64,000 bases of DNA. It comes from Candidatus Dormiibacterota bacterium (GTDB lineage Bacteria > Chloroflexota > Dormibacteria > Aeolococcales > Aeolococcaceae). The notes beneath the pieces are model-generated. The model was not told where the DNA came from, ran no database searches, and saw nothing but the letters and a program-made list of their open reading frames with translations. Each line of letters starts with the position of its first letter. The stretch's first letter is position 1. Location of the stretch: assembly GCA_003162415.1 (NCBI GenBank), contig PMOL01000017.1, positions 34,532 through 98,531 on the forward strand, given 5' to 3'. Of the stretch, positions 1-64,000 are shown one piece after another. The translations under genes were made by a program, and so were the position numbers.

Positions 1-390
1 ATCGAAGGCCAGATCACGGCCAACCTGCTCGGGCCCTGGCGCCTCGCGCGTGCCGCCGCCGCCTCGATGATCGCCGCGGGCGCCGGCGGCAGGATCGTGA
101 TCGTTGCCTCGCACGCAGCGGTGGACGTCGCGCGCGGGCAGGCTGCGTACCAGGTGAGCAAGGCGGCCGTCCTGCGACTGGCCCAGGTGATGGCCGCCGA
201 ATTGCAGGGACACAGCATCACGGTCAACGCCGTGCTTCCCGGCACCATGGACACAGCTGCGAATCGCGAGTCGATGCCGAAGGCAAACCGCGCGTTGTGG
301 GTCAGCACCGATGCCGTTGCCGCGGTCATCGAATGGCTGCTCTCCGACGCCGCCGCAGCGGTGACCGGGGCCGCGATTCCCGCCGGTTGA
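1..390 (+). CDS. short-chain dehydrogenase/reductase, 3' part (5' end lies left of the window)
   Basis: Frame is open from nt 1, so the track ATG at 67 is internal. Has the YQVSKAAV catalytic YxxxK and NAVLPG motifs of classical SDRs. Confidence 0.8.
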   Translation: MEGQITANLLGPWRLARAAAASMIAAGAGGRIVIVASHAAVDVARGQAAYQVSKAAVLRLAQVMAAELQGHSITVNAVLPGTMDTAANRESMPKANRALWVSTDAVAAVIEWLLSDAAAAVTGAAIPAG

Positions 391-393
391 GCG

Positions 394-1005
394 TCAGGCG
401 AAGGGAGCCGTTTCGAAGACTCCCGAATCGCCCATTCGGGCAATCGCACGGGCTCGATGCGAGACCCGTGCCTTGTCCTCCTCGGTGGCCTCGGCGAAGG
501 TGACCCCGAGGTCCGCGGACAGGAACGCCGGGTCGTAGCCGAAGCCGTTGGTGCCCCTGGGCGTTGACACGATCGTGCCGAGACATTCGCCGTGCGCAGT
601 CACCGGTTCGGCAGCTGGCCGGGCGAGCGCGGCCACGCACACGTACCGCGCACGGGGATCATCGGGCGTCTGCCGCTCCACCTCGGCGATCAAGCCGAGG
701 AGACGGTCCTCGTCGGTTGCCTGCTCGCCCAGCCACCGGGCCGACATCGGACCGGGCCAGCCGCGGAGGGCATCGATCTCGATGCCGCTATCGTCGGCGA
801 GGGCGGGAAGATCGGTCGCGATGCAGACCGCGGTTGCCTTGGCGAGCGCCGATTCCGTGTAGCCGGGGCCGGGTTCCTCGAGCACCCCCTGGAAGCCGAT
901 ATCGTCGAGCGATCGAAGGTCCAGCCGCCAGCGGCTGAGCAGGGCCTGGAGCTCGCGGAGCTTGCCGGGGTTGCGGGTCGCCAGGACCACGATCGCCCCG
1001 CTCAC
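394..1005 (-). CDS. rdgB: non-canonical purine NTP pyrophosphatase (RdgB/HAM1 family)
   Basis: N-terminal VLATRNPGKLREL and C-terminal FGYDP..F motifs. Conserved rph-rdgB adjacency. Confidence 0.85.
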   Translation of the reverse strand: MSGAIVVLATRNPGKLRELQALLSRWRLDLRSLDDIGFQGVLEEPGPGYTESALAKATAVCIATDLPALADDSGIEIDALRGWPGPMSARWLGEQATDEDRLLGLIAEVERQTPDDPRARYVCVAALARPAAEPVTAHGECLGTIVSTPRGTNGFGYDPAFLSADLGVTFAEATEEDKARVSHRARAIARMGDSGVFETAPFA

Positions 1006-1015
1006 CTTGCGCGGC

Positions 1016-1738
1016 TCATTTAGCGCCGCTCAACACCTCAGCCTGCAGGGCGAACAGCTGCTTCAGCCCCGCACCGGCAAGGCCGAGGAGGGAATCGAGC
1101 TCCTCACGCGAGAAGGGCTCCTGTTCTGCCGATCCCTGCAACTCGATGAACCGGCCGTCGAACGATCCCACGCAATTCATGTCGGTCTCGGCCGCCGAGT
1201 CCTCGAGATAGCAGAGGTCGAGGCGCGGCTCTCCCGCGACGATGCCCGCGCTCACCGCGGCGACCGGCCAGCGCAGCGGGTCGGAGCGAAGGACCCGGGC
1301 ATCGCGAAGCCTGGCGATCGCCAGCGCGAGGGCGACGTACCCGCCGGTGATCGACGCGGTGCGCGTTCCCCCGTCGGCGACGATGACGTCGCAGTCGATC
1401 AGGATGCTGCGCTCGCCGAGCGCCTCGAAGTCGACTGCGGCTCGCAGGCTCCGCCCGATCAACCGCTGGATCTCCTGGACGCGACCGTCCACCCTCCCCT
1501 TGCGGCCGTCGCGCTCGGAGCGGGTCTGGGTGCTGCGCGGAAGCATCGCGTACTCGGCGGTCACCCAACCGCGGCCGCTTCCCTTGCGGAAGGGCGGCAC
1601 GCGCTCCTCGACTGAGGCTGCACAGAGGACTCGCGTATCGCCCATGGTGATGAGCGCGCTGCCCTCCGCATACGGAATCGGATGCAATTCGATCGTGGTC
1701 GGGCGGAGCTCATCAGCGGCACGTTCGTCTGGACGCAT
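1016..1738 (-). CDS. rph: ribonuclease PH
   Basis: 240 aa. RPDGR-type N-terminus, [25 protein letters not shown] and [18 protein letters not shown] blocks typical of RNase PH. Confidence 0.9.
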
Positions 1739-1767
1739 TGGGCCGAGTGTATCGGTCGGCCCGCCGG

Positions 1768-2520
1768 TCAGCGCCGGAAGATCCGCTGAAGAACGACGAT
1801 CGACACTTCGTAGAGCAGCAGCAGCGGGATTGCGAGCAGCGTCGGTGTGAACGGATCAGCACCGGGCGTGATCACCAGGGACACGATGATGATCCCGACG
1901 TAGGCGATCTTCCGCCAGCCCTTGAGCTTTTTCGAGGAGACGAACCCGAGCAGGCCGAGCAGGACGATCACCACGGGCATCTCGAATGTCGCTCCGAAGA
2001 TGAACACGATGATCAGGAAGAACCCGATGTACGAGTTGATGTCGGGGAAATAGACGGCGTGCCCGTTGAGGAAGTTGGTCAGGAAGCTGAGCCCGATGGG
2101 CATCACGAAATAGGCGAACGCGGCTCCGGCGGCGAAGAGCAGGAGTGCGCTGGCGATGAACGGCCCGACGAACTTCCGCTCTTTCGGACGCAACCCCGGC
2201 GACACGAAGTTCCAGACCTGCCAGAGCACCACCGGCAGGGCGATGATCAGGCCGACGACGGCCGCGACCTTCAAGGGGACCGTGAGGCCCTCGGTGGGGC
2301 TCGTATAGATCGCCTCGTTGTTGGGGATGATGCTGTGCGAGTTCTTCAGAACGGTCGACAGCGGGTGCAGCAGCACACCGATGAAGAACCCGTTGAAGAC
2401 GAACGCGACGGCCGTTCCGACGATCCAGGCCCCCATCACCCAGATGAGGACCCGTCGCAACTCCTCCAGGTGCTGGACGATCGTCATCCGCCGTTCGTCG
2501 TCGCCAGCCACTCCTTGCAC
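1768..2520 (-). CDS. tatC: twin-arginine translocase subunit TatC
   Basis: [10 protein letters not shown]-terminus followed by six hydrophobic segments. Sits directly downstream of tatA. Alternative start at M12 (nt 2487). Confidence 0.9.
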
Positions 2521-2558
2521 CTTACGTGCCTCCGGTCAGCGCGCGCGTGAGCGGCGCG

Positions 2559-2855
2559 TCAGCCAGAAACGGAAGGCTGGTGCGCGTCAGCCGGGACCGT
2601 CACGGGCTCAGCCGGCTGCACCGGCGCAGGTGCCGGAACGGGTGCGGCAACGGCCTGAACGACTGGAGCCGGCTGAGCCGGAGTCGTGGTCGTGCCCATC
2701 ACCGCGTCATGAGTCTCGGACGAAGCCTTCCGAAACTCGCGAATTCCCTTGCCGATGCCTGCGCCCACGTCGGGCAGCTTTCCCGGCCCCCAGATGATCA
2801 GGATCACCACCAGCACGATGATGATCTCCGGCAGATGTCCGCCTATGAATCCCAT
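2559..2855 (-). CDS. tatA: twin-arginine translocase subunit TatA/E
   Basis: N-terminal TM helix plus amphipathic GPGKLPDVGAGIGKGIREFRKA motif. GGAGG lies upstream of the ATG. Confidence 0.85.
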   Translation of the reverse strand: MGFIGGHLPEIIIVLVVILIIWGPGKLPDVGAGIGKGIREFRKASSETHDAVMGTTTTPAQPAPVVQAVAAPVPAPAPVQPAEPVTVPADAHQPSVSG

Positions 2856-2897
2856 GACAGCCTCCAGTCTAGCACCATTTTTTTACAGCCCCTGAGA

Positions 2898-4190
2898 TCA
2901 GACTGAGACCGAAGACAGGCTACGAGCGAACGACTCGACGGTCCTGTCCACGTCCTCATCCGAGTGTGTCGTCGAAAGAAACGCGGTCTCGAATTGAGAT
3001 GGTGGCCAGAGGATCCCGGCGTCCAGCCACGCGGCGTGCAGGCGCCCGAAGCGCTCGCGGTCAGCCCGCTTCACGTCATCAAAGCTCCGCGCCTTTTCGA
3101 TCCCGATGAAGGGCGTCACCATGCTGCCGACGCGACCGACCGTGCACACAGCACCTGCTGCTGCTGCCGCGTCCGCGAAGCCGGTCTCGAGGCGATCCCC
3201 GAGGCGCTCCAACCGCTCATAGAGCCCGGGATTCTCGCGAAGCACGTCGAGCGCCGCGATTCCCGCGGCCATCGCGAGCGGACTTCCTGAGAGCGTGCCC
3301 GCCTGATAGACGGGACCCGATGGGGCGATCTGCTCCATGAGGTCGCGGCGGCCCCCGTAGGCGCCGACCGGCAGCCCGCCGCCGATCACCTTGCCGAACA
3401 GGCTGAGATCAGGGCGAACTCCATAGCGCGCCTGAGCGCCTCCGTACGCAACGCGGAACCCGGTCATCACTTCATCGAATACGAGCAAAGCACCCCATTT
3501 GGATGTGTTGCCGCGAAGTCCGTCCAGAAACCCGGGCTGGGGTGGCACGCAACCCATGTTCCCGGCGACCGGTTCCACGATCACCGCGGCGATCTGATCG
3601 CCCTCACGTTCGAAAAGGCGTATCACCGCCTCGAGGTCGTTGTAGGGCAGCACGACGGTGCCAGCGACAGCCGCGGCCGGGACGCCGGGTGAGCCCGGGA
3701 TCCCCAGGGTGGCGATGCCGGAGCCCGACTCCGCGAGCAGCGCATCTGCGTGCCCGTGGTAGCCGCCGGCGAACTTCACGATCCGATCACGGCTGGTGGC
3801 CGCTCGGGCGAGGCGGACTGCCGACATGGCGGCCTCGGTGCCCGAGGTGACGAAACGCACCATCTCCACCGATTCCACGGCGTCGACGATCCGTTCCGCG
3901 AGATCCACCTCGAGCTCCACGGTGTGGCCGTACGCCACTCCCCGCTCGAGCTGGGCGCGGATCGCGGCCATCACCTGCGGGGGCTGGTGACCGAGGATGT
4001 GCGGCCCGTACGCGAGCACGTAATCGATGAAGTCGTTGCCGTCCGCGTCGACGACGTGAGCACCCTCGCCGGCAATGATGTGGGGCGGAACGCCGGGAAC
4101 CGCGCGGTATGCGCGCACGGGGCTGTCGACACCGCCAGGAAGCACTCGCTCGGCGCGCTCGCGCAGCGCCCGAGCGTTGCTGTCCTTCAT
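2898..4190 (-). CDS. hemL: glutamate-1-semialdehyde 2,1-aminomutase
   Basis: 430 aa class-III PLP fold (LPGGVDSPVRA, FDEVMTGFRV, GKVIGGGLPVGAYGG). Last gene of the hem operon. Confidence 0.9.
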   Translation of the reverse strand: MKDSNARALRERAERVLPGGVDSPVRAYRAVPGVPPHIIAGEGAHVVDADGNDFIDYVLAYGPHILGHQPPQVMAAIRAQLERGVAYGHTVELEVDLAERIVDAVESVEMVRFVTSGTEAAMSAVRLARAATSRDRIVKFAGGYHGHADALLAESGSGIATLGIPGSPGVPAAAVAGTVVLPYNDLEAVIRLFEREGDQIAAVIVEPVAGNMGCVPPQPGFLDGLRGNTSKWGALLVFDEVMTGFRVAYGGAQARYGVRPDLSLFGKVIGGGLPVGAYGGRRDLMEQIAPSGPVYQAGTLSGSPLAMAAGIAALDVLRENPGLYERLERLGDRLETGFADAAAAAGAVCTVGRVGSMVTPFIGIEKARSFDDVKRADRERFGRLHAAWLDAGILWPPSQFETAFLSTTHSDEDVDRTVESFARSLSSVSV

Positions 4191-4208
4191 TGCTACCTCT
4201 GCGTCGCG

Positions 4209-4994
4209 CTAGGTCTGCTCTCGCACTGTGATCGACTTCATGAGATCGCCCTGGACGATCTTGAGCGCAACGCTCGTCCCGTTCTCGACCTTGCCGAAGA
4301 GGTTGTAGGAGGCCGCCAGCTGCGAGTCGTTGGCGATGCAGATGAAGTACTGCGAACCGTTGGTGTTGGCGCCGCTGTTGGCCATCGCCACCGCGCCTTC
4401 GACGTACTGCTGATGCACCGGCTCATCGTTGAACTGGAACCCCGGGCCGCCGCCCCCGCAGGTCCCGGATGGCGTCGCGGGCAGTGATGGGACGTTGCCG
4501 ATGCATTGGGGATCACCACCCTGGATGACGAAGCTGGCGACCACGCGATGGAACGGGATGCCGTCGTAGAAATGATTCCGCGCCAGGGTCACGAAAACGT
4601 TCACCGTGGTCGGCGCGAGATCCGGCTGCAGGCAGAGGACGATGTTTCCCTTCGACGTGACGATCGTCGCCTGGTACAGCTTGGCAGTGTTGATGGTCAT
4701 CGCCGGCGCCGCGCTGTACGTGTGGACACTCGCCGGCGCGTGGAGCGGCGCCAGCACCGCGCCGAAGGTCGTTTTCGTGCAGTCCGCGAACGGGATCGTG
4801 GGGGCGGCGGTTGGCGACGGAGTCGCCGAGACGCTTGGGGTCGGGGTCGCCGCGGGGGTCGGCGTCGGCAGCGCGGGGAGCGGCGCGCTTGCGCCGTTGA
4901 CGCCGATGGCGATCGCCACAATCGCGACGATCACGACGCCACCTGATCCCAGCACCAGTGGAAGACGGCGCCTGCCGCCGGACGGGTCACTCAT
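4209..4994 (-). CDS. membrane-anchored cyclophilin-type peptidyl-prolyl isomerase
   Basis: N-terminal TM segment, a PT-rich linker, then FHRV..VIQGGDP and MANSGANTNGSQYFI cyclophilin motifs. Confidence 0.85.
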   Translation of the reverse strand: MSDPSGGRRRLPLVLGSGGVVIVAIVAIAIGVNGASAPLPALPTPTPAATPTPSVSATPSPTAAPTIPFADCTKTTFGAVLAPLHAPASVHTYSAAPAMTINTAKLYQATIVTSKGNIVLCLQPDLAPTTVNVFVTLARNHFYDGIPFHRVVASFVIQGGDPQCIGNVPSLPATPSGTCGGGGPGFQFNDEPVHQQYVEGAVAMANSGANTNGSQYFICIANDSQLAASYNLFGKVENGTSVALKIVQGDLMKSITVREQT

Positions 4995-5015
4995 GGACTG
5001 ACTCCTTGCACCGAT

Positions 5016-6041
5016 TCACTCCTTGGTCTCGGCGAGCCAGCGCGCGGCGGCACGCGCGTGGTACGTGATGATCATGTCGGCTCCGGCGCGGCGGATGCCG
5101 CCCAGGGCCTCGAGAACCGCGCCGCGTTCGTCGAACGCACCGGCGGCCGCCGCGTGATGAAGCATCGCGAATTCGCCGCTGACGCAGTACGCGGCGAGCG
5201 GCAGGTTGGTCGCGTCGCGCACCCGCGCGACCACGTCCAGGTAGGTGAGCGCCGGCTTGACCATGACCATGTCCGCACCCTCCTCGACATCGAGCATGGC
5301 TTCGCGGACGGCCTCGCGCTGGTTGGCCGGGTCCATCTGGTACGAGCGCCGGTCCCCAGACCGTGGCGCACATTCGGCGGCGTCACGGAAGGGTCCGTAC
5401 AGCACTGTGGCGAACTTTGCGCTGTAGGCAAGGATCGCGGTATCCGTGAACCCCGACATGTCCAGTGCCTCGCGAATCGCGGCAACCTGCCCGTCCATCA
5501 TCCCGCTCGGCGCGATGATGTCGGCGCCTGCCTCCGCCTGACTGACCGCGGTCCGCGCATACAGCTCGAGGGTCGCATCGTTGTCGACCTCACCGCTGTC
5601 GAGCAGAAAACCGCAGTGCCCATGGTCGGTGTACTCGCAGAGGCAGCAGTCGGCGATCACCACGCACGCGTCTCCGAAACGCGTACGCAGCGCCCGGATC
5701 GACTGCTGGACGACACCGTCGTCAGCAAACGCGCCGGACCCCTGCGCGTCCTTGGCGGCGGGGAGCCCGAAGAGCAGAACCCCGCCGAGACCGAGCCCGA
5801 TCGTCTCCTCCACGGTCGTGCAGAGTGACTCGATGCTCTCGTGGCTCTGACCGGGCATCGACACGATCGGCTGGGGCGATTGGAGGCCCTCACGAATGAA
5901 CGCGGGGTGAATCAACTGGCCCGGACTGAGCCTCGACTCCCGGGCCAGGCGCCGCAGCGCCGGGGTGCGGCGGAGACGGCGTGGTCGTTCGGAAGGAAAT
6001 CCCATGTCATTGATCAGCGTAGCGGCTGGGGGGTCAGACAC
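5016..6041 (-). CDS. hemB: porphobilinogen synthase (delta-aminolevulinate dehydratase)
   Basis: RPRRLRRTPALRRL N-terminus and the active-site region VMVKPAL. The GTG at 6041 overlaps hemD by 28 nt. An alternative ATG at 6005 removes the overlap. Confidence 0.88.
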   Translation of the reverse strand: MSDPPAATLINDMGFPSERPRRLRRTPALRRLARESRLSPGQLIHPAFIREGLQSPQPIVSMPGQSHESIESLCTTVEETIGLGLGGVLLFGLPAAKDAQGSGAFADDGVVQQSIRALRTRFGDACVVIADCCLCEYTDHGHCGFLLDSGEVDNDATLELYARTAVSQAEAGADIIAPSGMMDGQVAAIREALDMSGFTDTAILAYSAKFATVLYGPFRDAAECAPRSGDRRSYQMDPANQREAVREAMLDVEEGADMVMVKPALTYLDVVARVRDATNLPLAAYCVSGEFAMLHHAAAAGAFDERGAVLEALGGIRRAGADMIITYHARAAARWLAETKE

Positions 6042-6796
6042 TCCGTCAACGCGGCCACCAATCCGTGCACTGACGCTTCGCGGGCGATCGCCTGTACGGT
6101 GAGCCCTGCGGCTCGCGCCTCGGCCGCCGTCTGCTCACCGATGCACACGATCGGTACGCCCGAAGGCACTCCTTCGGCGCCCATTGCCAGGGCGAGGTTT
6201 CGCGCGGTGCTGCCGCTGGTCAGGGTGATCGCGTCGACGCCGGCGACAAACACGGCCCGGAGTCGATCAGGTGCCGCGGCCGGCAGGACGCTTCGATAGA
6301 TGAGCTGGACGTTCACGGCGGCTCCCGCTGCGCGAAGGCGCTCCGCGAGATCGCCGCGCGCTCCTTCTGCGACGGGGAGCCAGACCGTCGCGCCGACCAT
6401 CCCGGCTTCGATCATTGCCGTCGCCAGCCCGTCCGCGCCGTGCTCGCTCGCCACCAGCTCGGGAGTGGCGCCCGCAGACAGGAGAGCGGCGGCGGTCGCA
6501 GGCCCGACGGCTGCGATGAGCATCCCCGACAGCGCGGGTGCACCGGCGGCGCCGATCACGAGGCGTACCGCGGTCGCGCTGCTGAAGCCTACCCACCGAG
6601 GTGATGGCGCGGCGGCGTTCCGGGCGGCGCCCGCGACGATGGCTTCGGGTTCGGCGATGGGGACGGTCGCGATCAGCGGGACGACTGCCACCGATGCACC
6701 CGCGTCGTGGAGCCGGTCGACGAGTCCCTCCGCCTGCTCGCGAGTTCGCGTCACAAGGACCCGCCTTCCGGCGAGGGGAAGCGAGGCCTCGGTCAT
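6014..6796 (-). CDS. hemD: uroporphyrinogen-III synthase
   Basis: 260 aa two-lobe HEM4-like sequence (LAGRRVLVTRTREQA). Lies between hemC and hemB, with a 4-nt overlap with hemC. Confidence 0.75.
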   Translation of the reverse strand: MTEASLPLAGRRVLVTRTREQAEGLVDRLHDAGASVAVVPLIATVPIAEPEAIVAGAARNAAAPSPRWVGFSSATAVRLVIGAAGAPALSGMLIAAVGPATAAALLSAGATPELVASEHGADGLATAMIEAGMVGATVWLPVAEGARGDLAERLRAAGAAVNVQLIYRSVLPAAAPDRLRAVFVAGVDAITLTSGSTARNLALAMGAEGVPSGVPIVCIGEQTAAEARAAGLTVQAIAREASVHGLVAALTECLTPQPLR

Positions 6797-7677
6797 CGAA
6801 GCAGGGCCGCCACCGCCTCACCGAGCGCTTCGGGATCGTCCAGGCTGCCCTCGGCCTCCGCCCTGCGAATCGACCCTGCAACCACAAGTGCAGCGACGAG
6901 CACCAACCGGCCATCCTCGACCCGTGCCCAGGCGCCGAGTGGGAGGAGGCACCCCCCGCCGAGAGCGCTGAGGACCGCTCGCTCGGCGGTCACCTCCAGC
7001 CTCGTCGAGCGATCGTCGACCGGCTCGCAGGCGCGTGCCGGCCCAGACCCGATGACGGTCTCCAGCGCGATCGCACCCTGCGCCGGAGAGGGCACGAACG
7101 CCAGGGGATCAAGGCGTTGGGTGAGTCGATCGCCGAGCTCCAAGCGATCGATCCCCGCGCATGCGAGCACGAGCGCGTCAACTTCGCCGGTGTCGAGCTT
7201 CCGCAGCCGAGTGTCGACATTGCCGCGGATGGGCACAGCTTTGAGTCCCGGGTAGAGCGCCGCGAGCAACCCGGCTCGCCTGGCGCTGCTCGTGCCCACG
7301 GTCGCCCCGAGCGGCAACTCTTCCAGCAGCTGACCAGCGGCCGACACCACGCCGTCCCGAGCATCGGCCCGCACGAGGTAGGCGGAAACGCTCAGACGTG
7401 GAGCCAGCGCCGATGGGAGGTCCTTGGCACTGTGGACCGCGACGTCCGCGCGGCCGTCCAGGAGGCTGCGCTCGAGATCGGCGGTGAACCACCCCTCGCC
7501 CTCGAGTTGATCGATCGGGGCATCGGTGCGGCGATCGCCCTCGGTGCGGATGACCAGGTGCTCCACCTCGCTGCCTCCAGCCTCGCGCAGCGCATCCGCA
7601 GCCAGTGCCGTCTGACGCAGTGCGAGTGCGCTGCCGCGCGTTGCCAGCCGAAGCGTCGAGAGGTCCGCGGCCGGCAT
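6793..7677 (-). CDS. hemC: hydroxymethylbilane synthase (porphobilinogen deaminase)
   Basis: LRLATRGSALALRQT N-terminus, AVHSAKDLP and RGNVDTRLRKL motifs. Confidence 0.9.
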   Translation of the reverse strand: MPAADLSTLRLATRGSALALRQTALAADALREAGGSEVEHLVIRTEGDRRTDAPIDQLEGEGWFTADLERSLLDGRADVAVHSAKDLPSALAPRLSVSAYLVRADARDGVVSAAGQLLEELPLGATVGTSSARRAGLLAALYPGLKAVPIRGNVDTRLRKLDTGEVDALVLACAGIDRLELGDRLTQRLDPLAFVPSPAQGAIALETVIGSGPARACEPVDDRSTRLEVTAERAVLSALGGGCLLPLGAWARVEDGRLVLVAALVVAGSIRRAEAEGSLDDPEALGEAVAALLR

Positions 7678-8927
7678 CAGCGGTCGAGCCGGAACGCCTC
7701 GCGGATCGCCAGTGTCGTCGCGGGGTCTCCCGCTTCACGAAGGCGGGTGACCGGTCCATGCAGGAGCTTCCGGACCATGCTCCTGGTCAGCATCTCGACG
7801 CGCTCGCGGGTTGCATCATCGATGGGCCGCCCGTTGCCGAAGGTTCGAGCCACCTCTTCGGCGCGCAGCCTCTCGGCCCACTCGACCAGCGCGGCGATGG
7901 TCGGGCCGGCGGTGTCGCGCTGACCGATCACGGTGACCGTCTTCTCGAGCTCGACGTCGATGATCGCCTCGGCTGCAGGTACGGTTTCCCGGCGCTGATC
8001 GAGCCGCTGTCCGACTCGCCGTCCGAGCTCATCGATGTCGATCAGGGTCACCCCCGGCACCTCGGCGGCCGCAGAGTCGATGTCGCGCGGCACGGCCATG
8101 TCGACGATGCACAGCGGCCGGAGCCCGCGCAGGCGCTGCAGCACCTCGACGGCGGCGGCATCGAGAACCGTCGTTGCGCTGTCGGTGGACGCGATGATCA
8201 CGTCAACCCCGTCAGCAACCTCCGCGAGCGCGCCGAGGGCGACTGGTTCCGCACCGACAGCCTTGGCCAGCCGGCGGCTCGACTCACCCCGCGAGGTGGT
8301 CATGATCCGCGCTCCCTGGTCGTGCAGGCGATTGGCGGCCAGGCGGCTCATCTTTCCCGCGCCGATCAGCAGGACACCCTTGCCTTCGAGGTCGCCGCAG
8401 GACGCGCGGGCGCACTCGACGGCAACCTCGCTGAGGCTCGCCGCACCCCGGCCGAGCAATGTCTCGGTACGGACGCGTTTGGCCGTCGATACGGCCCGGC
8501 GCATCACGTAGTCGAGGCGAGCATCCACCGTTCCCGCCTCGGTGGCGACCCGATGCGCGTCCTTGAACTGGCCAAGCACCTGCGCCTCGCCGATCACCAT
8601 GCTCTCGAGGCCGCTCGCCACCCGGAACATGTGCTCAGCGGCATCACGATCCTCGAGGGTGACCATATGGCGTTCGACCTCGCCCGAGCCACCTGGGTCG
8701 AGGTATCGAGCCAGTCGCGGGGCTACCTCGGCGCTGAGGTTGTCCGGGCAGACCACGTAGAAGTCGGTGCGATTGCAGGTGGAAAGCACTGCCGCGCCGT
8801 GCAGGCCCGCATGCCCCACGAGGTATCGCAGGGTCGTTGCAGCACGCGCCGCTGGGATGGCCGCAGCCTCCCGCACAGCCAGTGGAGCGGTGCGAAAGCT
8901 CAGCCCGGCGGCTACCAGTCGCATCAC
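7677..8927 (-). CDS. hemA: glutamyl-tRNA reductase
   Basis: VLSTCNRTDFY catalytic Cys motif, GEAQVLGQ, and NADPH-binding VLLIGAGKMS. Confidence 0.9.
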   Translation of the reverse strand: MMRLVAAGLSFRTAPLAVREAAAIPAARAATTLRYLVGHAGLHGAAVLSTCNRTDFYVVCPDNLSAEVAPRLARYLDPGGSGEVERHMVTLEDRDAAEHMFRVASGLESMVIGEAQVLGQFKDAHRVATEAGTVDARLDYVMRRAVSTAKRVRTETLLGRGAASLSEVAVECARASCGDLEGKGVLLIGAGKMSRLAANRLHDQGARIMTTSRGESSRRLAKAVGAEPVALGALAEVADGVDVIIASTDSATTVLDAAAVEVLQRLRGLRPLCIVDMAVPRDIDSAAAEVPGVTLIDIDELGRRVGQRLDQRRETVPAAEAIIDVELEKTVTVIGQRDTAGPTIAALVEWAERLRAEEVARTFGNGRPIDDATRERVEMLTRSMVRKLLHGPVTRLREAGDPATTLAIREAFRLDR

Positions 8928-8994
8928 GAGCGAGTATAGGTTTCCGGTCGGTCCTCACCGGTCCTCATGCCCCGGAGTTCTAGGATGTGCGTGT

Positions 8995-9786
8995 ATGGAA
9001 GCTCGCCGGCGATACGGTCGCCGCCGAGGGAGGGTCCCCACGGGCGACAAATTTCTACCGCGCCTCGGTCCGGCGGGAGCCGAGCCATTCGCCACGCTCG
9101 ACGATGCCGTCGATTCCTGGTCCGCCGAGCGACCGTCGCCGGAAACCCTGATCGAGGACCTTCATTTCGTGGCCCTGGATTGCGAGACGACGGGGCAATC
9201 CCCGCACCACCTCGTTGAGCTCGGCGCAGTCGCGTTCACGTTGCGCGACCACCTGATGAGCTTCGAGACTCTGGTGCACAGCAACGATCGGATCAACCCG
9301 TATGCACGGCGCATTCACGGCATCGACGCGTCCACCCTCAACGGCGCTCCCCCAGTCTCGATCGTGGTCGAACGGTTTCAGCGCTTCACGAAAGGGGCGG
9401 TGCTCGTGGAACACAGCGCCGACGCGTTCGACACCCGACTCATCGGCCGCGCCATCGGATCGAGCCTCGACGCGGACAACGTTGATACCACCAGGCTCGC
9501 GGCGAAGCTCTTCGATCTCAAGGACACGATCGGACTCGAGCGGCTCTGTCGCGAGCTGGGGGTCGTGCACCGCAGGCCGCACCACGCGCTCGCGGACGCC
9601 GAGGCGACCGCGGCGTGTTTCGTCGAGCTGGTGAAGCGCGGAGGCGACCGCTTCAACTGGCGCACGCTCGGCGACCTCCTCGTGGCTGGAAAGCCCCCCG
9701 CATTTGCCGCGGATGTGGGTGTCCTGCCTCCAGGTGGAGCGCCGAAAGGCGCCGTCTCAAGTGGTCGATCGCGCCGGCGGCGTTGA
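8995..9786 (+). CDS. DEDDh 3'-5' exonuclease (DnaQ/epsilon-like domain protein)
   Basis: Exo I FVALDCETTG, Exo II-like VEHSADAFD and Exo III HHALADAEA. The ATG at 8995 is the first start clear of the divergent hemA. The 5' extension to 8767 is antisense to hemA. Confidence 0.75.
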   Translation: MEARRRYGRRRGRVPTGDKFLPRLGPAGAEPFATLDDAVDSWSAERPSPETLIEDLHFVALDCETTGQSPHHLVELGAVAFTLRDHLMSFETLVHSNDRINPYARRIHGIDASTLNGAPPVSIVVERFQRFTKGAVLVEHSADAFDTRLIGRAIGSSLDADNVDTTRLAAKLFDLKDTIGLERLCRELGVVHRRPHHALADAEATAACFVELVKRGGDRFNWRTLGDLLVAGKPPAFAADVGVLPPGGAPKGAVSSGRSRRRR

Positions 9787-9892
9787 CAGTACGCCCAGCG
9801 CTGCATACCATCCACTCGAACCAACCACACTCATTCCGGCTCGCGTCGATGCGGTCCGGTACTTCATCCAGGTTCATCTCGAGGACATTGCA

Positions 9893-10348
9893 TTGCCCAG
9901 CCACCTCAACAGGGCCGAGGCGATCGGTACCGCATCCGCTGCCGTCGGCGTCCTCGTGGCGTTCCTACCCTGGTACGCCTATGCCGCCGGCACTTCCCAC
10001 GTATCGGTCAACGCCTTTCGCGCCTCGGTGTTCGGCGATCTGTTCTTCGTCGCAATTGCCGCCGCGATCCTCCTCCTGCTGATCGGGCGCGGATTCGTTG
10101 ACGACGTGGTCACACCATATATTCCGGAGACCACAGCCCACGCCACCGCGGCCGCAGTGGCCATGGGCAGCGTGCTCATTCAACTGATCCTGACGCGAGC
10201 CACCGGACGTTCGCTCGGCATTGGAATCTTTCTGGCCCTGATTGCGGCGGCGGGTCTTTGTACCTCCGCGGTGCTACGCCGGCTTCATCCGGACCGTCGT
10301 CGAATTGGTCGTGAAGGCCTTTCCCACGAGGGTCTGCTTACCCCATAA
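9893..10348 (+). CDS. small polytopic membrane protein, paralogue of 11009..11542
   Basis: The TTG at 9893 lies 7 nt after GAGGA. The N-terminus aligns with the 11009 protein (AIGTASAAVGVLVAFLPWYAY versus IAVGAGLIVGLIALFLPWYGY). Four hydrophobic segments. The start is uncertain. Confidence 0.5.
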   Translation: MPSHLNRAEAIGTASAAVGVLVAFLPWYAYAAGTSHVSVNAFRASVFGDLFFVAIAAAILLLLIGRGFVDDVVTPYIPETTAHATAAAVAMGSVLIQLILTRATGRSLGIGIFLALIAAAGLCTSAVLRRLHPDRRRIGREGLSHEGLLTP

Positions 10349-10438
10349 TCCAGCGATCCGCGCTCGGGGGACGTGGCGCCCCCGGTTCAAGTCGATGCCA
10401 CATCTGCTCATTCACCCTGGGAGGAACCACCCGAAGCA

Positions 10439-10996
10439 ATGGCCAATATGCTGCTCGAACCGCCCTTCGCCGCGAACCCGCCGGTGAAGCTCAATGTCAA
10501 CGCGAAGATCCTGGGCTTAGTTATCGGCATCCTCGCTCTTATTGGAGCGGTATTTGGAGGCCTGGTCGGCGGCCTGTTCTCGCTGTTCAGTCTGGCTGCC
10601 GGCGGGTTTGGCGGCATCTGGCTAATCGGGATTCTGATCAGTCTCATCGCGGACGTGATCGGGGCAATCGGCGGTTTCCAGATGTACAGTGGGAACCGCG
10701 CAGGCAAGAACCTGGTGATCTACGCACTTGCCCTTGGCTTTCTCGGCAGCATCGTGGGCGCGATCGGAAACATCGTCGCGTACAGCGGGATCTACTCCTT
10801 GGGCGGGTATTCCGCGGGCGGCGCCATTGTGGGTCTCATTTTTGGCGTGATCGTCTATGGGATCATCTACTACATCGTCGTGATTAGTCGGTGGCCAGGT
10901 GACGTGCCGCTGGTGGCCGCAGGACCAACCGGCGGTTATGGCAATCCTCCCGGCGGCTACGGGAGTCCTCCTCCACCTCCCCCACCCAGCGCCTGA
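10439..10996 (+). CDS. small Gly-rich polytopic membrane protein with C-terminal polyproline tail
   Basis: Several G-rich TM segments and a tail GGYGNPPGGYGSPPPPPPPSA. The ORF is open from the GTG at 10373, and the ATG at 10439 follows GGGAGGA. Confidence 0.55.
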   Translation: MANMLLEPPFAANPPVKLNVNAKILGLVIGILALIGAVFGGLVGGLFSLFSLAAGGFGGIWLIGILISLIADVIGAIGGFQMYSGNRAGKNLVIYALALGFLGSIVGAIGNIVAYSGIYSLGGYSAGGAIVGLIFGVIVYGIIYYIVVISRWPGDVPLVAAGPTGGYGNPPGGYGSPPPPPPPSA

Positions 10997-11008
10997 GGAT
11001 CAGCAGAA

Positions 11009-11542
11009 ATGAACATTGCAGGCAAGAAACTGTCAAATGGCGACATCGCTGTCGGCGCCGGTCTGATCGTCGGCCTCATCGCGCTGTTCCTTCCCTGGTA
11101 CGGCTACACGTATTCGGGCGGCGGCATTTTGGGAATCTCCGGGAGCGGCTCGGTCGGTGGTCTCAACTACTGGACCGGCTGGTTCTTCTTCCTCGCAGTG
11201 CTGGTCGGTCTCGCACTGATCATCATGCGGACCTTCGCCCCAACGGTTGCCATCCCGGCATTGCCCCTCAATGACGCCGTGACCTACATGGTGGTCGGTG
11301 GCGTGATGGTTGTCATGGCGCTTCTCTGGCTGGTCCTCGGCGCCCCAGCCTCGTATTCCGAAGTTGGGTTTTCGGCCGGCGTGAGCTTCGGGCTCTTCGT
11401 CGGGTTGATCGCGGGGATCGCCGTCGTGGCTGGAGGATTCCTCAAGCGCGCGGATCCGCAACCCGCCACCAAGCCGTTCAGCGCCTATCAGTCTCAGTCG
11501 ACTCCTCCGCCCTCAGCTCCACCCCCGCCGCCACCTGCCTGA
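11009..11542 (+). CDS. small polytopic membrane protein with C-terminal polyproline tail
   Basis: LPWY-motif N-terminal TM segment, four hydrophobic segments, and a tail STPPPSAPPPPPPA. Starts 12 nt after the preceding stop. Confidence 0.6.
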   Translation: MNIAGKKLSNGDIAVGAGLIVGLIALFLPWYGYTYSGGGILGISGSGSVGGLNYWTGWFFFLAVLVGLALIIMRTFAPTVAIPALPLNDAVTYMVVGGVMVVMALLWLVLGAPASYSEVGFSAGVSFGLFVGLIAGIAVVAGGFLKRADPQPATKPFSAYQSQSTPPPSAPPPPPPA

Positions 11543-11544
11543 AC

Positions 11545-11991
11545 GTGCCTGACGCCCCGGAGGCTCCGCAGCCGCCGGCATGGGGAGGAGTCCAGCCCAA
11601 CAATCCGCCGCAATCACCCGGGCTCCCACCCCAGCCGGGGTATCCGCCGCCCCAGGGCGCTCCGTATGGGTACTACCAGCAGCAACCGTATGCCGTCGCG
11701 CAACCCGGTAACGGTCTCGGGGTCGCCGGCGGGGTCTGCGGCATCGTCGCCGTGGTGCTCTGCTGGATCCCGTTCGTCGACTATCTCAGCATCGTCCTCG
11801 GCGCCCTGGCAATCATCTTCGGTGCCCTCGGTATCCGCCACTCGAATGCCCACGGCGGTGGCGGCAAGGGCATGGCGATCACCGGGCTGGTCACCGGGAT
11901 CATTGCGCTGGTGATCTCGATCCTCTTCCTCGCGGTCATCTACACCGCGGTGACCTCGATCAACATCAGCGGGGGCGGCCTCGGGGGCTGA
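11545..11991 (+). CDS. DUF4190-like membrane protein with N-terminal Pro/Gln/Tyr-rich region
   Basis: PQPGYPPPQGAPYGYYQQQPY head followed by two long TM hairpins (GIVAVVLCWIPF.., GLVTGIIALVISILF). The GTG start lies 2 nt after the preceding stop. Confidence 0.6.
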   Translation: MPDAPEAPQPPAWGGVQPNNPPQSPGLPPQPGYPPPQGAPYGYYQQQPYAVAQPGNGLGVAGGVCGIVAVVLCWIPFVDYLSIVLGALAIIFGALGIRHSNAHGGGGKGMAITGLVTGIIALVISILFLAVIYTAVTSINISGGGLGG

Positions 11992-12024
11992 GCCCGGCGG
12001 GGCGCGGCACCGCCCCCGGCCGTG

Positions 12025-13044
12025 TCAGACGCGGAAGTCGGCCACGACCGGGTAGTGGTCGGACGCCACCGCGGCGTCAGGGTCTGGCCATGTCCTGGCT
12101 CCGACCACGTCCGCTCCGACCACGTGCGCCGCGAGGTCATCGGTGGCGAAGATGTAGTCGACTCGTGCTGAGAGCTGCCAGGTCGCGCAGGTGAGCCCTC
12201 TGGCGCGCGGATGGACGTGCCGGTAACAATCGACGTAGCCCTCCTTGAGCAGGCGCTCGACCGTCCAGCGCTCGATCAAGCGGCCGAGGAAACGGTCCAT
12301 CGCGCGCGACACAGGCAGGCCGACGGTCAGTGGCGCGACAACGCGCGGCAGTGCCGGTATACCCCCGAGGAGGCGCGGATCCACACCGGCTCGACGCCAG
12401 CGATCGGCGAGGCCGTCATCCGCGCTGTTTCCGTCGGGTGCCAGCGGAGCGAGAATGCCGTTGGATTCCACCACGAGCAGACCGGCACGGCGCAGATCGT
12501 TCATGCGCCGGAAGAACGATGTCGCGAGGATGTCGTCGCCCGGCGAGAGCGCGTTGAAGTCGCCGATGAGCAGGTGCGGCAAAGCCGGCTCGTCAGCGAT
12601 ATCGGTGAGCACCGCGCCGATTTCGCGGATGCGCCTCGCCTCCCCCTTGTTGCGATCACCAAAGCGCGCCGCGAGGTGCAGGCAGTGGACTCCGATCACC
12701 GGTATGTCGGAGCCGCCCGTCTCGAGATCGCAATGCAGGTGCGACCGCAGCATCCGGCCGTGGTGACGGCGGTTGCGCCAGGTGCGGACCGGCAGGCGCG
12801 TGAGGATCGCCGTGTGCATCGGCGAGTCGGGGTCGCTCGGCTCTCCAAGGAACATCTTCATGCCGAGGTCCTCGGCAAGGTCGCGGATGCGATCCACCTC
12901 GCGAACCTCCTGGAGCGCGACCACATCGGCGTCGATACGTCGGAGCACGTTGCGAACCAGTTCGCGCCGCTGCTCGCCTCCAAGCAGGATGTTGTAGGTG
13001 GCGACGCGAATCCTGCTTGGTGTGGTTTTTCTGGTTCGCGACAT
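12025..13044 (-). CDS. endonuclease/exonuclease/phosphatase (EEP) family protein
   Basis: IRVATYNILLGG..DADVVALQEV N-terminal motif and C-terminal SDHYPVVADF motif of the EEP fold. Confidence 0.8.
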   Translation of the reverse strand: MSRTRKTTPSRIRVATYNILLGGEQRRELVRNVLRRIDADVVALQEVREVDRIRDLAEDLGMKMFLGEPSDPDSPMHTAILTRLPVRTWRNRRHHGRMLRSHLHCDLETGGSDIPVIGVHCLHLAARFGDRNKGEARRIREIGAVLTDIADEPALPHLLIGDFNALSPGDDILATSFFRRMNDLRRAGLLVVESNGILAPLAPDGNSADDGLADRWRRAGVDPRLLGGIPALPRVVAPLTVGLPVSRAMDRFLGRLIERWTVERLLKEGYVDCYRHVHPRARGLTCATWQLSARVDYIFATDDLAAHVVGADVVGARTWPDPDAAVASDHYPVVADFRV

Positions 13045-13066
13045 CGACCGAACTTACAATGCCACG

Positions 13067-13651
13067 GTGCAGCCACAGCGCGACGCACAACTCACCGAGC
13101 TGGTCTTTCTCGACCGTGGTCCGATCGCGCTGCGTTTTTTCGCGGTGGCGGCGGTCGCGGCCGCGTGCGGCGTGGCCGGCACGTTGCTCGTGCGCCTGCA
13201 CCAGACCCTGGCCGGCCAGCTCGCCGCGCACGTGTCGCTCAATCCGCTCCAAACCGTCATCGCCACGGGGTCGACCCTGCGAACGCTCTGGCCGGGCTGG
13301 GTGGCGGCAGTCTGCTTTGCCGCTGCCGTCCTGCGGCTCCGCCACGGAGCTACCGAACCCCCGCCGGGGCGCACCTCTGTCGAACACCAGACGCTCGGCC
13401 AGCTCCGCGCCGGTCTCCGGCGCGAATACCGAATCGTTCGTTGCGCGCTGGCGGTGGTGTGCATCCTCGCTGCCATCGACGTGGCCCGAACCGTCGCAAG
13501 CGTGATGGCCGTCCAGTCGGGCGACAGCCAGGTCTCAACCACCATGCCGGCGACGGTGGTCGAGGCTCTCGGGTACGTCGCCGCCGCCCTGATGCTGGCA
13601 GTCTGGGCTCGCGCCTTCGGGTCGGAGGTTCGCCGGCTCGGCGCGCTGTGA
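13067..13651 (+). CDS. hypothetical membrane protein
   Basis: Four hydrophobic segments and high GC3. Divergent from the EEP gene. The GTG at 13067 is the first start clear of the EEP start codon. I recognise no family. Confidence 0.4.
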   Translation: MQPQRDAQLTELVFLDRGPIALRFFAVAAVAAACGVAGTLLVRLHQTLAGQLAAHVSLNPLQTVIATGSTLRTLWPGWVAAVCFAAAVLRLRHGATEPPPGRTSVEHQTLGQLRAGLRREYRIVRCALAVVCILAAIDVARTVASVMAVQSGDSQVSTTMPATVVEALGYVAAALMLAVWARAFGSEVRRLGAL

Positions 13652-13682
13652 GCAGCCCGACGGAACCGGACAGTGCTGCGAA

Positions 13683-14657
13683 TCAGATCCTGCGCTCGAC
13701 GACGTAGTCGCAGACGCGCTCCAGGGTCTCGCGCGCAGCCGACTCCGGAAAGCTCTTCAACTCGGCCGCAGCTTCACGCGCGAACTCCTGCGCGCTTCGC
13801 TCCGCGGCCGCAATCGCATCCGACCCACGAACCAGGCTGACCACGGTATCGAAGTCCTCCTCGTTGAGGTCATTCTTGGCCAGAATCCGCTGGAGGCGGG
13901 TACCGACCTCGCGGTCCTTGAGGGCCAGCATCAGGGGCAGCGTCACCGTGCCCTGACGAAGGTCGGCGCCAACCGGTTTGCCCACTTCAGCGCTGGTCGC
14001 GACGTAATCGAGGACATCATCGGCGATCTGAAATGCCATGCCGAGACTGTGACCGTACCGGCGCAGGCTCTCGACCGACGGCGCGTCCAGGCCCGCGATC
14101 AAGCCGCCACCGTAGCAACTGGTGCTCACGAGCGTCGCCGTCTTCCGGCCGATCTTGCGGTGGTAGTCGGCGAGGGACTGGCCGTACTCGTTGCGGCTGG
14201 TCATCTGCAGCAGCTCGCCCATGCAGATGGTCATGACCGCGTGGCTGATCGCCGAGTCGATCGCCGGCATCCCGATTTCCGCGAGCAGATAGGCGCCCTT
14301 GGCGAAGTAGTAGTCACCGATGATCACGGCCGGATCGGGTCCGAGAGCCTCGTGGATGGTCCTGATCCCGCGCCGCGTCGGTGCCTTGTCGATGAGGTCG
14401 TCGTGGACCAGGGTCGCGGTGTGGATGAACTCGATCCCCATCGCCAGGTTGAAGACGTTGCTTGAATCGGCATCCCCAAGCTGGGCAGCGAGGATGACCA
14501 GCGCCGGCCGGAGGCGCTTGCCACCCGCCTTGACGATATGCGACATGGCACTCGCCATCGGGCCCAGGTCGGACGCGATCTCGGCGTCGAGACGCCGCTC
14601 GAACTCCATGAGTTCCGAGGCAATCGGCTCCAGGAGTTCCTCGGCGGCGATGCTCAT
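13683..14657 (-). CDS. long-chain polyprenyl diphosphate synthase
   Basis: First and second Asp-rich motifs LVHDDLIDK and FQIADDVLD. 324 aa. Confidence 0.85.
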   Translation of the reverse strand: MSIAAEELLEPIASELMEFERRLDAEIASDLGPMASAMSHIVKAGGKRLRPALVILAAQLGDADSSNVFNLAMGIEFIHTATLVHDDLIDKAPTRRGIRTIHEALGPDPAVIIGDYYFAKGAYLLAEIGMPAIDSAISHAVMTICMGELLQMTSRNEYGQSLADYHRKIGRKTATLVSTSCYGGGLIAGLDAPSVESLRRYGHSLGMAFQIADDVLDYVATSAEVGKPVGADLRQGTVTLPLMLALKDREVGTRLQRILAKNDLNEEDFDTVVSLVRGSDAIAAAERSAQEFAREAAAELKSFPESAARETLERVCDYVVERRI

Positions 14658-15511
14658 GACCCCGCGGCCACCCGAATCGCCCGGGGCACGGGCCGGACCA
14701 GGCGGGGTTCAGTGACGGGCTCGTCGAAGATCCGGGCGGCACTCGTCCGGAACCGCCCGGGCGTCGCAGTGACCAACATCTCGGTCCGCGCCGCAAGGGT
14801 CTCGGAGTCGGGCGCGGGTGCCCCTTCGGCGCCGATCCGGTTGACCGCGACGATCCGCTTGACACGTGCGGCGGTCGTGTCCGCACTGTCCACGACGCAG
14901 ACCCGCCGGGTTCCAATGAGGCGGCGCAACGCCGGACGGAGCAGCGGGTAGTGCGTGCACCCGAGGACCAGCGTGTCCGCCCGCCAATCGAAGATACGGT
15001 TGAGCACGGGCGCCAGGGCGGCATCCGCCCTCGGTGTGTCGGCGTCCCCATCCTCGACGATCTCGACCAGGTCAGCCGCAACCTCACTGAGGACTGCGAT
15101 CCCCGGGTTGGCCTCCTTGATGGCATGGACGTACTCTCCGCTCGCCCGGGTCCCCTCGGTGCTCAGGACGGCGACCCTTCCGTTGCGCGTCGCCGCGGCC
15201 GCCGCCTGCGCTCCTGGAGCGATGACGCCGACCACCGGGATGTCGAAGCGCTCCCGTGCGATATGAAGCGCCGCCGCGGTTGCCGTGTTGCAGGCGATCA
15301 CCACGAGTTTGGTTTCCATCGCGGTGAGCATCGCGATGATGTCGAGGGCGAGGCCGCGAACCTCGGTCTGCGAACGCGGTCCGTAGGGAAAGTGCTCCAG
15401 ATCCGCGACATAGATGAGCGCTTCGGCCGGCATCTGGTGACGGATCTCGCGGAGCACGGTCAGGCCGCCGACACCGGAGTCGAACACGCCGATCGGGCGC
15501 GAGTCGCTCAT
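14654..15511 (-). CDS. murI: glutamate racemase
   Basis: IGVFDSGVGGLTVL N-terminus, and VIACNTA and LGCTHYP catalytic Cys motifs. Confidence 0.9.
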   Translation of the reverse strand: MSDSRPIGVFDSGVGGLTVLREIRHQMPAEALIYVADLEHFPYGPRSQTEVRGLALDIIAMLTAMETKLVVIACNTATAAALHIARERFDIPVVGVIAPGAQAAAAATRNGRVAVLSTEGTRASGEYVHAIKEANPGIAVLSEVAADLVEIVEDGDADTPRADAALAPVLNRIFDWRADTLVLGCTHYPLLRPALRRLIGTRRVCVVDSADTTAARVKRIVAVNRIGAEGAPAPDSETLAARTEMLVTATPGRFRTSAARIFDEPVTEPRLVRPVPRAIRVAAGS

Positions 15512-16098
15512 TCGTTTCGCAGGATAGCAGGGGCGCCGGTCACGTCAGGTCCGCCCAGGGCGAGGCCCATGAGCAGCATGTCCCGATCCCCGCCGGGCAT
15601 GCGCACCTCGCGCCGTGCCAGGCCTTCCTCCTCGAACCCGAGCGATCGATAGAGCGCGATGGCCCGCGCGTTGTCGGGAAACACGCGCAGGCTGATCTTG
15701 GCGAGGCCGACCGCGCGCCCCCAATCAATCGCCATCTCCATCAGGATCCGTCCGAGCCCAAACCCGCGCTGCGCGTTGCTGACAAGGATGGCTATTTCGC
15801 CGACGTGCGCGTAATGGCGTCCGGCCCGGCGCTGCACCATCACGTGGCCGGCGGGAATGCCGTCGACCTCGAGGGTCAGGGTGAGGCCACCCTCGAGGAC
15901 GATCGACACGAGCCGTGCACTCTGCTCGATGGTATCGGGTTGACCGGGCACTGCCGCGATCAGCTCGCCCTCCCCTGCCACCGCGTCGATGAGCCTGGCG
16001 AGGCCGGGGGCGTCTGCATCCTGCGACGGCCGGATCACATATGGCCGGCCGTTCCGGGTCACGCCCTCGCGGCGAAGCACCGGTCGGGTCATGGTCAT
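15508..16098 (-). CDS. GNAT family N-acetyltransferase
   Basis: Acetyl-CoA motif RRGFGLGRILME. The ATG at 16098 forms an ATGA overlap with the upstream stop. The longer ORF to 16224 is an Arg-rich extension. Confidence 0.75.
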   Translation of the reverse strand: MTMTRPVLRREGVTRNGRPYVIRPSQDADAPGLARLIDAVAGEGELIAAVPGQPDTIEQSARLVSIVLEGGLTLTLEVDGIPAGHVMVQRRAGRHYAHVGEIAILVSNAQRGFGLGRILMEMAIDWGRAVGLAKISLRVFPDNARAIALYRSLGFEEEGLARREVRMPGGDRDMLLMGLALGGPDVTGAPAILRNE

Positions 16099-17168
16099 AC
16101 GGCGACGGGCAGGCCGGGATCGTCGTGCATCGTGGTGGCTCGATCCGCGATCCGGCGCGCGATCCCGCTCGCGCTCATCACGGTCATGTGACCGTGCGGG
16201 TAGGTCCACAGATCCGTCTGCCATTCGGTGCTGAGACGGGTGACCGGGTCGGGTCCAACCACCAGGTCCTGCATGGCACGAACCAGGGTGATCCGATCCC
16301 CCGGCGTCCGCGGAGTGAAGTTCCGGGCGATCAGCGGCGCGAGCGTCGAGTCCAGGAAGCGGCCGGCGCTCGCTCGGTCCGGTCCCCAGGACCCGCTGTA
16401 CTCGCCGATCATCCCGAGGTGGCGAAGGGAGGGGGTTGGCGGCCGCTGCGAAAGCGTGGCTGCGGGGTCGCAGAACGGCGCGACCGCAATCACCCGGTCG
16501 AGCTCGAGCTGGGCCGCGAGCAGGGTGGCGATCAGGCCGCCAAGGCTGACTCCCACAACGGTCACGTGTGGACTGACCTCGGCACGAGCCCAGGCGATGA
16601 CTGCCGCGGCGTCCTCAACGGATTGCCGGACCACCGCGCGGATGTGCGCGGGATCGAGGCTGAAATAGCCGTCCCCGCTGCGCTGACCGGGCAGGGTGCG
16701 ACGAAGGTGCAATGGAAGGTCGAGTCTCGCCGTGTGCGCGCCCCGGAGTCGCATCTGCTTGGCCAGCCACCGGTCGTAGCTGGTCTGGGGCACCGCATAG
16801 CCGTGCAGCAGCAGAACGAACGGGGCCGGTCCAGGATCACGCCGGACATGCGCGGTCGCGATCAGGCGCCGGCTGCCCCAGTGGCCCCCCGGGCCTTCGC
16901 TGTCGCCCTCGAGCTCCAGCTCACGCCACCTGGGGCCGCCGAGGGACTCCCACTCCCGGTTCACCCGGATCGAGCGCGGATCCAGAACCCGGCTTGCATC
17001 CCAGAACGCTGCGGGCTCGACCGGGACCCGGTCGATCGTGTCGGGGCGGCTGAGGCCCACCGCGGTCAGCCGGACGTGCACCATCCGATCCAGGATCAGC
17101 GAAACCGTCCCGATCAGGCGGTCGTGCGAAGTCTCGGAACTCATGTCAAAACCCTCTGTGTCAATCAT
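16095..17168 (-). CDS. alpha/beta hydrolase fold protein
   Basis: Nucleophile elbow GVSLGG and a preceding LLLHGY oxyanion region. First gene of a four-gene overlapping chain. Confidence 0.65.
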   Translation of the reverse strand: MIDTEGFDMSSETSHDRLIGTVSLILDRMVHVRLTAVGLSRPDTIDRVPVEPAAFWDASRVLDPRSIRVNREWESLGGPRWRELELEGDSEGPGGHWGSRRLIATAHVRRDPGPAPFVLLLHGYAVPQTSYDRWLAKQMRLRGAHTARLDLPLHLRRTLPGQRSGDGYFSLDPAHIRAVVRQSVEDAAAVIAWARAEVSPHVTVVGVSLGGLIATLLAAQLELDRVIAVAPFCDPAATLSQRPPTPSLRHLGMIGEYSGSWGPDRASAGRFLDSTLAPLIARNFTPRTPGDRITLVRAMQDLVVGPDPVTRLSTEWQTDLWTYPHGHMTVMSASGIARRIADRATTMHDDPGLPVAV

Positions 17169-17217
17169 GCCCTGAAGTGGCGATTGCGTAACTCCCTGGC
17201 GTAGGACATCATCGAAC

Positions 17218-17748
17218 GTGGCTATGGCCGAATCGTCGCCCCCGCTCCGCGTGGTTGGCGCTCCAGATCGCCAGAGCGACTGGGAGTCCGTCTACCAGGA
17301 GCACGTGGCTCCCCTCTATCGATATGTCTACTCAAGAACCGGCAACACCCCGGATGCCGAGGACGTGACCTCGACCACCTTCCTCCGTGCGTTGCCGCGC
17401 CTCCGCTCCGACGTCTCCGCGGGAGAGATCGGCGCCTACCTGCGGACCACGGCACGCAGCGTGCTCGCCGATGTCTGGCGGCAGCGGCACGGGACCGTCC
17501 TCATGGAGTTCGATGAACAGCGCGACGCCGCTGCCACCGCCGAACCGGAGCGTGACGTGGACGTCAGCCCGATTCTCGACGGCCTGCCGGAGAATTATCG
17601 GAGTGTGCTCGAGTTCAGATTCCTCCGGGGGTACTCCATACGGGAAACCGCTGCTGCGATGGGCGTGAGCGTCGCCAACGCCAAGGTGCTGCAACTACGA
17701 GCGCTCCGTCGCGCCGCGGCCACCGGAGTTCGTCATGTCGAAGGCTGA
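17218..17748 (+). CDS. ECF-type RNA polymerase sigma factor
   Basis: Sigma region 2 (APLYRYVYSRTGNTPDAEDVTSTTF) and region 4 HTH (YSIRETAAAMGVSVANAKVLQLRA). GTG start. Confidence 0.85.
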   Translation: MAMAESSPPLRVVGAPDRQSDWESVYQEHVAPLYRYVYSRTGNTPDAEDVTSTTFLRALPRLRSDVSAGEIGAYLRTTARSVLADVWRQRHGTVLMEFDEQRDAAATAEPERDVDVSPILDGLPENYRSVLEFRFLRGYSIRETAAAMGVSVANAKVLQLRALRRAAATGVRHVEG

Positions 17749-18409
17749 TCGCCGCCTCACGCGTTTCGTCAACGCGCTGATCGCCAACCGGCGACCGCCC
17801 CGGTCGCCCGCCGGTGATGATTCCGCGGCGATGCAGGTTGCGACGCGCCTTCGGGCGGCGCATCCGGGTGGCTCCACGCCGTCGCCGGCATTCGTCGACA
17901 ACCTTGCCCGGCAGCTGCGCGAGGCGCCCGCCCACGATCCTGATTGGACGGAGGCGGGCATCCGGCGCCGCCGGTTCCTGGTCGGGGGGCTTGCGGCGGT
18001 GGCTGCGTCGGTGGCGGGCGGTGTCGCTCTCGACCGCGTCGCCGAGGCGCTCAACGAACCGGCCAGTGGCGGCGGAACGATCCAGCCGTACATCAGCACC
18101 TGGGTCGCGGTCGCAACCCTGGCCGAGGTGACTCCCGGGAAGATCAAGCAATTCGCCGCAGGTGGCATCCAGGGGGTGGTCTTCACCCTTGACGGCAAGA
18201 TCCGTGGCCTCAGCGCGGTGTGCACCCACCAGGGATGCACGCTGATCCCCCAGGCCGCGCAGAAGCGGCTGGTCTGCCCCTGCCACCCGATGAGCTTCAA
18301 CCTCACCGGAGCAGCCAACCCGGGCGACTATCGTCTGAATCCGCTCCCGGCGATCGAGACGCGGGTCACTCTAGACAGCGTCGAGGTGCGCGTCCCCAAC
18401 TGGACCTGA
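17735..18409 (+). CDS. membrane protein with cytoplasmic N-domain, twin-Arg/TM segment and extracytoplasmic Rieske [2Fe-2S] domain (candidate anti-sigma)
   Basis: Overlaps the sigma gene by 14 nt. RRRRFLVGGLAAVAASVAGG sits at about aa 85. Rieske boxes CTHQGC and CPCH are present. Confidence 0.8.
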   Translation: MSKADRRLTRFVNALIANRRPPRSPAGDDSAAMQVATRLRAAHPGGSTPSPAFVDNLARQLREAPAHDPDWTEAGIRRRRFLVGGLAAVAASVAGGVALDRVAEALNEPASGGGTIQPYISTWVAVATLAEVTPGKIKQFAAGGIQGVVFTLDGKIRGLSAVCTHQGCTLIPQAAQKRLVCPCHPMSFNLTGAANPGDYRLNPLPAIETRVTLDSVEVRVPNWT

Positions 18410-18550
18410 GGCTCGACCCTCGCGACCGGTGATGCGACCGGTGCGGCGAGGCAGTGATCCGGTGCTCTGAGCCGTGCGTACCAAGCGGTGACGGAGCGGT
18501 GACAAGACGGCCAACCGGATCGCCAACGACCGCCCCAGAGAGGTGTACAC

Positions 18551-18820
18551 ATGGCCAAGGTGACACGGCGGACGTTTCTGTCCACTACGGTGGGGGCAGC
18601 GGGCGGGGTCGCGGCGATGGGGCTGATCGCCGGGCCGAGCACCCTCGTGGAGGCGGCTCAGAACGTCGCCGAAGCGAGTGACGGTCCGATGTCGGGTGAG
18701 CCGATGACCGCATACGTTCGCGATGCGGCGACCGGCGAGATCTCTGTGATGGTCGGCCATCGCGAGGTCGTGACCAAGGACCCGCAGCTCATCCGGCGTC
18801 TTCAGCGCGCAGCGCGCTGA
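18551..18820 (+). CDS. 89-aa protein with twin-arginine signal peptide
   Basis: MAKVTRRTFLSTTVGAAGGVAAMGLIAG..VEAAQ is a Tat-type leader. Lies 43 nt upstream of the DUF4331 gene. Confidence 0.55.
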   Translation: MAKVTRRTFLSTTVGAAGGVAAMGLIAGPSTLVEAAQNVAEASDGPMSGEPMTAYVRDAATGEISVMVGHREVVTKDPQLIRRLQRAAR

Positions 18821-18863
18821 CGCGCCCACCACAACAGCATTCACAACCTCACGAGGGTTAACC

Positions 18864-20243
18864 ATGTCTTCGCATCGTGAAGCGCCGGGAATCTCGAAAG
18901 ACCCGGTTGCTGACAGTACTGACCTTTACGCGTTCACCAGCCCAGATAGTCCCGGCACGGTGACGCTGATCGCCAACTACATCCCACTTGAGGGACCGGA
19001 CGGCGGACCGAACTTCTACAACTTCGGCGACGACGTCCTGTACGAGATCACCGTCACCAACGGCGGCACCGTGGCGGACGCGATCACCTACCAGTTCCAG
19101 TTCACCACCGAATACACCGACCCGAACACCTTCCTGTACAACACGGGTCCGATCACCAGCCTGACCAGCTCGAGCTGGAACGTCCGCCAGTTCTACTCGG
19201 TGACCCGGATCAAGCAGGGCAATGCGGAAGTGCTCGCCAGCAGGCTCGCGTGCCCGCCTGTCAACGTCGGCGTGCGCTCCACACCGAACTACAGTGCACT
19301 GGCGCAGGCGGCGGTTCACTCGCTCGACGGCGGGTGGGTCTTCGCAGGCCAGCGGCGCGAGGGCTTCTACGTCGACCTGGGGTCGATCTTCGACCTTGGC
19401 GTGCTGCGTCCCTTCCAGAACGCCCATCTCATCCCACTGCCCGCGGTCGGTGGCGTCGATTCGACCAAGCAACTCAACGTTCACACGATCGCAATCCAGA
19501 TCCCCAAGACCCATCTCACCAGGAACGGCGCGATGCCGACCGACCCGACGAGTGCCGACTCGGTCATCGGCGTCTACACGACGGCCAGCCGGCGCAAGTC
19601 GACGGTGCTCGAGCACGGTGGTCACACGATGGACGTCGGTCCCTGGGTCCAGGTGTCACGCCTCGGCATGCCCCTGGTGAACGAGGTCGTCATCCCGATC
19701 GGCAAGAAGGACTTCTGGAATTCGACCAAGCCCAAGGACGATGCGCAGTTCGTGGCCAACTACGCTCATCCTGAGCTTGCCGGACTGTTGCCGGTGCTCT
19801 ACCCGGGCGTCTTCCCGCACCTCGCCGCCTACACGCCCGCACGCGTCGACCTCGAGGCGATCCTGCTCACCGGCATCCCGTCGGGGATCATCCCGGGATT
19901 CCAGAACAACACCGGCTCGACGCCGGCCGACCTGTTGCGCCTCAACATGGCGATTCCCCCGGCATCGTCGCCGAGCCTGAACGGCATCCTGGGCGGGGAT
20001 CTCGCCGGGTTCCCGAACGGCCGCCGGGTGTTCGACGATGTGGCCACCATCGAGATCCGCGCCATCGCCGGCGCGACCATCCCGCTGGTTGACCCGAGCT
20101 TCACGCCTGACGGCGCCGCGGGCGCGGTCAGCGACTTCTCGGCCGCTCAGTTCAGCAGAGGGTCGGTGCCCGGCAATGGCCGGTACATCAACCACTTCCC
20201 GTACCTGGGCACGCCGCTCAACGGATTCGACACCCCGAGTTGA
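18864..20243 (+). CDS. DUF4331 domain protein (no own signal peptide)
   Basis: Begins directly with the family hallmark SSHREAPGISKDPVADSTDLYAF. 459 aa. GAGGG lies upstream of the ATG. Confidence 0.85.
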   Translation: MSSHREAPGISKDPVADSTDLYAFTSPDSPGTVTLIANYIPLEGPDGGPNFYNFGDDVLYEITVTNGGTVADAITYQFQFTTEYTDPNTFLYNTGPITSLTSSSWNVRQFYSVTRIKQGNAEVLASRLACPPVNVGVRSTPNYSALAQAAVHSLDGGWVFAGQRREGFYVDLGSIFDLGVLRPFQNAHLIPLPAVGGVDSTKQLNVHTIAIQIPKTHLTRNGAMPTDPTSADSVIGVYTTASRRKSTVLEHGGHTMDVGPWVQVSRLGMPLVNEVVIPIGKKDFWNSTKPKDDAQFVANYAHPELAGLLPVLYPGVFPHLAAYTPARVDLEAILLTGIPSGIIPGFQNNTGSTPADLLRLNMAIPPASSPSLNGILGGDLAGFPNGRRVFDDVATIEIRAIAGATIPLVDPSFTPDGAAGAVSDFSAAQFSRGSVPGNGRYINHFPYLGTPLNGFDTPS

Positions 20244-20554
20244 ACGCGATCGAGTCCGCCGGTCCCGCTCCCAGCGGGCCGGCGGTCCTCGACATCGGTG
20301 GGGGGACTGGGGCGCTACTGGTGATCGTGCCCGCAGCGCTCCTCCGCACCGAGATCGAGGTCAGCCCGGCTGGGCGGCACGACGGCCGAACGCACACCGG
20401 CGTGCACGAGCGCCCGATGTCCGGTAGCCGGCTCCCCGTCGCGCTCTTTCCGTCTCTCGAAACCGGGACATGGACCCTCTGGGGGTATGGTCCGTGCACC
20501 ACTCGAACCGTCGAGATTCTGGACGGCGAGGTCACCCGGTTGGACTGGCGCTGA
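20240..20554 (+). CDS. small hypothetical protein (predicted beta-rich)
   Basis: The TTG start overlaps the DUF4331 stop (TTGA). LDIGGGTGALLVIVP..EIEVSP..GTWTLW pattern. I recognise no family. Confidence 0.5.
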   Translation: MNAIESAGPAPSGPAVLDIGGGTGALLVIVPAALLRTEIEVSPAGRHDGRTHTGVHERPMSGSRLPVALFPSLETGTWTLWGYGPCTTRTVEILDGEVTRLDWR

Positions 20555-20561
20555 CGTTCGC

Positions 20562-20591
20562 TTGACGGTCCCCAGGGTTTGCGTCTACCGT
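20562..20591 (+). promoter_or_regulatory. candidate sigma-70-type promoter of the aminotransferase-ALDH-permease operon
   Basis: TTGACG (20562-20567), an 18-nt spacer, then TACCGT (TAnnnT) at 20586-20591. About 65 nt upstream of the ATG at 20658. Confidence 0.3.
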
Positions 20592-20597
20592 AGCCTG

Positions 20598-20620
20598 ATT
20601 CTACAGGCGTTCAGTAGAAT
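20598..20620. promoter_or_regulatory. AT-rich perfect inverted repeat, candidate operator
   Basis: ATTCTAC-N9-GTAGAAT immediately downstream of the candidate -10. Locally AT-rich within a GC-rich genome. Confidence 0.35.
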
Positions 20621-20657
20621 TTCTGCATCCGCACGAGCTGCTGGAGGGACCTTGTCG

Positions 20658-22028
20658 ATGGGCTTGAGCTTGGGTGACGTCGATTCGGAACGGGTCGCAT
20701 CGCTGACCGCCCGCGAGGAATTCGATTTCCGTTCCCGACGGACGCGTTCGCGCGAGCTGTGGAAGGAGGCAACCGAGTACATCCCGCGCGGGGTGCCCAG
20801 CTCCTTCCAGGACACGCCGCCGCAACCGGTGTTCATCGATCACGGGAAGGGGAGCCGCGTCTGGGACGTCGACGGCAACGAGTACGTCGATTTTCACAAC
20901 GGATTCGGGGTCATGGTGGTGGGCCATGCCCACCCGGCGATCGTCGCGGCGGTCGAATCACAGATCCACCGCGGATCCCACTTCGCGCAGCCGGTGGCCG
21001 AGAACATCGTCGTCGCGCGCGAGCTGGCGCGCAGATTCCAGCAGCCGCAATGGCGCTTCACCAACAGCGGCACCGAGTCCACCCTCGACGCGATCCGTCT
21101 GGCGCGCGGATTCACCGATCGCGAGCGGATCATCAAGATCGAGGCGTCGTACCACGGGCACCACGATGCCCTGCTCGTCTCGGTGGAACCACCCGTTGAT
21201 GCCATGGGTGATGCCGACTTCCCGAATTCGGTGCCGATGACCGGCGGCATCCCCAAGTCCACCGTTGAGCTCACGACCGTGGTGGGATTCAACGACCTGG
21301 CATCGCTGGAGCGTGCCTTCGCTGCACACCCCGGCGAGGTGGCGGCCGTGATCGTCGAGCCGGCGATGATGAACATCGGGTTCGTGCTCCCCGAGGAGGG
21401 CTACCTCGCCGGTCTCGTCGAGACCGCGCATCGCCACGGAGCGGTGGCGATCTTCGACGAGGTCAAGACCGGGGTGACCATCGCGCCTGGCGGCGCCACC
21501 GAGCGGTTCGCGGTCGTTCCTGACATCGTCTGTCTGGCAAAGGCGATCGGCGGGGGGCTCCCCTGCGGCGCGGTCGGCGGACGCGCCGACATCATGGCGA
21601 CGATCAGCGACGGCAAGGTCGCCCAGCTCGGCACCTTCAACGGCAATCCGCTGACCACCGCGGCGTCACGGGCAACCCTGCTCGAGGTGCTCACCGGACA
21701 GGCCTACTCGCACCTCGACGCCCTCACCGAGGAGTTGAGTGGCGGGCTGCGCGATGTGATGTCGGAGTACAGCCTGCCCTTCCACGTCGTCTCGATGGGC
21801 GCGCGCGGCTGCGTCACCTACCGTGAGGAGCCGGTTCGCAACTACCGCGACTACGCGGCGATGGACAAGTCACTCGCGTATGTGTCATGGCTGTACCAGA
21901 CCAACCGCGGCGTCCTGATGGCGCCCGGAGCCGAGGAGAACTGGACTCTGTCGGTGCAGCATTCGTCCGACGACGTGAAGCGCTACGTTGCCAACTTCCG
22001 CGAGCTGGCGCGGGACCTGAAGGCATGA
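20658..22028 (+). CDS. class-III PLP aminotransferase (GSA-aminomutase-like paralogue)
   Basis: The ATG at 20658 follows GGAGGGA. FDEVKTGVTIA and AKAIGGGLPCGAVGG motifs. ATGA coupling to the ALDH gene. Confidence 0.85.
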   Translation: MGLSLGDVDSERVASLTAREEFDFRSRRTRSRELWKEATEYIPRGVPSSFQDTPPQPVFIDHGKGSRVWDVDGNEYVDFHNGFGVMVVGHAHPAIVAAVESQIHRGSHFAQPVAENIVVARELARRFQQPQWRFTNSGTESTLDAIRLARGFTDRERIIKIEASYHGHHDALLVSVEPPVDAMGDADFPNSVPMTGGIPKSTVELTTVVGFNDLASLERAFAAHPGEVAAVIVEPAMMNIGFVLPEEGYLAGLVETAHRHGAVAIFDEVKTGVTIAPGGATERFAVVPDIVCLAKAIGGGLPCGAVGGRADIMATISDGKVAQLGTFNGNPLTTAASRATLLEVLTGQAYSHLDALTEELSGGLRDVMSEYSLPFHVVSMGARGCVTYREEPVRNYRDYAAMDKSLAYVSWLYQTNRGVLMAPGAEENWTLSVQHSSDDVKRYVANFRELARDLKA

Positions 22029-23467
22029 GCACGGTCGCGGTGCGCACCCTGCGCAACTTCGTCGACGGCGACTACCGCGAAGCCAGCTCCGATGTCTCGA
22101 CGCCCCTGATCAATCCCAGCACGGGCGAGGAGTTCGCGCGTGCCCCGGTGTCGAGCCCTGCCGATGTCGACGCCGCACTGCAGGCGGCTCAGCGCGCGTT
22201 CGGTGGCTGGCGCGACACCACGCCGCGAGAGCGCAGCCTAGCGCTGCTCCGCATCGCTGATGCCTTTGAGAAGCGTGCCGAGGAGTTCGTCGCACTCGAG
22301 TCCGAGAACACCGGCAAGCCGATCTCGCTCACCCGGAGCGAGGAGATCCCCCAGCTGATCGACCCGGTGCGGTTCTTCGCGGGCTGCGCGCGAATCCTCG
22401 AGGGCCGGAGCGCCGGCGAGTACATGACCGGACACACTTCCATGGTCCGCCGCGAGCCGGTCGGGGTCTGCGCGCAGGTCACGCCCTGGAACTACCCGAT
22501 GCTCATGGCGATCTGGAAGTGGTCTCCCGCAATCGCGGCGGGCAACACCGTGGTGCTCAAGCCTTCGGATACGACGCCGGTGACGACGCTGCTGATGGCC
22601 GAGATCATGGCGGAGTTCCTTCCGCCCGGCGTGTTCAACGTCATCTGCGGCGATCCCTCGACCGGCGCGGCCCTGGTCACGCACAAGATTCCCGCGATGG
22701 CGTCGATCACCGGGAGCGTCCGCGCCGGCATGGAGGTTGCACGTGCCGCCGCAGGCGACCTCAAGCGGGTGCATCTCGAGCTCGGGGGCAAGGCGCCGGT
22801 CATCGTCTTCGACGACTCGGATATCGCCTCGACGGCCGAGGCGGTTGCCATGGCGGGATACTTCAACGCCGGCCAGGATTGCACCGCCGCAACCCGCGTC
22901 CTCGCGGCATCGTCGATCCACGACGAGCTGGTTGCCGCGCTTGCCGAACAGGCCGCAGCGAACAAGACGGGCGCTCCCGACGACGACGAGGTCGCCTTTG
23001 GTCCGCTCAACAACGCGAAGCAACTCGGCAGGGTTCGCGAGCTCGTCGGCGGCGCCCCGTCGCACGCTGATGTGGTCGCCGGCGGTCATCGTTTCGGCGA
23101 TCGCGGCTATTTCCACGAGGCGACAGTCATCGCGGGCCTGCGCCAGGATGACGACCTCATCCAGCGCGAGATCTTCGGGCCGGTGATCACGGTGCAGCGC
23201 TTCGACGACGAGGCGAAAGCACTCGAATGGGCCAACGGCGTCGAGTACGGGCTCAGCGCCAGCGTCTGGACCAAGGACCACGGTCGGGCGATGCGCATGG
23301 CGCGGGCGCTGGACTTCGGGTGCGTCTGGATCAATACGCACATCCCTTTGATCTCCGAGATGCCGCATGGGGGCTACAAGCATTCGGGGTATGGCAAGGA
23401 TCTGTCGATGTACGGGTTCGAGGACTACACGCGCATCAAGCACGTGATGAGCAATATCGAAGCCTGA
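22025..23467 (+). CDS. NAD(P)-dependent aldehyde dehydrogenase
   Basis: VTPWNYP, ELGGKAP and the catalytic Cys in NAGQDCTA. 480 aa. Confidence 0.9.
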   Translation: MSTVAVRTLRNFVDGDYREASSDVSTPLINPSTGEEFARAPVSSPADVDAALQAAQRAFGGWRDTTPRERSLALLRIADAFEKRAEEFVALESENTGKPISLTRSEEIPQLIDPVRFFAGCARILEGRSAGEYMTGHTSMVRREPVGVCAQVTPWNYPMLMAIWKWSPAIAAGNTVVLKPSDTTPVTTLLMAEIMAEFLPPGVFNVICGDPSTGAALVTHKIPAMASITGSVRAGMEVARAAAGDLKRVHLELGGKAPVIVFDDSDIASTAEAVAMAGYFNAGQDCTAATRVLAASSIHDELVAALAEQAAANKTGAPDDDEVAFGPLNNAKQLGRVRELVGGAPSHADVVAGGHRFGDRGYFHEATVIAGLRQDDDLIQREIFGPVITVQRFDDEAKALEWANGVEYGLSASVWTKDHGRAMRMARALDFGCVWINTHIPLISEMPHGGYKHSGYGKDLSMYGFEDYTRIKHVMSNIEA

Positions 23468-23509
23468 CCACTCAGGCTCGAGTCAGGAGGACACGGTGAG
23501 GAGGAAGAC

Positions 23510-25129
23510 ATGGCGACGCTAGCGGAGCCGATCGTTCACGGGGTCCCGGTCGAATCGGAGCTCAAGACCAACACGCTCACGCTGTTCGACACGACCGTCA
23601 TCGCGACGTCGAGTGTCGCTCCGGCGTACACGTTGGCTGCAACTGCGGCGTTTCTCATCGTTGCGGTCGGTCTCGCATCCCCGTCCGCAATCCTGGTGGG
23701 TTTCCTACCGGTGCTCTGCGTCGCCATCGCGTACTACTACCTCAATCGGCAGGATCCGAACTGCGGCGCGTCGTACTCGTGGGTCAGCCGAACGCTCAAC
23801 CCGTACATCGGCTGGGTTTCGGGGTGGATCCAGCTGGCGGCGAACGTGCTCTTCTGCGCAGCCGCACCACTGATCGCCGGCGCGTACACGCTGCAACTCC
23901 TGAACAGCTTCGGCTGGATCAGCTCAGACGCCGCCAACGACAACCGCCTCATCGCCTTCGTCGGCGTGCTCTGGCTGCTGCTCGTGACCTTCATGGTGGC
24001 ACGTGGCATTCGCGTCACCGCGAACTTCCAGTGGGTCCTCGTGTTCATCGAATACTTGATCGTCCTGGTATTTGCCGTCTGGGCGATCGGCAAAGTCGTC
24101 GGCGGGCACGCTGCCGCGAATCCCGTCTCCGCACAGTGGTTCAATCCTCTCCAGCTGCACGATCTCAACGGTCTCGCGACCGGGTCGGCGCTCGCGGTCT
24201 TCTTCTTCTGGGGTTGGGACACCGCGGCGAACGTCAATGAGGAGTCGAAGGACGCCGAGACATCCCCCGGCCTCGCCGGTATTTACAGCATGTTCATTCT
24301 GCTGTTCATCTTCCTGGTGGCGGACAGCGCGATTCAAGTTCTCCTGACGCTGCCCCAGATCAACGACCCCAACAACCAGAACGACATCCTCTACTTCTTC
24401 GCGCAGCAGATCTCGGGCACGCCGATTGCATACTTCATGGTGCTCGCGGTGCTCTCCTCCACCATCGCCACCACCCAGACAACGCTGCTGCCGTCGAGCC
24501 GGCTCACCTTCTCGATGTCGCGTGACGGTGTCTTCCCCAAGGCGTTCGGGAGGGTCCACAAGAGCTGGAAGACGCCGTGGGTTGGGACGCTCATCTCGTC
24601 CTTTCTCGCCATCGTGGTGATCGTGCTGTCGGTGGTGTTCGCGGACTCAGTCGGTAGCGTGTTCAGCAAGCTCATCCTCGACATCGGGTTGCTCGTCGCC
24701 CTCTATTACGGGATCACCGGGATCGCGTGCGCATGGGCGTTTCGCAAGGTCCTGACGACCAGCGTCACGCGGTTCATCTTTGCAGGCGTGCTCCCGTTTG
24801 TCGGAGGCGTGTACCTCCTCTTGATCGCGTATTGCCTGATCGTTCCGACCACATTGCCGTTCGGCCAGTCTGCCGATTGGGGCACCAGCCTGCCGATCAT
24901 CATCACGGTCCTGCTCGGCATCCCGCTCGTCATCCTTGCGGCGGTGACGACTCGATCCGGATTCTTCCACGAGAAGACCGTTTCATACGTCCTGAAAGAT
25001 GGTCAGCTCGTCGCCGCCCTCGCCGGCGGCGACACGATGGAACTGACCGGGGGACCGAACGGCGGACCGCCGCCGGCAGCACCGCCCGTTGCCGACCCCG
25101 CTGCTCAGAGCCGATCGAGCAACGAGTAG
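23510..25129 (+). CDS. APC-superfamily amino acid/polyamine permease
   Basis: About 12 hydrophobic segments, 539 aa. Strong GAGGAGGAAG SD. Confidence 0.85.
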   Translation: MATLAEPIVHGVPVESELKTNTLTLFDTTVIATSSVAPAYTLAATAAFLIVAVGLASPSAILVGFLPVLCVAIAYYYLNRQDPNCGASYSWVSRTLNPYIGWVSGWIQLAANVLFCAAAPLIAGAYTLQLLNSFGWISSDAANDNRLIAFVGVLWLLLVTFMVARGIRVTANFQWVLVFIEYLIVLVFAVWAIGKVVGGHAAANPVSAQWFNPLQLHDLNGLATGSALAVFFFWGWDTAANVNEESKDAETSPGLAGIYSMFILLFIFLVADSAIQVLLTLPQINDPNNQNDILYFFAQQISGTPIAYFMVLAVLSSTIATTQTTLLPSSRLTFSMSRDGVFPKAFGRVHKSWKTPWVGTLISSFLAIVVIVLSVVFADSVGSVFSKLILDIGLLVALYYGITGIACAWAFRKVLTTSVTRFIFAGVLPFVGGVYLLLIAYCLIVPTTLPFGQSADWGTSLPIIITVLLGIPLVILAAVTTRSGFFHEKTVSYVLKDGQLVAALAGGDTMELTGGPNGGPPPAAPPVADPAAQSRSSNE

Positions 25130-26418
25130 TACGCACCAACGAGTGGGAGAAACCAGGGGTGCCCCCGGTACAACGGAATCCGCGGAAAGCGGAGGTCCGA
25201 AAAAGCCGGCCGGGCACCCCTGGCGATCCACTCGGCGGCGAGGGTTCCCATCCAGCTGCCCAGGGCCACGCCACTGCCGCAGTAGCCCATCGCGTAGGTG
25301 ATGCCGTCCGACCGTGTGAGGTGAGGCAGCTGGTCGAAAGTGAAACCAACATTGCCCGTCCAGGCATGGCTCACTCGCACGCCGGCAAGTTGCGGGTAGA
25401 TCTCGATCATGCCCGCGTACAGACGGTCGCGGGCAGTCTGCACGCTCACCGGCGCGAAGCTCGTCCGGCCGCCGAAGACCAGCCGTCCGTCGGGTGACAG
25501 ACGCCAGTAATGCAGGAAGTTTCGCGTGTCGCTCATCATCCGGCGCTGCGGGCTGATATCAGCCGCGCGTACGTCACCGAGTGGCTCGGTGGCGATGATG
25601 TAGCTGCCGATCGGAATGATCCGGTTTCGGGCCCATGGCGCCGCGGCGTCCGTATAGCCGTTGGTGGCCACGAGAACGTCGCCGGCGGTGATATCGCCTC
25701 GCGATGTGTGGACCCGCGAGCCGGTCTGCAGCGATTCGATCGAAAGCACCCGGGTCTGCTCGTGCAGCGCCGCACCATTGGCGAGCGAGAGGCGTGCGAG
25801 TCCCGCGAGATATCGGGCGGGATGGATGCTCGCCCCATTGTCGGTGAGTATCCCGCCGAAGAAGCCGCGGCACGGCGTCTCGCTTTCGAGGGCATCCTCC
25901 TCGAGCATCACCGTCGATTCGCCGAGCCTCCGGCGCCGCTGGACCTCGTCTTTGCGCAACGCCTTCATCCGCGACCTTCGATGTGCGAGGTGCAGCCAGC
26001 CGGACTGCGCATACATCGCATCGGGCGCCGCAGTTGCTGCGGTCTGAGCGACAAACCTATACGCCTCAACACTGGCGTCATGGAGAGCCCGGCCGGCGTC
26101 ACCGTACTTGCGCTCGAGGGTGTCGAGGTCACGCCGGACCCCCGCGTGGATCATGCCGGCATTACGGCCGCTCGCTCCCTCCCCCAGCGCGCCACTGTCG
26201 ACCACCACCACATGTTTGCCGTACGCGCCGAACCGGGCGGCTGCCGCAAGCCCGGTGAACCCCGAGCCGACGATGACGACATCGGCCGTCGCAGGAAGCG
26301 GCGATTCGCCGAGCGTTGGAAAGGTGGTGTCGTCCCACCAGAGGGGCGTCTCGCGGTAGTCCTCGGCGAGTGGCGCTACGCGCTTGCCGGGCGGACCGGG
26401 GGGCGACCAGAGGCTCAT
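25105..26418 (-). CDS. FAD-dependent oxidoreductase (DAO family, gamma-glutamylputrescine-oxidase-like)
   Basis: Dinucleotide fold DVVIVGSGFTGLAAA and GASGRNAG motif. Converges on the permease with a 25-nt overlap. Confidence 0.85.
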   Translation of the reverse strand: MSLWSPPGPPGKRVAPLAEDYRETPLWWDDTTFPTLGESPLPATADVVIVGSGFTGLAAAARFGAYGKHVVVVDSGALGEGASGRNAGMIHAGVRRDLDTLERKYGDAGRALHDASVEAYRFVAQTAATAAPDAMYAQSGWLHLAHRRSRMKALRKDEVQRRRRLGESTVMLEEDALESETPCRGFFGGILTDNGASIHPARYLAGLARLSLANGAALHEQTRVLSIESLQTGSRVHTSRGDITAGDVLVATNGYTDAAAPWARNRIIPIGSYIIATEPLGDVRAADISPQRRMMSDTRNFLHYWRLSPDGRLVFGGRTSFAPVSVQTARDRLYAGMIEIYPQLAGVRVSHAWTGNVGFTFDQLPHLTRSDGITYAMGYCGSGVALGSWMGTLAAEWIARGARPAFSDLRFPRIPLYRGHPWFLPLVGAYYSLLDRL

Positions 26419-26481
26419 AATCTACTCAACAGTGACAAGTTCGACCTGGTCGGACAGCGTAGCTGCTGCCCGCCCCGGGTC

Positions 26482-27276
26482 GTGTCGAGGAGTGTCCGCG
26501 TGGACGACATCCGCATCGGTGAGGTCGCCCGGCGAGTCGGCGTCAGCCCGTCCACGCTCAGGGCGTGGGAACGCAAGGGGCTGGTGCGCCCGCTGCGCGC
26601 CGGGGGGCGCCATCGTCGTTACACGTCCGAGGACATCGCGCGACTTCGCGACGTGCACGCCCTGCTCACCCGCGGCTTTGCGCCGCCGGCGCTCCAGTCG
26701 CTCATCGCGGGCGAGGCTGTGCCCGAGGACCCCGTCGTGGGCAAACGCCTGCGCGCCGCGCGCACCAAGCGCAGCCTGTCGCTGCGCACCGCCGCGGAGC
26801 GCGCCGGCATTTCGGCGTCGTACCTGAGCCTGGTGGAGCGAGGCCTGGCCGAACCCTCGGTGTCGCTGCTCCAGCGCGTGGCGTCCGCATATGGCGGCAC
26901 CCTGCTCGAATTCTTTGGCGCGGCGCCCGCCGGCGCAGCGGGCCCCAAGCTGGTTCGCAGCGCCGACCGCCGCATGCTGCGTGGCTTCGACCGCGTGGAG
27001 ATCGAAGATCTGGTCACGTTTCCCAACGCGGTGCTGGAGATCGATATTTTCAGCGTTGCTCCGGGTGGTGGCAGCGGCGGGGCGTATTCCCACGATGGCG
27101 AGGAGGCGATCTACGTCCTCAGTGGAGAGCTCGACCTGTGGCTCGACGAGTCCGAGCACTACCACATCGAGGCAGGCGACACGCTGTATTTCCACAGTCC
27201 CCAGCGGCATCGCTGGCTGAATCAATCCAGTGATACGACCCGGCTGTTCTGGGTCAACACCCCACCCACCTTCTGA
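26482..27276 (+). CDS. transcriptional regulator: MerR-type HTH + XRE-type HTH + cupin
   Basis: IRIGEVARRVGVSPSTLRAWERKGLV (MerR-like), LSLRTAAERAGISASYLSLVERG (XRE), HDGEEAIYVLSGEL..GDTLYF (cupin). The start is the GTG at 26482 or 26500. The track ORF from 25510 is antisense to the oxidase. Confidence 0.8.
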   Translation: MSRSVRVDDIRIGEVARRVGVSPSTLRAWERKGLVRPLRAGGRHRRYTSEDIARLRDVHALLTRGFAPPALQSLIAGEAVPEDPVVGKRLRAARTKRSLSLRTAAERAGISASYLSLVERGLAEPSVSLLQRVASAYGGTLLEFFGAAPAGAAGPKLVRSADRRMLRGFDRVEIEDLVTFPNAVLEIDIFSVAPGGGSGGAYSHDGEEAIYVLSGELDLWLDESEHYHIEAGDTLYFHSPQRHRWLNQSSDTTRLFWVNTPPTF

Positions 27277-27291
27277 GAGGAGCGAGCAGCC

Positions 27292-28581
27292 ATGAACACG
27301 GTCGAGAAGTACCGCCGCTACGTGACCACCAGCGCGCTCGCCGCGGTCGAACCGATCACCGTCGAGAGCGCTCGCGGAGCGACCGTGACCGCCACCGACG
27401 GCACCGTGTACACCGACCTCTATTCCGGCATCGGTGTCGTGAACGCCGGGCACGTGCCTCCAAAGGTTGCGGAAGCCGCCAAGCGGCAGATGGACAAGGT
27501 GGTGCACTCCTGCTCGTATGTCTACCACGTCCCCGTCGTGGCCGACCTTGCCGAGCGCCTCGCTCAGGTGACCCCCGGCCGACTGCAGAAGACGTTCTTC
27601 GGCAACAGTGGCGCCGAGGCCGTTGAAGGAGCGCTTCGCCTCGCCCGCGTGTACACCGGGCGCCGTGAGGTCATCGCCCTGCAGGGCTCCTTCCACGGCC
27701 GCACCGCGGGTGCGCTCGCGGTCACCGGCAACGCGCTGCGCAAGCATCGCGGCGGTGCCCAGATCGCCGGGATCGCGTTTGCTCCCACGCCGAATCCGTA
27801 TCGCTGCCGCATGTGCTCGGGCTCGTGCTCGCTGGCATGCGCGGATGCCGTCGATGACGTCATTCGCTACGACACCAGTGACGACGTTGCCGCGTTCATC
27901 GTCGAGCCGATCATCGGTGAGGGCGGCATCATCCCGCTCCCCGACGGCTACCTCCAACGGGTCAAGGAGATCCTCGACGCCCGCGGGATCCTGCTCATCG
28001 TCGACGAGGTGCAGAGCGGGTTCGGGCGCAGTGGCAGGATGTTCGCGATCGAGGCGTATGACATCGAGGCGGACATCATGACCATGGCCAAGGGGATCGC
28101 GAGCGGATTCCCACTCGGCGCGTTCATCGCGCGCGAAGAGATCGCCGATGCGTTCGAACCCGGCGATCACATGAGTACGTTCGGTGGCAACCCGGTGTCC
28201 TGCGCGGCGGGCGTCGCGACCATCGACATGCTCGTCGAGGAGCACCTGCCCGAGCGCGCCGCCCGCGTCGGGGCGCTGACGCGGGCACGTCTCGATGCGT
28301 TTGCGGTGGAGTCGGAGCTGGTCGGCGACATTCGGGGAAGCGGGCTGATGATCGGCGTCGAGCTGGTGCGGGATCGTGTGACCAAGGAACCAGCCACCGC
28401 CGAGGCGGCCGCCGTCAAGCGGCATTGCCGTGAGCGCGGGGTGCTCATCGGCGTCGGTGGGTCACTCGGCAACGTGGTGCGCATCCAACCGCCGCTCGTG
28501 ATCGGCGAGGAAGACCTCGACCGGGCGATCGGGGTGATCGAGGAGGCGGTCACGAGCCTGTCGGCACAACCGGTCGGGTAG
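27292..28581 (+). CDS. class-III PLP aminotransferase (GABA/ornithine aminotransferase-like)
   Basis: GNSGAEAVEGALRLAR, DEVQSGFGRSG and MTMAKGI (PLP Lys) motifs. Confidence 0.9.
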   Translation: MNTVEKYRRYVTTSALAAVEPITVESARGATVTATDGTVYTDLYSGIGVVNAGHVPPKVAEAAKRQMDKVVHSCSYVYHVPVVADLAERLAQVTPGRLQKTFFGNSGAEAVEGALRLARVYTGRREVIALQGSFHGRTAGALAVTGNALRKHRGGAQIAGIAFAPTPNPYRCRMCSGSCSLACADAVDDVIRYDTSDDVAAFIVEPIIGEGGIIPLPDGYLQRVKEILDARGILLIVDEVQSGFGRSGRMFAIEAYDIEADIMTMAKGIASGFPLGAFIAREEIADAFEPGDHMSTFGGNPVSCAAGVATIDMLVEEHLPERAARVGALTRARLDAFAVESELVGDIRGSGLMIGVELVRDRVTKEPATAEAAAVKRHCRERGVLIGVGGSLGNVVRIQPPLVIGEEDLDRAIGVIEEAVTSLSAQPVG

Positions 28582-28646
28582 CCCTTAGGCCACCACGATG
28601 ACCGGGGTGCCGAGCGGTGCCCACGAGTAGGTGCGAAGCTAGGGCC

Positions 28647-29063
28647 GTGGACTGGAAGCTGGAACTCGTGGTCGTCCCGGTGTCCGACGTCGACCGCGCG
28701 AAGACCTTCTATATCGAGAGTGCCGGCTTCCGGCTCGACGTCGACCACAGCGCCGGGGAGGATTTCCGGGTTGTCCAGCTCACCCCTCCGGGGTCGGCCT
28801 GCTCGATCGCACTAATGCGGAACCCCGAAGCCGCCGGCTCTGCGCAGGGGCTACAGCTGGTCGTGACTGACGTCAGCGCGGCACGAGACGAGCTTTCGCA
28901 GCGCGGTCTCGACGCGGGGGAGCCCTTCCACTTCGATTTCGAGACTGGAGCACAAGTGTCGGGCCTCGATCCGGACCGGCGTCCCTACAACTCGTTCCTC
29001 GCTTTCACCGACCCGGATGGCAATCGGTGGATGGTGCAGGAGGCTGGACCGCCGGCGTCGTGA
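28647..29063 (+). CDS. glyoxalase/bleomycin-resistance (VOC) family protein
   Basis: VVVPVSDVDRAKTFY beta-alpha-beta-beta-beta start. The start is the GTG at 28647 or 28617. Confidence 0.7.
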   Translation: MDWKLELVVVPVSDVDRAKTFYIESAGFRLDVDHSAGEDFRVVQLTPPGSACSIALMRNPEAAGSAQGLQLVVTDVSAARDELSQRGLDAGEPFHFDFETGAQVSGLDPDRRPYNSFLAFTDPDGNRWMVQEAGPPAS

Positions 29064-29888
29064 TCAGGAAGGGCGCTGACCGAAAGTGGCTTCGACGCCG
29101 CGCACGTCGCCATCCTCGTCGGTGAGGACGGTCAGCTCCAGATAGCCGAGGCGGACGAGCTCGTCCGTCAGGAGATCGGCCTGGTCGCCGCCGAGCTCGA
29201 GGAGCAGCGCGCCTCCGGGCCGGAGGAAGCGCGGACTGTCGCGGACGACACGCCGGAGGGTGTCGGTGCCATCGGCACCCCCGTCGTACGAGAGCGGGCT
29301 CTCGAACGCGAACGTGTCCCGCTGCAGCAGCGGCAACTCGGGCGTCGGGACGTAGGGAACCACGCTGACCACCACGTCGACCTGACCCGCAAGGTCACCG
29401 GGCAACGTTGTGAAGAGGTCGCCCAGGTACACCTCGACACCGTTTGCGGCAGCGCACGCAACCGCTCGCGCGTCGATGTCGGATGCCACGACGCGTGCGT
29501 CGGGATGATGGGCGCGGAGGACCGCGGCGATCGCACCGGATCCGGTGCACAGGTCGATCGCCGTTCCTCCGGCCGGCAGCCGCTCGACCGCTCTTCGCGC
29601 CAGCGGCTCGCTGAGCCATCGAGGCACGTACACGTCCGGATCGACGTGCACGACGACATCACAAAAGGAGACCGTCCCGGTGATCCAGGCAAGGGGTTCG
29701 CCGGTGAGGCGCCGTCGAACCGAAGCGTCGAGCAGCGTGGGGTCGCCCGCAGCATATGCGAGCAGCTCCTCCGCCTCCTCGGCCGCCGCGATGAATCCTT
29801 CGTGTGCGAGCATCGTGGTGAGCGATGCGGAATCGTTCAGGGGAGCTTGAAGTGGGGGTTCTCGATGATCCTGAGAGCGTTGCAACAA
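29064..29888 (-). CDS. PrmC-related SAM-dependent methyltransferase (N5-glutamine MTase-like, substrate unknown)
   Basis: SAM motif DLCTGSGAIA and VVSVVPYVP in place of NPPY. TTG start at 29888, with an alternative ATG at 29813. Confidence 0.8.
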   Translation of the reverse strand: MLQRSQDHREPPLQAPLNDSASLTTMLAHEGFIAAAEEAEELLAYAAGDPTLLDASVRRRLTGEPLAWITGTVSFCDVVVHVDPDVYVPRWLSEPLARRAVERLPAGGTAIDLCTGSGAIAAVLRAHHPDARVVASDIDARAVACAAANGVEVYLGDLFTTLPGDLAGQVDVVVSVVPYVPTPELPLLQRDTFAFESPLSYDGGADGTDTLRRVVRDSPRFLRPGGALLLELGGDQADLLTDELVRLGYLELTVLTDEDGDVRGVEATFGQRPS

Positions 29889-29931
29889 GATGGCTTCTCG
29901 CCTCCCTGTTGCGGAGCAATCGACACGAGGA

Positions 29932-30042
29932 TCAGCAACATGCGTCGGGCGGACTCGCGATCGCGATGATGCCGCCGATGACCAGGAACGCGAGCACCAG
30001 GATGAGCAGAGCAGCGATCACCAGCTTCGTCCTCGTGTCCAT
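29932..30042 (-). CDS. candidate 36-aa single-TM peptide MDTRTKLVIAALLILVLAFLVIGGIIAIASPPDACC
   Basis: Hand translation of the minus strand. It falls below the ORF-track length cutoff. 31 of 36 codons end in G or C. No clear SD. Lies just upstream of, and co-oriented with, the methyltransferase. Confidence 0.3.
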   Translation of the reverse strand: MDTRTKLVIAALLILVLAFLVIGGIIAIASPPDACC

Positions 30043-30749
30043 GGGCGGACGAATGATGCACAAAGTCGTGAGGCAGCGGTTTTGCGATGTGACGCGGCGG
30101 TGCGATGTGGATCAAGCACCGCGGGGTCCATTAGCCCGACGGACCCACCTCACGGGCCGCAGGGCCCGGAGCGCGAGATGCGAGCATACCGCTCGAAGTC
30201 GGCCTTTGTGGGGTGCGACGCGTGGCCATGCCGGCTCGACCCAGATGGCTCCGGCACTCGAGGCATTTGAAGAGGGACCGTCCAGGACGGTGGGGCCAAC
30301 CGCCCGACGGCGATCATCGCGACGAGACGGGGTGGGCTCGTGCCGACCGTGCTCTCAGGCGCCAGATGGTGGGTCGTCCGCAAGGGTACACTCCGATGCC
30401 CATGCCGGTGAATCGAGGGCCGAGTTTCGCGCGCTACTACTCTGCGATCGCGAGGGCGGCCGCGCTCGAGGCAGCCGCGGCCGAGGCCAGGAAGAAGCCC
30501 GATCAGGGCGGTGAGCTTCCCCAGGCGAAGGCGTGGCGCCCGCCTCCAGATCTTGGCCCTGAGCATCGCCAAGGCGTCGCCTGAGGAGTCGGCGCCCCCT
30601 GGCTGTTGACTTGCAATCCCTCTCGCATTCCGGACTCGACGTAGGGGGTTGGGCGAGGACCTGCTGACTTCAGGGAACGGTACGGCTCATCGAGTAGCCA
30701 GTTGCGGTGCATGTCAGGCTAAACGGCTTCGAGTTGCGTCTTTATTAGT

Positions 30750-31271
30750 GTGATCTCGTCAGCAGCCGGTGTGGAATTGAGCGACCCGGCCCGGGAGCAG
30801 GCGTTTGACGAGATCGCAGGCCTCGAGAGTCAGCGGCTTTTCGCAGTAGCTCTGTCTATCCTCCGTGACGAAGGCGAAACCGAGGATGCCGTGCAGGAGA
30901 CGTTGGTCAGGGCGTGGAGGTCTCAGGGTTCGCTCTTTCGCGCAGATAGCCCCAGTCGCTGGCTCACCCGCGTGTGCGTCAACCAGTGCATCAGTAGACG
31001 TCGCTATCTGCGTTCGCGTGGCTGGCCCCCGCTTCATCTGTCCGAGCGCCCGGGATCATCGCGTGACCCTGGCTCTAGTGCCGATGTGATTGACATGGAC
31101 CGTGCCTACCGCCAGCTATCGCTCAAACAGCGAGCGGCGATCACGCTCACCTACGGGCACGGCTTCTCCGTTGAAGAATGCGCGGCCCTGATGAGCTGCC
31201 GCCCCGGAACAGTCCGCACCCATGTGGCACGCGGACTTGCCACGTTGCGAAAGGAGCTGAAGGATGCCTGA
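30750..31271 (+). CDS. ECF-type RNA polymerase sigma factor
   Basis: Region 2 (LFAVALSILRDEGETEDAVQETLVRAW) and region 4 (FSVEECAALMSCRPGTVRTHVARGL). GTG start after an AT-richer spacer. Confidence 0.8.
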   Translation: MISSAAGVELSDPAREQAFDEIAGLESQRLFAVALSILRDEGETEDAVQETLVRAWRSQGSLFRADSPSRWLTRVCVNQCISRRRYLRSRGWPPLHLSERPGSSRDPGSSADVIDMDRAYRQLSLKQRAAITLTYGHGFSVEECAALMSCRPGTVRTHVARGLATLRKELKDA

Positions 31272-32343
31272 GGTTGATTCGGGCCTCGAGACCAGCTTGC
31301 GGTCTTTCCTCAACGAAATCAAAGCGCAGCCGCTGCCGCGACCGCTGGCTGATTTCGAGGCGGCGAGCATGCGTCCGAGACGAAAGGCGCTCAACCTGTT
31401 TGCAGGCGCGGCAGGTGTGGCCGTCATTGCCGCGAGCGTCGCGGTGTTCGCAATCGAGCTGAATGGCCATCACAACACTGGTTCGCCGATTCCAGGCGGC
31501 CAGTCCGCGGCAACACCTACTCCCGAACCGACGCCTCCGTTCCTCCCGTCTCCGGGCCCCGGTCAAGTGCCCCCCCGCTTCAGTCCGCCGGCGGGACAGG
31601 TCTTCGCTCAACTGCCCCACGGGCCGTGGCTGATCCCGAAAACCTACGGAACGGGGACGGAAACCCTTCCAACGTTCACGTTGCCTCCAAACGAGGGAAT
31701 CGGCATCGAGTACGGGTGTACCCCAATCGACTCCAAGACTCTCGATTCCATCTCGTTTTCAGGAAACGGTGTCCCTAAGGTTCTGGGATCAGATTTTCAC
31801 TTCTGGCTGAGTCAGTTCTCAATTGGGAACCGCTGCAGCGGGGGAATCGAGACGGCGGGTGGCACGGGCGGCCCAGTTACCGTGCGCTTCACCGCCGATC
31901 CATCGGTCAGGTGGGTGATTCTTGTATATGAAGTTCCCTCCAAGGCGCAGGTCATACCCACGCCCGCTGCGGCGAGCACCGCGACGAGTTACCCCGGCCC
32001 CACACCGCCGTTCCTGGGAGGGCCCGCGCCGGCCGGCGATAAGGTGCTGATCCCGGTGACTTACGGCACGGGTCCCGTGACGCTTCCCAGCTTCACCGAG
32101 ACCCCGAACGAGAGCGTCCAGATTGAGCTCGGCTGTCTCTCAACGAGCCCCTCCGTCAACTCCGTGACGGTGAACGATTACGACCCGGCCTTCGCTGGCG
32201 ACACCGTTGCGGGGCAATGCTTCGGCGGGAGCGGCGGTGGTATTGGAAGCGGCAGCACTGGATTTAGCGGGACGGTCACGATGAAGGTGCAGGCGGCGCC
32301 CACCGAGAAGTGGGTGATTCTTGTATGGGAGGGAGGGCCTTGA
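31264..32343 (+). CDS. single-pass membrane protein, candidate anti-sigma factor with duplicated ectodomain
   Basis: 8-nt overlap with the sigma gene. Short cytoplasmic head, a TM segment (LFAGAAGVAVIAASVAVFAI), a PT linker, then two homologous modules of about 110 aa. Confidence 0.65.
   Translation: MPEVDSGLETSLRSFLNEIKAQPLPRPLADFEAASMRPRRKALNLFAGAAGVAVIAASVAVFAIELNGHHNTGSPIPGGQSAATPTPEPTPPFLPSPGPGQVPPRFSPPAGQVFAQLPHGPWLIPKTYGTGTETLPTFTLPPNEGIGIEYGCTPIDSKTLDSISFSGNGVPKVLGSDFHFWLSQFSIGNRCSGGIETAGGTGGPVTVRFTADPSVRWVILVYEVPSKAQVIPTPAAASTATSYPGPTPPFLGGPAPAGDKVLIPVTYGTGPVTLPSFTETPNESVQIELGCLSTSPSVNSVTVNDYDPAFAGDTVAGQCFGGSGGGIGSGSTGFSGTVTMKVQAAPTEKWVILVWEGGP
31519..32334 (+). repeat. intragenic tandem duplication (two about 330-420 nt modules) within the anti-sigma candidate
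   Basis: PTPPFL..LIPKTYGTGTETLPTFTLPPNEGIGIEYGC..NRCSGG..VTVRFTADPSVRWVILVYE versus PTPPFL..LIPVTYGTGPVTLPSFTETPNESVQIELGC..GQCFGG..VTMKVQAAPTEKWVILVWE. Confidence 0.7.
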
Positions 32344-32432
32344 GCGTCACGGAGCGATAAACAGGCATCGGATCGATATGTATCTCGGGCGGGGCCGCGT
32401 AACCGACCGCCGGCACCATCCGTACAACGGTA

Positions 32433-32461
32433 AGAGCCCCCGGCGCGGCGCCAGGGGCTCT
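32433..32461 (+). terminator. GC-rich stem-loop, possible terminator of the sigma/anti-sigma operon
   Basis: AGAGCCCC/GGGGCTCT 8-bp stem plus an inner 4-bp GGCG/CGCC stem. About 90 nt after the stop at 32343. No clear U-tract. Confidence 0.25.
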
Positions 32462-32654
32462 CTTCAGGAAGGGAATGAGTTTCGTTTTGGGTGATCTCGC
32501 AGTATGCCCGCTGGTGGGTTGAGTCCGTCCCTGCCGGGCCCGCGAATCCGGCGTCTATCGCCATCAATCGTCTGTTTGGGTGTCAACTTTGCGTGTCACA
32601 TCGAGGAGATAGTCACCCTTTTCGAGTAGCCGCGATCCATGAGAGAATCCGGGC

Positions 32655-32855
32655 GTGCCCTGGCTAGCCAGTCGCCCGCGGTGGCTTCTCGCAGCCGCGT
32701 TCGTGCTCTTGCTTCTCGGTGTGGTGCTCGGCTGGGCGCGATCCATTTGGATCCTCAGCGGCACGGCGGTGGTGATGGTGTTTCTTCTCTTCTTCGCGAC
32801 CCTTATGGCCTTCGTAGGCCGCCACGAGAGCCCTCGACCTCCCGGCCCGAACTGA
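32655..32855 (+). CDS. candidate 66-aa two-TM membrane protein
   Basis: WLLAAAFVLLLLGVVLGW and GTAVVMVFLLFFATLMAFV segments. GTG start after GAGAGAA. Located in a lower-GC spacer next to tRNA-Leu. Confidence 0.35.
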   Translation: MPWLASRPRWLLAAAFVLLLLGVVLGWARSIWILSGTAVVMVFLLFFATLMAFVGRHESPRPPGPN

Positions 32856-32904
32856 CCCACCACCTGGCGTTGGCGAAAAACCCGGTGTACCAAGGGTTTC
32901 CGAG

Positions 32905-32989
32905 TACCGGGCCCGGGAATTGAACCCGGACGAGGGTTGCCCCCCAGCGGTTTTTAAGACCGCCGCGTCTTCCATTTCGCCAGCCCGGC
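32905..32989 (-). tRNA. tRNA-Leu (anticodon UAA), class II with long variable arm
   Basis: Hand-folded. Acceptor GCCGGGC/GCCCGGT (G1-U72), 3-bp D stem with GG loop, anticodon stem GCGGT/ACCGC with loop CTTAAAA, T arm CCGGG-TTCAATT-CCCGG. CCA is not encoded. Confidence 0.88.
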
Positions 32990-33078
32990 ACCAGGATTCT
33001 ATGGGTCGGCGCGGCCTCCGGCCGTGGACGTCGCTGTCCGGGCCGCGGACTCAGGACGGCCGTATACTCCTGGAGCAG

Positions 33079-33627
33079 ATGTTCGGTCGCCGCCCCGATG
33101 CCACCTACCGACGGAGCCAGAGCGCCAGCGGGCTACCGGTGCAACCGAGCCCGATAGCACGTGGACTCGCCTTGCGGATCATCGACTCGTCGGATGATCC
33201 CCAGGAGCGCAAACGGTTCGGACAGCTCCTCCTCGATGAGCTCGACGCTCTTGCGGGTCTCCCCCATTGCGATCTTGTGGTGGCCGATCGCGCCCAGGTG
33301 CACTCGCACAATGGACAACGACTGCAAAGCAAGACCTACGGCTACTACCGCTGCACGTTTGCCGAGGGCGCCGTGAAGACGGCCCGCATCCGCATCTATC
33401 ACAAGACAGCGGTGCGCCAGCAGGTGATCACCACGAAGGTCTTCCTGAACACGCTGCTCCACGAATGGGAGCACCACCATGATTTCGCCGGCCTCCGTCT
33501 CCCCCGCTCGCCGCACACCGCGGGGTTCTACGCACGCCTGCGTGCTCTTGCGAGCGCCCTCGAGGTCGGCTTCGTGATGCCACCCGAGCCAGGCGCCGAT
33601 GGCGCCGCACAGACGTCGGCCGCCTGA
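33079..33627 (+). CDS. hypothetical protein with HExxH metallopeptidase-like motif (SprT-like)
   Basis: LLHEWEHHHDF motif near the C-terminus. The ATG at 33079 follows GGAG, with an alternative ATG at 33001. Confidence 0.5.
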   Translation: MFGRRPDATYRRSQSASGLPVQPSPIARGLALRIIDSSDDPQERKRFGQLLLDELDALAGLPHCDLVVADRAQVHSHNGQRLQSKTYGYYRCTFAEGAVKTARIRIYHKTAVRQQVITTKVFLNTLLHEWEHHHDFAGLRLPRSPHTAGFYARLRALASALEVGFVMPPEPGADGAAQTSAA

Positions 33628-33679
33628 CGGCAGACGACAGCGCCTCGGCTACCTAGTCCTGGTGCGCCGCCTCGCCAGC

Positions 33680-33853
33680 ATCGTCGATAACGGCCGCTCC
33701 ACCGTTGTCCATTGCGATGACCTCGCGCGCAGCCCCGGTGCGCCGCTCGTCGGTGACCGCCACCCTGCAAAGACGTACAACCTCACCCGCCCGGAAGCAC
33801 TCACACTCGCCGAGGCAGCCGAGGTGATGTGCGGTCAGTACGACAACCCCTGA
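33680..33853 (+). pseudogene. remnant of an NmrA/atypical-SDR family gene (internal fragment only)
   Basis: The HCDDLARSPGAPLVGDRHPAKTYNLTRPEALTLAEAAEVM block resembles the region after the Rossmann fold in NmrA-like proteins. There is no Rossmann N-terminus, and the C-terminus is cut by a stop. Confidence 0.35.
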
Positions 33854-33999
33854 CTGACATGCGCGAAGAGGCGGCCGGCCTCGTGTCCGACGACCTGCAC
33901 CACGAGAATGACCAGCGCAATCGTCACGAAGGCGACCCCATAGGTTGCAACCGTGCGTGAGCGCCGCTGACGGCGGACATCGGTCGACAGCGTCGACAT
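33835..33999 (-). CDS. candidate 54-aa single-TM protein
   Basis: Hand translation gives MSTLSTDVRRQRRSRTVATYGVAFVTIALVILVVQVVGHEAGRLFAHVSQGLSY. A GGGGG run lies about 6 nt upstream. High GC3. Below the track cutoff. Confidence 0.3.
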   Translation of the reverse strand: MSTLSTDVRRQRRSRTVATYGVAFVTIALVILVVQVVGHEAGRLFAHVSQGLSY

Positions 34000-34161
34000 A
34001 TCGAACCCCCTGCTCTAACCAAATCCCTTCCGGCGCCCCCGCGCCACGTGTTGACAGTATTGCCGATCGCGCCAAAAGGTGCAAGCGGAACATTCCCGAG
34101 CATGCCACCCGAGGGTGCCCGCGTGCGTCCTTCGGCGACAATGTCGCATTCCGGGTTACGA

Positions 34162-34235
34162 GGCGACGTAGCCAAGTGGTAAGGCACGGGTCTGCAAAAC
34201 CCTGACCGTGGGTTCGATTCCCACCGTCGCCTCCA
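34162..34235 (+). tRNA. tRNA-Cys (anticodon GCA), CCA encoded
   Basis: Acceptor GGCGACG/CGTCGCC, anticodon loop CTGCAAA, T arm GTGGG-TTCGATT-CCCAC, 3' TCCA. Confidence 0.92.
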
Positions 34236-34256
34236 AATGCCGGGTATTCTCTCGGC

Positions 34257-35489
34257 GTGTCTGTGACCGACGCCGTCCGCACACGCGCACACGCCGACCT
34301 GGCAGAGCGGGCGCGTCGAGTACTCCCCGGCGGCGCGACGCACGCTGCGCGTACCTACGATCCCCGTATCTACGTGGCCCGGTCGAGCGGATCACGGAAA
34401 TGGCTGATCGACGGCACCGAGCTGATCGACTACACAATGGGTCACGGCGCCCTGCTCCTCGGGCACGCGCATCCTGCGGTGGTTGCGGCGGTGCAGGACC
34501 AGGTGTCGCGCGGCACGCACTATGGCGCCGCGCACCCGCTCGAGGTCGAGTGGGCGGAGCAGATCGTTTCGCTGGTCCCCTCCGCTGAGAAGGTTCGATT
34601 CACCGCATCAGGGACCGAGGCGGTGATGCTCGCGTTGCGGGTGGCCAGGGCGGCGACGGGCCGGGATCGCATCGTAAAGCTCGCCGAGCACTTTCACGGC
34701 TGGTCGGACGCCGTGACCCCGTACCTCGATGCCGAGGGCAACACCCGAACGCCGGTCGGCGTGCCCCACGCGCTCGGGCTTCTCACCACGGTTGTCCGCA
34801 GCGACGATCCCGCCGACCTCGAGGCGGAGCTTTCCCATGGAGACGTGGCGGCCGTGATCATGGAGCCGTCCGGCGCGCACTACGGCCAGCTGCCGCTCGG
34901 CAGGTCATTCATTTCCGCGGCCCGATCGGCATGCACCGCGACCGGCACGGTGCTCGTCTTCGACGAGGTGGTCACCGGCTTCCGCGTCTCCCCCGGCGGC
35001 ATGCAGGCGGTGCTGGAGATAACACCTGACATCAGCGTCCTCGGCAAGGTCATGGCCGGGGGGCTGCCGTCGGGCGCGGTTGCCGGGCGGTCCGACTTGC
35101 TCGAACTGCTCGCGACGACGATAGCCCACCCGGGAACGTTCAACGCCAACCCGCTCAGTGCGGCCGCGGGAATCGCGACCCTGCGTCTGATCGCCGACGG
35201 CAGCCCTCAGCGGACTGCAGAGGCGTACGCCATGAGCCTGGCCGGCGAATGGACCACCGCGCTGGCGTTGGCCGGGATCCCGGGAACCATCCGGCGCCTG
35301 TCGAGCATCCTCCACATCTTCCTGGGCGACCCCAGGGCCCAGACGCGGATCGCGAACGCGATGCGCGCTGAGGGAGTCGACATCCTTAATACGAGCGCGT
35401 TCTGCTCGTCGGTGCACACGATCGCTGATCTCGAACAGTCGGTTGCGGCCTTCGGTCGAGCGATTGTCGCGGCGTCGACCCCCGAGTAG
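34257..35489 (+). CDS. class-III PLP aminotransferase (GSA-aminomutase-like paralogue)
   Basis: LAERARRVLPGG, FDEVVTGFRVSPGG and GKVMAGGLPSGAVAG motifs. The GTG start lies only 21 nt after the tRNA-Cys 3' end. Confidence 0.85.
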   Translation: MSVTDAVRTRAHADLAERARRVLPGGATHAARTYDPRIYVARSSGSRKWLIDGTELIDYTMGHGALLLGHAHPAVVAAVQDQVSRGTHYGAAHPLEVEWAEQIVSLVPSAEKVRFTASGTEAVMLALRVARAATGRDRIVKLAEHFHGWSDAVTPYLDAEGNTRTPVGVPHALGLLTTVVRSDDPADLEAELSHGDVAAVIMEPSGAHYGQLPLGRSFISAARSACTATGTVLVFDEVVTGFRVSPGGMQAVLEITPDISVLGKVMAGGLPSGAVAGRSDLLELLATTIAHPGTFNANPLSAAAGIATLRLIADGSPQRTAEAYAMSLAGEWTTALALAGIPGTIRRLSSILHIFLGDPRAQTRIANAMRAEGVDILNTSAFCSSVHTIADLEQSVAAFGRAIVAASTPE

Positions 35490-35518
35490 CTCACAGCAGG
35501 CCGGCGCGCTGAGCCGGC

Positions 35519-36160
35519 CTAGATGATCCCGTGACGCTGCGCCCACAGTGCGGCCTGGACACGGTCCTCGACGCCGAGGCGATCGAAGACCGACCCCAGG
35601 TGCGCCTTGACCGTTTTCTCGCTGATCCCAAGCCGCCAGGCGATCTGCTTGTTGCTCATGCCGCGCCCGACCAGGGTGAGCACGTCAAGTTCGCGCTGGG
35701 TCAGGTCGTCGAGCGGCCGGCGCTTGATCCGATCGCGGAGCAACTCCTTGGCGGCCTTGGGCGACAGCGGCGTATCTCCCTTCGCGGCGGAGCGGATGCC
35801 GTTGAGGAGCTCCTGCGGCTCGGTGTCCTTGAGCAGGAAACCCACGGCTCCGTTGTCGATCGCCTCGACGACCATGTCGTGCTCGGAGTACGAGGTGAGC
35901 ATCACGACCTTGGTCCCGGCAACTGCTTTGAGCATCCTGCGGAGCGCCTCGAAGCCATTCATCCCCGGCATCGAGATGTCCATGAGGACGATGTCCGGGT
36001 GTTCCTCGACGGCATAGGCGACTGCTTCCTCGCCGTCCGACGCAGCGCCGACGACCTTGATGTCGGTGGTCCCGTTGAGGAGGGATGTCAGCCCTCGCCT
36101 CACCAACGGGTGGTCATCGACAATGAGCACTCGAATGGGAGTGGGGTGCGTAACTTCCAC
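35519..36160 (-). CDS. NarL/LuxR-family two-component response regulator (no adjacent kinase)
   Basis: Receiver domain (IRVLIVDDHPLVR, DIVLMDISMPGMNG) plus LuxR HTH (LTQRELDVLTLVGRGMSNKQIA). GTG at 36160. The longer ORF to 36283 adds a non-homologous head. Confidence 0.85.
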   Translation of the reverse strand: MEVTHPTPIRVLIVDDHPLVRRGLTSLLNGTTDIKVVGAASDGEEAVAYAVEEHPDIVLMDISMPGMNGFEALRRMLKAVAGTKVVMLTSYSEHDMVVEAIDNGAVGFLLKDTEPQELLNGIRSAAKGDTPLSPKAAKELLRDRIKRRPLDDLTQRELDVLTLVGRGMSNKQIAWRLGISEKTVKAHLGSVFDRLGVEDRVQAALWAQRHGII

Positions 36161-36214
36161 AGTCGTAGTCCAGCCTAACCGATATCTCTTGCAGTGGAGA
36201 AAGAAGTCGGCGGT

Positions 36215-36300
36215 GGCACCGACCCAGCAGAACCGCGATACACCCGGTGCCGCGGGGAGGGGGAGCCCGCGAGGGTAAACCACTGAACTGGGTCGGCGCC
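36215..36300 (-). promoter_or_regulatory. candidate structured RNA element in the response-regulator leader
   Basis: 13-bp long-range stem (36215-36227 with 36288-36300; one position is G-U only on the minus strand) enclosing a 6-bp CGCGGG/CCCGCG hairpin. Confidence 0.25.
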
Positions 36301-36398
36301 CGCCCGCCTATCAGGGGGACTTGCGTTTCGAAAGAGTTGAATTCCCGTCGCGACGATAGTCAGCCCCAGGCCGTCCCGGCGCCGCTAGGTCGATCGTC

Positions 36399-37766
36399 TT
36401 AAGACCCGTCTCCTCGCCGCGCAATCGCTTCCCTATTGGATTCCAGCCGTTGGGCGACCTGTGCCTCGGCGCCGTGGGTCGAAGGGTCGTAGTACGTCTT
36501 CCCTGAGAGCGACTCGGGCAGGTGCTGCTGCTCCACCACTCCCCCTTCATGGTCATGGGCGTACCGGTAGCCGGTGCCGTAGCCCATGGCGCGGCCGAGA
36601 CCGGTCACGGCGTTGCGGAGGTGCAGCGGGACGGGCTGGTGAAGCGTCTGGGCGACGTCCGCCGATGCGGCGACGTAGGCGCGGAGCACGCTGTTGCTCT
36701 TTGGAGCCGCGGCCAGGTAGAGCGTTGCCTCGGTGAGCGGGAGGAAACCCTCGGGCATCCCGATGAAATGCGCTGCCTGCTGCGCCGCCACGGCAACGCT
36801 CAGCGCCTGCGGATCGGCGAGCCCGATGTCCTCGGCGGCAAGGATCACCAAGCGGCGCGCCACGAAGAGCGGATCCTCGCCGGCCTCGAGCATCCGGGCG
36901 AGCCAGTACACCGCGGCGTCCGGGTCGCTCCCGCGGACCGACTTGATGAAAGCGGAGATCAGCCAGTAGTGCTGATCGCCGGCGCGGTCGTACAGGAGCG
37001 CCGGGTTCTGCAGCGCGCCCTCGATGTCGGCGGCGGTCACTCGCACCACCCCCGATCCGTCCGCAACCGCTGCCTGCACCGCGAGCTCGAGCGAGTTGAG
37101 CGCGATGCGCGCGTCGCCGCCGCAGAGCGTCACGAGCCGGTCGATGGCGTCGGGATCGACAACCACCTGTTGGCCTCCCAGCCCGCGCTCGGCGTCCGTC
37201 AGCGCGCGGTTGATGAGGTTGCGCAGGTCCTCGGCTTCGAGCGCCTCGAGACGGATGACGCGGCTTCTCGAGAGCAGCGCGGCGTTGACCTCAAAGGACG
37301 GGTTCTCGGTGGTCGCGCCGAGGAGCGTCACCGTCGCGTTCTCCACATGCGGCAGCACTGCGTCCTGCTGGCCCTTGTTGAAGCGGTGGATCTCGTCGAT
37401 GAAGAGCACCGTGCGTCTCCCCGTTCGCAGACGCTCGCGCGCTCGCTCGACCACCTTGCGCAGGTCGGCGACGCCGGCGCTCGTCGCGCTCACCGCCTCG
37501 AAGGTTGCATTGCTCGTACCCGCGATGAGCGCTGCAAGGGTTGTCTTGCCGCTTCCGGGCGGTCCCCAGAGGATGAGCGACGGTACCTCCCCCGCGTCGA
37601 CGGCTCTGCGGAGTACGGTTCCAGCACCGATGGCGCGATGCTGGCCGACGAATTCATCGAAGGTCCGTGGCCGCATGCGTGTTGCCAGCGGCGCGTGAGG
37701 GTATGCACCGGACGCGTCCGCCGAGCTGACCGGGTCTGCACCGAAGAGCGAACTCTGCCCGGCCAA
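36399..37766 (-). CDS. rarA: replication-associated recombination protein A (AAA+ ATPase MgsA/RarA)
   Basis: Walker A GPPGSGKTT, Walker B LFIDEIHRFNK, and the C-terminal MgsA domain (YDRAGDQHYWLISAFIKSVRGSDPDAA). Confidence 0.9.
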   Translation of the reverse strand: MAGQSSLFGADPVSSADASGAYPHAPLATRMRPRTFDEFVGQHRAIGAGTVLRRAVDAGEVPSLILWGPPGSGKTTLAALIAGTSNATFEAVSATSAGVADLRKVVERARERLRTGRRTVLFIDEIHRFNKGQQDAVLPHVENATVTLLGATTENPSFEVNAALLSRSRVIRLEALEAEDLRNLINRALTDAERGLGGQQVVVDPDAIDRLVTLCGGDARIALNSLELAVQAAVADGSGVVRVTAADIEGALQNPALLYDRAGDQHYWLISAFIKSVRGSDPDAAVYWLARMLEAGEDPLFVARRLVILAAEDIGLADPQALSVAVAAQQAAHFIGMPEGFLPLTEATLYLAAAPKSNSVLRAYVAASADVAQTLHQPVPLHLRNAVTGLGRAMGYGTGYRYAHDHEGGVVEQQHLPESLSGKTYYDPSTHGAEAQVAQRLESNREAIARRGDGS

Positions 37767-37780
37767 CGCTGAGGGTCCGC

Positions 37781-38746
37781 TCAGCTGCTGGACGGGGGAA
37801 CAGTGACGACCGTCGGCGGCTCGAGCCCCGGCGCATCACCAAGGACGCTGCGCAGCACCTGTGCCGCACCGAGCAGCCCGGCAGTCTCCGCGGGTACGAC
37901 CAGCTTGGCGTTGGGGCTCTCGGCGAACTTCGTCAGCGTGTCCAGCTGGAGAATCGCTACCAGTGTGGGATCCGGCGCGGCAGCCTTGATGGATCCGTAC
38001 ACGGTGGAGATTGCCTGGGCGCGACCTTCCGCCTCGAGGATGGCAGCCTGCCGATTGCCTTCTGCGCGAAGGATCGCCGCCTGCCGCTCGCCCTCTGCCT
38101 GCTTGATCGCAGCCTGCCGGTTACCGTCGGCGATGTTGACAGCGGATTGCTGCTGACCTTCCGATTGGAGGATTCGCGCGCGCTTCTCCTGGTCGGCCTG
38201 CTTCTGCAGGGCCATCGCCTGGAGGATCTGCACCGGCGGCGAGATGTCAACGATCTCGATGCGGTTGATGCGGATACCCCATTTATCGGTGACCTGCTCC
38301 ATCTGCTGCTGCATCGCGGCATTGATCTGCTCGCGCGACGAGAGGGCCTCGTCGAGGCTGACGTTGCCGAAGGCGTTACGAAGCGTGGTTCGGGCCTGCT
38401 GATCGATGGCGACGAGGTAGTCAGACACGTTGAACAGTGCGGCCCTCGGCTCGATCACCTGGCTGAAGATGGTTGCGTTGACTGCGACCGCGACGTTGTC
38501 GCGCGTGATCACGTCCTGACGGTCACCGGTTCGCGGTGTCTCTCGCATGTCGACCCGCAGCAGCTTGTCGATGAACGGCGTGATGATGGTCAGACCGGCC
38601 TGGGATTCCCGCCGAAACCGTCCAAAACGTGTGACCACCCCGGCGAATCCCTGGGGTACGACACGGACCGCGCCGCCGATGAGGATCGCCACGACGATGA
38701 GCAGGACGACGACGATGATCGCCGTGACCAGACCGGTGTTATCCAC
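37781..38746 (-). CDS. SPFH/band-7 (stomatin/prohibitin-like) membrane protein
   Basis: The GTG at 38746 follows AAGGGAGG. N-terminal TM segment, then VRVVPQGFAGVVTRFGRF and an Ala/Gln/Glu-rich coiled-coil tail. Confidence 0.85.
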   Translation of the reverse strand: MDNTGLVTAIIVVVLLIVVAILIGGAVRVVPQGFAGVVTRFGRFRRESQAGLTIITPFIDKLLRVDMRETPRTGDRQDVITRDNVAVAVNATIFSQVIEPRAALFNVSDYLVAIDQQARTTLRNAFGNVSLDEALSSREQINAAMQQQMEQVTDKWGIRINRIEIVDISPPVQILQAMALQKQADQEKRARILQSEGQQQSAVNIADGNRQAAIKQAEGERQAAILRAEGNRQAAILEAEGRAQAISTVYGSIKAAAPDPTLVAILQLDTLTKFAESPNAKLVVPAETAGLLGAAQVLRSVLGDAPGLEPPTVVTVPPSSS

Positions 38747-38750
38747 TGAG

Positions 38751-39209
38751 TCAGCCTCCCTTGGGCGGCGCGACCACGAGCGTGGTGCCGCGCACTTCGA
38801 CGACGGTGACCTGCTGATGCGCAGGGACGCCGCCGGGATTGGTCGTGACCGCCAGCCACTTCTCGTTGAAGAGGCGGGCATGGCCGGGGTGGTTCTCGTC
38901 CCCCACGGGCTCGAGCGTCAGTGCTGCCTGACCGACCAGGTTGTCGGACGCACCGGGCATGGTCAGCTTGGGCCCGAGATGACGCGCCGAGAGACGCGCC
39001 AGAGTCGGTCGCACCGCCAGGGTGCCGACCATCGCCACCGCGGCAGCGACGACTGCCTGCAGCCACACTTCAGTGGGGAACAGCGCAACCACGGTCGCGG
39101 CGAACGCACCCAGCGCAAGGAATAGGGCATAGAACGCCTGAGTGTGGACTTCCATGCCCACGAGGACCAGGCCGGCAAGCAACCAGACCACCCACATCCA
39201 GGAGACCAT
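38751..39209 (-). CDS. NfeD-family membrane protein
   Basis: Three N-terminal TM segments plus a C-terminal OB-like block (GQAALTLEPVG..ARLFNEKWLAVT..VTVVEVRGTTLVV). Classical NfeD-SPFH pairing. Confidence 0.75.
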   Translation of the reverse strand: MVSWMWVVWLLAGLVLVGMEVHTQAFYALFLALGAFAATVVALFPTEVWLQAVVAAAVAMVGTLAVRPTLARLSARHLGPKLTMPGASDNLVGQAALTLEPVGDENHPGHARLFNEKWLAVTTNPGGVPAHQQVTVVEVRGTTLVVAPPKGG

Positions 39210-39238
39210 GCGGCGAGTGTACCCGCCTGATGAAAGGG

Positions 39239-39796
39239 CTACACAGGCGGTTCGGTGGACATCCTTCCGCCCGCCGCTCGGAGCAGCGCCAGAGCGACCA
39301 GGCCACCAAGTGTCGCCCAGGCGGTCAGGCTGATGGCCGCCTGGCTGAAATCGGTTCCGGCCAGCTGTGCGTGGATCAGGAAGATCCCGAACATCGGATA
39401 GGTGAGTCGATGGATCCAGCGCCAGAGGAACGGTCGCATGAGCCGCCGCAGCGCCGACGTCGCCGCGATCAAAACCAGCAGGAGCAGGCTGACCGTTCCG
39501 AGTCCGATGGCGAGTTGCGACCCCGCACCTTCGTTCACGCGAAATGGGATCAGCAGATCGAGCGGGGTGATGCGCGACGTGACGTCGAGGACGAGCGTGC
39601 TCACGTGCACGCCCACGAGTGGCAGCCAGAACCATGTGAGGAACCCGTGCACCGCCACCACCGTGCGGTTGCGCGCCACGGGCGCCAGGTACGCGGTTCT
39701 GATCGCCATGCCGGTGAGCAGCGATGCCGCGAGGACGAAGAACGCCGCCAGCGCGGCGGCACGAGCCGCATACCAGAGGATCAGGTCCGTGCTCAC
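39239..39796 (-). CDS. ferric-reductase-like (FRD/MsrQ-like) transmembrane protein with four conserved-pattern histidines
   Basis: Six hydrophobic segments. In VHGFLTWFWLPLVGVH the two His have 13 residues between them, and in IHRLTYPMFGIFLIH they have 12. The GTG at 39796 lies 1 nt after the ApbE stop. Confidence 0.65.
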   Translation of the reverse strand: MSTDLILWYAARAAALAAFFVLAASLLTGMAIRTAYLAPVARNRTVVAVHGFLTWFWLPLVGVHVSTLVLDVTSRITPLDLLIPFRVNEGAGSQLAIGLGTVSLLLLVLIAATSALRRLMRPFLWRWIHRLTYPMFGIFLIHAQLAGTDFSQAAISLTAWATLGGLVALALLRAAGGRMSTEPPV

Positions 39797-39797
39797 A

Positions 39798-40661
39798 TCA
39801 GGCGGCGCGATCAGTGGCTGGCGACACCACCGCGTGGCATGCGGCACCTCGTTGCTCGAGCCATGAGCGCGCCATGCCTTCGCCGATCAGGCACGCACCC
39901 TTGGCGAGAATCTCGGCATGCAGCGCGGTCTGCGCGACGACGGAGATGGCGGTGATGTCCGTACGCGCCGGCGCCGCCGTGCGCGGGTCGATGAGGTGGT
40001 GCCCGCCGGGCCAGAGCCGCCCCGACGTGCCAGAGGTGGCGACGCCGGCATCGCCAACTGTCACAAAGCGGCCATCACAGAGCGCGACTGCCCAGCCGGA
40101 CCTTCGTGGGCCGGGCCCTCGGGTGCGCACATCGCCACCTAGGTTGATCGCCGCGTTGTCGAAGCGTTCGCACAGGCAGTCTGCAAGCCATCCCTTGCCG
40201 ACACCCCCGAGGTCGATCGCGCAGCCGGGCGCGACCCGTGCCCATCCCTCTCCAACCTCGAGCACAAGCGGCAGAGCAGGGACGTCCTTGCGCGGTCGCC
40301 ACTGGACGCGGGTGGAGGGACCGCGCCGGAGTTCGGTGATCGACCGGTCGTATCCCGCATCGACGAGTGCCGGCAGGCATGCGGCGTTCACCAGGCCGTC
40401 GCTGAACGCATATGCGTCGAGGCAGACGCAGAGCAACTCGGCAAGCAGCGGCGACACCGAGACGCGGGCGCCGGCCGCCGCGTTGAAACGCGAAAGCTCA
40501 CTCCCCGCGTCGAATCTCGTGAGTTGTCGCTCGAACGCATAGGCGTCTGCCACCACAGCGGAGACGTCGCCTTCGGTCGCGTCGCACGCGATGATCTCGC
40601 AGCGGGCGCCGCCGAACGCGGTGAAGACGTGATGGATGTCGGTTCCCGTGCTGCCGCTCAT
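39798..40661 (-). CDS. apbE: FAD:protein FMN transferase (ApbE family)
   Basis: FDAGSELSRFN, AIDLGGVGKGWLAD, INLGGD and GVATSGTSGR..HHLIDPRT motifs. ATGA overlap with the upstream gene. No signal peptide with this start. Confidence 0.8.
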   Translation of the reverse strand: MSGSTGTDIHHVFTAFGGARCEIIACDATEGDVSAVVADAYAFERQLTRFDAGSELSRFNAAAGARVSVSPLLAELLCVCLDAYAFSDGLVNAACLPALVDAGYDRSITELRRGPSTRVQWRPRKDVPALPLVLEVGEGWARVAPGCAIDLGGVGKGWLADCLCERFDNAAINLGGDVRTRGPGPRRSGWAVALCDGRFVTVGDAGVATSGTSGRLWPGGHHLIDPRTAAPARTDITAISVVAQTALHAEILAKGACLIGEGMARSWLEQRGAACHAVVSPATDRAA

Positions 40662-41119
40662 GAGACGTACGTGTTGATGAGTGGCTGTGTCGACGCAGGT
40701 GCCGCGACGACTGACGGAGCGATGGACTGACCGGTGGCGACGCCGCTTCCGGCGCTGTCGCAGGGCGCATAGGTGCCGCTGGCAGACCGGCGCGACGAGC
40801 GCAAGTAGGCTTCGACCTCGAGCCTCTGCGTCGCGCTCAGCGACGCGAGAATGTTTCTGCGCGTGGATGCGGTGGTCGCCTGTTGGAGTTGCCGCGCCAC
40901 CGGTAGCAACGACGGGTCGAGCGCCCCGGCGGTGCCGCCGCACGACGGTGGGATGGTCAGGGCCGCCGAGGCCGATGATGCGCCGTTCACCGGTGGCCGA
41001 AGCGGTGCCGCGACGGGCTGCGGGTCGGTGGCGACCAGAAGACCGCTGACGCCGCAGACCACGACGGCGCCCACGCCGCTGAGCGCCTTCAGCACCCGAG
41101 TGCCGACGACCACTGTCAC
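40658..41119 (-). CDS. 153-aa N-terminally anchored or secreted hypothetical protein
   Basis: The GTG start overlaps the DUF1501 stop (GTGA), and the stop overlaps the ApbE start. Hydrophobic VLKALSGVGAVVVCGVSGLLVA head, with two Cys in the mature part. Confidence 0.55.
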   Translation of the reverse strand: MTVVVGTRVLKALSGVGAVVVCGVSGLLVATDPQPVAAPLRPPVNGASSASAALTIPPSCGGTAGALDPSLLPVARQLQQATTASTRRNILASLSATQRLEVEAYLRSSRRSASGTYAPCDSAGSGVATGQSIAPSVVAAPASTQPLINTYVS

Positions 41120-42351
41120 GCCGTCCGGATGATGGGAAGCTCGGGGAACGATGCGCCGAGCACGGATGTCGGGTCCGCCTGCAGCCAGTCGCGGATGAGG
41201 GTCTGGTAGACGCTGCGAAAGTCGACGTTGTACTGCAGATTGCCGGAGTCGACGGTGCTGGTGAGCGAGGGCTGCTCGCCGAAGACGCCGCCCTTGACCG
41301 GCTTTCCCACAACGAATATCGGCGCGGCGGCTCCGTGGTCGGTGCCTTTGCCGCCGTTCTCGGCCACGCGCCGTCCGAACTCCGACCAGGTCATCAGCAC
41401 GACTCTGTCCGCCATCCCGTGGTTGGCGATGTCCTGCATGAATGCGCTGACAGCACTGTCGACGTAGGCGAGCAGCGCGTTCTGGCGCGTGTCCTCGTCC
41501 TGGTGGGTGTCGAACCCGCCGAGAACGACGTGACAGATCTTCACGCTCGGCTGGGTCACGATCATCTCCGCGGTCAGCTGCAGCGATGTGGCGAGGCTGT
41601 TCTTGCTGCCGTAGACGGTGCTCTGCGGCGTGTAGGTCACCGACGGTGTGTAGCGGCTCTGCGAGTCCGCGAGTGCGGCAATCCCATACTCAGCGGTGGT
41701 CAGCGCCTGGTCGTACAGCGCGCCGTAGATACCTGGCGTCCGCTTGTACAGAGCCGGCGCCCCTACCCGCCGGCCTGCGCCGCCCTGCACCTGGTAGGTG
41801 GGGATCGAATCGATGACGCTCACCGTCGCGTTCTGGGCGAGCAGCTCGGCCGGCGTGCTCGCCTGCCCCAGGGCACATCCGGTGAGCGCGTGTCCCTGAG
41901 CGTTGAGCTGGCCGGCGAGCAGCTTCCCGAGCCATCCCTCGTTCTGTTGCATCGTCGGGTCGGCGTGCTCCCAGATGTAGAGACCCTCGAAGTGGGAGTA
42001 GACGGGATTGGGATAGCCGACGCCCTGCACCAGCGCCACCTCGCCCGCATCGAAGAGCTTCTTCATGCCCGGCATCACCGGGTTGAGGCCGATCTGCGCA
42101 TTCAGAGGCAGGATCTTGGCGGCGGGGATGCCGATCGTTGGTCGCGCCTGAAGATAGGCCGGATCCGCATAGGGAATGACGGTGTTGAGCCCATCGTTGC
42201 CACCCCCGAGCTGAAGGATCACCAGCACGCGGTCGTTGTGAACGTCCTCCATGGTGGCGGCAAATACGGACTTGGCGAAGACCGGTGGCACAGTGATGCC
42301 CACGCCGGTTGCGGTGATGCCGCTCACCATGAAGTCGCGCCGGCTGATCAT
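41116..42351 (-). CDS. DUF1501 domain protein (sulfatase/phosphatase-like fold) with Tat-type leader
   Basis: MISRRDFMVSGITATGVGITVPPVFA leader. LGGFDTHQ and GKGTDHG motifs typical of DUF1501. Confidence 0.85.
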   Translation of the reverse strand: MISRRDFMVSGITATGVGITVPPVFAKSVFAATMEDVHNDRVLVILQLGGGNDGLNTVIPYADPAYLQARPTIGIPAAKILPLNAQIGLNPVMPGMKKLFDAGEVALVQGVGYPNPVYSHFEGLYIWEHADPTMQQNEGWLGKLLAGQLNAQGHALTGCALGQASTPAELLAQNATVSVIDSIPTYQVQGGAGRRVGAPALYKRTPGIYGALYDQALTTAEYGIAALADSQSRYTPSVTYTPQSTVYGSKNSLATSLQLTAEMIVTQPSVKICHVVLGGFDTHQDEDTRQNALLAYVDSAVSAFMQDIANHGMADRVVLMTWSEFGRRVAENGGKGTDHGAAAPIFVVGKPVKGGVFGEQPSLTSTVDSGNLQYNVDFRSVYQTLIRDWLQADPTSVLGASFPELPIIRTA

Positions 42352-42362
42352 GTTTGTCTGCC

Positions 42363-43820
42363 TCACTTGAGCTGAAATTCGGGGCTGGCGAGCAGCGCAT
42401 ACCACCGATCGCCGTCGCTCTGGCTCGCGTTGAAGACGGCCGCGGTGTCCGGTCCCACGACGCCGTCGACTTGCACATGGATCGCATCCACCGGGTCGGG
42501 AAAACTTCCCTGAGTGGCGACGACCCGGTTCGCGAAGTTGAGACGCGCCAGCCACGCTCCCGAGGAGACCCATCCCTGGTTGGACGGCCAGCCGGCCACG
42601 GTCGGCATGTCGTACAGGATCTGATCCATGCCCGCCCCCGACTGCACGCACGTGGCCGCAAGATCCGGCCTGCTGAGCGCACGCATGGTCGCGACCATGT
42701 AGTCGGCAGGGCCGCGCACCAGCGATCGATACGCGTCCGGAGACGTGAACGCCTCACTGGTGAAGATCGAGCGCATCAAGGTCTTGATGTCGAAGTTGCT
42801 GGTGCGGAACGCAGTCGCCACGGTGTTGATGAGTGATGTCGACGGATTCGGGGTGCAGAACTGCACCAGTGCGCTGCGCGCGATGTGGGGCGCGAACGAC
42901 GGCTGCGACAGGATGATGTCGAACGCCTGAGCGGGATCGAGGTTCCCGGTGTGTCCGAGAAATGTCTTGCTCCCGTTGTCGTGCTGGGTCCTCGCGAGCA
43001 CCCCTTTGAAGGTCGCACCCTGGGCGAGGAGTTGCTCCACGGTCTGGGCGTACGCCGCCGGCGTCGAGCCTTTGAGCTTTGGTGGCTGCATGCGCCGGCC
43101 GGACGCGTCGACCAGGATGGTGCGTATCCCGGAGAAGGCCCGAGCCCCCTCGCGCACATCGGTCTCGGTGTAGTTGCCCACCCCGAGCGTGAACAGCTCC
43201 ATCAACTCACGGCTGTAGTTCTCGTTGGGAGAGGCTGCGGTGCTCTCCTCGAGGTCGAGGTAGCGGATCATCAGCGGGTCGTAGGTGACCGCGTTGATCA
43301 GCGTGCGCAAATCACTCCGTCCGGTGGACCGGTACAGCTCGTTCTGCTGAAGCACAAAGGGCAGGCGCGCGGCCTTCCGGTAGTCGCTGGTGAGCAGACC
43401 GTGCCAGAACAGCGTCATCCGCTCCGGGAATTGCGCCGGCGTCGTCGCCATGTGCGCGTACCAGGCGCTGACGACCGCCTGGTGATTGGTCGGATTCGTC
43501 ACCGATGGCAACGGCTGTGCAGCCTGGTTGACGACCATCTCGACCAGATCCGGGTAGGACATCGCCGCCGCCGCGTCAAGCTCTGCCGGCGTGTAGCCGA
43601 AGGTGGCCCTGCGCAGAAGGTGGGCGGCAAGGCCGCGGGCGCTCGAAAGCGGACTCGCCCACGCGCCGGCAGGCCCCGCTGCCGATGCGACCGGCTGCGA
43701 CCCGCCGGGGAGTTTCAGCGTCAGGTACCGGAAGCCAGCGGCACCGACGACACCCCCGGCCGCGATGCCGAGCACCTGCCGGCGGCTGAGCTTGACATTC
43801 GCGCTGCCCATGGGCGCCAA
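42363..43820 (-). CDS. DUF1800 domain protein with Tat-like leader
   Basis: LSRRQVLGIAAGGVVGAAG leader. FWHGLLTS and NENYSRELMELFTLGVGNYTETDVREGARAFSG blocks typical of DUF1800. Confidence 0.85.
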   Translation of the reverse strand: MAPMGSANVKLSRRQVLGIAAGGVVGAAGFRYLTLKLPGGSQPVASAAGPAGAWASPLSSARGLAAHLLRRATFGYTPAELDAAAAMSYPDLVEMVVNQAAQPLPSVTNPTNHQAVVSAWYAHMATTPAQFPERMTLFWHGLLTSDYRKAARLPFVLQQNELYRSTGRSDLRTLINAVTYDPLMIRYLDLEESTAASPNENYSRELMELFTLGVGNYTETDVREGARAFSGIRTILVDASGRRMQPPKLKGSTPAAYAQTVEQLLAQGATFKGVLARTQHDNGSKTFLGHTGNLDPAQAFDIILSQPSFAPHIARSALVQFCTPNPSTSLINTVATAFRTSNFDIKTLMRSIFTSEAFTSPDAYRSLVRGPADYMVATMRALSRPDLAATCVQSGAGMDQILYDMPTVAGWPSNQGWVSSGAWLARLNFANRVVATQGSFPDPVDAIHVQVDGVVGPDTAAVFNASQSDGDRWYALLASPEFQLK

Positions 43821-44001
43821 GTCTCGGGAGCCGACCTGAGAATTCGCGTGGGTACAGTCTCCTTACGGGTGTGTCTCAGACAACTCTCAGTGTCCGAGCC
43901 CCGATTCGACCGCCGCCTCCACCCATTCCCCAGTCGGTACACTGAGATCGAGCCCGCCCCGTCGCGGGCTGCGCACTGATCCATTGCAAGGAGTACCAAC
44001 G

Positions 44002-44328
44002 ATGCCGTCCACTCCGGCCGAAATCTTCAGCGAGATCAATTCCCGCATTTCCGCAGATCCCGCCAAGACGGCAGGGATGAATGCCATCTATGCCTTCGAC
44101 CTCGGCGGCGAAGCGCCTGGCCAGTACCACATCTCGCTCAAGGACGGCAGCGCTGACGTCGGCGAAGGTGCTCCCGAGAACCCCAACATCACCATCACCA
44201 TGAAGTCGGAGGACTTCGTCGACCTGGCCACCGGCAAGCTCGACGGGACCATGGCGTTCATGAGCGGCAAGATCAAGATCAAGGGCGACATGGGGCTGGC
44301 GATGAAGCTTCAGTCGGTGCTCCGCTAA
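44002..44328 (+). CDS. SCP2 sterol-carrier-like domain protein
   Basis: The ATG follows AAGGAG. C-terminal FMSGKIKIKGDMGLAMKL motif of SCP2. Confidence 0.8.
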   Translation: MPSTPAEIFSEINSRISADPAKTAGMNAIYAFDLGGEAPGQYHISLKDGSADVGEGAPENPNITITMKSEDFVDLATGKLDGTMAFMSGKIKIKGDMGLAMKLQSVLR

Positions 44329-44348
44329 GCGCCATCGGTCCGCGCACG

Positions 44349-44666
44349 GTGGCCGTGGATGTCCGACCGGTGCGCTTCGATTACGACGAGCCGCATCGCT
44401 CGCTGCTGATCGAGTGGTCTGACGGTGCTGCGCATCACATTCCGTTCGCGGTGCTCCGCCGTGCCTGCCCATGCGCTGCGTGCAAGGGCGAACCCGGGTA
44501 TCGCGGCCGGTTCAACTCCGACCCGGAACTCCATCCCGGCGAAGACGAGCTCGCCGACATCTCGCTGGTCGGAGCCTATGGCCTCAACACCGTGTGGGCC
44601 GACGGGCACAACACCGGGATCTACACGTACCAGCGGCTCCGCGAACTCGGCGATGCGTCGGCGTAG
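44349..44666 (+). CDS. DUF971 domain protein
   Basis: LLIEWSDGAAHHIPFAVLRRACPCAAC pattern (the N-domain of gamma-butyrobetaine-hydroxylase-like proteins). Confidence 0.75.
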   Translation: MAVDVRPVRFDYDEPHRSLLIEWSDGAAHHIPFAVLRRACPCAACKGEPGYRGRFNSDPELHPGEDELADISLVGAYGLNTVWADGHNTGIYTYQRLRELGDASA

Positions 44667-44678
44667 AGTTTCGCCGGG

Positions 44679-45479
44679 ATGACCGCAGAAGTAACGCCGG
44701 CCACCGCTCCGGATCTCCTCAAGACCGTGACTGACGGCGTCCTGACACTCACGCTCAACCGGCCCGAGGTCCTCAACGCGATCACCCCCGCCCTCCTCGA
44801 TGAGGTCACCGACGCGCTCGGCGAGGCGGCGTCGCGGCGCACCGTGCGCGCCGTGATCATCACCGGCGCCGGACGTGGTTTCTGCAGCGGCCAGGACCTG
44901 CGTGCGGCCACCGCTGACGGCGGCCTCGACGTCGGCGCGGTGCTCCGCGATCACTACACACCGGCGATCAGGGCGATCCGGTCGATGGACCAGCCGGTCA
45001 TCGCTGCCGTCAACGGGGTTGCGGCAGGTGCCGGCTTCTCGCTCGCGCTCGCGTGCGATCTTCGGATCGCCGCCGAGTCGGCCACCTTCGTGCAGGCATT
45101 CGTGCGCATCGGGCTCATCCCCGACCTCGCCAGCACGTACTTTCTGCCCCGTCTCATCGGGCCCGCGCGCGCCGCCGAACTCATGATGCTCGGTGACACC
45201 GTCAACTCGGAACGGGCGCTCGAGCTGGGCATCGTCAACTGGGTCGTCCCGGATTCCGGGCTTGCCGCCGCGGCGGCCGAGCTGGCCGGCCGCCTCGCCC
45301 GAGGACCTCGCTCCATCGGCCTGACCAAGCGTGCTCTCCAGGTGTCGCACGAGAACGACCTCGAGGCCCAGCTCGCCGTCGAGGAGCGACTGCAGACCGA
45401 GGCCACGACCACGAGCGACTTCGTCGAGGGCGTGGGCGCCTTTCTCGAGAAGCGTCGGGCGACGTTCACCGGCTCGTAG
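44679..45479 (+). CDS. enoyl-CoA hydratase/isomerase (crotonase) family protein
   Basis: LTLNRPEVLNA, ITGAGRGFCSGQDL oxyanion-hole motif, and AAVNGVAAGAG. Confidence 0.9.
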   Translation: MTAEVTPATAPDLLKTVTDGVLTLTLNRPEVLNAITPALLDEVTDALGEAASRRTVRAVIITGAGRGFCSGQDLRAATADGGLDVGAVLRDHYTPAIRAIRSMDQPVIAAVNGVAAGAGFSLALACDLRIAAESATFVQAFVRIGLIPDLASTYFLPRLIGPARAAELMMLGDTVNSERALELGIVNWVVPDSGLAAAAAELAGRLARGPRSIGLTKRALQVSHENDLEAQLAVEERLQTEATTTSDFVEGVGAFLEKRRATFTGS

Positions 45480-45487
45480 GCGGCCGG

Positions 45488-46893
45488 ATGCTCAGCGCTC
45501 TCGACAAGCTCACGGCGTTGCTCGGTCCGGCGCGGGCCCTGAGCGGCGCCGACGTCAGCGAGGACGACTGGCACGACGAGTCGCTCGTCGCCCACTGGCA
45601 TGCGCCCGACGTGGTGGTCTCCCCCACTCCGCGGCCGACGTCGCCGAGATCATCACGATTGCCCGCGAGTTTCAGATGCCGGTTACCGCGCGCGGCTCCG
45701 GGACAGGCCTTGCCGGGGCGTGCGTTCCCCGTGAGGGCGGGATCCTGGTCGCGTTTCGCGAGATGAGCGCCATTCTTGAGATCGATGTCGAGAACCAGGT
45801 CGCCGTCGTTCAACCGGGCGTCAGCCTCCGCGAACTCGACGAGGCGACGGCGCGACACGGCCTTGTCTACCCAGTGTTTCCCGGCGAGAGCGGCGCCAGC
45901 CTCGGCGGCAGCGTGGCGACCAACGCCGGCGGCATGCGCGCAGTCAAGTACGGCGTCACCCGCCACCAGGTGCTCGGGCTCGAGGCGGTGCTCGGCACCG
46001 GGGAGGTCATCCGGACCGGGGGCAAATTCGTCAAGTCGACCTCCGGCTACGACCTCACGCAACTCATCGTCGGATCCGAGGGGACTCTGGCGATCGTCAC
46101 CGAGGCGATCCTGCGACTGTATCCGCGCCACGCGCACGCGGCCACCGTGCTTGCGCCCTTCCGCACCGTGGCGGAGATCGCCAGGGCGGTGCCGCGCATC
46201 GTCCAGAGTGGCGCCGCTCCGATGATCCTGGAGTACATCGACATGATGTCGATGGCAGCCATCACCGCAGCGCGCGGGCTGGAGTTGGGGATCGGCGCCG
46301 CCGTCAAGGACGCCGCGCTCGCCTACCTTGTCGTCGTCCTCGAGTCGCGAGACGCGGGGCGGCTCGACGAGGACGTCGAGGCGCTCGGTGACCTCATCAC
46401 CACGCTCGGCGCCCTCGACGTGTACGTGCTGCCGCCACGCGCGGCGACCGAGCTGATCGAGGCGCGGGAGCGTGCCTTCTTTGCCGCGAAGGCCGCAGGC
46501 GCCAACGAGATCATCGACACCGTCGTCCCGCGAGCTCAGATTCCCGAGTTTCTGGCACAGGTGGCAGTAATTGCGCAGGAAAGCGGGTCGATGGTGATCG
46601 GATGCGGCCATGCCGGCGACGGCAACGTCCATCTTTCGGTGTTCCAGTCCGAGCCGGAACGGCTCGAGCAGCTGCTGCGCAGCGTCTTCGAGACGGGGGC
46701 GGCACTGGGCGGTGCGGTCTCCGGTGAGCACGGTATCGGCACCGATAAACGCAGTCACTTCCTCGCCCTTGAGAGTCCCGCAAAGCTCGCGCTCATGCGC
46801 AGGATCAAGGGCGCCTTCGACCCCGACGGAATTCTCAATCCGGGCGCGATGCTCGAGGCGTCGCCGGCACTGACCAGCGCGGCCACCGGATGA
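45488..46893 (+). pseudogene. FAD-linked oxidase (GlcD/lactate-oxidase-like) interrupted by a frameshift near 45621-45627
   Basis: The N-terminus (MLSALDKLTALLGP..PDVVVSP) is in the frame of 45488. The rest (SAADVAEIITIAREFQMPVTARGSGTGLAG...) is in the frame of the 45331 ORF. The junction sits at a C5 run. Confidence 0.65.
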
Positions 46894-48443
46894 TCGGCGG
46901 AGAGGCGCTGGTGCGCAGCCTCGTGGCATCGAACGTCGACGTGGTCTTTGCCAACCCGGGCACATCGGAGATGCACTTCGTCGCAACGCTCGACGCGGTA
47001 CCCGAGATGCGTGGTGTGCTCGCCCTCTTCGAGGGTGCTGCGACCGGTGCCGCAGACGGCTACGGGCGGATGCGCGAGGCGCCCGCCGCCGCCCTGCTGC
47101 ACCTGGGGCCCGGCCTGGGAAACGGCCTTGCCAACCTCCACAACGCGAAGCGCAGCCATGCACCGGTGGTCACGATCGTCGGAGACCACGCGACCTACCA
47201 CAAGCAGTACGACGCTCCGCTGGAGTCGGACATCGACACCGTCGCACGCAGCGTCTCCACGTGGATCCGCCGCAGCACCCGTCCCGAGGATGCCGGTGCG
47301 GATGCCGCTGCGGCGGTGGCAGCCGCATGCGGCCCGCCAGGGCAGGTCGCAACCCTGATCCTGCCCGCCGACGTGTCGTGGTCCGAGGGTGGCTCTGTGG
47401 CGCCGCCGGAACCGTTGACCTCACGGGCAGCGGTGCGCGTGACCACCCTGGACGCCGCGGCAGCCGCGCTGCGCTCGAAGGAGAACACGGCGCTTCTGCT
47501 CGGCGGAACCGTGCTTCGCGAGCGCGGGCTTCGGGCCGCTTCGAGCATTGCCGCGGCAACCGGTGCCGAACTGCTCGCGGAGACATTCCCGGCTCGCGCC
47601 GAGCGGGGCGCGGGGATCCCGGTGATCCAGCGGCTCGCCTACCTCGCGGAGATGGCGGCCGGGCAGCTCGACGGGCTTCGGCACCTCATCCTCGTGGACA
47701 CGACGTCACCGGTCTCGTTCTTCGCCTATCCGGGCAAGCCGAGTGATCTCATCCCCGAGGGGTGCGAAGTCACTCTCCTCGCCGGCGGCGGCGATGACGC
47801 TGTTAGCGCGCTGGAGCTGCTTGCGAGCGAGCTCGGCGCCACTGTCGAGCCGGGGAGCGGGACCCTATCGAGGCCCGACAAACCAACCGGCGAGCTGGGT
47901 GCCGAGTCGATCGCCCGAGCGATCGGCGCGCTCCTGCCCGAGGGAGCGATCGTCTCGGACGAGGCGAACACGAGCGGCACCTTTCTTCCCACGTTCACGG
48001 CGGGCGCGCCTCGACACGACTGGCTGACCCTCACGGGTGGGTCGATCGGGCAGGGGCTTCCGGTCGCGCTCGGCGCGGCCATCGCGTGCCCGGATCGACC
48101 GGTGCTCGCACTCGAGGCCGATGGCTCGGCGCTCTACACGCTCCAGGCCCTCTGGTCAATGGCTCGGGAACAACTCGACGTCACCACGGTCATCTTCACC
48201 AACCGCCGCTACGCGATCCTGCGCATGGAGCTCGCCCGAGTCGGTGCCACCGCATCCGGGAAGCGAGCGCTCGAGATGCTCGACATCTCCCCGCCCGATA
48301 TCGACTTCACGGCCCTCGCTCGCGGCTTCGGAGTTCCGGCAACCCGGCCGGAGAGCGCCGAGGCCTTCGCCGCGGATCTGGCGCGAGCCTTTGCGGAACC
48401 GGGACCGCACCTCATCGAGGCGGTGATTCCCTCCCTGTTCTGA
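46890..48443 (+). CDS. thiamine-diphosphate-dependent enzyme (acetolactate-synthase-like)
   Basis: N-terminal VFANPGTSEMHF Pyr domain and C-terminal GGSIGQGLPVALGAA..ADGSALYT ThDP-binding motif. ATGA overlap with the upstream gene. Confidence 0.85.
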   Translation: MIGGEALVRSLVASNVDVVFANPGTSEMHFVATLDAVPEMRGVLALFEGAATGAADGYGRMREAPAAALLHLGPGLGNGLANLHNAKRSHAPVVTIVGDHATYHKQYDAPLESDIDTVARSVSTWIRRSTRPEDAGADAAAAVAAACGPPGQVATLILPADVSWSEGGSVAPPEPLTSRAAVRVTTLDAAAAALRSKENTALLLGGTVLRERGLRAASSIAAATGAELLAETFPARAERGAGIPVIQRLAYLAEMAAGQLDGLRHLILVDTTSPVSFFAYPGKPSDLIPEGCEVTLLAGGGDDAVSALELLASELGATVEPGSGTLSRPDKPTGELGAESIARAIGALLPEGAIVSDEANTSGTFLPTFTAGAPRHDWLTLTGGSIGQGLPVALGAAIACPDRPVLALEADGSALYTLQALWSMAREQLDVTTVIFTNRRYAILRMELARVGATASGKRALEMLDISPPDIDFTALARGFGVPATRPESAEAFAADLARAFAEPGPHLIEAVIPSLF

Positions 48444-49058
48444 TCAGACGCGGAGGCGTTCGCCTCCCCGAATCGGCATCGTGAGCCAGTTCTCTCGCGG
48501 GGGCAGCGGACAGCTCCAGCGCGGGTCGTAGCTGCACGACGGCTGGTAGGCGAAGTTGAAATCGAGCAGCAGCCGGCCGCTCCCGTCAGCACCCAGATCG
48601 GTTCCCTTGGCGGTGTCGAGCAGGTAGCGACCGGCTCTATAGGTCTCCTCGCCGCTGGTGGCGTCGCGATACGAGAGGAAGAACCCGCCAGCGTAATCGA
48701 GCAGCCAGAACATCGACAGGCTGACCGGCTCACCGCCGAGGATGAAGCGCACCGTGCCGGCGCGCTCGGCGGTGACATGACCGGTGGTCGAGTCGGGAAG
48801 CTCGAAGGTTGCGTCGTCGGCGGCTTCGACGTCGCCGATGGTGCGGAGCGCGGGGTCGTACTCGTAGTAGGTCGGGGTGGTCAGGTCGCCTCGCTCGCCT
48901 TCGGGCACCGGGCTCTGCGGGTGCGTCCGGAAGAGACGATCGCGCACCTCGCGCCAGTTCATCCACGAAGTGGCAGGATCCGGTTCGGCGCGGATCCCCG
49001 CGTACAGCTCGCTCACCTGCCGGCGCCAATCGGCCAGCTCGAGGCGTTCAGCGATCAC
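48444..49058 (-). CDS. DUF1684 domain protein
   Basis: WRRQVSELY..RDRLFRTHPQSP N-terminal pattern and C-terminal FNFAYQPSCSYDPRWSCP motif. Confidence 0.75.
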   Translation of the reverse strand: MIAERLELADWRRQVSELYAGIRAEPDPATSWMNWREVRDRLFRTHPQSPVPEGERGDLTTPTYYEYDPALRTIGDVEAADDATFELPDSTTGHVTAERAGTVRFILGGEPVSLSMFWLLDYAGGFFLSYRDATSGEETYRAGRYLLDTAKGTDLGADGSGRLLLDFNFAYQPSCSYDPRWSCPLPPRENWLTMPIRGGERLRV

Positions 49059-49079
49059 GCCCGGGAATGTACCGCGCGC

Positions 49080-49946
49080 CTACGGTCCGTCGCCGTAGAC
49101 GACGCCGCCGCGGAGCTCGTCCATACGGCGCATCCGCGCATGAGCGGTCTCGCCGAGACGCGCGAGCACTCCCGCGATCAGCGCCTCGGTGAGCGCGACC
49201 GCGGACACCAGGGAGTCGAATGGCGTGACCGCGGTCTGCACGCCGGTGACCAGCACGAAGCGTGCGGATGCCGCGGCCGGCGACAGCCACGGATCGGTGA
49301 CCACGACGACCGTGCTCCCGCGCCCCGCAGCGACCTTCGCGCTGTTGATGGTGTCGCTCTGGTAGCGGCGGTAATCGAACACGATGAGGACGTCGCGGCG
49401 TCCGAGGTCGACGAGGTGATCCGCGGGATTGCTCCGCTCCGGGTCGATGAGCTCCACCCCCGGGCGGATAAGGTGCAGCTGGCTCGCCAGGTAGCGGGCG
49501 AGGAACGTGCTCACCCGCCCGCCGAGGGAAAGCACACGCCGGCGCGGATCGGCGAGCAGGTCGATGACCGATTCGAAGTCGTGCTCCGAGACCATGTCGA
49601 GGCTGGCGCGCAGGCTGTGCTCGTACGTCGCAAACGCGTCGTGGAGCATCGACCCGTTCGAGTCCGCGGGGCGGGTCAGCTCGTAGCGCGCCAGTGGTGA
49701 GCTCAAGCGCTCCTGCAACTCCTGGCGGAGCGATTCCTGGAACTCGGGATAGCCGCGCAGCCCGAGCTTGGTGATGAAGCGCGTGACTGTGGCCGGGCTG
49801 ACCCCGGCGCGTTCCGCGAATCGGGTGAGGCTCTCGAGCCCGGCGACCGGGTAGAAGGCCAGCAACACCTGCGCGAGGCGTCGCTCGGAGGCACTGAGCG
49901 CTCCCATGCGTTGGCGCACCAACTCCCCGACCAGGAATTCAGGCAT
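49080..49946 (-). CDS. MurR/RpiR-family transcriptional regulator (HTH + SIS domain)
   Basis: SASERRLAQVLL..SLTRFAERAGVSPATVTRFITKLGLRGY HTH followed by a SIS domain. The ORF extension to 50804 is antisense to the permease. Confidence 0.85.
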   Translation of the reverse strand: MPEFLVGELVRQRMGALSASERRLAQVLLAFYPVAGLESLTRFAERAGVSPATVTRFITKLGLRGYPEFQESLRQELQERLSSPLARYELTRPADSNGSMLHDAFATYEHSLRASLDMVSEHDFESVIDLLADPRRRVLSLGGRVSTFLARYLASQLHLIRPGVELIDPERSNPADHLVDLGRRDVLIVFDYRRYQSDTINSAKVAAGRGSTVVVVTDPWLSPAAASARFVLVTGVQTAVTPFDSLVSAVALTEALIAGVLARLGETAHARMRRMDELRGGVVYGDGP

Positions 49947-49968
49947 TGAAACGATTCTTACAGTTTTG

Positions 49969-49980
49969 ACCCATTTGGGT
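49969..49980. promoter_or_regulatory. small palindrome ACCCA-TT-TGGGT in the divergent control region
   Basis: Lies in an AT-richer 117-nt spacer between the RpiR gene and the permease gene. Confidence 0.2.
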
Positions 49981-49996
49981 TTGTCCGATAAATCTG

Positions 49997-50026
49997 TTGA
50001 CGCTGGTACAGAGCCGCTGCTACTGT
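49997..50026 (+). promoter_or_regulatory. candidate sigma-70-type promoter of the permease operon
   Basis: TTGACG, an 18-nt spacer, then TACTGT (TAnnnT). 38 nt upstream of the ATG at 50064. Confidence 0.3.
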
Positions 50027-50063
50027 GCGCCCACCGCACCGGACCGCATGGGGAGAAGAGCCG

Positions 50064-51614
50064 ATGACCGTTCAGGGTATTGACAGCGATACCGAGAAGC
50101 TCCACCAGCTGGGGTACGCTCAAGAGCTGCTCCGGCGAATGGGGGGCTTCTCCAACTTCGCTGTCTCGTTCACGATCATCTCGATCCTCTCGGGTTGCCT
50201 GACCGCCTACGGCGTGGCCATGTTCAACGGCGGTCCGATCGACATGAACATCGGCTGGCCGCTGGTCGGCGTCATGGTCATCATCGTCGGGCTCGCGATG
50301 GCCGAGGTCTGCTCGAGCTACCCGACCGCCGGGGGTCTCTACTACTGGTCGGCGAAGCTCGGTGGCAAGAACGGAGCAGCGTGGAGCTGGTTCACCGGTT
50401 GGTTCAACCTCGTCGGTCAGGTCGCCGTGACAGCGGGCATCGACGGTGGGCTCGGACTGTTCGCGTCGGCATTTCTCAACAACTGGTTCGGCTATCCGCT
50501 CGATCCGCCCCACATCCTTCTCGTGTTCGCGATCGCGCTGGTCATCCACGGACTGCTGAACACATTCGGTATCCGGCTGGTCGCGCTCCTCAACGACATC
50601 TCGGTGTGGTGGCACATCATCGGTGTCGTCGTCATCGTCGCCGTGCTCCTGATCGCCCCGAAGCACCATCAGTCGATCGGGTTCATCTTCACGAGCTTCA
50701 ACAACGGAACCGGCGCGTCCTTCCCGGGCAACATGATCTACGTCTTCCTGATCGGTCTCTTGCTTGCCCAGTACACGTTCACCGGGTACGACGCATCTGC
50801 CCACATGACCGAGGAGACCAAGAACGCGGCCATTGCGGGACCGCGCGGCATCGTCCTGTCGATCGTGGTGTCGCTGTTCGCCGGCTGGATTCTCCTGATC
50901 GGTGTGACCGCGGCAATCCAGAACTACGGCGCCGAGTCAACTGCCGTGGTGCCGGCCGCGCAGATCTTCCTCGACGCTGCGGGCGGGGGTCTTGGACAGT
51001 TCCTGCTGCTGATCGCAATCGGCGCGCAGTTCTACTGCGGGATGTCGTCGATCACCGCGAACTCGCGAATGATCTATGCATTCTCGCGCGACGGCGCGGT
51101 GCCCGGACACCGGCTCTGGAGCAAGATCAACAAGCGCACGCGCACCCCAACCAACTCCATCTGGCTCGCGGTGGTCGGCGCGTTCATCCTCTTCGTCCCG
51201 TATCTGTTCAATGCCTTCGCGTATGCGGCGGTCATCTCCATCGCGGTCATCGGTCTCTACATCGCGTACGGCATCCCGATCTTCCTGCGCTTGCGCGCCG
51301 GGTCGACCTTCCAGCCTGGACCGTGGAGCCTCGGCAAGTGGAGCCGCCCGATCGGCATCATCGCGGTCGCGTGGATCGTGATCATCAGCATCCTCTTCAT
51401 CCTGCCCACGGCATTCCCGGTCACCGGAACCAACTTCAACTACACGATCGTTGCGTTTGTCGTCGTCCTGGGAGCAACCAGCATCTGGTGGATGGTGTCC
51501 GCCAAGAGGTGGTTCAAGGGACCGCGCATTCAGGGGACCGCGGAAGAACTCGCCTCGATCGAGGCCGGGTTCGTGGACACCGCGACGCCGGTGCCCGCGG
51601 TTTCAGCACGCTGA
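50064..51614 (+). CDS. APC-superfamily amino acid/polyamine permease
   Basis: The ATG at 50064 follows GGGAGAAG. About 12 TM segments. FSNFAVSFTIIS and SYPTAGGLYYW motifs. Confidence 0.85.
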   Translation: MTVQGIDSDTEKLHQLGYAQELLRRMGGFSNFAVSFTIISILSGCLTAYGVAMFNGGPIDMNIGWPLVGVMVIIVGLAMAEVCSSYPTAGGLYYWSAKLGGKNGAAWSWFTGWFNLVGQVAVTAGIDGGLGLFASAFLNNWFGYPLDPPHILLVFAIALVIHGLLNTFGIRLVALLNDISVWWHIIGVVVIVAVLLIAPKHHQSIGFIFTSFNNGTGASFPGNMIYVFLIGLLLAQYTFTGYDASAHMTEETKNAAIAGPRGIVLSIVVSLFAGWILLIGVTAAIQNYGAESTAVVPAAQIFLDAAGGGLGQFLLLIAIGAQFYCGMSSITANSRMIYAFSRDGAVPGHRLWSKINKRTRTPTNSIWLAVVGAFILFVPYLFNAFAYAAVISIAVIGLYIAYGIPIFLRLRAGSTFQPGPWSLGKWSRPIGIIAVAWIVIISILFILPTAFPVTGTNFNYTIVAFVVVLGATSIWWMVSAKRWFKGPRIQGTAEELASIEAGFVDTATPVPAVSAR

Positions 51615-51684
51615 TAGGCTCACCAATCAGTTCATCACGCGTGCTCGCGGCCACGGCGCCGCGAGCACGCGAAGGATCCACAAC

Positions 51685-52419
51685 ATGCCCAAGCCCAGGA
51701 TCGGCGTGACCTGTAGTCCCCTGCGCGGACCGTCGTACTACTCGCCGTACCTTCGTGCCGTCGAGGCTGCCGGTGGTGAGCCGGTGACCCTCGATCCGCA
51801 GCCGAACGGTCTCGCGCCCGAACGGGCGACGGCGATGATCCACGGCATCGACGGACTGCTGGTGCCCGGAGGCTGGGACGTGGATCCCCCCGCTTATGGC
51901 GAGGCACGCCAGGAGGAAACCCCGAACGTAGATCCGCCGCTCGACCTCACCGAGATCGCGCTGGTGCGCGCCGCGGTCGACGAGGGTGTTCCGGTGTTTG
52001 GCATCTGTCGCGGCCAGCAGGTCATCAACGTCGCGCTCGGCGGGTCGTTGCGCCAGCACATTGACGGTCACGACAATCACGGTCATCCGCGCGACCTGCT
52101 CGCACACTCCATCGACGTCGTCCCTGGCTCCGAGCTGTCCAAGGTCACGCCGGGCGGCCATGTCATGGTCAACAGCCTCCACCACCAGTCGGTCAAGGAC
52201 GTCGCTCCGGGGCTCCATGTCACGGCGCACAGCCCCGACGGAGTCGTCGAGGGCATCGAATCAGCGGACGGGATGATCGTCGCCGTGCAATGCCATCCAG
52301 AGGAGTTGCTCGGCCAGCAGGGATGGGCGATGTCGCTCTTCCGCCGCTTCGTCGACCGTGTGGCCGAGCACAACCACAATGGCGCGGCTGCGATCGACAT
52401 CTCCAAGGAGGGAACGTGA
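51685..52419 (+). CDS. class-I glutamine amidotransferase-like hydrolase (peptidase C26, gamma-glutamyl-GABA-hydrolase-like)
   Basis: GICRGQQVINVALGG nucleophile-Cys motif and the HH..V / HPE region. GAAGGA SD. Confidence 0.85.
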   Translation: MPKPRIGVTCSPLRGPSYYSPYLRAVEAAGGEPVTLDPQPNGLAPERATAMIHGIDGLLVPGGWDVDPPAYGEARQEETPNVDPPLDLTEIALVRAAVDEGVPVFGICRGQQVINVALGGSLRQHIDGHDNHGHPRDLLAHSIDVVPGSELSKVTPGGHVMVNSLHHQSVKDVAPGLHVTAHSPDGVVEGIESADGMIVAVQCHPEELLGQQGWAMSLFRRFVDRVAEHNHNGAAAIDISKEGT

Positions 52420-52422
52420 TCG

Positions 52423-53760
52423 ATGCTCACATTTGAGGAACTCACGCAACTGGTCGACGCCGGGGACATCGACACGGTTGTCGTGGCGTTCACCGACATG
52501 CAGGGACGCTTGATGGGCAAGCGCATGCAGGCGCACTTTTTCGTCGAGGAGATGGGGCACAAGAATCCCATCGAAGGATGCAACTACCTGCTCGCTCTCG
52601 AGATGGAGATGGACCCGGTCCCCGGCTACGAGATCGCAAGCTGGGACCGGGGCTACGGCGACTTCACGATGGTTCCGGACTTCGAGACCATGCGCCGCAT
52701 TCCCTGGCTCGAGGGCACGGCGCTCGTGCTCTGCGACGTTGCCTGGAATGACGGCACTCCCGTCCGGCCGTCACCCCGTCAGGTGCTCAAGGCACAGGTG
52801 GAACGAGCGGCCGCCCTCGGCTATAAGCCGATGTTCGGATCCGAGCTCGAATTCTTTCTGATCAAGGAGACATACGCGCAGGCGCATGCCCAGCACTACC
52901 GGGATCTCACACCCTCGGTTCCGTACATCCTCGATTACCACATCCTCGCCACCAGCTACGACGAGCCGTTCATCCGCTCGGTACGCAACAACATGCAGGC
53001 GGCCGGGATGCGGGTCGAAACCTCCAAGGGAGAGGCGTGGCCAGGTCAGCAGGAGCTCAACTTCCGATATGACGACGCCGTCACCATGGCCGACAACCAC
53101 GTCATCTACAAGAACGGTATCAAGGAGATGGCGCAGCAACGCGGCTGCTCGGTGACCTTCATGGCCAAGCCCGATCACACCTGGATCGGCAGCTCGTGCC
53201 ACATCCACTCGAGCCTGTGGGGCGACGGCGGGACTGCACTGTTCTCCGGGGAGTCGCCGCTGTTCAAGCAGTATCTCGCCGGGTTGGTTGCAAACGCCGG
53301 AGAGTTCGCGGTGTTCCTCGCGCCGAACATCAACTCCTACAAGCGCTACGCGGCCGGCAGCTGGGCGCCGACGACACTCGCGTGGGGTTACGACAACCGC
53401 ACCTGCGGCTTCCGCGTCGTGGGCCACGGCAAGTCGCTGCGGGTCGAATGCCGCATCCCGGGGGCGGATGCCAATCCGTACCTCGCCTTCGCGGCATTAC
53501 TTGCGGCGGGCCTGGACGGCATTGAGAAGCAGTTGGACCTACCACCCGCATTCACCGGCAACGCCTACGAGTCGGACGTCAAGCGTTTCCCGCACACACT
53601 CAACGAGGCAATCGGCACGCTCGAACGCGGCACGGTCGCGCGCGCCGCATTTGGCGACGACGTCATCGATCACTACCTGAACTACGCGCGCACCGAGCAG
53701 CAGCTCTTCGACAAAGCGGTCACCTGCTACGAGCGCGAACGCTTCTTCGAGCGCGGATGA
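52423..53760 (+). CDS. glutamine-synthetase-family ligase (gamma-glutamyl-polyamine-synthetase-like)
   Basis: GSELEFFL, KGEAWPGQQELNF, SCHIHSSLW and NSYKRY motifs of the GS catalytic domain. 445 aa. Confidence 0.85.
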   Translation: MLTFEELTQLVDAGDIDTVVVAFTDMQGRLMGKRMQAHFFVEEMGHKNPIEGCNYLLALEMEMDPVPGYEIASWDRGYGDFTMVPDFETMRRIPWLEGTALVLCDVAWNDGTPVRPSPRQVLKAQVERAAALGYKPMFGSELEFFLIKETYAQAHAQHYRDLTPSVPYILDYHILATSYDEPFIRSVRNNMQAAGMRVETSKGEAWPGQQELNFRYDDAVTMADNHVIYKNGIKEMAQQRGCSVTFMAKPDHTWIGSSCHIHSSLWGDGGTALFSGESPLFKQYLAGLVANAGEFAVFLAPNINSYKRYAAGSWAPTTLAWGYDNRTCGFRVVGHGKSLRVECRIPGADANPYLAFAALLAAGLDGIEKQLDLPPAFTGNAYESDVKRFPHTLNEAIGTLERGTVARAAFGDDVIDHYLNYARTEQQLFDKAVTCYERERFFERG

Positions 53761-55109
53761 CGCTCCGGCTGGTGAACCCGGCCACGGGGCAGCCCCTGGC
53801 AGAGCTCGAACAGGCTGGGGTGGCCGAGACTGACGGTGCCGTCGCCGCTGCAAAGGCGGCGTTCCCCGCCTGGCGGGCGGTCGCACCCTCCGACCGAGCA
53901 CGGCTGCTTCGCCGGCTCGCACGACTCGTCGAGGACCATCGCGAGGAACTCGCCCTGCTGGAAACCAGGAACGTGGGCAAGCCGATTGCGGACTCGCGCG
54001 GCGAGATCGGCATGGTTGCCGAGGTGTTCCACTACTACGCGGGCGCCGTCGACAAGCATTTCGGTCAGACCATCCCGGTCGCGGGCGGTGTCGACATGAC
54101 CTTCCGCGAGCCACTCGGTGTGGTTGGGTTGATCGTGCCCTGGAACTTCCCGCTGAACATTGCAAGCTGGAAGGTCGGGCCTGCGCTCGCGAGTGGGAAC
54201 ACCGTGGTGCTGAAGCCGGCTGAGTTGACCCCGATGACCGCGATCCGGCTTGCGGAGCTCGCCCTCGAGGCGGGCATTCCGGCGGGTGTGCTCAACGTCG
54301 TGGTGGGACCGGGTCGGGTTGTCGGTGAGCGCCTCATCCACCACCCCGACGTTGCCAAGATCGGCTTCACCGGTTCCACAGAGGTCGGGATCGAGGTCAT
54401 GCGCGCGGCCGCCGAGAGCATCAAGCGCGTCACCCTCGAGCTGGGTGGCAAGTCGGCCAATATCGTGTTCGGCGACGCCGACCTGGAGCGCGCGGCTGCG
54501 GCCGCCCCGTACGCGGTCTTCGGCAACGCCGGCCAGGACTGTTGCGCGCGTTCACGTGTGCTCGTCCAGCGAGATGTCTACGACCGCTTTGTCTCGTTGC
54601 TGATCACTGCGACGGACGCGCTTCGCGTCGGTGACCCCGAGGATGATGCGACCGAGATGGGACCGCTCGTGTCGGCGAACCATCGCAGCACCGTCGCGTC
54701 GTTCGTCGAATCCCAGCCGCTCTTTACCGGATCGATCCCCGATGGCCCGGGTTTCTGGTATCCGTGCACGCTCGTCGAGGCAACCAATGAGGACCGCATC
54801 GCCCGAGAGGAGGTCTTCGGGCCGGTCGCCGCGATCATCCCGTTCACGGACGAGGCAGACGCGGTGCGGATCGCCAACGACACGCCATACGGCCTGTCCG
54901 GATCGATCTGGACGACCAACGGCGCCCGTGCGCTGCGTGTCGCGCGCGCCCTGGACATCGGGGTGCTGTCGATCAACAGCAATTCCTCGGTGCGGGTTTC
55001 GACACCGTTCGGAGGTTTCAAGCAGTCGGGGTTCGGTCGCGAGCTCGGGATGAACGGTCTCGACGGCTACTCCGAGGTCAAGAACGTCTTCATATCCACG
55101 GAGGGCTGA
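53757..55109 (+). CDS. NAD(P)-dependent aldehyde dehydrogenase
   Basis: IVPWNFP, ELGGKSA and the catalytic Cys in NAGQDCCA. ATGA overlap with the ligase gene. Confidence 0.9.
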   Translation: MTLRLVNPATGQPLAELEQAGVAETDGAVAAAKAAFPAWRAVAPSDRARLLRRLARLVEDHREELALLETRNVGKPIADSRGEIGMVAEVFHYYAGAVDKHFGQTIPVAGGVDMTFREPLGVVGLIVPWNFPLNIASWKVGPALASGNTVVLKPAELTPMTAIRLAELALEAGIPAGVLNVVVGPGRVVGERLIHHPDVAKIGFTGSTEVGIEVMRAAAESIKRVTLELGGKSANIVFGDADLERAAAAAPYAVFGNAGQDCCARSRVLVQRDVYDRFVSLLITATDALRVGDPEDDATEMGPLVSANHRSTVASFVESQPLFTGSIPDGPGFWYPCTLVEATNEDRIAREEVFGPVAAIIPFTDEADAVRIANDTPYGLSGSIWTTNGARALRVARALDIGVLSINSNSSVRVSTPFGGFKQSGFGRELGMNGLDGYSEVKNVFISTEG

Positions 55110-55116
55110 CACAGAG

Positions 55117-55884
55117 ATGGGACGCCTCGACGGCAAGGTTGCGGTGATCACGGGCGCCGCGGGTGGAATCGGCCGGGAGGCGGCGCTGCTGTTTTCCGCG
55201 GAGGGAGCGGCGGTCGTCGTCGCCGACACCGGACGCTCCGCCGGAGCACAGACGGCGGCCGAATGCGGGCGCGCGACCTTCGTCGAGGTCGATGTGAGCG
55301 ACGCCGCCAGCGTCGCCGAGATGTATGCGACCGCTGTCGTGACCTATGGCGGCGTCGACATCCTCTACAACAACGCGGGAATCATGCCGCCCGATGATGA
55401 CTCAATCCTCACCACCGAACCCGACGCATGGGACCGCGTGCAGGCCGTCAACGCAAAGGGTGTCTATCTCTGCTGCAAGTACGGGATACCGCATCTGCTC
55501 GAGCGTGGCGGCGGCTCGGTGATCAACGTCGCGTCATTCGTTGCCCTGGTGGGAGCTGCGACCTCCCAGATCGCCTACACGGCGTCGAAGGGCGCGGTGC
55601 TGTCGATGAGCCGCGAGCTCGCCGTCCAGTTCGCCCGCCAGGGGGTTCGAGTCAACGCGTTGTGCCCCGGACCGGTCGAGACGCCGCTGCTCATGCGCCT
55701 CTTTGCGGACAACCCCGATGCGTATGAGCGACGCCGTGTCCATCTGCCGATGGGCCGGCTGGCGACCGCACGCGAGATCGCCAATGCGGCGCTGTTCCTC
55801 GCCGGAGATGAGTCCTCCTACGTGAACGGCGCAACCTTCCTCGTGGACGGTGGGCTCACGGCCGCATACGTGACGCCAGAGTAG
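55117..55884 (+). CDS. short-chain dehydrogenase/reductase
   Basis: TGAAGGIG cofactor motif, NNAG, and YTASKGAV catalytic motif. Confidence 0.9.
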   Translation: MGRLDGKVAVITGAAGGIGREAALLFSAEGAAVVVADTGRSAGAQTAAECGRATFVEVDVSDAASVAEMYATAVVTYGGVDILYNNAGIMPPDDDSILTTEPDAWDRVQAVNAKGVYLCCKYGIPHLLERGGGSVINVASFVALVGAATSQIAYTASKGAVLSMSRELAVQFARQGVRVNALCPGPVETPLLMRLFADNPDAYERRRVHLPMGRLATAREIANAALFLAGDESSYVNGATFLVDGGLTAAYVTPE

Positions 55885-55990
55885 TGCCTCGCGACGATCG
55901 GCCCTGTAACCCCGCGGCATACTCTCGACATCTCTGATTCACTCCGACCGACCGCGGCCGGCCCGATCCCCGGTGTCATGATCCAAGCGC

Positions 55991-57091
55991 ATGGTTGTTG
56001 AGGCGGCGATCCGCTCCGCGGCGCTGCCCGATCACCGCGCGGGGTGGCCGGTCCTCGCGCCGGTCACCATCGACGGGTTCGGCACGGCGGTACCCGCGCA
56101 TCGGGTCGACGGTGACGAGGTCCTTCGCCTCATCGCACAGGTCTGGCCCCGGCTTGCGCGGCGCGTCAGCCTCTTCACCGAGGAGCTCTCCGGCAGCCAC
56201 CGCTTCCTGGTGCGCCCGATCGACGAAGCGCTGCTTCCGCTAACCCCCGGCGAGCAGGCGGTTCGATACGCGGCCGAAGCCACACCGCTCGCCATCACGG
56301 CGGCAGAACGAGCGATCGTGAACGCCGGCACCGCCATCGCGGACATAGGACTCATCGTTGTCTCGTCGTGCACAGGCTTCGTGCTCCCCGGCGTGGACGT
56401 GCAGTTGATCAACCATCTGGGCCTCCGGCGCGATATCCGGCGCATGCCGTTCATGAATTTCGGTTGTGCTGGGGGCGCGGCGGCACTGACCTGGGCATCC
56501 GACTGGGTGCGTTCCCACCCCGATGAGGCGGCGCTGGTGGTTGCGGTGGAGGTGCCGTCGCTGACCTTCCGGCCTGCCGATACCTCCGCTGACAATCTGC
56601 TGAGCGTCCTCGTCTTCGGTGATGGCGCCAGCGCGTCGGTGCTCCACTGTGGGGCTGCCCCGGGCCACATCGGGATCGGCAGGACCGGCCATCAACTGGT
56701 CGCGTCGAGCACCGACGCGCTCGGCTTCGAGCGCGCGGACGACGGCTTCCGGGTCGTGGTGTCGCGCCAGCTGCCCCGGCTCCTCGAGGCGCACCTCCCC
56801 GCGCTCGTCGCTGATTTCATCGGCGACGCAGCCGACCTCGATGTCATCGCGCTTCATCCCGGCGGCCAGGCGATCGTCGACGCGGTCATCCGGTGCCTCG
56901 GCCTGCGTGAGGGTCAGCTGGACGCAACTCAGAGGGTCATGCGCAATGTCGGCAACACATCCTCGGCCGCGATCCTGTTCGTGCTCGAGGAGCTCGCCGC
57001 CAATCTTCCGGTGGCTGGGGGCCGTGGACTCGCCACCGCGTTCGGCCCGGGGCTGACGGTCGAGTTCATCGAGCTGCTCTGGGCTTCATGA
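55991..57091 (+). CDS. type III polyketide synthase (chalcone-synthase superfamily)
   Basis: Catalytic triad contexts VVSSCTGFVLPG (Cys), HPGGQAIVD (His) and GNTSSAAI (Asn). Confidence 0.85.
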   Translation: MVVEAAIRSAALPDHRAGWPVLAPVTIDGFGTAVPAHRVDGDEVLRLIAQVWPRLARRVSLFTEELSGSHRFLVRPIDEALLPLTPGEQAVRYAAEATPLAITAAERAIVNAGTAIADIGLIVVSSCTGFVLPGVDVQLINHLGLRRDIRRMPFMNFGCAGGAAALTWASDWVRSHPDEAALVVAVEVPSLTFRPADTSADNLLSVLVFGDGASASVLHCGAAPGHIGIGRTGHQLVASSTDALGFERADDGFRVVVSRQLPRLLEAHLPALVADFIGDAADLDVIALHPGGQAIVDAVIRCLGLREGQLDATQRVMRNVGNTSSAAILFVLEELAANLPVAGGRGLATAFGPGLTVEFIELLWAS

Positions 57092-57687
57092 ACCGTCGGG
57101 CGCGCACCGTGCTGGTGCTCGCGAACGGGGCGCAGCGGCTTGTCGAGCTGCGGATCTCCGCCCGGAACCGGGTTCGTCTGGGAGACGCGGAGCAGGCGTC
57201 GCCATCCACGTACCCGGCGATGGTTGCCACGCACGTCGCACTCTTCGCGGTCTGCGTCTGGCCGCGGCCCGGGCGGCGGGTGCCGAGATCCGTGGAGATT
57301 GCGGCGCTTGCCGGTCTGGCGGCGGCGACCGGCCTGCGTCTGTGGGTGATCCGGACGCTCGGGACCAGCTGGAACGTGACCGCCCATGTGCCGTCCGGCA
57401 TGCATGTGGAGACCGGTGGTCCCTATCGCTGGATACGGCATCCGAACTACGTTGCCGTAGGTCTGGAGTTCCTGTGTCTGCCGCTCGCGGTGGGGGCGGT
57501 TCCGGAGGCCGTGTTCCTTTCGCTCGCCAACGCCGCCGTCCTCGTCCCTCGGATTCGCGCCGAGGAGCGCCTGCTCGATGCCGTCCCGGGCTATCGCGAG
57601 GCGTTCCATGGCGTCCCCTGGTTCATTCCGCGGCGCGAACGCCGAAGCGTCAGATTCCTGCCAGGGACAGCCAGTCCCGTCGCGTGA
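57088..57687 (+). CDS. isoprenylcysteine carboxyl methyltransferase (ICMT) family membrane methyltransferase
   Basis: ATGA overlap with the PKS gene. GPYRWIRHPNYVAVGLEF motif. Multiple TM segments. Confidence 0.8.
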   Translation: MNRRARTVLVLANGAQRLVELRISARNRVRLGDAEQASPSTYPAMVATHVALFAVCVWPRPGRRVPRSVEIAALAGLAAATGLRLWVIRTLGTSWNVTAHVPSGMHVETGGPYRWIRHPNYVAVGLEFLCLPLAVGAVPEAVFLSLANAAVLVPRIRAEERLLDAVPGYREAFHGVPWFIPRRERRSVRFLPGTASPVA

Positions 57688-58828
57688 GGTCCCGGAAGCT
57701 CTGGTATCCGCAGTTGATGGCGACCAGCTTTCCAAGTGCGGCCGGATTCCGCGCCGCTCTCCGGATGGCCCGGCGGCTGAGTGAGGGAGACCGCGCCAGG
57801 AAGAGGGCAAGCTGCGTCAGCCGGCGCCGCTCTCGCACCAGCTCGGCATGATCGCGGGCGTAATCAGCCGCAGCGACCTCTGCTGAGATGCGACCGCTGA
57901 GGAAATCGCTCGCGTGCTTCGCCAGGCGCTCGGCGAGGAGCATCCCGATGGCGATGCCATCGCCCGTGGTCGGATCGTCGTACCCGGATGCGTCCCCGAC
58001 CAGGAAGAGCCCACCCTCAGCGACGGTTCGCACCCGCTGATGAAAGTGTGCCGCTCCGAGCGGACCTGAAACCAGCTCAGCGCCTCGGAGCGCCGGAACG
58101 CTTCGACGTGCGGCAGCTGCGTATTCCCGGGCCGTGACCGGGTGACGGTTCCGGTAGCTCAGGATCGACACGAGCAAGAGATCCGGTCCGACCGGTGCCT
58201 CGTACCACTCGTGACTCCCTGCGAGGGTCACGTTGATGGCATCCCGGGCGCTCGTCTCCATCCGCCAATGGCCGGCGAGCCCGTAGCGCATGCGCGCTCG
58301 GGGTGGAATGCTCAGCCCTGACCAGGCACGGATCGGGGAATGCAGCCCGTCGGCGGCAATAACAATCCGTCCCTGGATTTCGCCCGCGGTGGTGGTCACA
58401 CCGGTGACGGTTGCCGAGGCGTTGCGGAGAAGCCCCGTGACCCGCTCGCCCTCGCGGACGGTGGCCCGGGGCTCGTCTCGCACCGCTTCGACGAGGACCG
58501 CATCGAAGGTGATGCGGCGCACACCCAGCCCATGCGCGGGTCCACCACCGGGCGGCACCGGAAACGGGACGTTGACCCGGGGGCGAGCTCCCGGAAGCTG
58601 ATAGGTGACGCCTCGGAGCGGGCGCGCACCGGTTGCGAGCACCCTCTCGTAGAGGCCCATCCTGCGCAGGGCGTCAACGCCGGGCGGCATGACGCCCTCG
58701 CCACACGCCTTGTCGCGCGGGAATCTGGCACGGTCCACGAGGACCACGTCGTGACCGAGCCTGGCCAGGAGCAGCGCAGTCGTCGCCCCGCTCGGACCCG
58801 CGCCAACCACCACGGCGTCGGTCTGCAT
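57650..58828 (-). CDS. FAD-dependent oxidoreductase (geranylgeranyl-reductase/aromatic-hydroxylase-like)
   Basis: DAVVVGAGPSGATTALLLARLG..DKACGEG motif and GDASGYDDPTTGDGI. ATG at 58828. 38-nt convergent overlap with the ICMT gene. Confidence 0.85.
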   Translation of the reverse strand: MQTDAVVVGAGPSGATTALLLARLGHDVVLVDRARFPRDKACGEGVMPPGVDALRRMGLYERVLATGARPLRGVTYQLPGARPRVNVPFPVPPGGGPAHGLGVRRITFDAVLVEAVRDEPRATVREGERVTGLLRNASATVTGVTTTAGEIQGRIVIAADGLHSPIRAWSGLSIPPRARMRYGLAGHWRMETSARDAINVTLAGSHEWYEAPVGPDLLLVSILSYRNRHPVTAREYAAAARRSVPALRGAELVSGPLGAAHFHQRVRTVAEGGLFLVGDASGYDDPTTGDGIAIGMLLAERLAKHASDFLSGRISAEVAAADYARDHAELVRERRRLTQLALFLARSPSLSRRAIRRAARNPAALGKLVAINCGYQSFRDLTRRDWLSLAGI

Positions 58829-58897
58829 CAGCGGCCACTGTCGCAGAACGGGGCCGTTCCAGGCGTATCGCGCGGGCGGGCATCGCGCCGACTTCGG

Positions 58898-60157
58898 GTG
58901 GATGATGTTCCGGTGAACTTTCTGTCGGGCCTGCACGGCGCGGTCGCTCTCGCCCTGCTCCCCGCGCTCCTGTTCGCCGAGGAAGCGGGCGTCCCGTTGC
59001 CCTTTGCTCCCGGGGAGCTCACCCTCCTGGTCGCCGGTCTGCTCATCGCATCGGGAGGCCTGAACCCGTACGCCTTCATCCCCCTGTCGCTGGTTGCCTG
59101 CATCGCGGGCTCGCTGGTCGGCTACAGCTGGGCGAGGGCCGTGGGCGATCGCGGTCTCAGAGGGCTGGCCCGGCGCCTACGCCAGCAGCGCAACCTCGAG
59201 CGGGTCGAGGAGCGGCTCCGCGCCGCCGGATGGAGAGGGATTGCGATCAGCAGGTTGATCCCGGGGCTGCGCATCTACACGACGTTGGTCGCGGGTGCCG
59301 TTCGCGCTCCACGGCGCTCCTTCATTATCGCGATGGTCTCTTCGACGGTTGTCTGGGTCGGGGTGTACGTCGCCCTCGGGATCCTCATCGGCGTCCCGGT
59401 GGAGCACTTCCTCGATCAGATCCAGAAGCTCGCGGTCCAGGGGGCGATCCTCATCGTGATGGGCGTCGGCTGCTATCTCGCGGTACGCAAGACGCCGTCC
59501 TCGTCGGGGGCCGGCCTGGTGCGCGTCCCACGCTGGGTGCGCGTCGTGCTCGCCGCATTGCTCGACATCGGCGTTGTGGCCAGCATCGTCACCGGCCTCC
59601 TTGCCCTCGGGCGTCTGCTCGGTGTCGGATTCGGGAGCGGCTGGATTGACGGCGTTGTCGTCCTTCTGGTCGTCGGCGCGTTCTACGTGATCGTCGCCAG
59701 GCGCAGCGCCGGGGCGACGGCCGGCGAGGTGCTGCTCCAGACGAGCTATGTGAGCGGGCATGGCCTGCCGCTCAAGCCACGAGCCGCACTCGATGCTGTG
59801 CGCTCATTGGTGACCAGGTCGGACGATGAGCTGACCGCCACCGGCGACCTGCTCCATGCCCTCGGTGATCCCGACCGGCTCCGGATCGTGACCCAACTGC
59901 TGGACCGACCCCAGAGGCTCGAAGAACTGGCTGCCCGCACGAAGCTGTCCCCGTTCGAGGTCCGTCATCAGCTGGATCGGTTTGAGTCGACCGGAGTGCT
60001 GGTCGTCAGCGGCCAGGAACCGAACGCAACGTACTCGATCCGCGGAGACCTCCGTCATGTTCTGGCGCAACTGCTTGCGATCGTGGAGTCGACAGCAAGC
60101 GCTGCTCCGCAACCCGAGGCGACGCCGGCTCCCGCACCTGCCAACCCCGTCGGTTGA
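58898..60157 (+). CDS. fusion protein: DedA-family membrane domain + RDD-like TM domain + C-terminal ArsR-type winged HTH
   Basis: EEAGVPLPFAPGE and SRLIPGLRIYTTLVAG (DedA). RWVRVVLAALLDIGV..ARRSAGATAGEVLL (RDD-like). LGDPDRLRIVTQLL..LEELAARTKLSPFEVRHQLDRFESTGVL (ArsR). The start is the GTG at 58898 or 58913. Confidence 0.75.
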   Translation: MDDVPVNFLSGLHGAVALALLPALLFAEEAGVPLPFAPGELTLLVAGLLIASGGLNPYAFIPLSLVACIAGSLVGYSWARAVGDRGLRGLARRLRQQRNLERVEERLRAAGWRGIAISRLIPGLRIYTTLVAGAVRAPRRSFIIAMVSSTVVWVGVYVALGILIGVPVEHFLDQIQKLAVQGAILIVMGVGCYLAVRKTPSSSGAGLVRVPRWVRVVLAALLDIGVVASIVTGLLALGRLLGVGFGSGWIDGVVVLLVVGAFYVIVARRSAGATAGEVLLQTSYVSGHGLPLKPRAALDAVRSLVTRSDDELTATGDLLHALGDPDRLRIVTQLLDRPQRLEELAARTKLSPFEVRHQLDRFESTGVLVVSGQEPNATYSIRGDLRHVLAQLLAIVESTASAAPQPEATPAPAPANPVG

Positions 60158-60259
60158 CCCACGGGCCGGGCTCGCTCAACATTCCCGACTTCTCGGTGGT
60201 AACCAACGTCGCGCCGAAGGCGCTCGACGGGGTCTGCTGACCCAGGCCTGCGCAGTAGG

Positions 60260-60299
60260 GAGGGCGGGGTGTCTCCCCAACGCCTCGCCCTTCATTTTC
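60260..60299 (+). terminator. candidate intrinsic terminator between convergent genes
   Basis: Imperfect GC hairpin GAGGGCGGGG-TGTCT-CCCCAACGCCTC followed by a TTCATTTT tract. Confidence 0.3.
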
Positions 60300-60316
60300 A
60301 CCAGCGCCCGAGGCGG

Positions 60317-61336
60317 TCAGAGTGCCCCTACCAACAGCGCGCACGCGGCTGCCATCAAGGCAGTCGCAGGGATGGTGAGCGCCCAGGCGACGAGGATGTT
60401 GCGCGCGACCCCCCAGCGCACCGCGCCAAGCCGCCGGGTGGCTCCTGCGCCCATGACCGCGCCGGAGACGACGTGGGTAGTGCTCACCGGCAGTGCGAGC
60501 TGGGTGGCGCCCTGAATCACCACGGCTGCCATGGTCTGGGCGCAGAAACCGTCGACCGGCTCGAGTCTGATCACCTTCATCCCGAGGGTTCGGATGATCC
60601 GCCAGCCACCCGCATAGGTTCCGAACCCGATCGCCGTCGCCGCGAGCAGCACCACCCACAGCGGCGGAGAGGGAAACGTCTTTCCGCCGGCCGAGAGCAC
60701 GCCGGCACTGACCAGCGCGAGGGTGATGACGCCCATGGTCTTCTGCGCGTCGTTGGCTCCGTGCGAGAAGGACACGAACGCCCCCGACGCGATCTGAGCG
60801 AGACGAAACCTTCGATTCATCGGACTCGGCTGCGCTTTCCAGAAGATGTCGAGGGTGAGGATGGTGAAGAGGTAGGCGAGCACCAGACCAACCAGCGGCG
60901 ACACCAGCAGCGCGATGACCACCGGAACCACCGAGCCCCACTTCACGGCCTCGATCCCGTATGCGACCACACCCATCCCGATGAGTGCACCGATGAGAGC
61001 GTGCGAGGAGCTCGAAGGCAGGCCCAATCGCCATGTGACCAGGTTCCAGATGATCGCTCCAACGAGCGCCGCGATGATCATGCCCAGAGACACGCCGTGC
61101 TTCGGGGACACCAGTCCTCCGATTGTGTTGGCAACGTCTGTATGCAGGACCTCGATGGCGATCAGAGCCCCGAGAAGGTTGAAGGCGGCCGACATGGCGA
61201 CAGCGGTGCGCGGCCCGAGCGCTCGGGTGCTGATCGAGGTCGCAACCGCGTTCGCGGTGTCGTGGAACCCGTTGGTGAAATCGAATCCGAGCGCAATGAC
61301 CACGGTCACGACCAGCAGCAGATCGGCGCTGGTCAC
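60317..61336 (-). CDS. inorganic phosphate transporter, PiT family
   Basis: GFDFTNGFHDTANAVATSI signature repeated as SFSHGANDAQKTMG. About 10 TM segments. The GTG at 61336 overlaps the upstream stop (GTGA). Confidence 0.9.
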   Translation of the reverse strand: MTSADLLLVVTVVIALGFDFTNGFHDTANAVATSISTRALGPRTAVAMSAAFNLLGALIAIEVLHTDVANTIGGLVSPKHGVSLGMIIAALVGAIIWNLVTWRLGLPSSSSHALIGALIGMGVVAYGIEAVKWGSVVPVVIALLVSPLVGLVLAYLFTILTLDIFWKAQPSPMNRRFRLAQIASGAFVSFSHGANDAQKTMGVITLALVSAGVLSAGGKTFPSPPLWVVLLAATAIGFGTYAGGWRIIRTLGMKVIRLEPVDGFCAQTMAAVVIQGATQLALPVSTTHVVSGAVMGAGATRRLGAVRWGVARNILVAWALTIPATALMAAACALLVGAL

Positions 61337-61953
61337 GCGTTCTTGATGATGATGCCTTCGATGACGTTGGCGACGTCCTCGCAACGGTCAAGCGAATCCT
61401 CGAGCAGCGTGTAGAAGTCCTTGAGCTTGATGATCGTCACGGCGTCATGCCGCCCGCTGAAGAGCTCGCCGATCGCGCGCCGTGACTCGTTGTCGCCGAC
61501 GTTCTCGATGCGGTGGACCTCGATGCCGTGGTCGCTCACCCCGGACTTCGATTCGAGCTTCGAAACGGCACCCTGGATCTGGATGGCCGCCTCGACGATC
61601 AGTCCGGCCATGGATTTCGCCGCGGCGGAGATATCCGTGATGCCGTAGAGGATGATCGTCTCCGCGATCTCATCGATGTAGTCGAGCACGTCGTCGAGCC
61701 CGGAGCTCAACGAGTAGATGTCCTCACGTTCGAAGGGCGTGATGAAGGTCCGATGCAGGGTCTGGATGATCTCGTGGGTGAGCTCGTCGCCGGCATGCTC
61801 CAGGTCCTTGATCGCCATCTGGTGCGCGGGCATCGCCGTGATCGCATCGTCGAAGGCCGCGCGAAGCAGCCGAGCCGCGGCCACCACGTTGCCGGCCTGA
61901 CGATCGAAGAGCTCGTAGAAGCGGCGTTCACGGCGCAGGAGGGTGATCGGCAT
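61333..61953 (-). CDS. DUF47 / PhoU-like phosphate-transport accessory protein
   Basis: FYELFDRQA.., HAGDELTHEI, ITPFEREDIYSL and DDVLDYIDE motifs. Canonical partner of PiT. Confidence 0.85.
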   Translation of the reverse strand: MPITLLRRERRFYELFDRQAGNVVAAARLLRAAFDDAITAMPAHQMAIKDLEHAGDELTHEIIQTLHRTFITPFEREDIYSLSSGLDDVLDYIDEIAETIILYGITDISAAAKSMAGLIVEAAIQIQGAVSKLESKSGVSDHGIEVHRIENVGDNESRRAIGELFSGRHDAVTIIKLKDFYTLLEDSLDRCEDVANVIEGIIIKNA

Positions 61954-62229
61954 GGACGCCGCAGATACTACCTTTGCGACGAGGGGGTCACTCGCGCGCC
62001 ACAGATCTCCGAACGCTCGTGCAGTCCGGGGCGAGAGCAGCGAATCTTTCTCAAGGCTCTGCTCCGGGCCGCGCGACACGTCATTGCGGGTTGGGGCCCC
62101 GCGGGGGATCGAGACATCGCTGACGTCACCGGGCCGTCCTCTCCGGAGGGTGTACCGCGTGGCCACCAGTGGCAGCGTCGACCTGTCCTGAGCCTGCTCG
62201 TCCGCGCCGCGGTCGTCATCGTCCCGGCC

Positions 62230-63867
62230 GTGGTCGGCATCGCTGCCGGGGCAGTCCTCACCCACGTCCTGCCACGACCGACCGGCTTCGGCGCCGCGGC
62301 GCTGTCCTTCGCGACGGTAAGCCTGGTGATGCTCGTGACCATCGTTGCGCTCGAACGCGCAGGTCGACGGCTGCTTCCCCTGGCCGCGCTCCTCAACCTG
62401 TCACTGCTCTTCCCCGACAACGCGCCGAAACGCTTTGCTGTCGCACGCCGCGTTGGCAAGCCACGCGACCTGCAGCGGCAGCTCCAGGAAGCCCGCGACA
62501 AGGGGGTCACCGGTGGCGAGGTGGCACACATGCAGATGGTGCTCGAGCTCGTCGCAGCCCTCAGCGTTCACGACCGCCAGACCCGGGGGCACTCAGAGCG
62601 TGTTCGGGTGTTCTCAGACCTCATCGCCGACGAGATGAAGCTGGCCCCCGCTGATCAGGCCCGCCTGCGTTGGGCCTCGCTGCTCCACGACATTGGCAAG
62701 CTGGTGGTCCCGTCCGAGATCCTCTCCAAGCCGGCGAAGCTCACCAGCGCGGAGATGGACAACGTTCGGCGGCACCCTGATGAAGGCGCCCGGATCATTG
62801 GTCCGCTTGCCGCGTGGCTGGGCGAGTGGGCGGACGCCGTCCCTCATCACCATGAGCGCTTCGACGGTCGTGGCTACCCACGCGGACTTGCCGGCGATCA
62901 GATCTCGCTCGCTGGGCGCATCGTAGCGGTGGCCGACTCCTATGAGGTGATGACCGCGGTGCGGCCCTATCGCAAGCCGATCGGGGTGACCGCGGCCCGC
63001 GAGGAGCTGGTCAAGTGCTCGGGGGCGCAGTTCGACCCGGTTGTCGTCCGGGCATTCCTCAACATCTCGGTTGGACGCCTCTGGCGCGTGGTCGGGATTG
63101 GCTCATGGATTGCGCAGCTGCCGGTGATCGGCTGGGTCGATCGGCTCGGATGGAACTGGGGAGCGGCGATCATGTCCGGGACGACCGCCATCGGCCTGAC
63201 CGTTCCCCACATGGTGCCCAGACCAGCACCGCTCGCGACCTCAACCTCAGGCATATCAGTTGTCTCAACCGGCGCAATCCCTGGACAACCCGGTGGCAAT
63301 GAGCCGGGCGCCGGCGGATCGGGCTCGACGACCGGCGGATCAGGGCAGTCGACTTCGAACGCCCCGGCACCCGCCTCCGGCGGCGCAAGCGCGCCGACGG
63401 GTGAACCCGGTGGCGGGTCGAGTGCGACGCCGGCTCCGGGCGGTCCGTCGCCGTCCACTCCACCGGTCGCGACTCCGACACCCGTCCCCGGACCGACTCC
63501 GTCACCGGTGCCGACGCCATCGTCAGCGCCGACCCCCACACCGAACCCGACACCATCGCCGACACCGACGCCCCCACCCGACCAACCCCCGGTCGTTACC
63601 GTGAACCCGATCGGCATTGTGCTGCTTGGGAGTGTCACCAACGGCTCGGGCAGCTTCACGGATGCCGATCTCGCTGGCGACACGTTCACGGCGACTGTCA
63701 ATTACGGTGATGGCAGCCCGACGACGGCACTGACGCTGACTGGCGCGACGTTCAACCTGAACCACCGATATTCGTCGCTTCTCGGCTCGTTCACGATCAC
63801 GGTGACAGTGACCGACAGCGAGGGTATGTTCGGCATTGGCACCACCACCGTCACGGTGATCCTCTAG
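62230..63867 (+). CDS. membrane HD-GYP phosphodiesterase-domain protein with PT-rich linker and C-terminal PKD-like domain
   Basis: HSERV..LLHDIGK..HHERFDGRGYP (HD-GYP), later TM segments, about 110 aa of P/T/S/G linker, then VNYGDGSP..NHRYSSLLGSFTITVTVTD (PKD-like). The start is uncertain; see findings. Confidence 0.75.
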   Translation: MVGIAAGAVLTHVLPRPTGFGAAALSFATVSLVMLVTIVALERAGRRLLPLAALLNLSLLFPDNAPKRFAVARRVGKPRDLQRQLQEARDKGVTGGEVAHMQMVLELVAALSVHDRQTRGHSERVRVFSDLIADEMKLAPADQARLRWASLLHDIGKLVVPSEILSKPAKLTSAEMDNVRRHPDEGARIIGPLAAWLGEWADAVPHHHERFDGRGYPRGLAGDQISLAGRIVAVADSYEVMTAVRPYRKPIGVTAAREELVKCSGAQFDPVVVRAFLNISVGRLWRVVGIGSWIAQLPVIGWVDRLGWNWGAAIMSGTTAIGLTVPHMVPRPAPLATSTSGISVVSTGAIPGQPGGNEPGAGGSGSTTGGSGQSTSNAPAPASGGASAPTGEPGGGSSATPAPGGPSPSTPPVATPTPVPGPTPSPVPTPSSAPTPTPNPTPSPTPTPPPDQPPVVTVNPIGIVLLGSVTNGSGSFTDADLAGDTFTATVNYGDGSPTTALTLTGATFNLNHRYSSLLGSFTITVTVTDSEGMFGIGTTTVTVIL

Positions 63868-64000
63868 CGGCGTTGCCGGGGACAATTTCCCCGCGAACCG
63901 TGCGGAGACGGGCCCCAGAGTCTCTCGCACGTCGCGGTATAATTCGCGCCGAGCCCAGGCCAATTGCGATCGCTCCGCGGCACCTTTGCACGATTCGAGG

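Follow-up and report, generated by a model that had tools for sequence, protein, structure and literature searches.

A twin-arginine mini-protein encoded upstream of leaderless DUF4331 proteins as a probable export escort

The window – the whole 64-kb stretch of DNA that was analysed – contains a compact trio of genes on the forward strand. The first (18551–18820) was called as an open reading frame (ORF) of 89 amino acids (aa), here referred to as the mini-protein; it is followed by a DUF4331 gene (PF14224; 18864–20243, 459 aa) and by a third gene (20240–20554, 104 aa) whose TTG start overlaps the DUF4331 TGA as TTGA. Upstream on the same strand lie an ECF-type sigma factor gene (17218–17748, 176 aa; matches to Sigma70_r2, r4_2 and Sigma70_ECF) and a gene for a 224-aa Rieske-domain protein (17735–18409) that overlaps the sigma gene by 14 nt. 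The window also contains tatC (approximately 1768–2535) and tatA (approximately 2559–2882) on the reverse strand (1768–2882; stop-to-stop coordinates), which were located by phmmer using the TatC of locus L027 (E = 1.2e-31) and the TatA of locus L010 (E = 6.6e-15) as queries, both of them confirmed by Pfam; the organism thus has Tat machinery.

The mini-protein begins MAKVTRRTFLSTTVGAAGGVAAMGLIAG and is organised in three parts: a twin-arginine signal peptide (residues 1–35), a variable linker (36–49), and a conserved core (50–89; EPMTAYVRDAATGEISVMVGHREVVTKDPQLIRRLQRAAR). Its Tat motif is T-R-R-T-F-L-S, and the protein passes the threshold of the NCBIfam TAT_signal model TIGR01409 (20.6 bits; cutoff 16.7). 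The motif is followed by an Ala/Gly-rich hydrophobic region, STTVGAAGGVAAMGLIAG, and then by VEA|A, where cleavage after residue 35 is predicted to leave a mature protein of 54 aa beginning AQNVAE, in agreement with the initial annotation, which had described an 89-aa product with a twin-arginine leader and a mature part of about 55 aa. When a profile of the mini-protein was run against the whole 64-kb window the ORF at 18551–18820 was the single match, and we conclude that this small ORF is more than a chance occurrence.

Homologues of the mini-protein (n = 69, some at 46–49% identity) share the consensus lSRRxFL...ePlVAyVrDaxxGEvtVmvGtrEVtvrDrxLAARLarAAr, with a C-terminal core of about 40 residues kept across the family. 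Of 134 copies, 129 retain the canonical (S/T)RRxFL(K) sequence (S/T in position −1, F in +2, L in +3), and three have R-L in place of R-R. Among 129 homologues, 107 have a signal peptidase site of the A-x-A type, and none has a lipobox. Searches of Pfam and the PDB with the mini-protein returned no family and no solved structure. Membership of the MelC1 family (NF047833) was considered and rejected, as the match reaches 15.8 bits (cutoff 120) and the alignment covers only signal residues 1–39.

The DUF4331 protein matches PF14224 over the full length of the profile (E = 3e-135; positions 1–421 of 421 on residues 2–451) and starts M-SSHREAP, so that removal of the initiator methionine would expose Ser-Ser-His. 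Its start codon is 43 nt downstream of the mini-protein stop, with AGGG eight nt 5′ of the ATG. The DUF4331 frame is closed by an in-frame stop 31 codons back, and the stretch between that stop and the start, PRTRSSSGVFSAQRADAPTTTAFTTSRGLT, contains neither a start codon nor a hydrophobic segment; the initial observation that this ORF lacks a leader and begins at its conserved block is therefore confirmed. The AlphaFold2 model has a pLDDT of 62, with a beta-rich N-terminal half and values below 50 for residues 1–14, and a Foldseek search of the model against the PDB gave nothing below E = 0.3; on these grounds no fold can be assigned. PDB sequence searches with all three proteins of the trio likewise gave nothing meaningful, and the literature library that was searched contains no paper mentioning DUF4331.

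The order of the two ORFs, signal first and DUF4331 second, resembles a split pre-protein, and they might be imagined to form one gene for an ordinary Tat pre-protein through a frameshift, a sequencing error or read-through. We consider this extremely improbable, because in the window the ORFs are in different frames and a ribosome-binding site precedes DUF4331, and because 134 independent loci have separate ORFs with intervening stops and with gaps ranging from −17 to +189 nt (about one-third are of 6 nt or fewer). The DUF4331 start codon is always directly before (S/T)SH – all 80 leaderless genome loci begin (M/V)(S/T)SHREAP – and no fused form is present among 271 proteins. Two proteins examined as possible fusions, P0204 and P0298, were rejected, as each matches the mini-protein profile weakly and only through its own Tat-like leader.

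DUF4331 is a large family, with matches at E-values up to 0.001 forming more than 5,000 clusters at 50% identity, and the best 150 of these representatives were surveyed for leaders. Eighty-seven of the best 150 have a leader of their own (11–57 aa) and 29 begin MSSH, which answers the earlier question of whether homologues elsewhere carry signal peptides and suggests that DUF4331 is normally an exported protein. In all 87 the leader is predicted to be cleaved directly before the (S/A/T)-S-H of the REAP block, exactly two residues N-terminal to the invariant His of SSHREAP, and the residue at −1 is A in 78, G in six, S in two, and T in one, with that at −3 also small. These signals are predicted to be cleavable and are mostly of the Sec type, so that folding in the cytoplasm is not in itself a requirement of DUF4331. 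Five of the 87, together with L092 and P0195, have Tat-type (RRxFL) leaders, and at least some DUF4331 proteins thus appear to be targeted to Tat.

The two forms of DUF4331 differ sharply in their genomic context. A mini-protein homologue is encoded directly upstream and on the same strand at 79 of 80 leaderless genome loci and at all 53 leaderless metagenome loci (132/133 together), and at none of 22 leader-bearing loci; the sole exception among the leaderless loci, L039, is on a 2.9-kb low-coverage contig. One profile match in a leader-bearing locus (L106) was rejected, as it falls on the Tat signal of a gene that is unrelated and lies on the other strand. The leaderless loci with a mini-protein are distributed among Dormibacterota, Chloroflexota, Actinomycetota, and two archaeal lineages (L041, L053, and L055); actinobacterial orthologues include loci of Kribbella, Micromonospora, and Streptomyces sp. 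MS06. A cluster look-up of the leader-bearing class yielded one taxon name only, a Dehalococcoidia bacterium, and a simple monoderm/diderm division of the classes cannot be claimed from it. On the tree the leaderless and leader-bearing proteins are sister groups and form essentially two clades (two Fitch changes), so the association represents about one ancient coupling that has since been kept, rather than repeated convergence; the Fisher test for co-occurrence (p = 2e-19) overstates independence, since the loci stem from approximately one event.

Because the mini-protein is found upstream of leaderless DUF4331 in nearly all of the relatives, it most likely exports DUF4331 in trans. The Tat system is known to export folded complexes in which the signal is on one subunit, as with the small and large subunits of hydrogenases, and we think it probable that the mini-protein carries the leaderless DUF4331 across the membrane as such a hitchhiker. 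The initial annotation had proposed this escort role, noting that it would be undermined if the mini-protein were missing from orthologous loci and naming co-occurrence with leaderless DUF4331 as the genomic comparison to make; the distribution just described argues for the proposal on both counts. A cofactor-free domain of 40 residues has no evident need for the Tat pathway unless a folded cargo is carried with it. Points that tell against the escort model are the single origin of the association, the failure to find any fusion of the two proteins, the exceptional locus L039, the three R-L copies, and the use of Sec by most self-signalled relatives.

Two other readings of the pair have to be weighed against export in trans. 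In one, the leaderless DUF4331 has become cytoplasmic and the mini-protein is an independently exported small protein or membrane anchor that belongs to the operon on other grounds – as a sensor or ligand, for example – and not a carrier. The leaderless class is a single clade, and one loss of a signal could mark a change of compartment; a precedent in such a family is provided by the MelD helpers of Streptomyces coelicolor, S. griseus, and S. avermitilis, in which MelD1 has no Tat motif, and by MelD2 of S. coelicolor, which was shown to be intracellular (PMC2758597). The MelD helper, however, has lost its Tat motif, whereas the mini-protein keeps one in 129 of 134 copies; an exported 40-residue domain could not meet a cytoplasmic partner after export; and the SSHREAP block of the leaderless class is exactly as in the secreted forms. 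In addition, tat genes adjoin nine distinct leaderless loci (tatC in six, tatA in five) and none of the 23 leader-bearing loci. We therefore regard a cytoplasmic DUF4331 as unlikely.

In the other reading, DUF4331 exits the cell in some other way or through lysis and encounters the mini-protein, itself exported by Tat, only on the outside, where the latter would act as an extracellular subunit or membrane tether. The stretch that joins the hydrophobic region to the core is long and variable, as might be expected of a tether, and as the A-x-A cleavage is a prediction, an uncleaved anchor is conceivable. DUF4331, however, has no recognisable alternative export signal, elsewhere the family uses a classical N-terminal signal, and tight translational coupling together with adjacent tatAC genes fits joint export better, such that we consider an encounter outside the cell very unlikely.

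The third gene of the trio is almost as closely tied to the leaderless class as the mini-protein. A homologue is located just past the end of DUF4331 at 68/75 genome loci and 38/43 metagenome loci of the leaderless class (about 90%), and at none of 19 leader-bearing loci; in L009 it is on the strand opposite to DUF4331. The predicted protein has no signal peptide and contains two conserved histidines, His52 and His56, and its homologues often have His-rich inserts or N-termini, such as HGHGHGHGH and HDHDHHGHDHHGH. It had been described from its sequence as a TTGA-coupled, beta-rich protein, and both the overlap and the AlphaFold2 model, a seven-strand beta-sandwich with a pLDDT of 81 overall and approximately 90 over residues 24–104, bear this out. 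Assignment of a function from the fold was rejected, as Foldseek matches only generic Ig-like or CBM-like beta-sandwiches, the best being CBM41 (E = 0.0097); the copper-binding FtrA-P19 is ranked 13th in this list with low probability.

The intergenic leader or promoter region that precedes the trio (18410–18550, forward strand) was aligned with that of the closest relative, L007, and the last 100 nt or so before the mini-protein gene are nearly identical. The repeat AGCGGTGAC is present twice (18484–18492 and 18495–18503), the copies being 11 nt apart. The region has no sigma-70 consensus and no match in Rfam, so that neither a NiCo nor any other riboswitch was detected. Two contigs of a soil metatranscriptome, X28 (18742–18947) and X29 (18773–18941), cross the junction between the mini-protein and DUF4331 genes, which are therefore co-transcribed, and no terminator was found between the genes. 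RNA contig depth, a weak measure, steps up at approximately 18497 and over the trio reaches several times its level on the sigma and Rieske genes, which suggests that the trio has a separate promoter.

The initial annotation had also suggested that the adjacent ECF/Rieske pair might control the trio as its regulon. The five genes are co-directional and adjacent in both the window and L007, and ECF sigma genes are present in the flanks (3–4 kb) of 33 of 138 leaderless and eight of 23 leader-bearing loci (24–35%), a frequency that by a rough estimate is several-fold above chance expectation; they are often paired with a zf-HC2/RskA anti-sigma gene. In the 224-aa protein, an RRRFLV membrane segment lies internally and a Rieske [2Fe-2S] domain (PF00355, E = 1.8e-13) at the C-terminus, and domain searches with this protein found no zf-HC2 and no recognised anti-sigma domain; we regard it as a candidate anti-sigma factor or sensor, and the sigma factor as a possible regulator of the trio. 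Against the idea, the ECF/Rieske pair adjoins the trio in the window and L007 only, most DUF4331 loci have no nearby sigma gene, no ECF-type promoter was identified, and the RNA depth suggests a separate promoter for the trio. We regard a specific regulon of the pair as weakly supported and rather unlikely. Such a regulon is a matter of regulation and is compatible with any model of export.

If the mini-protein does escort DUF4331, the sequence of events might be as follows. The three genes form one operon, and their products would most likely assemble in the cytoplasm, where DUF4331 would fold, lose its initiator Met, and expose Ser-Ser-His. The C-terminal core of the mini-protein, some 40 residues, would dock onto DUF4331, where the interface is predicted to involve segments peculiar to leaderless proteins (around residues 317–326, 340–350, and 409–439), and the twin-arginine signal of the mini-protein would bring the folded complex to TatAC, so that the partners cross the membrane together. 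Signal peptidase would then probably free the complex by cutting at VEA|A; were the signal to remain uncut, the complex would be tethered at the outer face of the membrane. The third, beta-sandwich protein may help with assembly or metal loading in the cytoplasm, or may itself be a passenger of the complex.

A link to metal is hinted at by several features of the cargo and its neighbours. An ATCUN-type Cu(II)/Ni(II) site consists of a free N-terminal amine and a His at position 3, with no Pro at position 2, and DUF4331 N-termini processed as predicted might provide one: the mature end would be (S/A/T)-S-H in all 87 leader-bearing representatives, and all 29 leaderless ones start MSSH. NicO genes (PF03824) are neighbours of the operon at about 14 leaderless loci, among them the archaeal L053, about ten of these genes being downstream on the same strand, and the leader-bearing L109 is flanked by DUF4198 and HupE/UreJ_2 genes. 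A cargo that binds metal is suggested by the nickel-transporter neighbours and by the X-S-His start expected of the mature protein, with the His-rich inserts of the third protein as a further hint; metal binding by DUF4331 is conjecture. In its full form, which we put forward tentatively and think rather unlikely to be correct in every part, DUF4331 would be a new extracytoplasmic nickel (or copper or cobalt) binder that uses its processed N-terminus and serves NiCoT/HupE-type permeases, with the leaderless branch exported by the mini-protein. A metal site on Ser-Ser-His would account for the invariant distance of the cleavage site or start codon from the His, and in the Actinomycetota, Chloroflexota, Dormibacterota, and some archaea the protein would fold in the cytoplasm and might be loaded with metal there, aided by the third, His-rich protein.

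DUF4331 is a large and uncharacterised family, and recognition of its exported nature and of the export route of one branch is a first step towards its function. Signal-peptide predictors will label all leaderless DUF4331 proteins as cytoplasmic, and this mislabelling distorts what is predicted of secretomes and metal homeostasis in soil Actinomycetota, Chloroflexota, and Dormibacterota. If the escort model is true, the mini-protein is a minimal natural adaptor in which a flexible linker connects a Tat signal to a docking domain of 40 residues, and it might serve as a tool for work on how Tat recognises its cargo or for the export of folded proteins in trans; if the metal reading is also true, it would be the smallest natural ‘signal peptide in trans’ module. 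The fixed distance between processing site and His, together with the nickel-transporter neighbours, provides an easily checked metal-binding hypothesis.

The closest parallel is the Streptomyces MelC system, in which MelC2 has no signal and is secreted by hitchhiking on its Tat-signal helper MelC1 (PMC2758597). Both arrangements are bicistronic, with a small Tat-signal helper encoded first and a signal-less partner second, and in both the cargo has a link to metal, which for DUF4331 is conjectural; for MelC the enzyme is secreted as a complex with its helper. The two helpers have no sequence relationship, and the mini-protein in its mature form is only about half as large as MelC1. It contains a single His that its homologues do not conserve, and so has little resemblance to a metallochaperone; a metal-handling role might instead be supplied by the separate His-rich third protein. 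The DUF4331 system differs further in that its cargo family also has a self-signalled form and in that the pair reaches the archaea. The proposed pair also resembles [NiFe] hydrogenase, DmsAB, and the ternary hitchhiker complex PaoABC, in which one subunit has the twin-arginine signal and the rest cross pre-folded (PMC4273604). In these classical hitchhikers the signal subunit is sizeable and contains cofactors, whereas the mini-protein is a cofactor-free protein of about 54 residues whose only evident job is carrying the signal. Finally, the predicted DUF4331 N-terminus invites comparison with those of NikM/CbiM and of ATCUN-type sites, which have a free N-terminal amine and an invariant His at a fixed distance; in NikM, the addition or insertion of one residue abolishes function (PMC3945884). 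NikM is, however, a membrane protein with Met1-His2, whereas DUF4331 is soluble, about 450 aa long, and would have X-S-His3.

Three co-directional genes were recognised in the ORF map on the + strand of the window, encoding an 89-aa mini-protein (18551-18820), a 459-aa DUF4331 protein (18864-20243) and a 104-aa third protein (20240-20554). The mini-protein begins MAKVTRRTFLSTTVGAAGGVAAMGLIAG and scores above the cutoff of TIGR01409, a curated NCBIfam model for Tat signals (20.6 against 16.7 bits); the second product is a full-length DUF4331 protein (PF14224, E = 3e-135) to which the profile aligns from residue 2. The DUF4331 ATG is preceded by AGGG and lies 43 nt beyond the mini gene; its frame has a stop 31 codons upstream, with no leader-like sequence found between that stop and the start, and the TTG start of the third gene overlaps the DUF4331 TGA. 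The initial annotation is thus borne out as regards the Tat leader, the leaderless DUF4331 with an in-frame stop upstream, the 43-nt gap and the TTGA-coupled third gene. A mini-protein profile has a single match across the 64-kb window. The source organism belongs to Candidatus Dormibacterota, from soil or peat. As listed, a class-III aminotransferase ORF (20487-22028, +) shares its first bases with the 3' end of the third gene, but probably starts at a later codon, such as the ATG near 20659; six other loci have similar aminotransferases in their flanks, though not directly adjacent.

DUF4331 was searched against 1.84 billion 50%-identity protein representatives, yielding 5,298 relatives at E <= 0.001. 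Among the best 150, 87 carry their own leader of 11-57 residues (median 30), which answers in the affirmative the earlier question of whether homologues have signal peptides, and 29 start with MSSH. Three residues before the His, the 87 leader-bearing proteins have A (78), G (6), S (2) or T (1), and five before it A, V, T, G, S or L, in keeping with the classical -1/-3 pattern of signal peptidase sites. Because this pattern precedes the His, (S/A/T)-S-H-R-E-A-P, present in 87/87, is the predicted mature N-terminus. Most leaders are taken to be of the Sec type since few (5/87) contain RRxhh; clear Tat-type leaders are those of representative P0195 and locus L092. Judged from sequence, DUF4331 proteins would normally be exported, and the window gene appears to begin at the start of the mature protein. 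Methionine aminopeptidase removes Met before Ser, and loss of the initiator Met would leave leaderless DUF4331 with an N-terminus identical to that of the leader-bearing class.

A word-based protein search identified 69 homologues of the mini-protein, mostly from Dormibacterota, including eight at 46-49% identity that have the RR motif and C-terminal core in common. On the contigs of three distant homologues, whose flanking genes are unrelated, the mini gene precedes DUF4331 in all three; a gene of 105-117 aa follows in two, and in the third (L004) DUF4331 is called in pieces, with third-protein matches inside them. A larger set of 80 loci was fetched from species-representative genomes by DUF4331 alignment, and comprises Actinomycetota (Solirubrobacterales, Nocardioides, Kribbella, Micromonospora, Actinoplanes, Streptomyces and Acidimicrobiia), Chloroflexota, Dormibacterota and three archaeal MAGs, two of Bathyarchaeota (L041, L055) and one of Nitrososphaerales (L053). 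All 80 DUF4331 genes start with (M/V)(S/T)SHREAP, and a profile search finds exactly one mini-protein match in 79 of them, always on the same strand and ending just 5' of the DUF4331 start; none was found at L039, a 2.9-kb low-coverage contig with an opposite-strand gene upstream. As a control, 80 metagenome loci were fetched with a leader-bearing query, of which 23 are leader-bearing and about 55 leaderless. Where at least 330 nt of upstream sequence is available, the mini gene is present in 53/53 leaderless loci (50 classed automatically, and three flagged 'unclear' solely because the upstream frame happens to encode a hydrophobic stretch) and in 0/22 leader-bearing loci, so that the proposed co-occurrence of leaderless DUF4331 with the mini-protein holds in both sets. 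The gap between the two genes ranges from -17 to +189 nt in 134 non-redundant pairs, and is 6 nt or less in about a third.

When 255 DUF4331 sequences are placed in a neighbour-joining tree, the leaderless and leader-bearing proteins fall almost cleanly apart, with two Fitch changes, and the coupling of 'no leader' with the mini-protein therefore arose about once. Since the classes reflect approximately one event, the Fisher value for the association (p = 2e-19) is not a true probability. What counts as evidence is not repeated convergence but that the pairing has been kept across domains and down to about 45% identity, with the Tat motif conserved as well.

The mini-protein consensus consists of lSRRxFL, an Ala-rich hydrophobic region, A-x-A (107/129 copies), a linker very variable in length and composition, and a C-terminal core (ePlVAyVrDaxxGEvtVmvGtrEVtvrDrxLAARLarAAr). 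Of 134 copies, 129 have RR; the five others comprise three with R-L, one cut off by the end of its contig and one with a frameshift. No copy has a lipobox, and no Pfam family matches. A cofactor-free domain of 40 residues would have no evident need of a folded-protein export route unless it carried folded cargo. DUF4331 segments at about 317-326, 340-350 and 409-439 (numbered as in the window), with the class-specific residues F317, L320, F346, T350 and D416, are conserved among leaderless proteins but largely missing from leader-bearing ones, and are candidates for a mini-protein docking surface.

Neighbour-ORF clustering and Pfam scans place tatC beside six leaderless loci and tatA beside five (nine distinct loci), and neither beside any of the 23 leader-bearing loci. 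Homologues of both are present in the window on the - strand (tatC, about 1768-2535; tatA, about 2559-2882), 16 kb upstream of the trio, showing that the source organism has a Tat translocase. Soil and peat metatranscriptome contigs from close relatives (at least 90% identical) cover the mini/DUF4331 pair, and two, X28 (18742-18947) and X29 (18773-18941), cross the junction. By the weak measure of RNA contig depth, the trio lies several-fold above the sigma and Rieske genes next to it, with a step up near 18497.

These upstream genes encode an ECF sigma factor (17218-17748) and a 224-aa Rieske protein (17735-18409, +), overlapping by 14 nt. The Rieske protein has a cytoplasmic N-terminus of about 85 residues, in which no recognised anti-sigma (zf-HC2) domain was found, an internal Tat-like membrane segment RRRFLVGGLAAVAASVAGGVAL (RRRFLV) and, outside the cytoplasm, a Rieske [2Fe-2S] domain; the protein could be a redox-sensing anti-sigma factor of an unusual kind. 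As suggested, the trio might be the regulon of this pair. An iterated profile finds some ECF sigma gene, often with a zf-HC2/RskA anti-sigma gene, in the flanks of 33/138 leaderless and 8/23 leader-bearing loci; this particular pair adjoins the trio only in the window and in L007, where DUF4331 shares 90% identity. A recurrent, though not general, ECF regulatory link to DUF4331 loci is plausible from these neighbourhoods. Alignment with L007 shows near-identity over the roughly 100 nt before the mini gene (18455-18550) and divergence over the 45 nt that follow the Rieske stop. This conserved region, which contains AGCGGTGAC twice, 11 nt apart (18484-18492 and 18495-18503), has no Rfam match and no sigma-70 consensus, and may be an operator or promoter.

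Homologues of the third gene adjoin DUF4331, just past its end, in 68/75 genome and 38/43 metagenome leaderless loci (on the opposite strand in L009), and in 0/19 leader-bearing loci. The AlphaFold2 model is a seven-strand beta-sandwich (pLDDT about 90, residues 24-104) with generic structural matches only, and no signal peptide was found. Many copies are His-rich, in inserts (HGHGHGHGH, HDHDHHGHDHHGH) or N-termini; among them are L024, L025, L026, L031, L033, L037, L048, L050, L060 and L061, with long inserts (such as HGHGHGHGHGH) at the loop that contains RTHTGVHERP in the window protein, and MHSHHHHH as the N-terminus of others. Because the gene tracks the escorted class and not DUF4331 as such, its product would, in our preferred reading, help with assembly or metal loading in the cytoplasm, or travel as a third passenger.

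A NicO/NiCoT nickel-transporter gene (PF03824, E = 1.4e-99) adjoins about 14 leaderless loci, including the archaeal L053, and is downstream on the same strand in about ten (for example L021, L023, L032, L043 and L053); L129 and L160 too have one downstream of the trio. Leader-bearing L109 has DUF4198 and HupE/UreJ_2 genes directly upstream (L109:1000-2585), and these neighbours would point to nickel or cobalt handling. Thirteen of 23 leader-bearing loci (L104, L164, L153, L092, L106, L113, L119, L143 and L166 among them) have downstream a TPR protein of about 420 aa that starts with a membrane or signal segment; leaderless loci never show this protein. Five leaderless loci, one of them L165 (1616-2590), have close to the trio a gene for LPMO_10, a copper-dependent lytic polysaccharide monooxygenase. 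The distance from the predicted free amine to the His is fixed at two residues (window 18864-18875; representatives P0190-P0339), a spacing that resembles N-terminal amine-plus-His metal sites and by analogy suggests an ATCUN- or NikM-like site, although the N-terminus of the DUF4331 model is not confident. In NikM, one added residue destroys function, and the site has been likened to the ATCUN motif (PMC3945884). We raise metal binding by DUF4331, with nickel or copper, as a hypothesis only, but a testable one.

On the strength of comparative genomics, we consider it probable that the mini-protein escorts DUF4331 through the Tat pathway. The large uncharacterised DUF4331 family, mentioned in no paper in the literature searched, would thereby gain a cellular location and an export mechanism, and a minimal trans-acting Tat adaptor would be revealed. 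The closest system is MelC1/MelC2, in which the tyrosinase has no signal of its own and leaves the cell as a hitchhiker on a helper with a Tat signal, encoded immediately upstream (PMC2758597); in PaoABC and other hitchhikers the carrier is a cofactor-bearing enzyme subunit (PMC4273604). The mini-protein was rejected as a MelC1 homologue (15.8 bits against a cutoff of 120, with the signal alone aligned). We therefore file the pair as one that appears to work like a Tat hitchhiker pair but belongs to no described family: the mini-protein is smaller than MelC1 and lacks any conserved metal-binding motif, and, unlike in MelC1/MelC2, its cargo family also has a self-signalled form.

Follow-up and report, generated by a model that had tools for sequence, protein, structure and literature searches.

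The known periplasmic electron acceptor of the membrane protein MsrQ is MsrP. E. coli MsrQ uses FMN on its cytosolic side together with a cytosolic NADH oxidoreductase, and the position of its FMN-binding Arg77 is that of a haem-ligand histidine in NOX and DUOX (PMC12525009). The canonical flavinylation motif of ApbE substrates, D-x-x-[ST]-G-A-[ST], tolerates some change: about 50% flavinylation remains after G-to-A and A-to-V substitutions and D-to-A has a minor effect, while flavinylation tags perform best at termini and cytoplasmic ApbEs exist (PMC12052999). DUF1800 and DUF1501 form a widespread orphan pair, which accompanies chitin-synthase genes in proteobacteria (PMC5122149); the partners of DUF1501 in PVC bacteria are cytochrome-c PSCyt/PSD1 proteins (PMC3542564). 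An earlier note on the DNA studied here had proposed that such a pair is linked to ApbE and a ferric-reductase-like protein, and knew of no description of this linkage; the literature that we searched contained none either.

The locus lies in a 64,000-nt stretch of DNA, the window, from a Dormibacterota soil bacterium. Five consecutive open reading frames on the minus strand encode, in order, DUF1800, DUF1501, an anchored 153-aa protein, ApbE and a four-histidine MsrQ/ferric-reductase-like cytochrome b:

42363..43820, minus strand: DUF1800 gene (PF08811, E 2e-89)
43770..43787, minus strand: twin-arginine-type leader SRRQVL of DUF1800 (translation checked)
41116..42351, minus strand: DUF1501 gene, 411 aa (PF07394, E 5e-27)
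42328..42345, minus strand: twin-arginine-type leader SRRDFM of DUF1501 (translation checked)
41602..41616, minus strand: DUF1501 loop V246-Y247-G248-S249-K250, which co-varies with the cassette
40658..41119, minus strand: gene for a small single-pass membrane protein, 153 aa (homologues directly upstream of ApbE)
40661..40672, minus strand: small-protein C-terminus T-Y-V-S-COOH with candidate FMN site Ser153 (terminal-Ser conservation)
39798..40661, minus strand: gene for an ApbE-family FAD:protein FMN transferase, 287 aa (PF02424, E 8e-38)
39239..39796, minus strand: gene for an MsrQ/ferric-reductase-domain-like cytochrome b, 185 aa (homologues with PF01794)
39605..39649, minus strand: His50 to His64 codons, first putative haem-ligand pair (positions checked, invariant)
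39371..39412, minus strand: His129 to His142 codons, second putative haem-ligand pair (positions checked, invariant)

The sequence confirmed the coupled junctions that had been described for these genes: 11 nt separate DUF1800 from DUF1501, DUF1501 and the small-protein gene overlap by GTGA (41116-41119), the latter and ApbE overlap by ATGA (40658-40661), and a single nucleotide lies between the ApbE TGA and the GTG of the cytochrome gene at 39796. Equally tight junctions were found in about 30 other species, indicating that the five-gene layout is not due to chance. In most species the DUF1501 stop and the start of the small gene are 2 nt apart or share a 4-nt overlap.

The neighbourhood survey suggested in the earlier note gave a divided answer. 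The five-gene order was found in 30/30 Dormibacterota species loci, with differing flanks at some of them, and also in a sister lineage that shares only 40-50% identity, in which the flanks are different and unrelated. Synteny largely extends to the flanking NfeD-Band7-MgsA genes. However, in eight Dormibacterota loci the pair occupies the same syntenic position and the other three genes are absent; they are likewise missing beside the pairs of Miltoncostaea, Thermus and Paraburkholderia (three loci). The cassette-less Dormibacterota pairs retain 128/151 and 80/97 invariant columns, which argues that DUF1800/DUF1501 works without the cassette. A neighbour-joining tree of DUF1800+DUF1501 placed the five-gene state as ancestral, with the cassette-less clades nested within it (bootstrap support of 100 for both group A and group B, and of 71 for the nesting). 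Among 80 metagenome loci of ApbE relatives, at least 40 have the cassette without DUF1800/DUF1501, in some cases followed by a two-component system, and in some relatives it stands behind an MsrP-like molybdoenzyme (Oxidored_molyb + Mo-co_dimer) in place of the pair. The small protein, ApbE and cytochrome form a portable three-gene cassette, a separate module from DUF1800/DUF1501, and linkage to it is not a general property of the pair.

Profile searches and structure prediction, also suggested before, bore out the DUF1800, DUF1501 and ApbE families and gave no Pfam match for the small protein or the cytochrome. The twin-arginine-like leaders noticed earlier are present, with R13 and R14 of DUF1800 invariant in 46 orthologues and R4, R5, D6 and F7 of DUF1501 invariant in 52; the Tat signals are predicted from these motifs only. 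The AlphaFold2 model of DUF1800 was all-alpha (pLDDT 84) and no PDB fold match was found for it, suggesting an all-helical partner of DUF1501 without a known fold. The model of DUF1501 was poor (pLDDT 63), and all of its top-50 Foldseek PDB matches belonged to the alkaline-phosphatase superfamily, with weak E-values of 2e-3 to 3e-2. In DUF1501, GGNDG, SHF, GGFDTH, SEFGR and GTDHG are invariant across phyla. DUF1501 is thus predicted to be a Tat-exported protein with the fold of an alkaline-phosphatase-superfamily metalloenzyme. We know of no redox members of this superfamily of hydrolases and transferases, which counts against a redox reading. An independent hint in its favour comes from sub-threshold PSD1 and PSD2 matches, obtained with 28/46 DUF1800 orthologues, taken together with the DUF1501 partnership in PVC bacteria.

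A loop in DUF1501, V-[YHF]-[GSA]-[ST]-[KR], co-varies with the cassette. It was present in 53/53 cassette-bearing loci and absent from 8/8 cassette-less orthologues, as well as from the DUF1501 proteins of other phyla that were checked. Wherever the cassette is present the loop is kept across a divergence to 50% identity, and it has been lost in every cassette-less lineage, in at least 2-3 independent events. One DUF1501 (P0255) lacks the loop while being 84% identical to the window protein; the blind prediction that its locus would have no cassette was confirmed. At another locus (L063), ApbE, DUF1800/DUF1501 and the loop are retained without the cytochrome, and a small gene was not detected next to ApbE. 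Ser249 in VYGSK is a candidate FMN attachment site, or the loop may be a flavin docking site; it could also serve for docking alone, with no electron transfer involved. This co-variation gives the pair its first concrete functional lead that can be put to the test.

The window ApbE matched ApbE structures in the PDB at 1e-10 and carries DLGGVGKGW, ATSG and HHLIDPRT. In every orthologue about 10 residues precede the first strand of the domain, and none has a signal peptide, so the enzyme is predicted to be cytoplasmic. Its Mg-site motif, A-D-x-x-x-T, reads A-E-I-L-A-K; the Mg-ligand Thr is Lys, which counts against the flavin transfer proposed below. The canonical flavinylation motif is absent from all five proteins.

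The small protein matched no Pfam or NCBIfam family. An N-terminal helix and an APLRPP motif are recognizable in it, along with a variable middle and a tail that is conserved at the C-terminus, and the positive-inside rule predicts an N-in, C-out topology. Homologues of 57-187 aa lie directly upstream of ApbE in all lineages examined; one (L001) has 70 aa, with the middle region deleted. Every distinct genuine tail in groups A-C (13/13 and 11/11) ends in Ser, as do 17/22 distinct tails from distant relatives, compared with a background of 9.8% of genes ending in Ser. This terminal Ser is encoded by TCA, TCG, TCC, TCT or AGC and followed by TGA, TAG or TAA. Many distant tails end in [ST]-G-G-S, resembling the [ST]-G-A-[ST] of the ApbE motif, whereas the tail in groups A-C is [ST]-[YH]-[VA]-S, with Tyr/His where the canonical motif has Gly. 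These features suggest that the small protein is a likely ApbE client and make Ser153 a candidate FMN attachment site. The tail is predicted to lie outside the membrane, in conflict with an ApbE that has no signal peptide. The earlier note had given the 153-aa protein no role; here it is placed as a conserved member of the cassette.

The cytochrome gene lies directly 3' of ApbE in 57/80 metagenome loci of ApbE relatives. The window protein had no Pfam match even at E <= 10, and its ferric-reductase/MsrQ identity, claimed from the outset, stands through homologues at 85-89% identity, in which PF01794 is found and which their source names YedZ/MsrQ, and through the His pattern. The reported His spacing was correct (13 residues between H50 and H64, 12 between H129 and H142), but hydropathy gave five membrane helices rather than six. 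All four His are invariant in a 14-sequence alignment and across all groups. By spacing, H50 aligns with Arg77 of E. coli MsrQ, and a His at this position points to a di-haem type without the FMN pocket of MsrQ. We infer a five-helix, four-histidine, haem-binding cytochrome b of di-haem NOX type, MsrQ-like in kind.

We propose, with a probability of about 0.55, that the five genes are one conserved operon of two modules with translational coupling, in which the flavin of the cassette serves a redox step of DUF1800/DUF1501. ApbE would take FAD in the cytoplasm and place FMN on a serine, Ser153 of the small protein and/or Ser249 of DUF1501, the latter before Tat export. Electrons would cross the membrane through cytochrome b and pass via the covalent flavin to DUF1800/DUF1501, supporting a step there that depends on redox chemistry, at its metal site or close to it. 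The system would be of the flavinylation-associated MsrQ-like kind, with DUF1800/DUF1501 in the place that an MsrP-like protein takes in some relatives. The earlier idea of one unit serving the pair is partly supported by the conserved order, the ancestral state, the loop co-variation and the MsrP-like acceptor in front of the cassette in relatives, but not as a general link.

Four other readings were weighed. The two modules might be adjacent by descent only, co-transcribed in some lineages with no exchange of electrons or flavin, the cassette alone reducing iron, for example, or another extracytoplasmic acceptor while DUF1800/DUF1501 acts separately. Each module does occur without the other, and the NfeD-Band7-MgsA flanks are largely conserved as well; however, the recurrence of the arrangement between different flanks, the close spacing of the DUF1501 stop and small-gene start, the fate of the loop and its retention at L063 make this improbable. 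A different doubt concerns ApbE, which instead of acting as a flavin transferase could bind FAD or deliver FMN at the cytoplasmic face of the cytochrome, in a role like that of Fre for E. coli MsrQ or of the NOX dehydrogenase domain. The replacement of A-D-x-x-x-T by A-E-x-x-A-K, which the window protein shares with a wide clade of relatives that also lack a signal peptide, the missing substrate motif and the cytosolic flavin supply of E. coli MsrQ all fit such a role. Nevertheless, we consider it very improbable: the FAD-binding and catalytic motifs are intact (GKGW, ATSG and HH-IDPR, with the general-base His), the cytochrome appears to lack the FMN pocket, and neither the invariant terminal Ser nor the DUF1501 loop is explained.

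Two further readings keep the flavin and divide its sites. FMN might be tethered solely to the C-terminal Ser of the small protein, the loop being a docking pocket whose aromatic and basic residues could plausibly cradle isoalloxazine and phosphate. This is rather doubtful. The small gene adjoins ApbE even in lineages without DUF1501, the distant tails come nearest to the canonical motif, terminal placement suits flavin tags and flavinylation of C-terminal extensions is known in FMN_red proteins; but the tail would need to receive FMN ahead of its translocation, in groups A-C it departs from the motif at Gly, and at L063, which retains the loop and ApbE, no small gene was detected beside the latter. 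Alternatively, and somewhat less probably still, Ser249 would be the sole site, receiving FMN in the cytoplasm before Tat exports the folded protein, and the small protein would serve just as a membrane subunit of the cytochrome, perhaps in place of the first helix of the six-helix MsrQ/FRD layout, which is missing. A cytoplasmic ApbE with a Tat substrate removes the topology conflict, invariance of the loop Ser/Thr is confined to loci with ApbE (L063 included), and the five-helix cytochrome lacks h1 while the small protein supplies one N-in helix. Against this, conservation of the ApbE-containing cassette in loci without DUF1501 implies another client there, V-Y-G-S-K is far from the canonical motif, and the conservation of the terminal Ser at the protein level is left unexplained.

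DUF1800 has 485 aa when read from TTG 43820 and 482 aa from ATG 43811. Its orthologues have 482 aa, so the ATG at 43811 is preferred and is probably the true start.

The five minus-strand genes were characterized as follows.

42363-43820, minus strand: DUF1800 gene, TTG start, 485 aa (PF08811, Pfam E = 2e-89)
41116-42351, minus strand: DUF1501 gene, ATG start, 411 aa (PF07394, Pfam E = 5e-27)
40658-41119, minus strand: small single-pass membrane protein, GTG start, 153 aa (no Pfam match)
39798-40661, minus strand: ApbE gene, ATG start, 287 aa (PF02424, E = 7.8e-38, 130.9 bits against a cut-off of 25.6)
39239-39796, minus strand: membrane cytochrome gene (MsrQ/ferric-reductase-like), GTG start, 185 aa (no Pfam match)

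The last three genes are referred to hereafter as the cassette, and DUF1800/DUF1501 as the pair. The ORFs are consecutive and, as an earlier note on this DNA had claimed, have coupled junctions: the pair is adjacent on one strand with an 11-nt gap, GTGA and ATGA overlaps follow, and 1 nt separates ApbE from the adjacent MsrQ-like gene. The Pfam matches (E = 2e-89, 5e-27 and 8e-38) likewise bore out the DUF1800, DUF1501 and ApbE identities proposed there; the small protein and the cytochrome had none even at E <= 10. For DUF1800, whose orthologues are 482 aa long, translation more probably begins at the ATG at 43811. No riboswitch or other RNA was found upstream with Rfam, whose sole matches in the 64-kb window were two tRNA genes elsewhere (32905-32989, minus strand; 34162-34232, plus strand), and a scan for sigma-70 promoters and terminators in this genome of 67% GC was uninformative. 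Downstream on the same strand (37781-39209) lie NfeD (ATG at 39209, 29 nt past the cytochrome stop) and SPFH/Band7 (probable GTG at 38746), which may be co-transcribed with the operon. These two genes and MgsA (36399-37766) are syntenic in most, not all, relatives and remain there where the cassette has been lost. On the other side (43984-44666, plus strand), genes for an SCP2 sterol-carrier-like and a GBBH-like_N protein are oriented divergently to the operon, a synteny shared by many relatives; a second, weak GBBH-like match occurs near 54887-55030.

Scanning the cytochrome alignment against one genome per species yielded 30 loci, essentially all from Dormibacterota MAGs; the names of homologues assign the window itself to Candidatus Dormibacterota. 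The order DUF1800-DUF1501-small-ApbE-cytochrome was found in 30/30, with typical junctions of 10, 2 or -4, -4, and 1 or -4 nt. The downstream NfeD-Band7-MgsA genes were missing in L005/L027, L010 and L015, and in L006, L029, L032, L035 and L036 inserted genes lay between them and the block. Upstream, some loci had SCP2 and others LamB/YcsF. Since gene order holds while the flanks vary, the block is kept as a unit.

Wider relatives were sought from the ApbE side. The nearest out-of-family ApbE proteins among 1.8 billion representative proteins searched were 42-48% identical, and most of those examined had no signal peptide. A metagenome scan seeded with them gave 80 loci, whose arrangements, with that of the window, were sorted into five groups.

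Arrangements of the cassette and the pair
Group A (window, L001-L036): five-gene block of Dormibacterota
Group B (L044, L052, L056, L073 and others): DUF1800-DUF1501-small (72-76 aa)-ApbE-cytochrome, with overlapping junctions and unrelated flanks
Group C (L079, L081, L084): MsrP-like gene (Oxidored_molyb + Mo-co_dimer) directly upstream of small-ApbE-cytochrome, without DUF1800/DUF1501
Group D (L063): DUF1800-DUF1501, two inserted genes, then ApbE, without cytochrome
Group D (L069, L071): ApbE alone
Group E (about 35 loci): small-ApbE-cytochrome only, sometimes followed by a response regulator and histidine kinase

Group B proteins are just 40-50% identical to those of the window, and group E includes near-identical matches to Nitrolancea hollandica and a Dehalococcoidia MAG. 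In the group C loci (about 3350-6700 in each) the molybdoenzyme is extended by about 200 aa at its N terminus and is preceded by a conserved 473-524-aa protein without a Pfam family; comparison of the 473-aa form with DUF1800 gave no similarity. In group D the signal-less ApbE relative lies between rpoB and the ribosomal protein genes rplJ/rplL. In L063 the pair, an ABC ATPase and an APH-type kinase accompany it; around the L069 and L071 copies neither a cytochrome nor a small gene was detected.

The cassette is not universal beside the pair. Eight Dormibacterota loci, sampled from the DUF1501 side, had the same surrounding synteny (GBBH-like and SCP2 upstream, NfeD-Band7-MgsA downstream) and lacked the small, ApbE and cytochrome genes, as did plasmid-borne pairs of Miltoncostaea, Thermus and Paraburkholderia. 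In Proteobacteria the pairs travel with chitin-synthase genes (PMC5122149). The operon of the earlier note, in which a haem conduit and a flavinylation enzyme serve a Tat-exported pair, is thus a conserved neighbourhood in the 30/30 loci and in group B, but not in these eight loci or beside these plasmid-borne pairs. In a bootstrapped tree of concatenated DUF1800 and DUF1501, groups A and B were each monophyletic (bootstrap 100), and the cassette was present in every basal A lineage and throughout B. The cassette-less clades were nested in A (bootstrap 71), without clear mutual monophyly (22). We conclude that the five-gene arrangement is the ancestral one and that losses occurred on at least two to three occasions. 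In one cassette-less clade (L040-L042 and L125, at about 8280-8710 and 10290-11360) a 4HBT thioesterase gene stands where the cassette would be, and Band7 is followed by a gene for an FMN-dependent dehydrogenase (IMPDH/FMN_dh).

Columns invariant in 35 cassette-bearing sequences were compared with cassette-less orthologues. Most were still kept without the cassette (128/151 in DUF1501 and 80/97 in DUF1800), indicating that the pair remains under selection there. One contiguous segment of DUF1501, V246-Y247-G248-S249-K250 (window nt 41602-41616), was replaced in every cassette-less sequence, by segments including TPAA, APAA, TVAGT, ADTAA and APAGSA; DUF1501 proteins of other phyla have a shorter, different segment here. 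The pattern V-[YHF]-[GSA]-[ST]-[KR] was present in 53/53 cassette-bearing loci, group B and L063 included, and absent from 8/8 cassette-less ones. Among the best 120 DUF1501 clusters, 65 had the Y form, 3 the H variant and 44 no motif. One motif-less database protein, P0255, was predicted beforehand to be cassette-less, and on its 6.8-kb contig DUF1501 is followed directly by NfeD; as P0255 is 84% identical to the window DUF1501, this is a further, recent loss. Of all the findings, the co-variation of this loop with the cassette argues most strongly for a direct functional link between the cassette and DUF1501. In DUF1800, K149 and D189 follow the pattern of the loop: they were near-invariant with the cassette, and were Asn or Ser in 6/7 and 5/7 cassette-less orthologues, respectively.

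Thirteen PDB ApbE chains matched the window ApbE (best E = 1e-10). The FAD-binding and catalytic motifs, assessed as G-x-G/A-K-G, A-T-S-G and H-[HI]-[IL]-D-P-R with its general-base His, are intact (DLGGVGKGW, ATSGTSG, HHLIDPRT) and invariant in 27 orthologues. At the Mg2+-ligand motif A-D-x-x-x-T the window has A-E-I-L-A-K, with Asp replaced by Glu and Thr by Lys relative to E. coli ApbE; this Lys does not vary among the orthologues and is frequent in relatives that lack a signal peptide. In every orthologue about ten residues precede the first strand of the domain, leaving no signal peptide or lipobox in any of them, and the enzyme is predicted to be cytoplasmic.

The motif D-x-x-[ST]-G-A-[ST] was absent from the five proteins, their orthologues and all real window ORFs, its only match falling in an antisense ORF. 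Two divergent candidate FMN sites stand out, T-Y-V-S-COOH of the small protein and V-Y-G-S-K of DUF1501. In every group the small protein has an N-terminal helix, which agrees with the anchored protein of the earlier note, followed by an [HS]-x-K-P or APL-x-P motif and a low-complexity tail. The tail ends in T/S-Y-V-S or S-A-V-S in group A, and in T-Y-A-S, T-H-V-S, S-Y-V-S or S-H-V-S in groups B and C. The last residue is Ser throughout groups A-C and in 17/22 distinct group E tails (R-T-G-G-S, R-S-G-G-S, T-S-G-S, T-R-G-S and T-N-A-S among them), against a background of 9.8% terminal Ser. Five different codons encode this Ser, and each of the three stop codons occurs after it, which places the constraint at the level of the protein. 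The group E form [ST]-G-G-S is one substitution from [ST]-G-A-[ST]; in motif mutagenesis of ApbE substrates, G-to-A and A-to-V changes keep about half of flavinylation and terminal tags work best (PMC12052999). By the positive-inside rule the tail is predicted to lie outside the membrane, which conflicts with a cytoplasmic ApbE unless modification precedes translocation. DUF1501 Ser249, as part of a Tat substrate, could be modified in the cytoplasm by the signal-less ApbE and then exported.

Other candidates were rejected. The small protein is not a degenerate FMN-binding domain, having no Pfam match and, in L001, lacking its whole middle. In DUF1501, S/T-G-A-T-V-S at residue ~174 is motif-like in two orthologues, and other orthologues have N, Q, E or R in place of its Thr. 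The cytoplasmic cytochrome loop T28-G-x-A-x-R-T34 is kept in groups A-C, is loose in distant relatives, and is at most a minor possibility as an ApbE site. Variation between Y and H in the small-protein tail was not consistently correlated with that in the DUF1501 loop. The dispensable middle of the small protein (residues about 75-105) has a helical segment with two Cys and an L-[ST]-x-x-Q-R motif resembling the LTXXQ of CpxP/Spy-type periplasmic proteins. C22 in its membrane helix is invariant in five aligned group A orthologues and is Ile in L028 of the larger alignment.

The ferric-reductase-like identity given to the last gene product is supported by its homologues and His pairs, but the window protein itself had no PF01794 match even at E <= 10. 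It has 205 detectable homologue clusters, many carrying PF01794 and named YedZ/MsrQ by source, and many homologues 54-89% identical to it carry the domain as a precomputed annotation. The His spacings of 13 and 12 residues were as described: H50/H64 and H129/H142 are invariant and form the di-haem FRD pattern on two helices. The six membrane helices previously proposed were corrected to five by hydropathy. These correspond to the cofactor-binding core h2-h5 plus h6, with h1 missing; h1 and h6 are variable in the FRD/MsrQ family (PMC12525009). By His spacing and alignment, H50 falls at the position of E. coli MsrQ Arg77, a residue that holds a non-covalent cytosolic FMN; NOX/DUOX proteins have a haem-ligand His at this position (PMC12525009). 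This suggests a di-haem type. The charge distribution points to an N-out, C-in topology, and one idea is that the single N-in helix of the small protein fills the h1 position. Apparent ApbE-cytochrome fusions among database proteins of relatives (P0562, P0420), if real, would bear on the topology of this system. Each was a single cluster member or contained an out-of-frame-looking run, and they were treated as frameshift or gene-calling artefacts that look to be caused by the 4-nt gene overlap.

DUF1800/DUF1501 occur in many phyla, DUF1501 being hugely expanded in Planctomycetes and Verrucomicrobia, and we know of no assigned function for either. The twin-arginine leaders noted earlier were upheld, and export is predicted: in DUF1501 (SRRDFM) R4, R5, D6 and F7 are invariant, as is the RR of DUF1800. 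PDB sequence and profile searches with both proteins found nothing. The DUF1800 model is all-helical (pLDDT 84, pTM 0.83) and had no PDB fold match at E <= 0.001; 28/46 orthologues gave matches to PSD1 and PSD2 that were below the Pfam threshold (best E 1.5e-4). The DUF1501 model is poor (pLDDT 63), and its top 50 Foldseek PDB matches all belong to the alkaline phosphatase superfamily (E 2e-3 to 3e-2; LtaS, sulfatases, YejM and ENPP included). The conserved, metal-ligand-like D, S-H, D-T-H and D-H residues, invariant across phyla, fit the pattern of that superfamily.

The gene-level facts are solid. They are best explained by an ancient operon whose flavin/haem cassette supplies an exported DUF1800/DUF1501 enzyme by way of a dedicated loop; the FMN sites, the bound haem, the direction in which electrons run and the chemistry of DUF1501 are inferred. 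In the full form of this reading, to which we give a probability of roughly 0.3, the cassette would be a hitherto unrecognised, portable transmembrane electron-delivery unit plugging into different exported enzymes. It would consist of a cytoplasmic ApbE, a cytochrome b with five helices and two haems, and a small protein bearing FMN on its last Ser like a flavin on a leash; in one ancient lineage it would power DUF1800/DUF1501 via VYGSK as a flavin loop. Its host range would be Dormibacterota and Chloroflexota-type bacteria, here also including the Nitrolancea and Dehalococcoidia relatives.

Four rival readings compete with this proposal. The small protein might be the only ApbE client and the DUF1501 loop a docking site. 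The small gene beside ApbE in groups C and E, where the pair is absent, and the near-canonical group E tails favour this, while the predicted outside location of the tail does not; we regard it as rather unlikely. That DUF1501 is the sole client would suit a Tat substrate meeting a cytoplasmic ApbE and the loss of the loop with the cassette. It leaves the constraint on the small-protein tail, and the cassettes without DUF1501, unaccounted for, and we hold it unlikely. Were the modules neighbours only, both the persistence of the pair without the cassette and the existence of the cassette without the pair would be expected; co-variation across 53/53 and 8/8 loci would not, and this explanation seems quite improbable. 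The altered Mg2+-ligand motif and missing canonical substrate motif could mean that ApbE is not a transferase here. With its FAD-binding and catalytic motifs invariant, this is the least credible of the four, and very improbable.

Comparison with known systems places the locus near, and apart from, several of them. Meheust et al. (2021; PMC8238504) described MsrQ-like flavinylation clusters in which, as here, ApbE lies beside a PF01794 MsrQ-like membrane protein, and by their operational definition (a PF01794 gene inside an apbE cluster) the locus is one, its MsrQ-like gene being assigned by homologues. Their MsrQ-like proteins are six-helix and two-haem-type, with a proposed electron route to extracytosolic acceptors, and the clusters are common in Actinobacteria (PMC8238504). 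An FMN-binding-domain (PF04205) protein, and often an NAD-binding domain, is typical of those clusters, not required; neither was found in the five proteins or their immediate neighbours. In the window, by contrast, ApbE is signal-less, the membrane protein has five helices, and FMN may be carried by a small protein that belongs to no family and by the DUF1501 loop. DUF1800 and DUF1501 go unmentioned in the text of that paper (PMC8238504). In E. coli MsrPQ (YedYZ) an MsrQ-family membrane protein likewise feeds a Tat-exported periplasmic enzyme encoded next door, and group C cassettes do sit behind an MsrP-like molybdoenzyme. However, E. coli MsrQ has one haem and a non-covalent cytosolic FMN at R77/R78, and at the R77 position the window protein has the His of the NOX-type di-haem pattern; in E. 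coli ApbE and the small protein are lacking, and the partner is a molybdoenzyme instead of DUF1800/DUF1501.

For DUF1501 itself, the Planctomycetes/Verrucomicrobia system of Kamneva et al. (2012; PMC3542564) likewise combines a Tat-type DUF1501, a large partner and a haem component. Its strongest association in PVC bacteria is with cytochrome-c PSCyt1/PSCyt2/PSD1 proteins, and an electron-transport role was proposed (PMC3542564); the recurrent weak PSD1/PSD2 matches of DUF1800 are a further point of likeness. There a c-type haem domain is fused to the partner, whereas here a b-type membrane cytochrome is separate and a flavin transferase is added; a haem partner of DUF1501 therefore recurs in two unrelated forms. 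Klebsiella pneumoniae ApbE (reviewed in PMC12052999) is also signal-less, acting in the cytoplasm for a soluble fumarate reductase, but its substrate is a cytoplasmic FMN_bind-domain enzyme with a canonical motif, while the candidates here end outside the cytoplasm and have non-canonical motifs. The FMN_red proteins of Huang et al. (2024; PMC11334425) are flavinylated on a flexible C-terminal extension and not in a folded FMN-binding domain; they are soluble Firmicutes flavoprotein domains with canonical-like motifs, as against a 57-187-aa single-pass membrane protein with a conserved Ser at the very end.

The concept of flavinylation-associated MsrQ-like electron transfer is thus already known (PMC8238504); the client enzyme, the candidate FMN carriers, the cytoplasmic ApbE and the five-helix cytochrome set this locus apart. 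In the literature searched, ApbE/MsrQ was nowhere linked to DUF1800/DUF1501, in accord with the earlier note, and the small-protein family was not described. For the orphan pair, the conserved operon, with its flavin transferase, haem conduit and co-varying loop, provides a first residue-level hypothesis. If the proposal is true, DUF1800/DUF1501, with its putative alkaline-phosphatase fold, would be a redox-dependent enzyme, and [ST]-[YH]-x-S and C-terminal [ST]-G-G-S would be non-canonical ApbE motifs missed by motif-based surveys. The results suggest that ApbE substrates are broader than the canonical motif: a small membrane protein may receive FMN at its final residue, as a Tat substrate perhaps does ahead of export. 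Such substrates would account for part of the 'orphan' ApbE genomes that Meheust et al. pointed out (PMC8238504), and the cassette adds a physiological trait to the Dormibacterota, an abundant and understudied soil phylum. In three Nitrolancea-like and other distant relatives (L091, L104 and L109) the cassette adjoins an OmpR-type response regulator and a histidine kinase, suggesting regulated expression.
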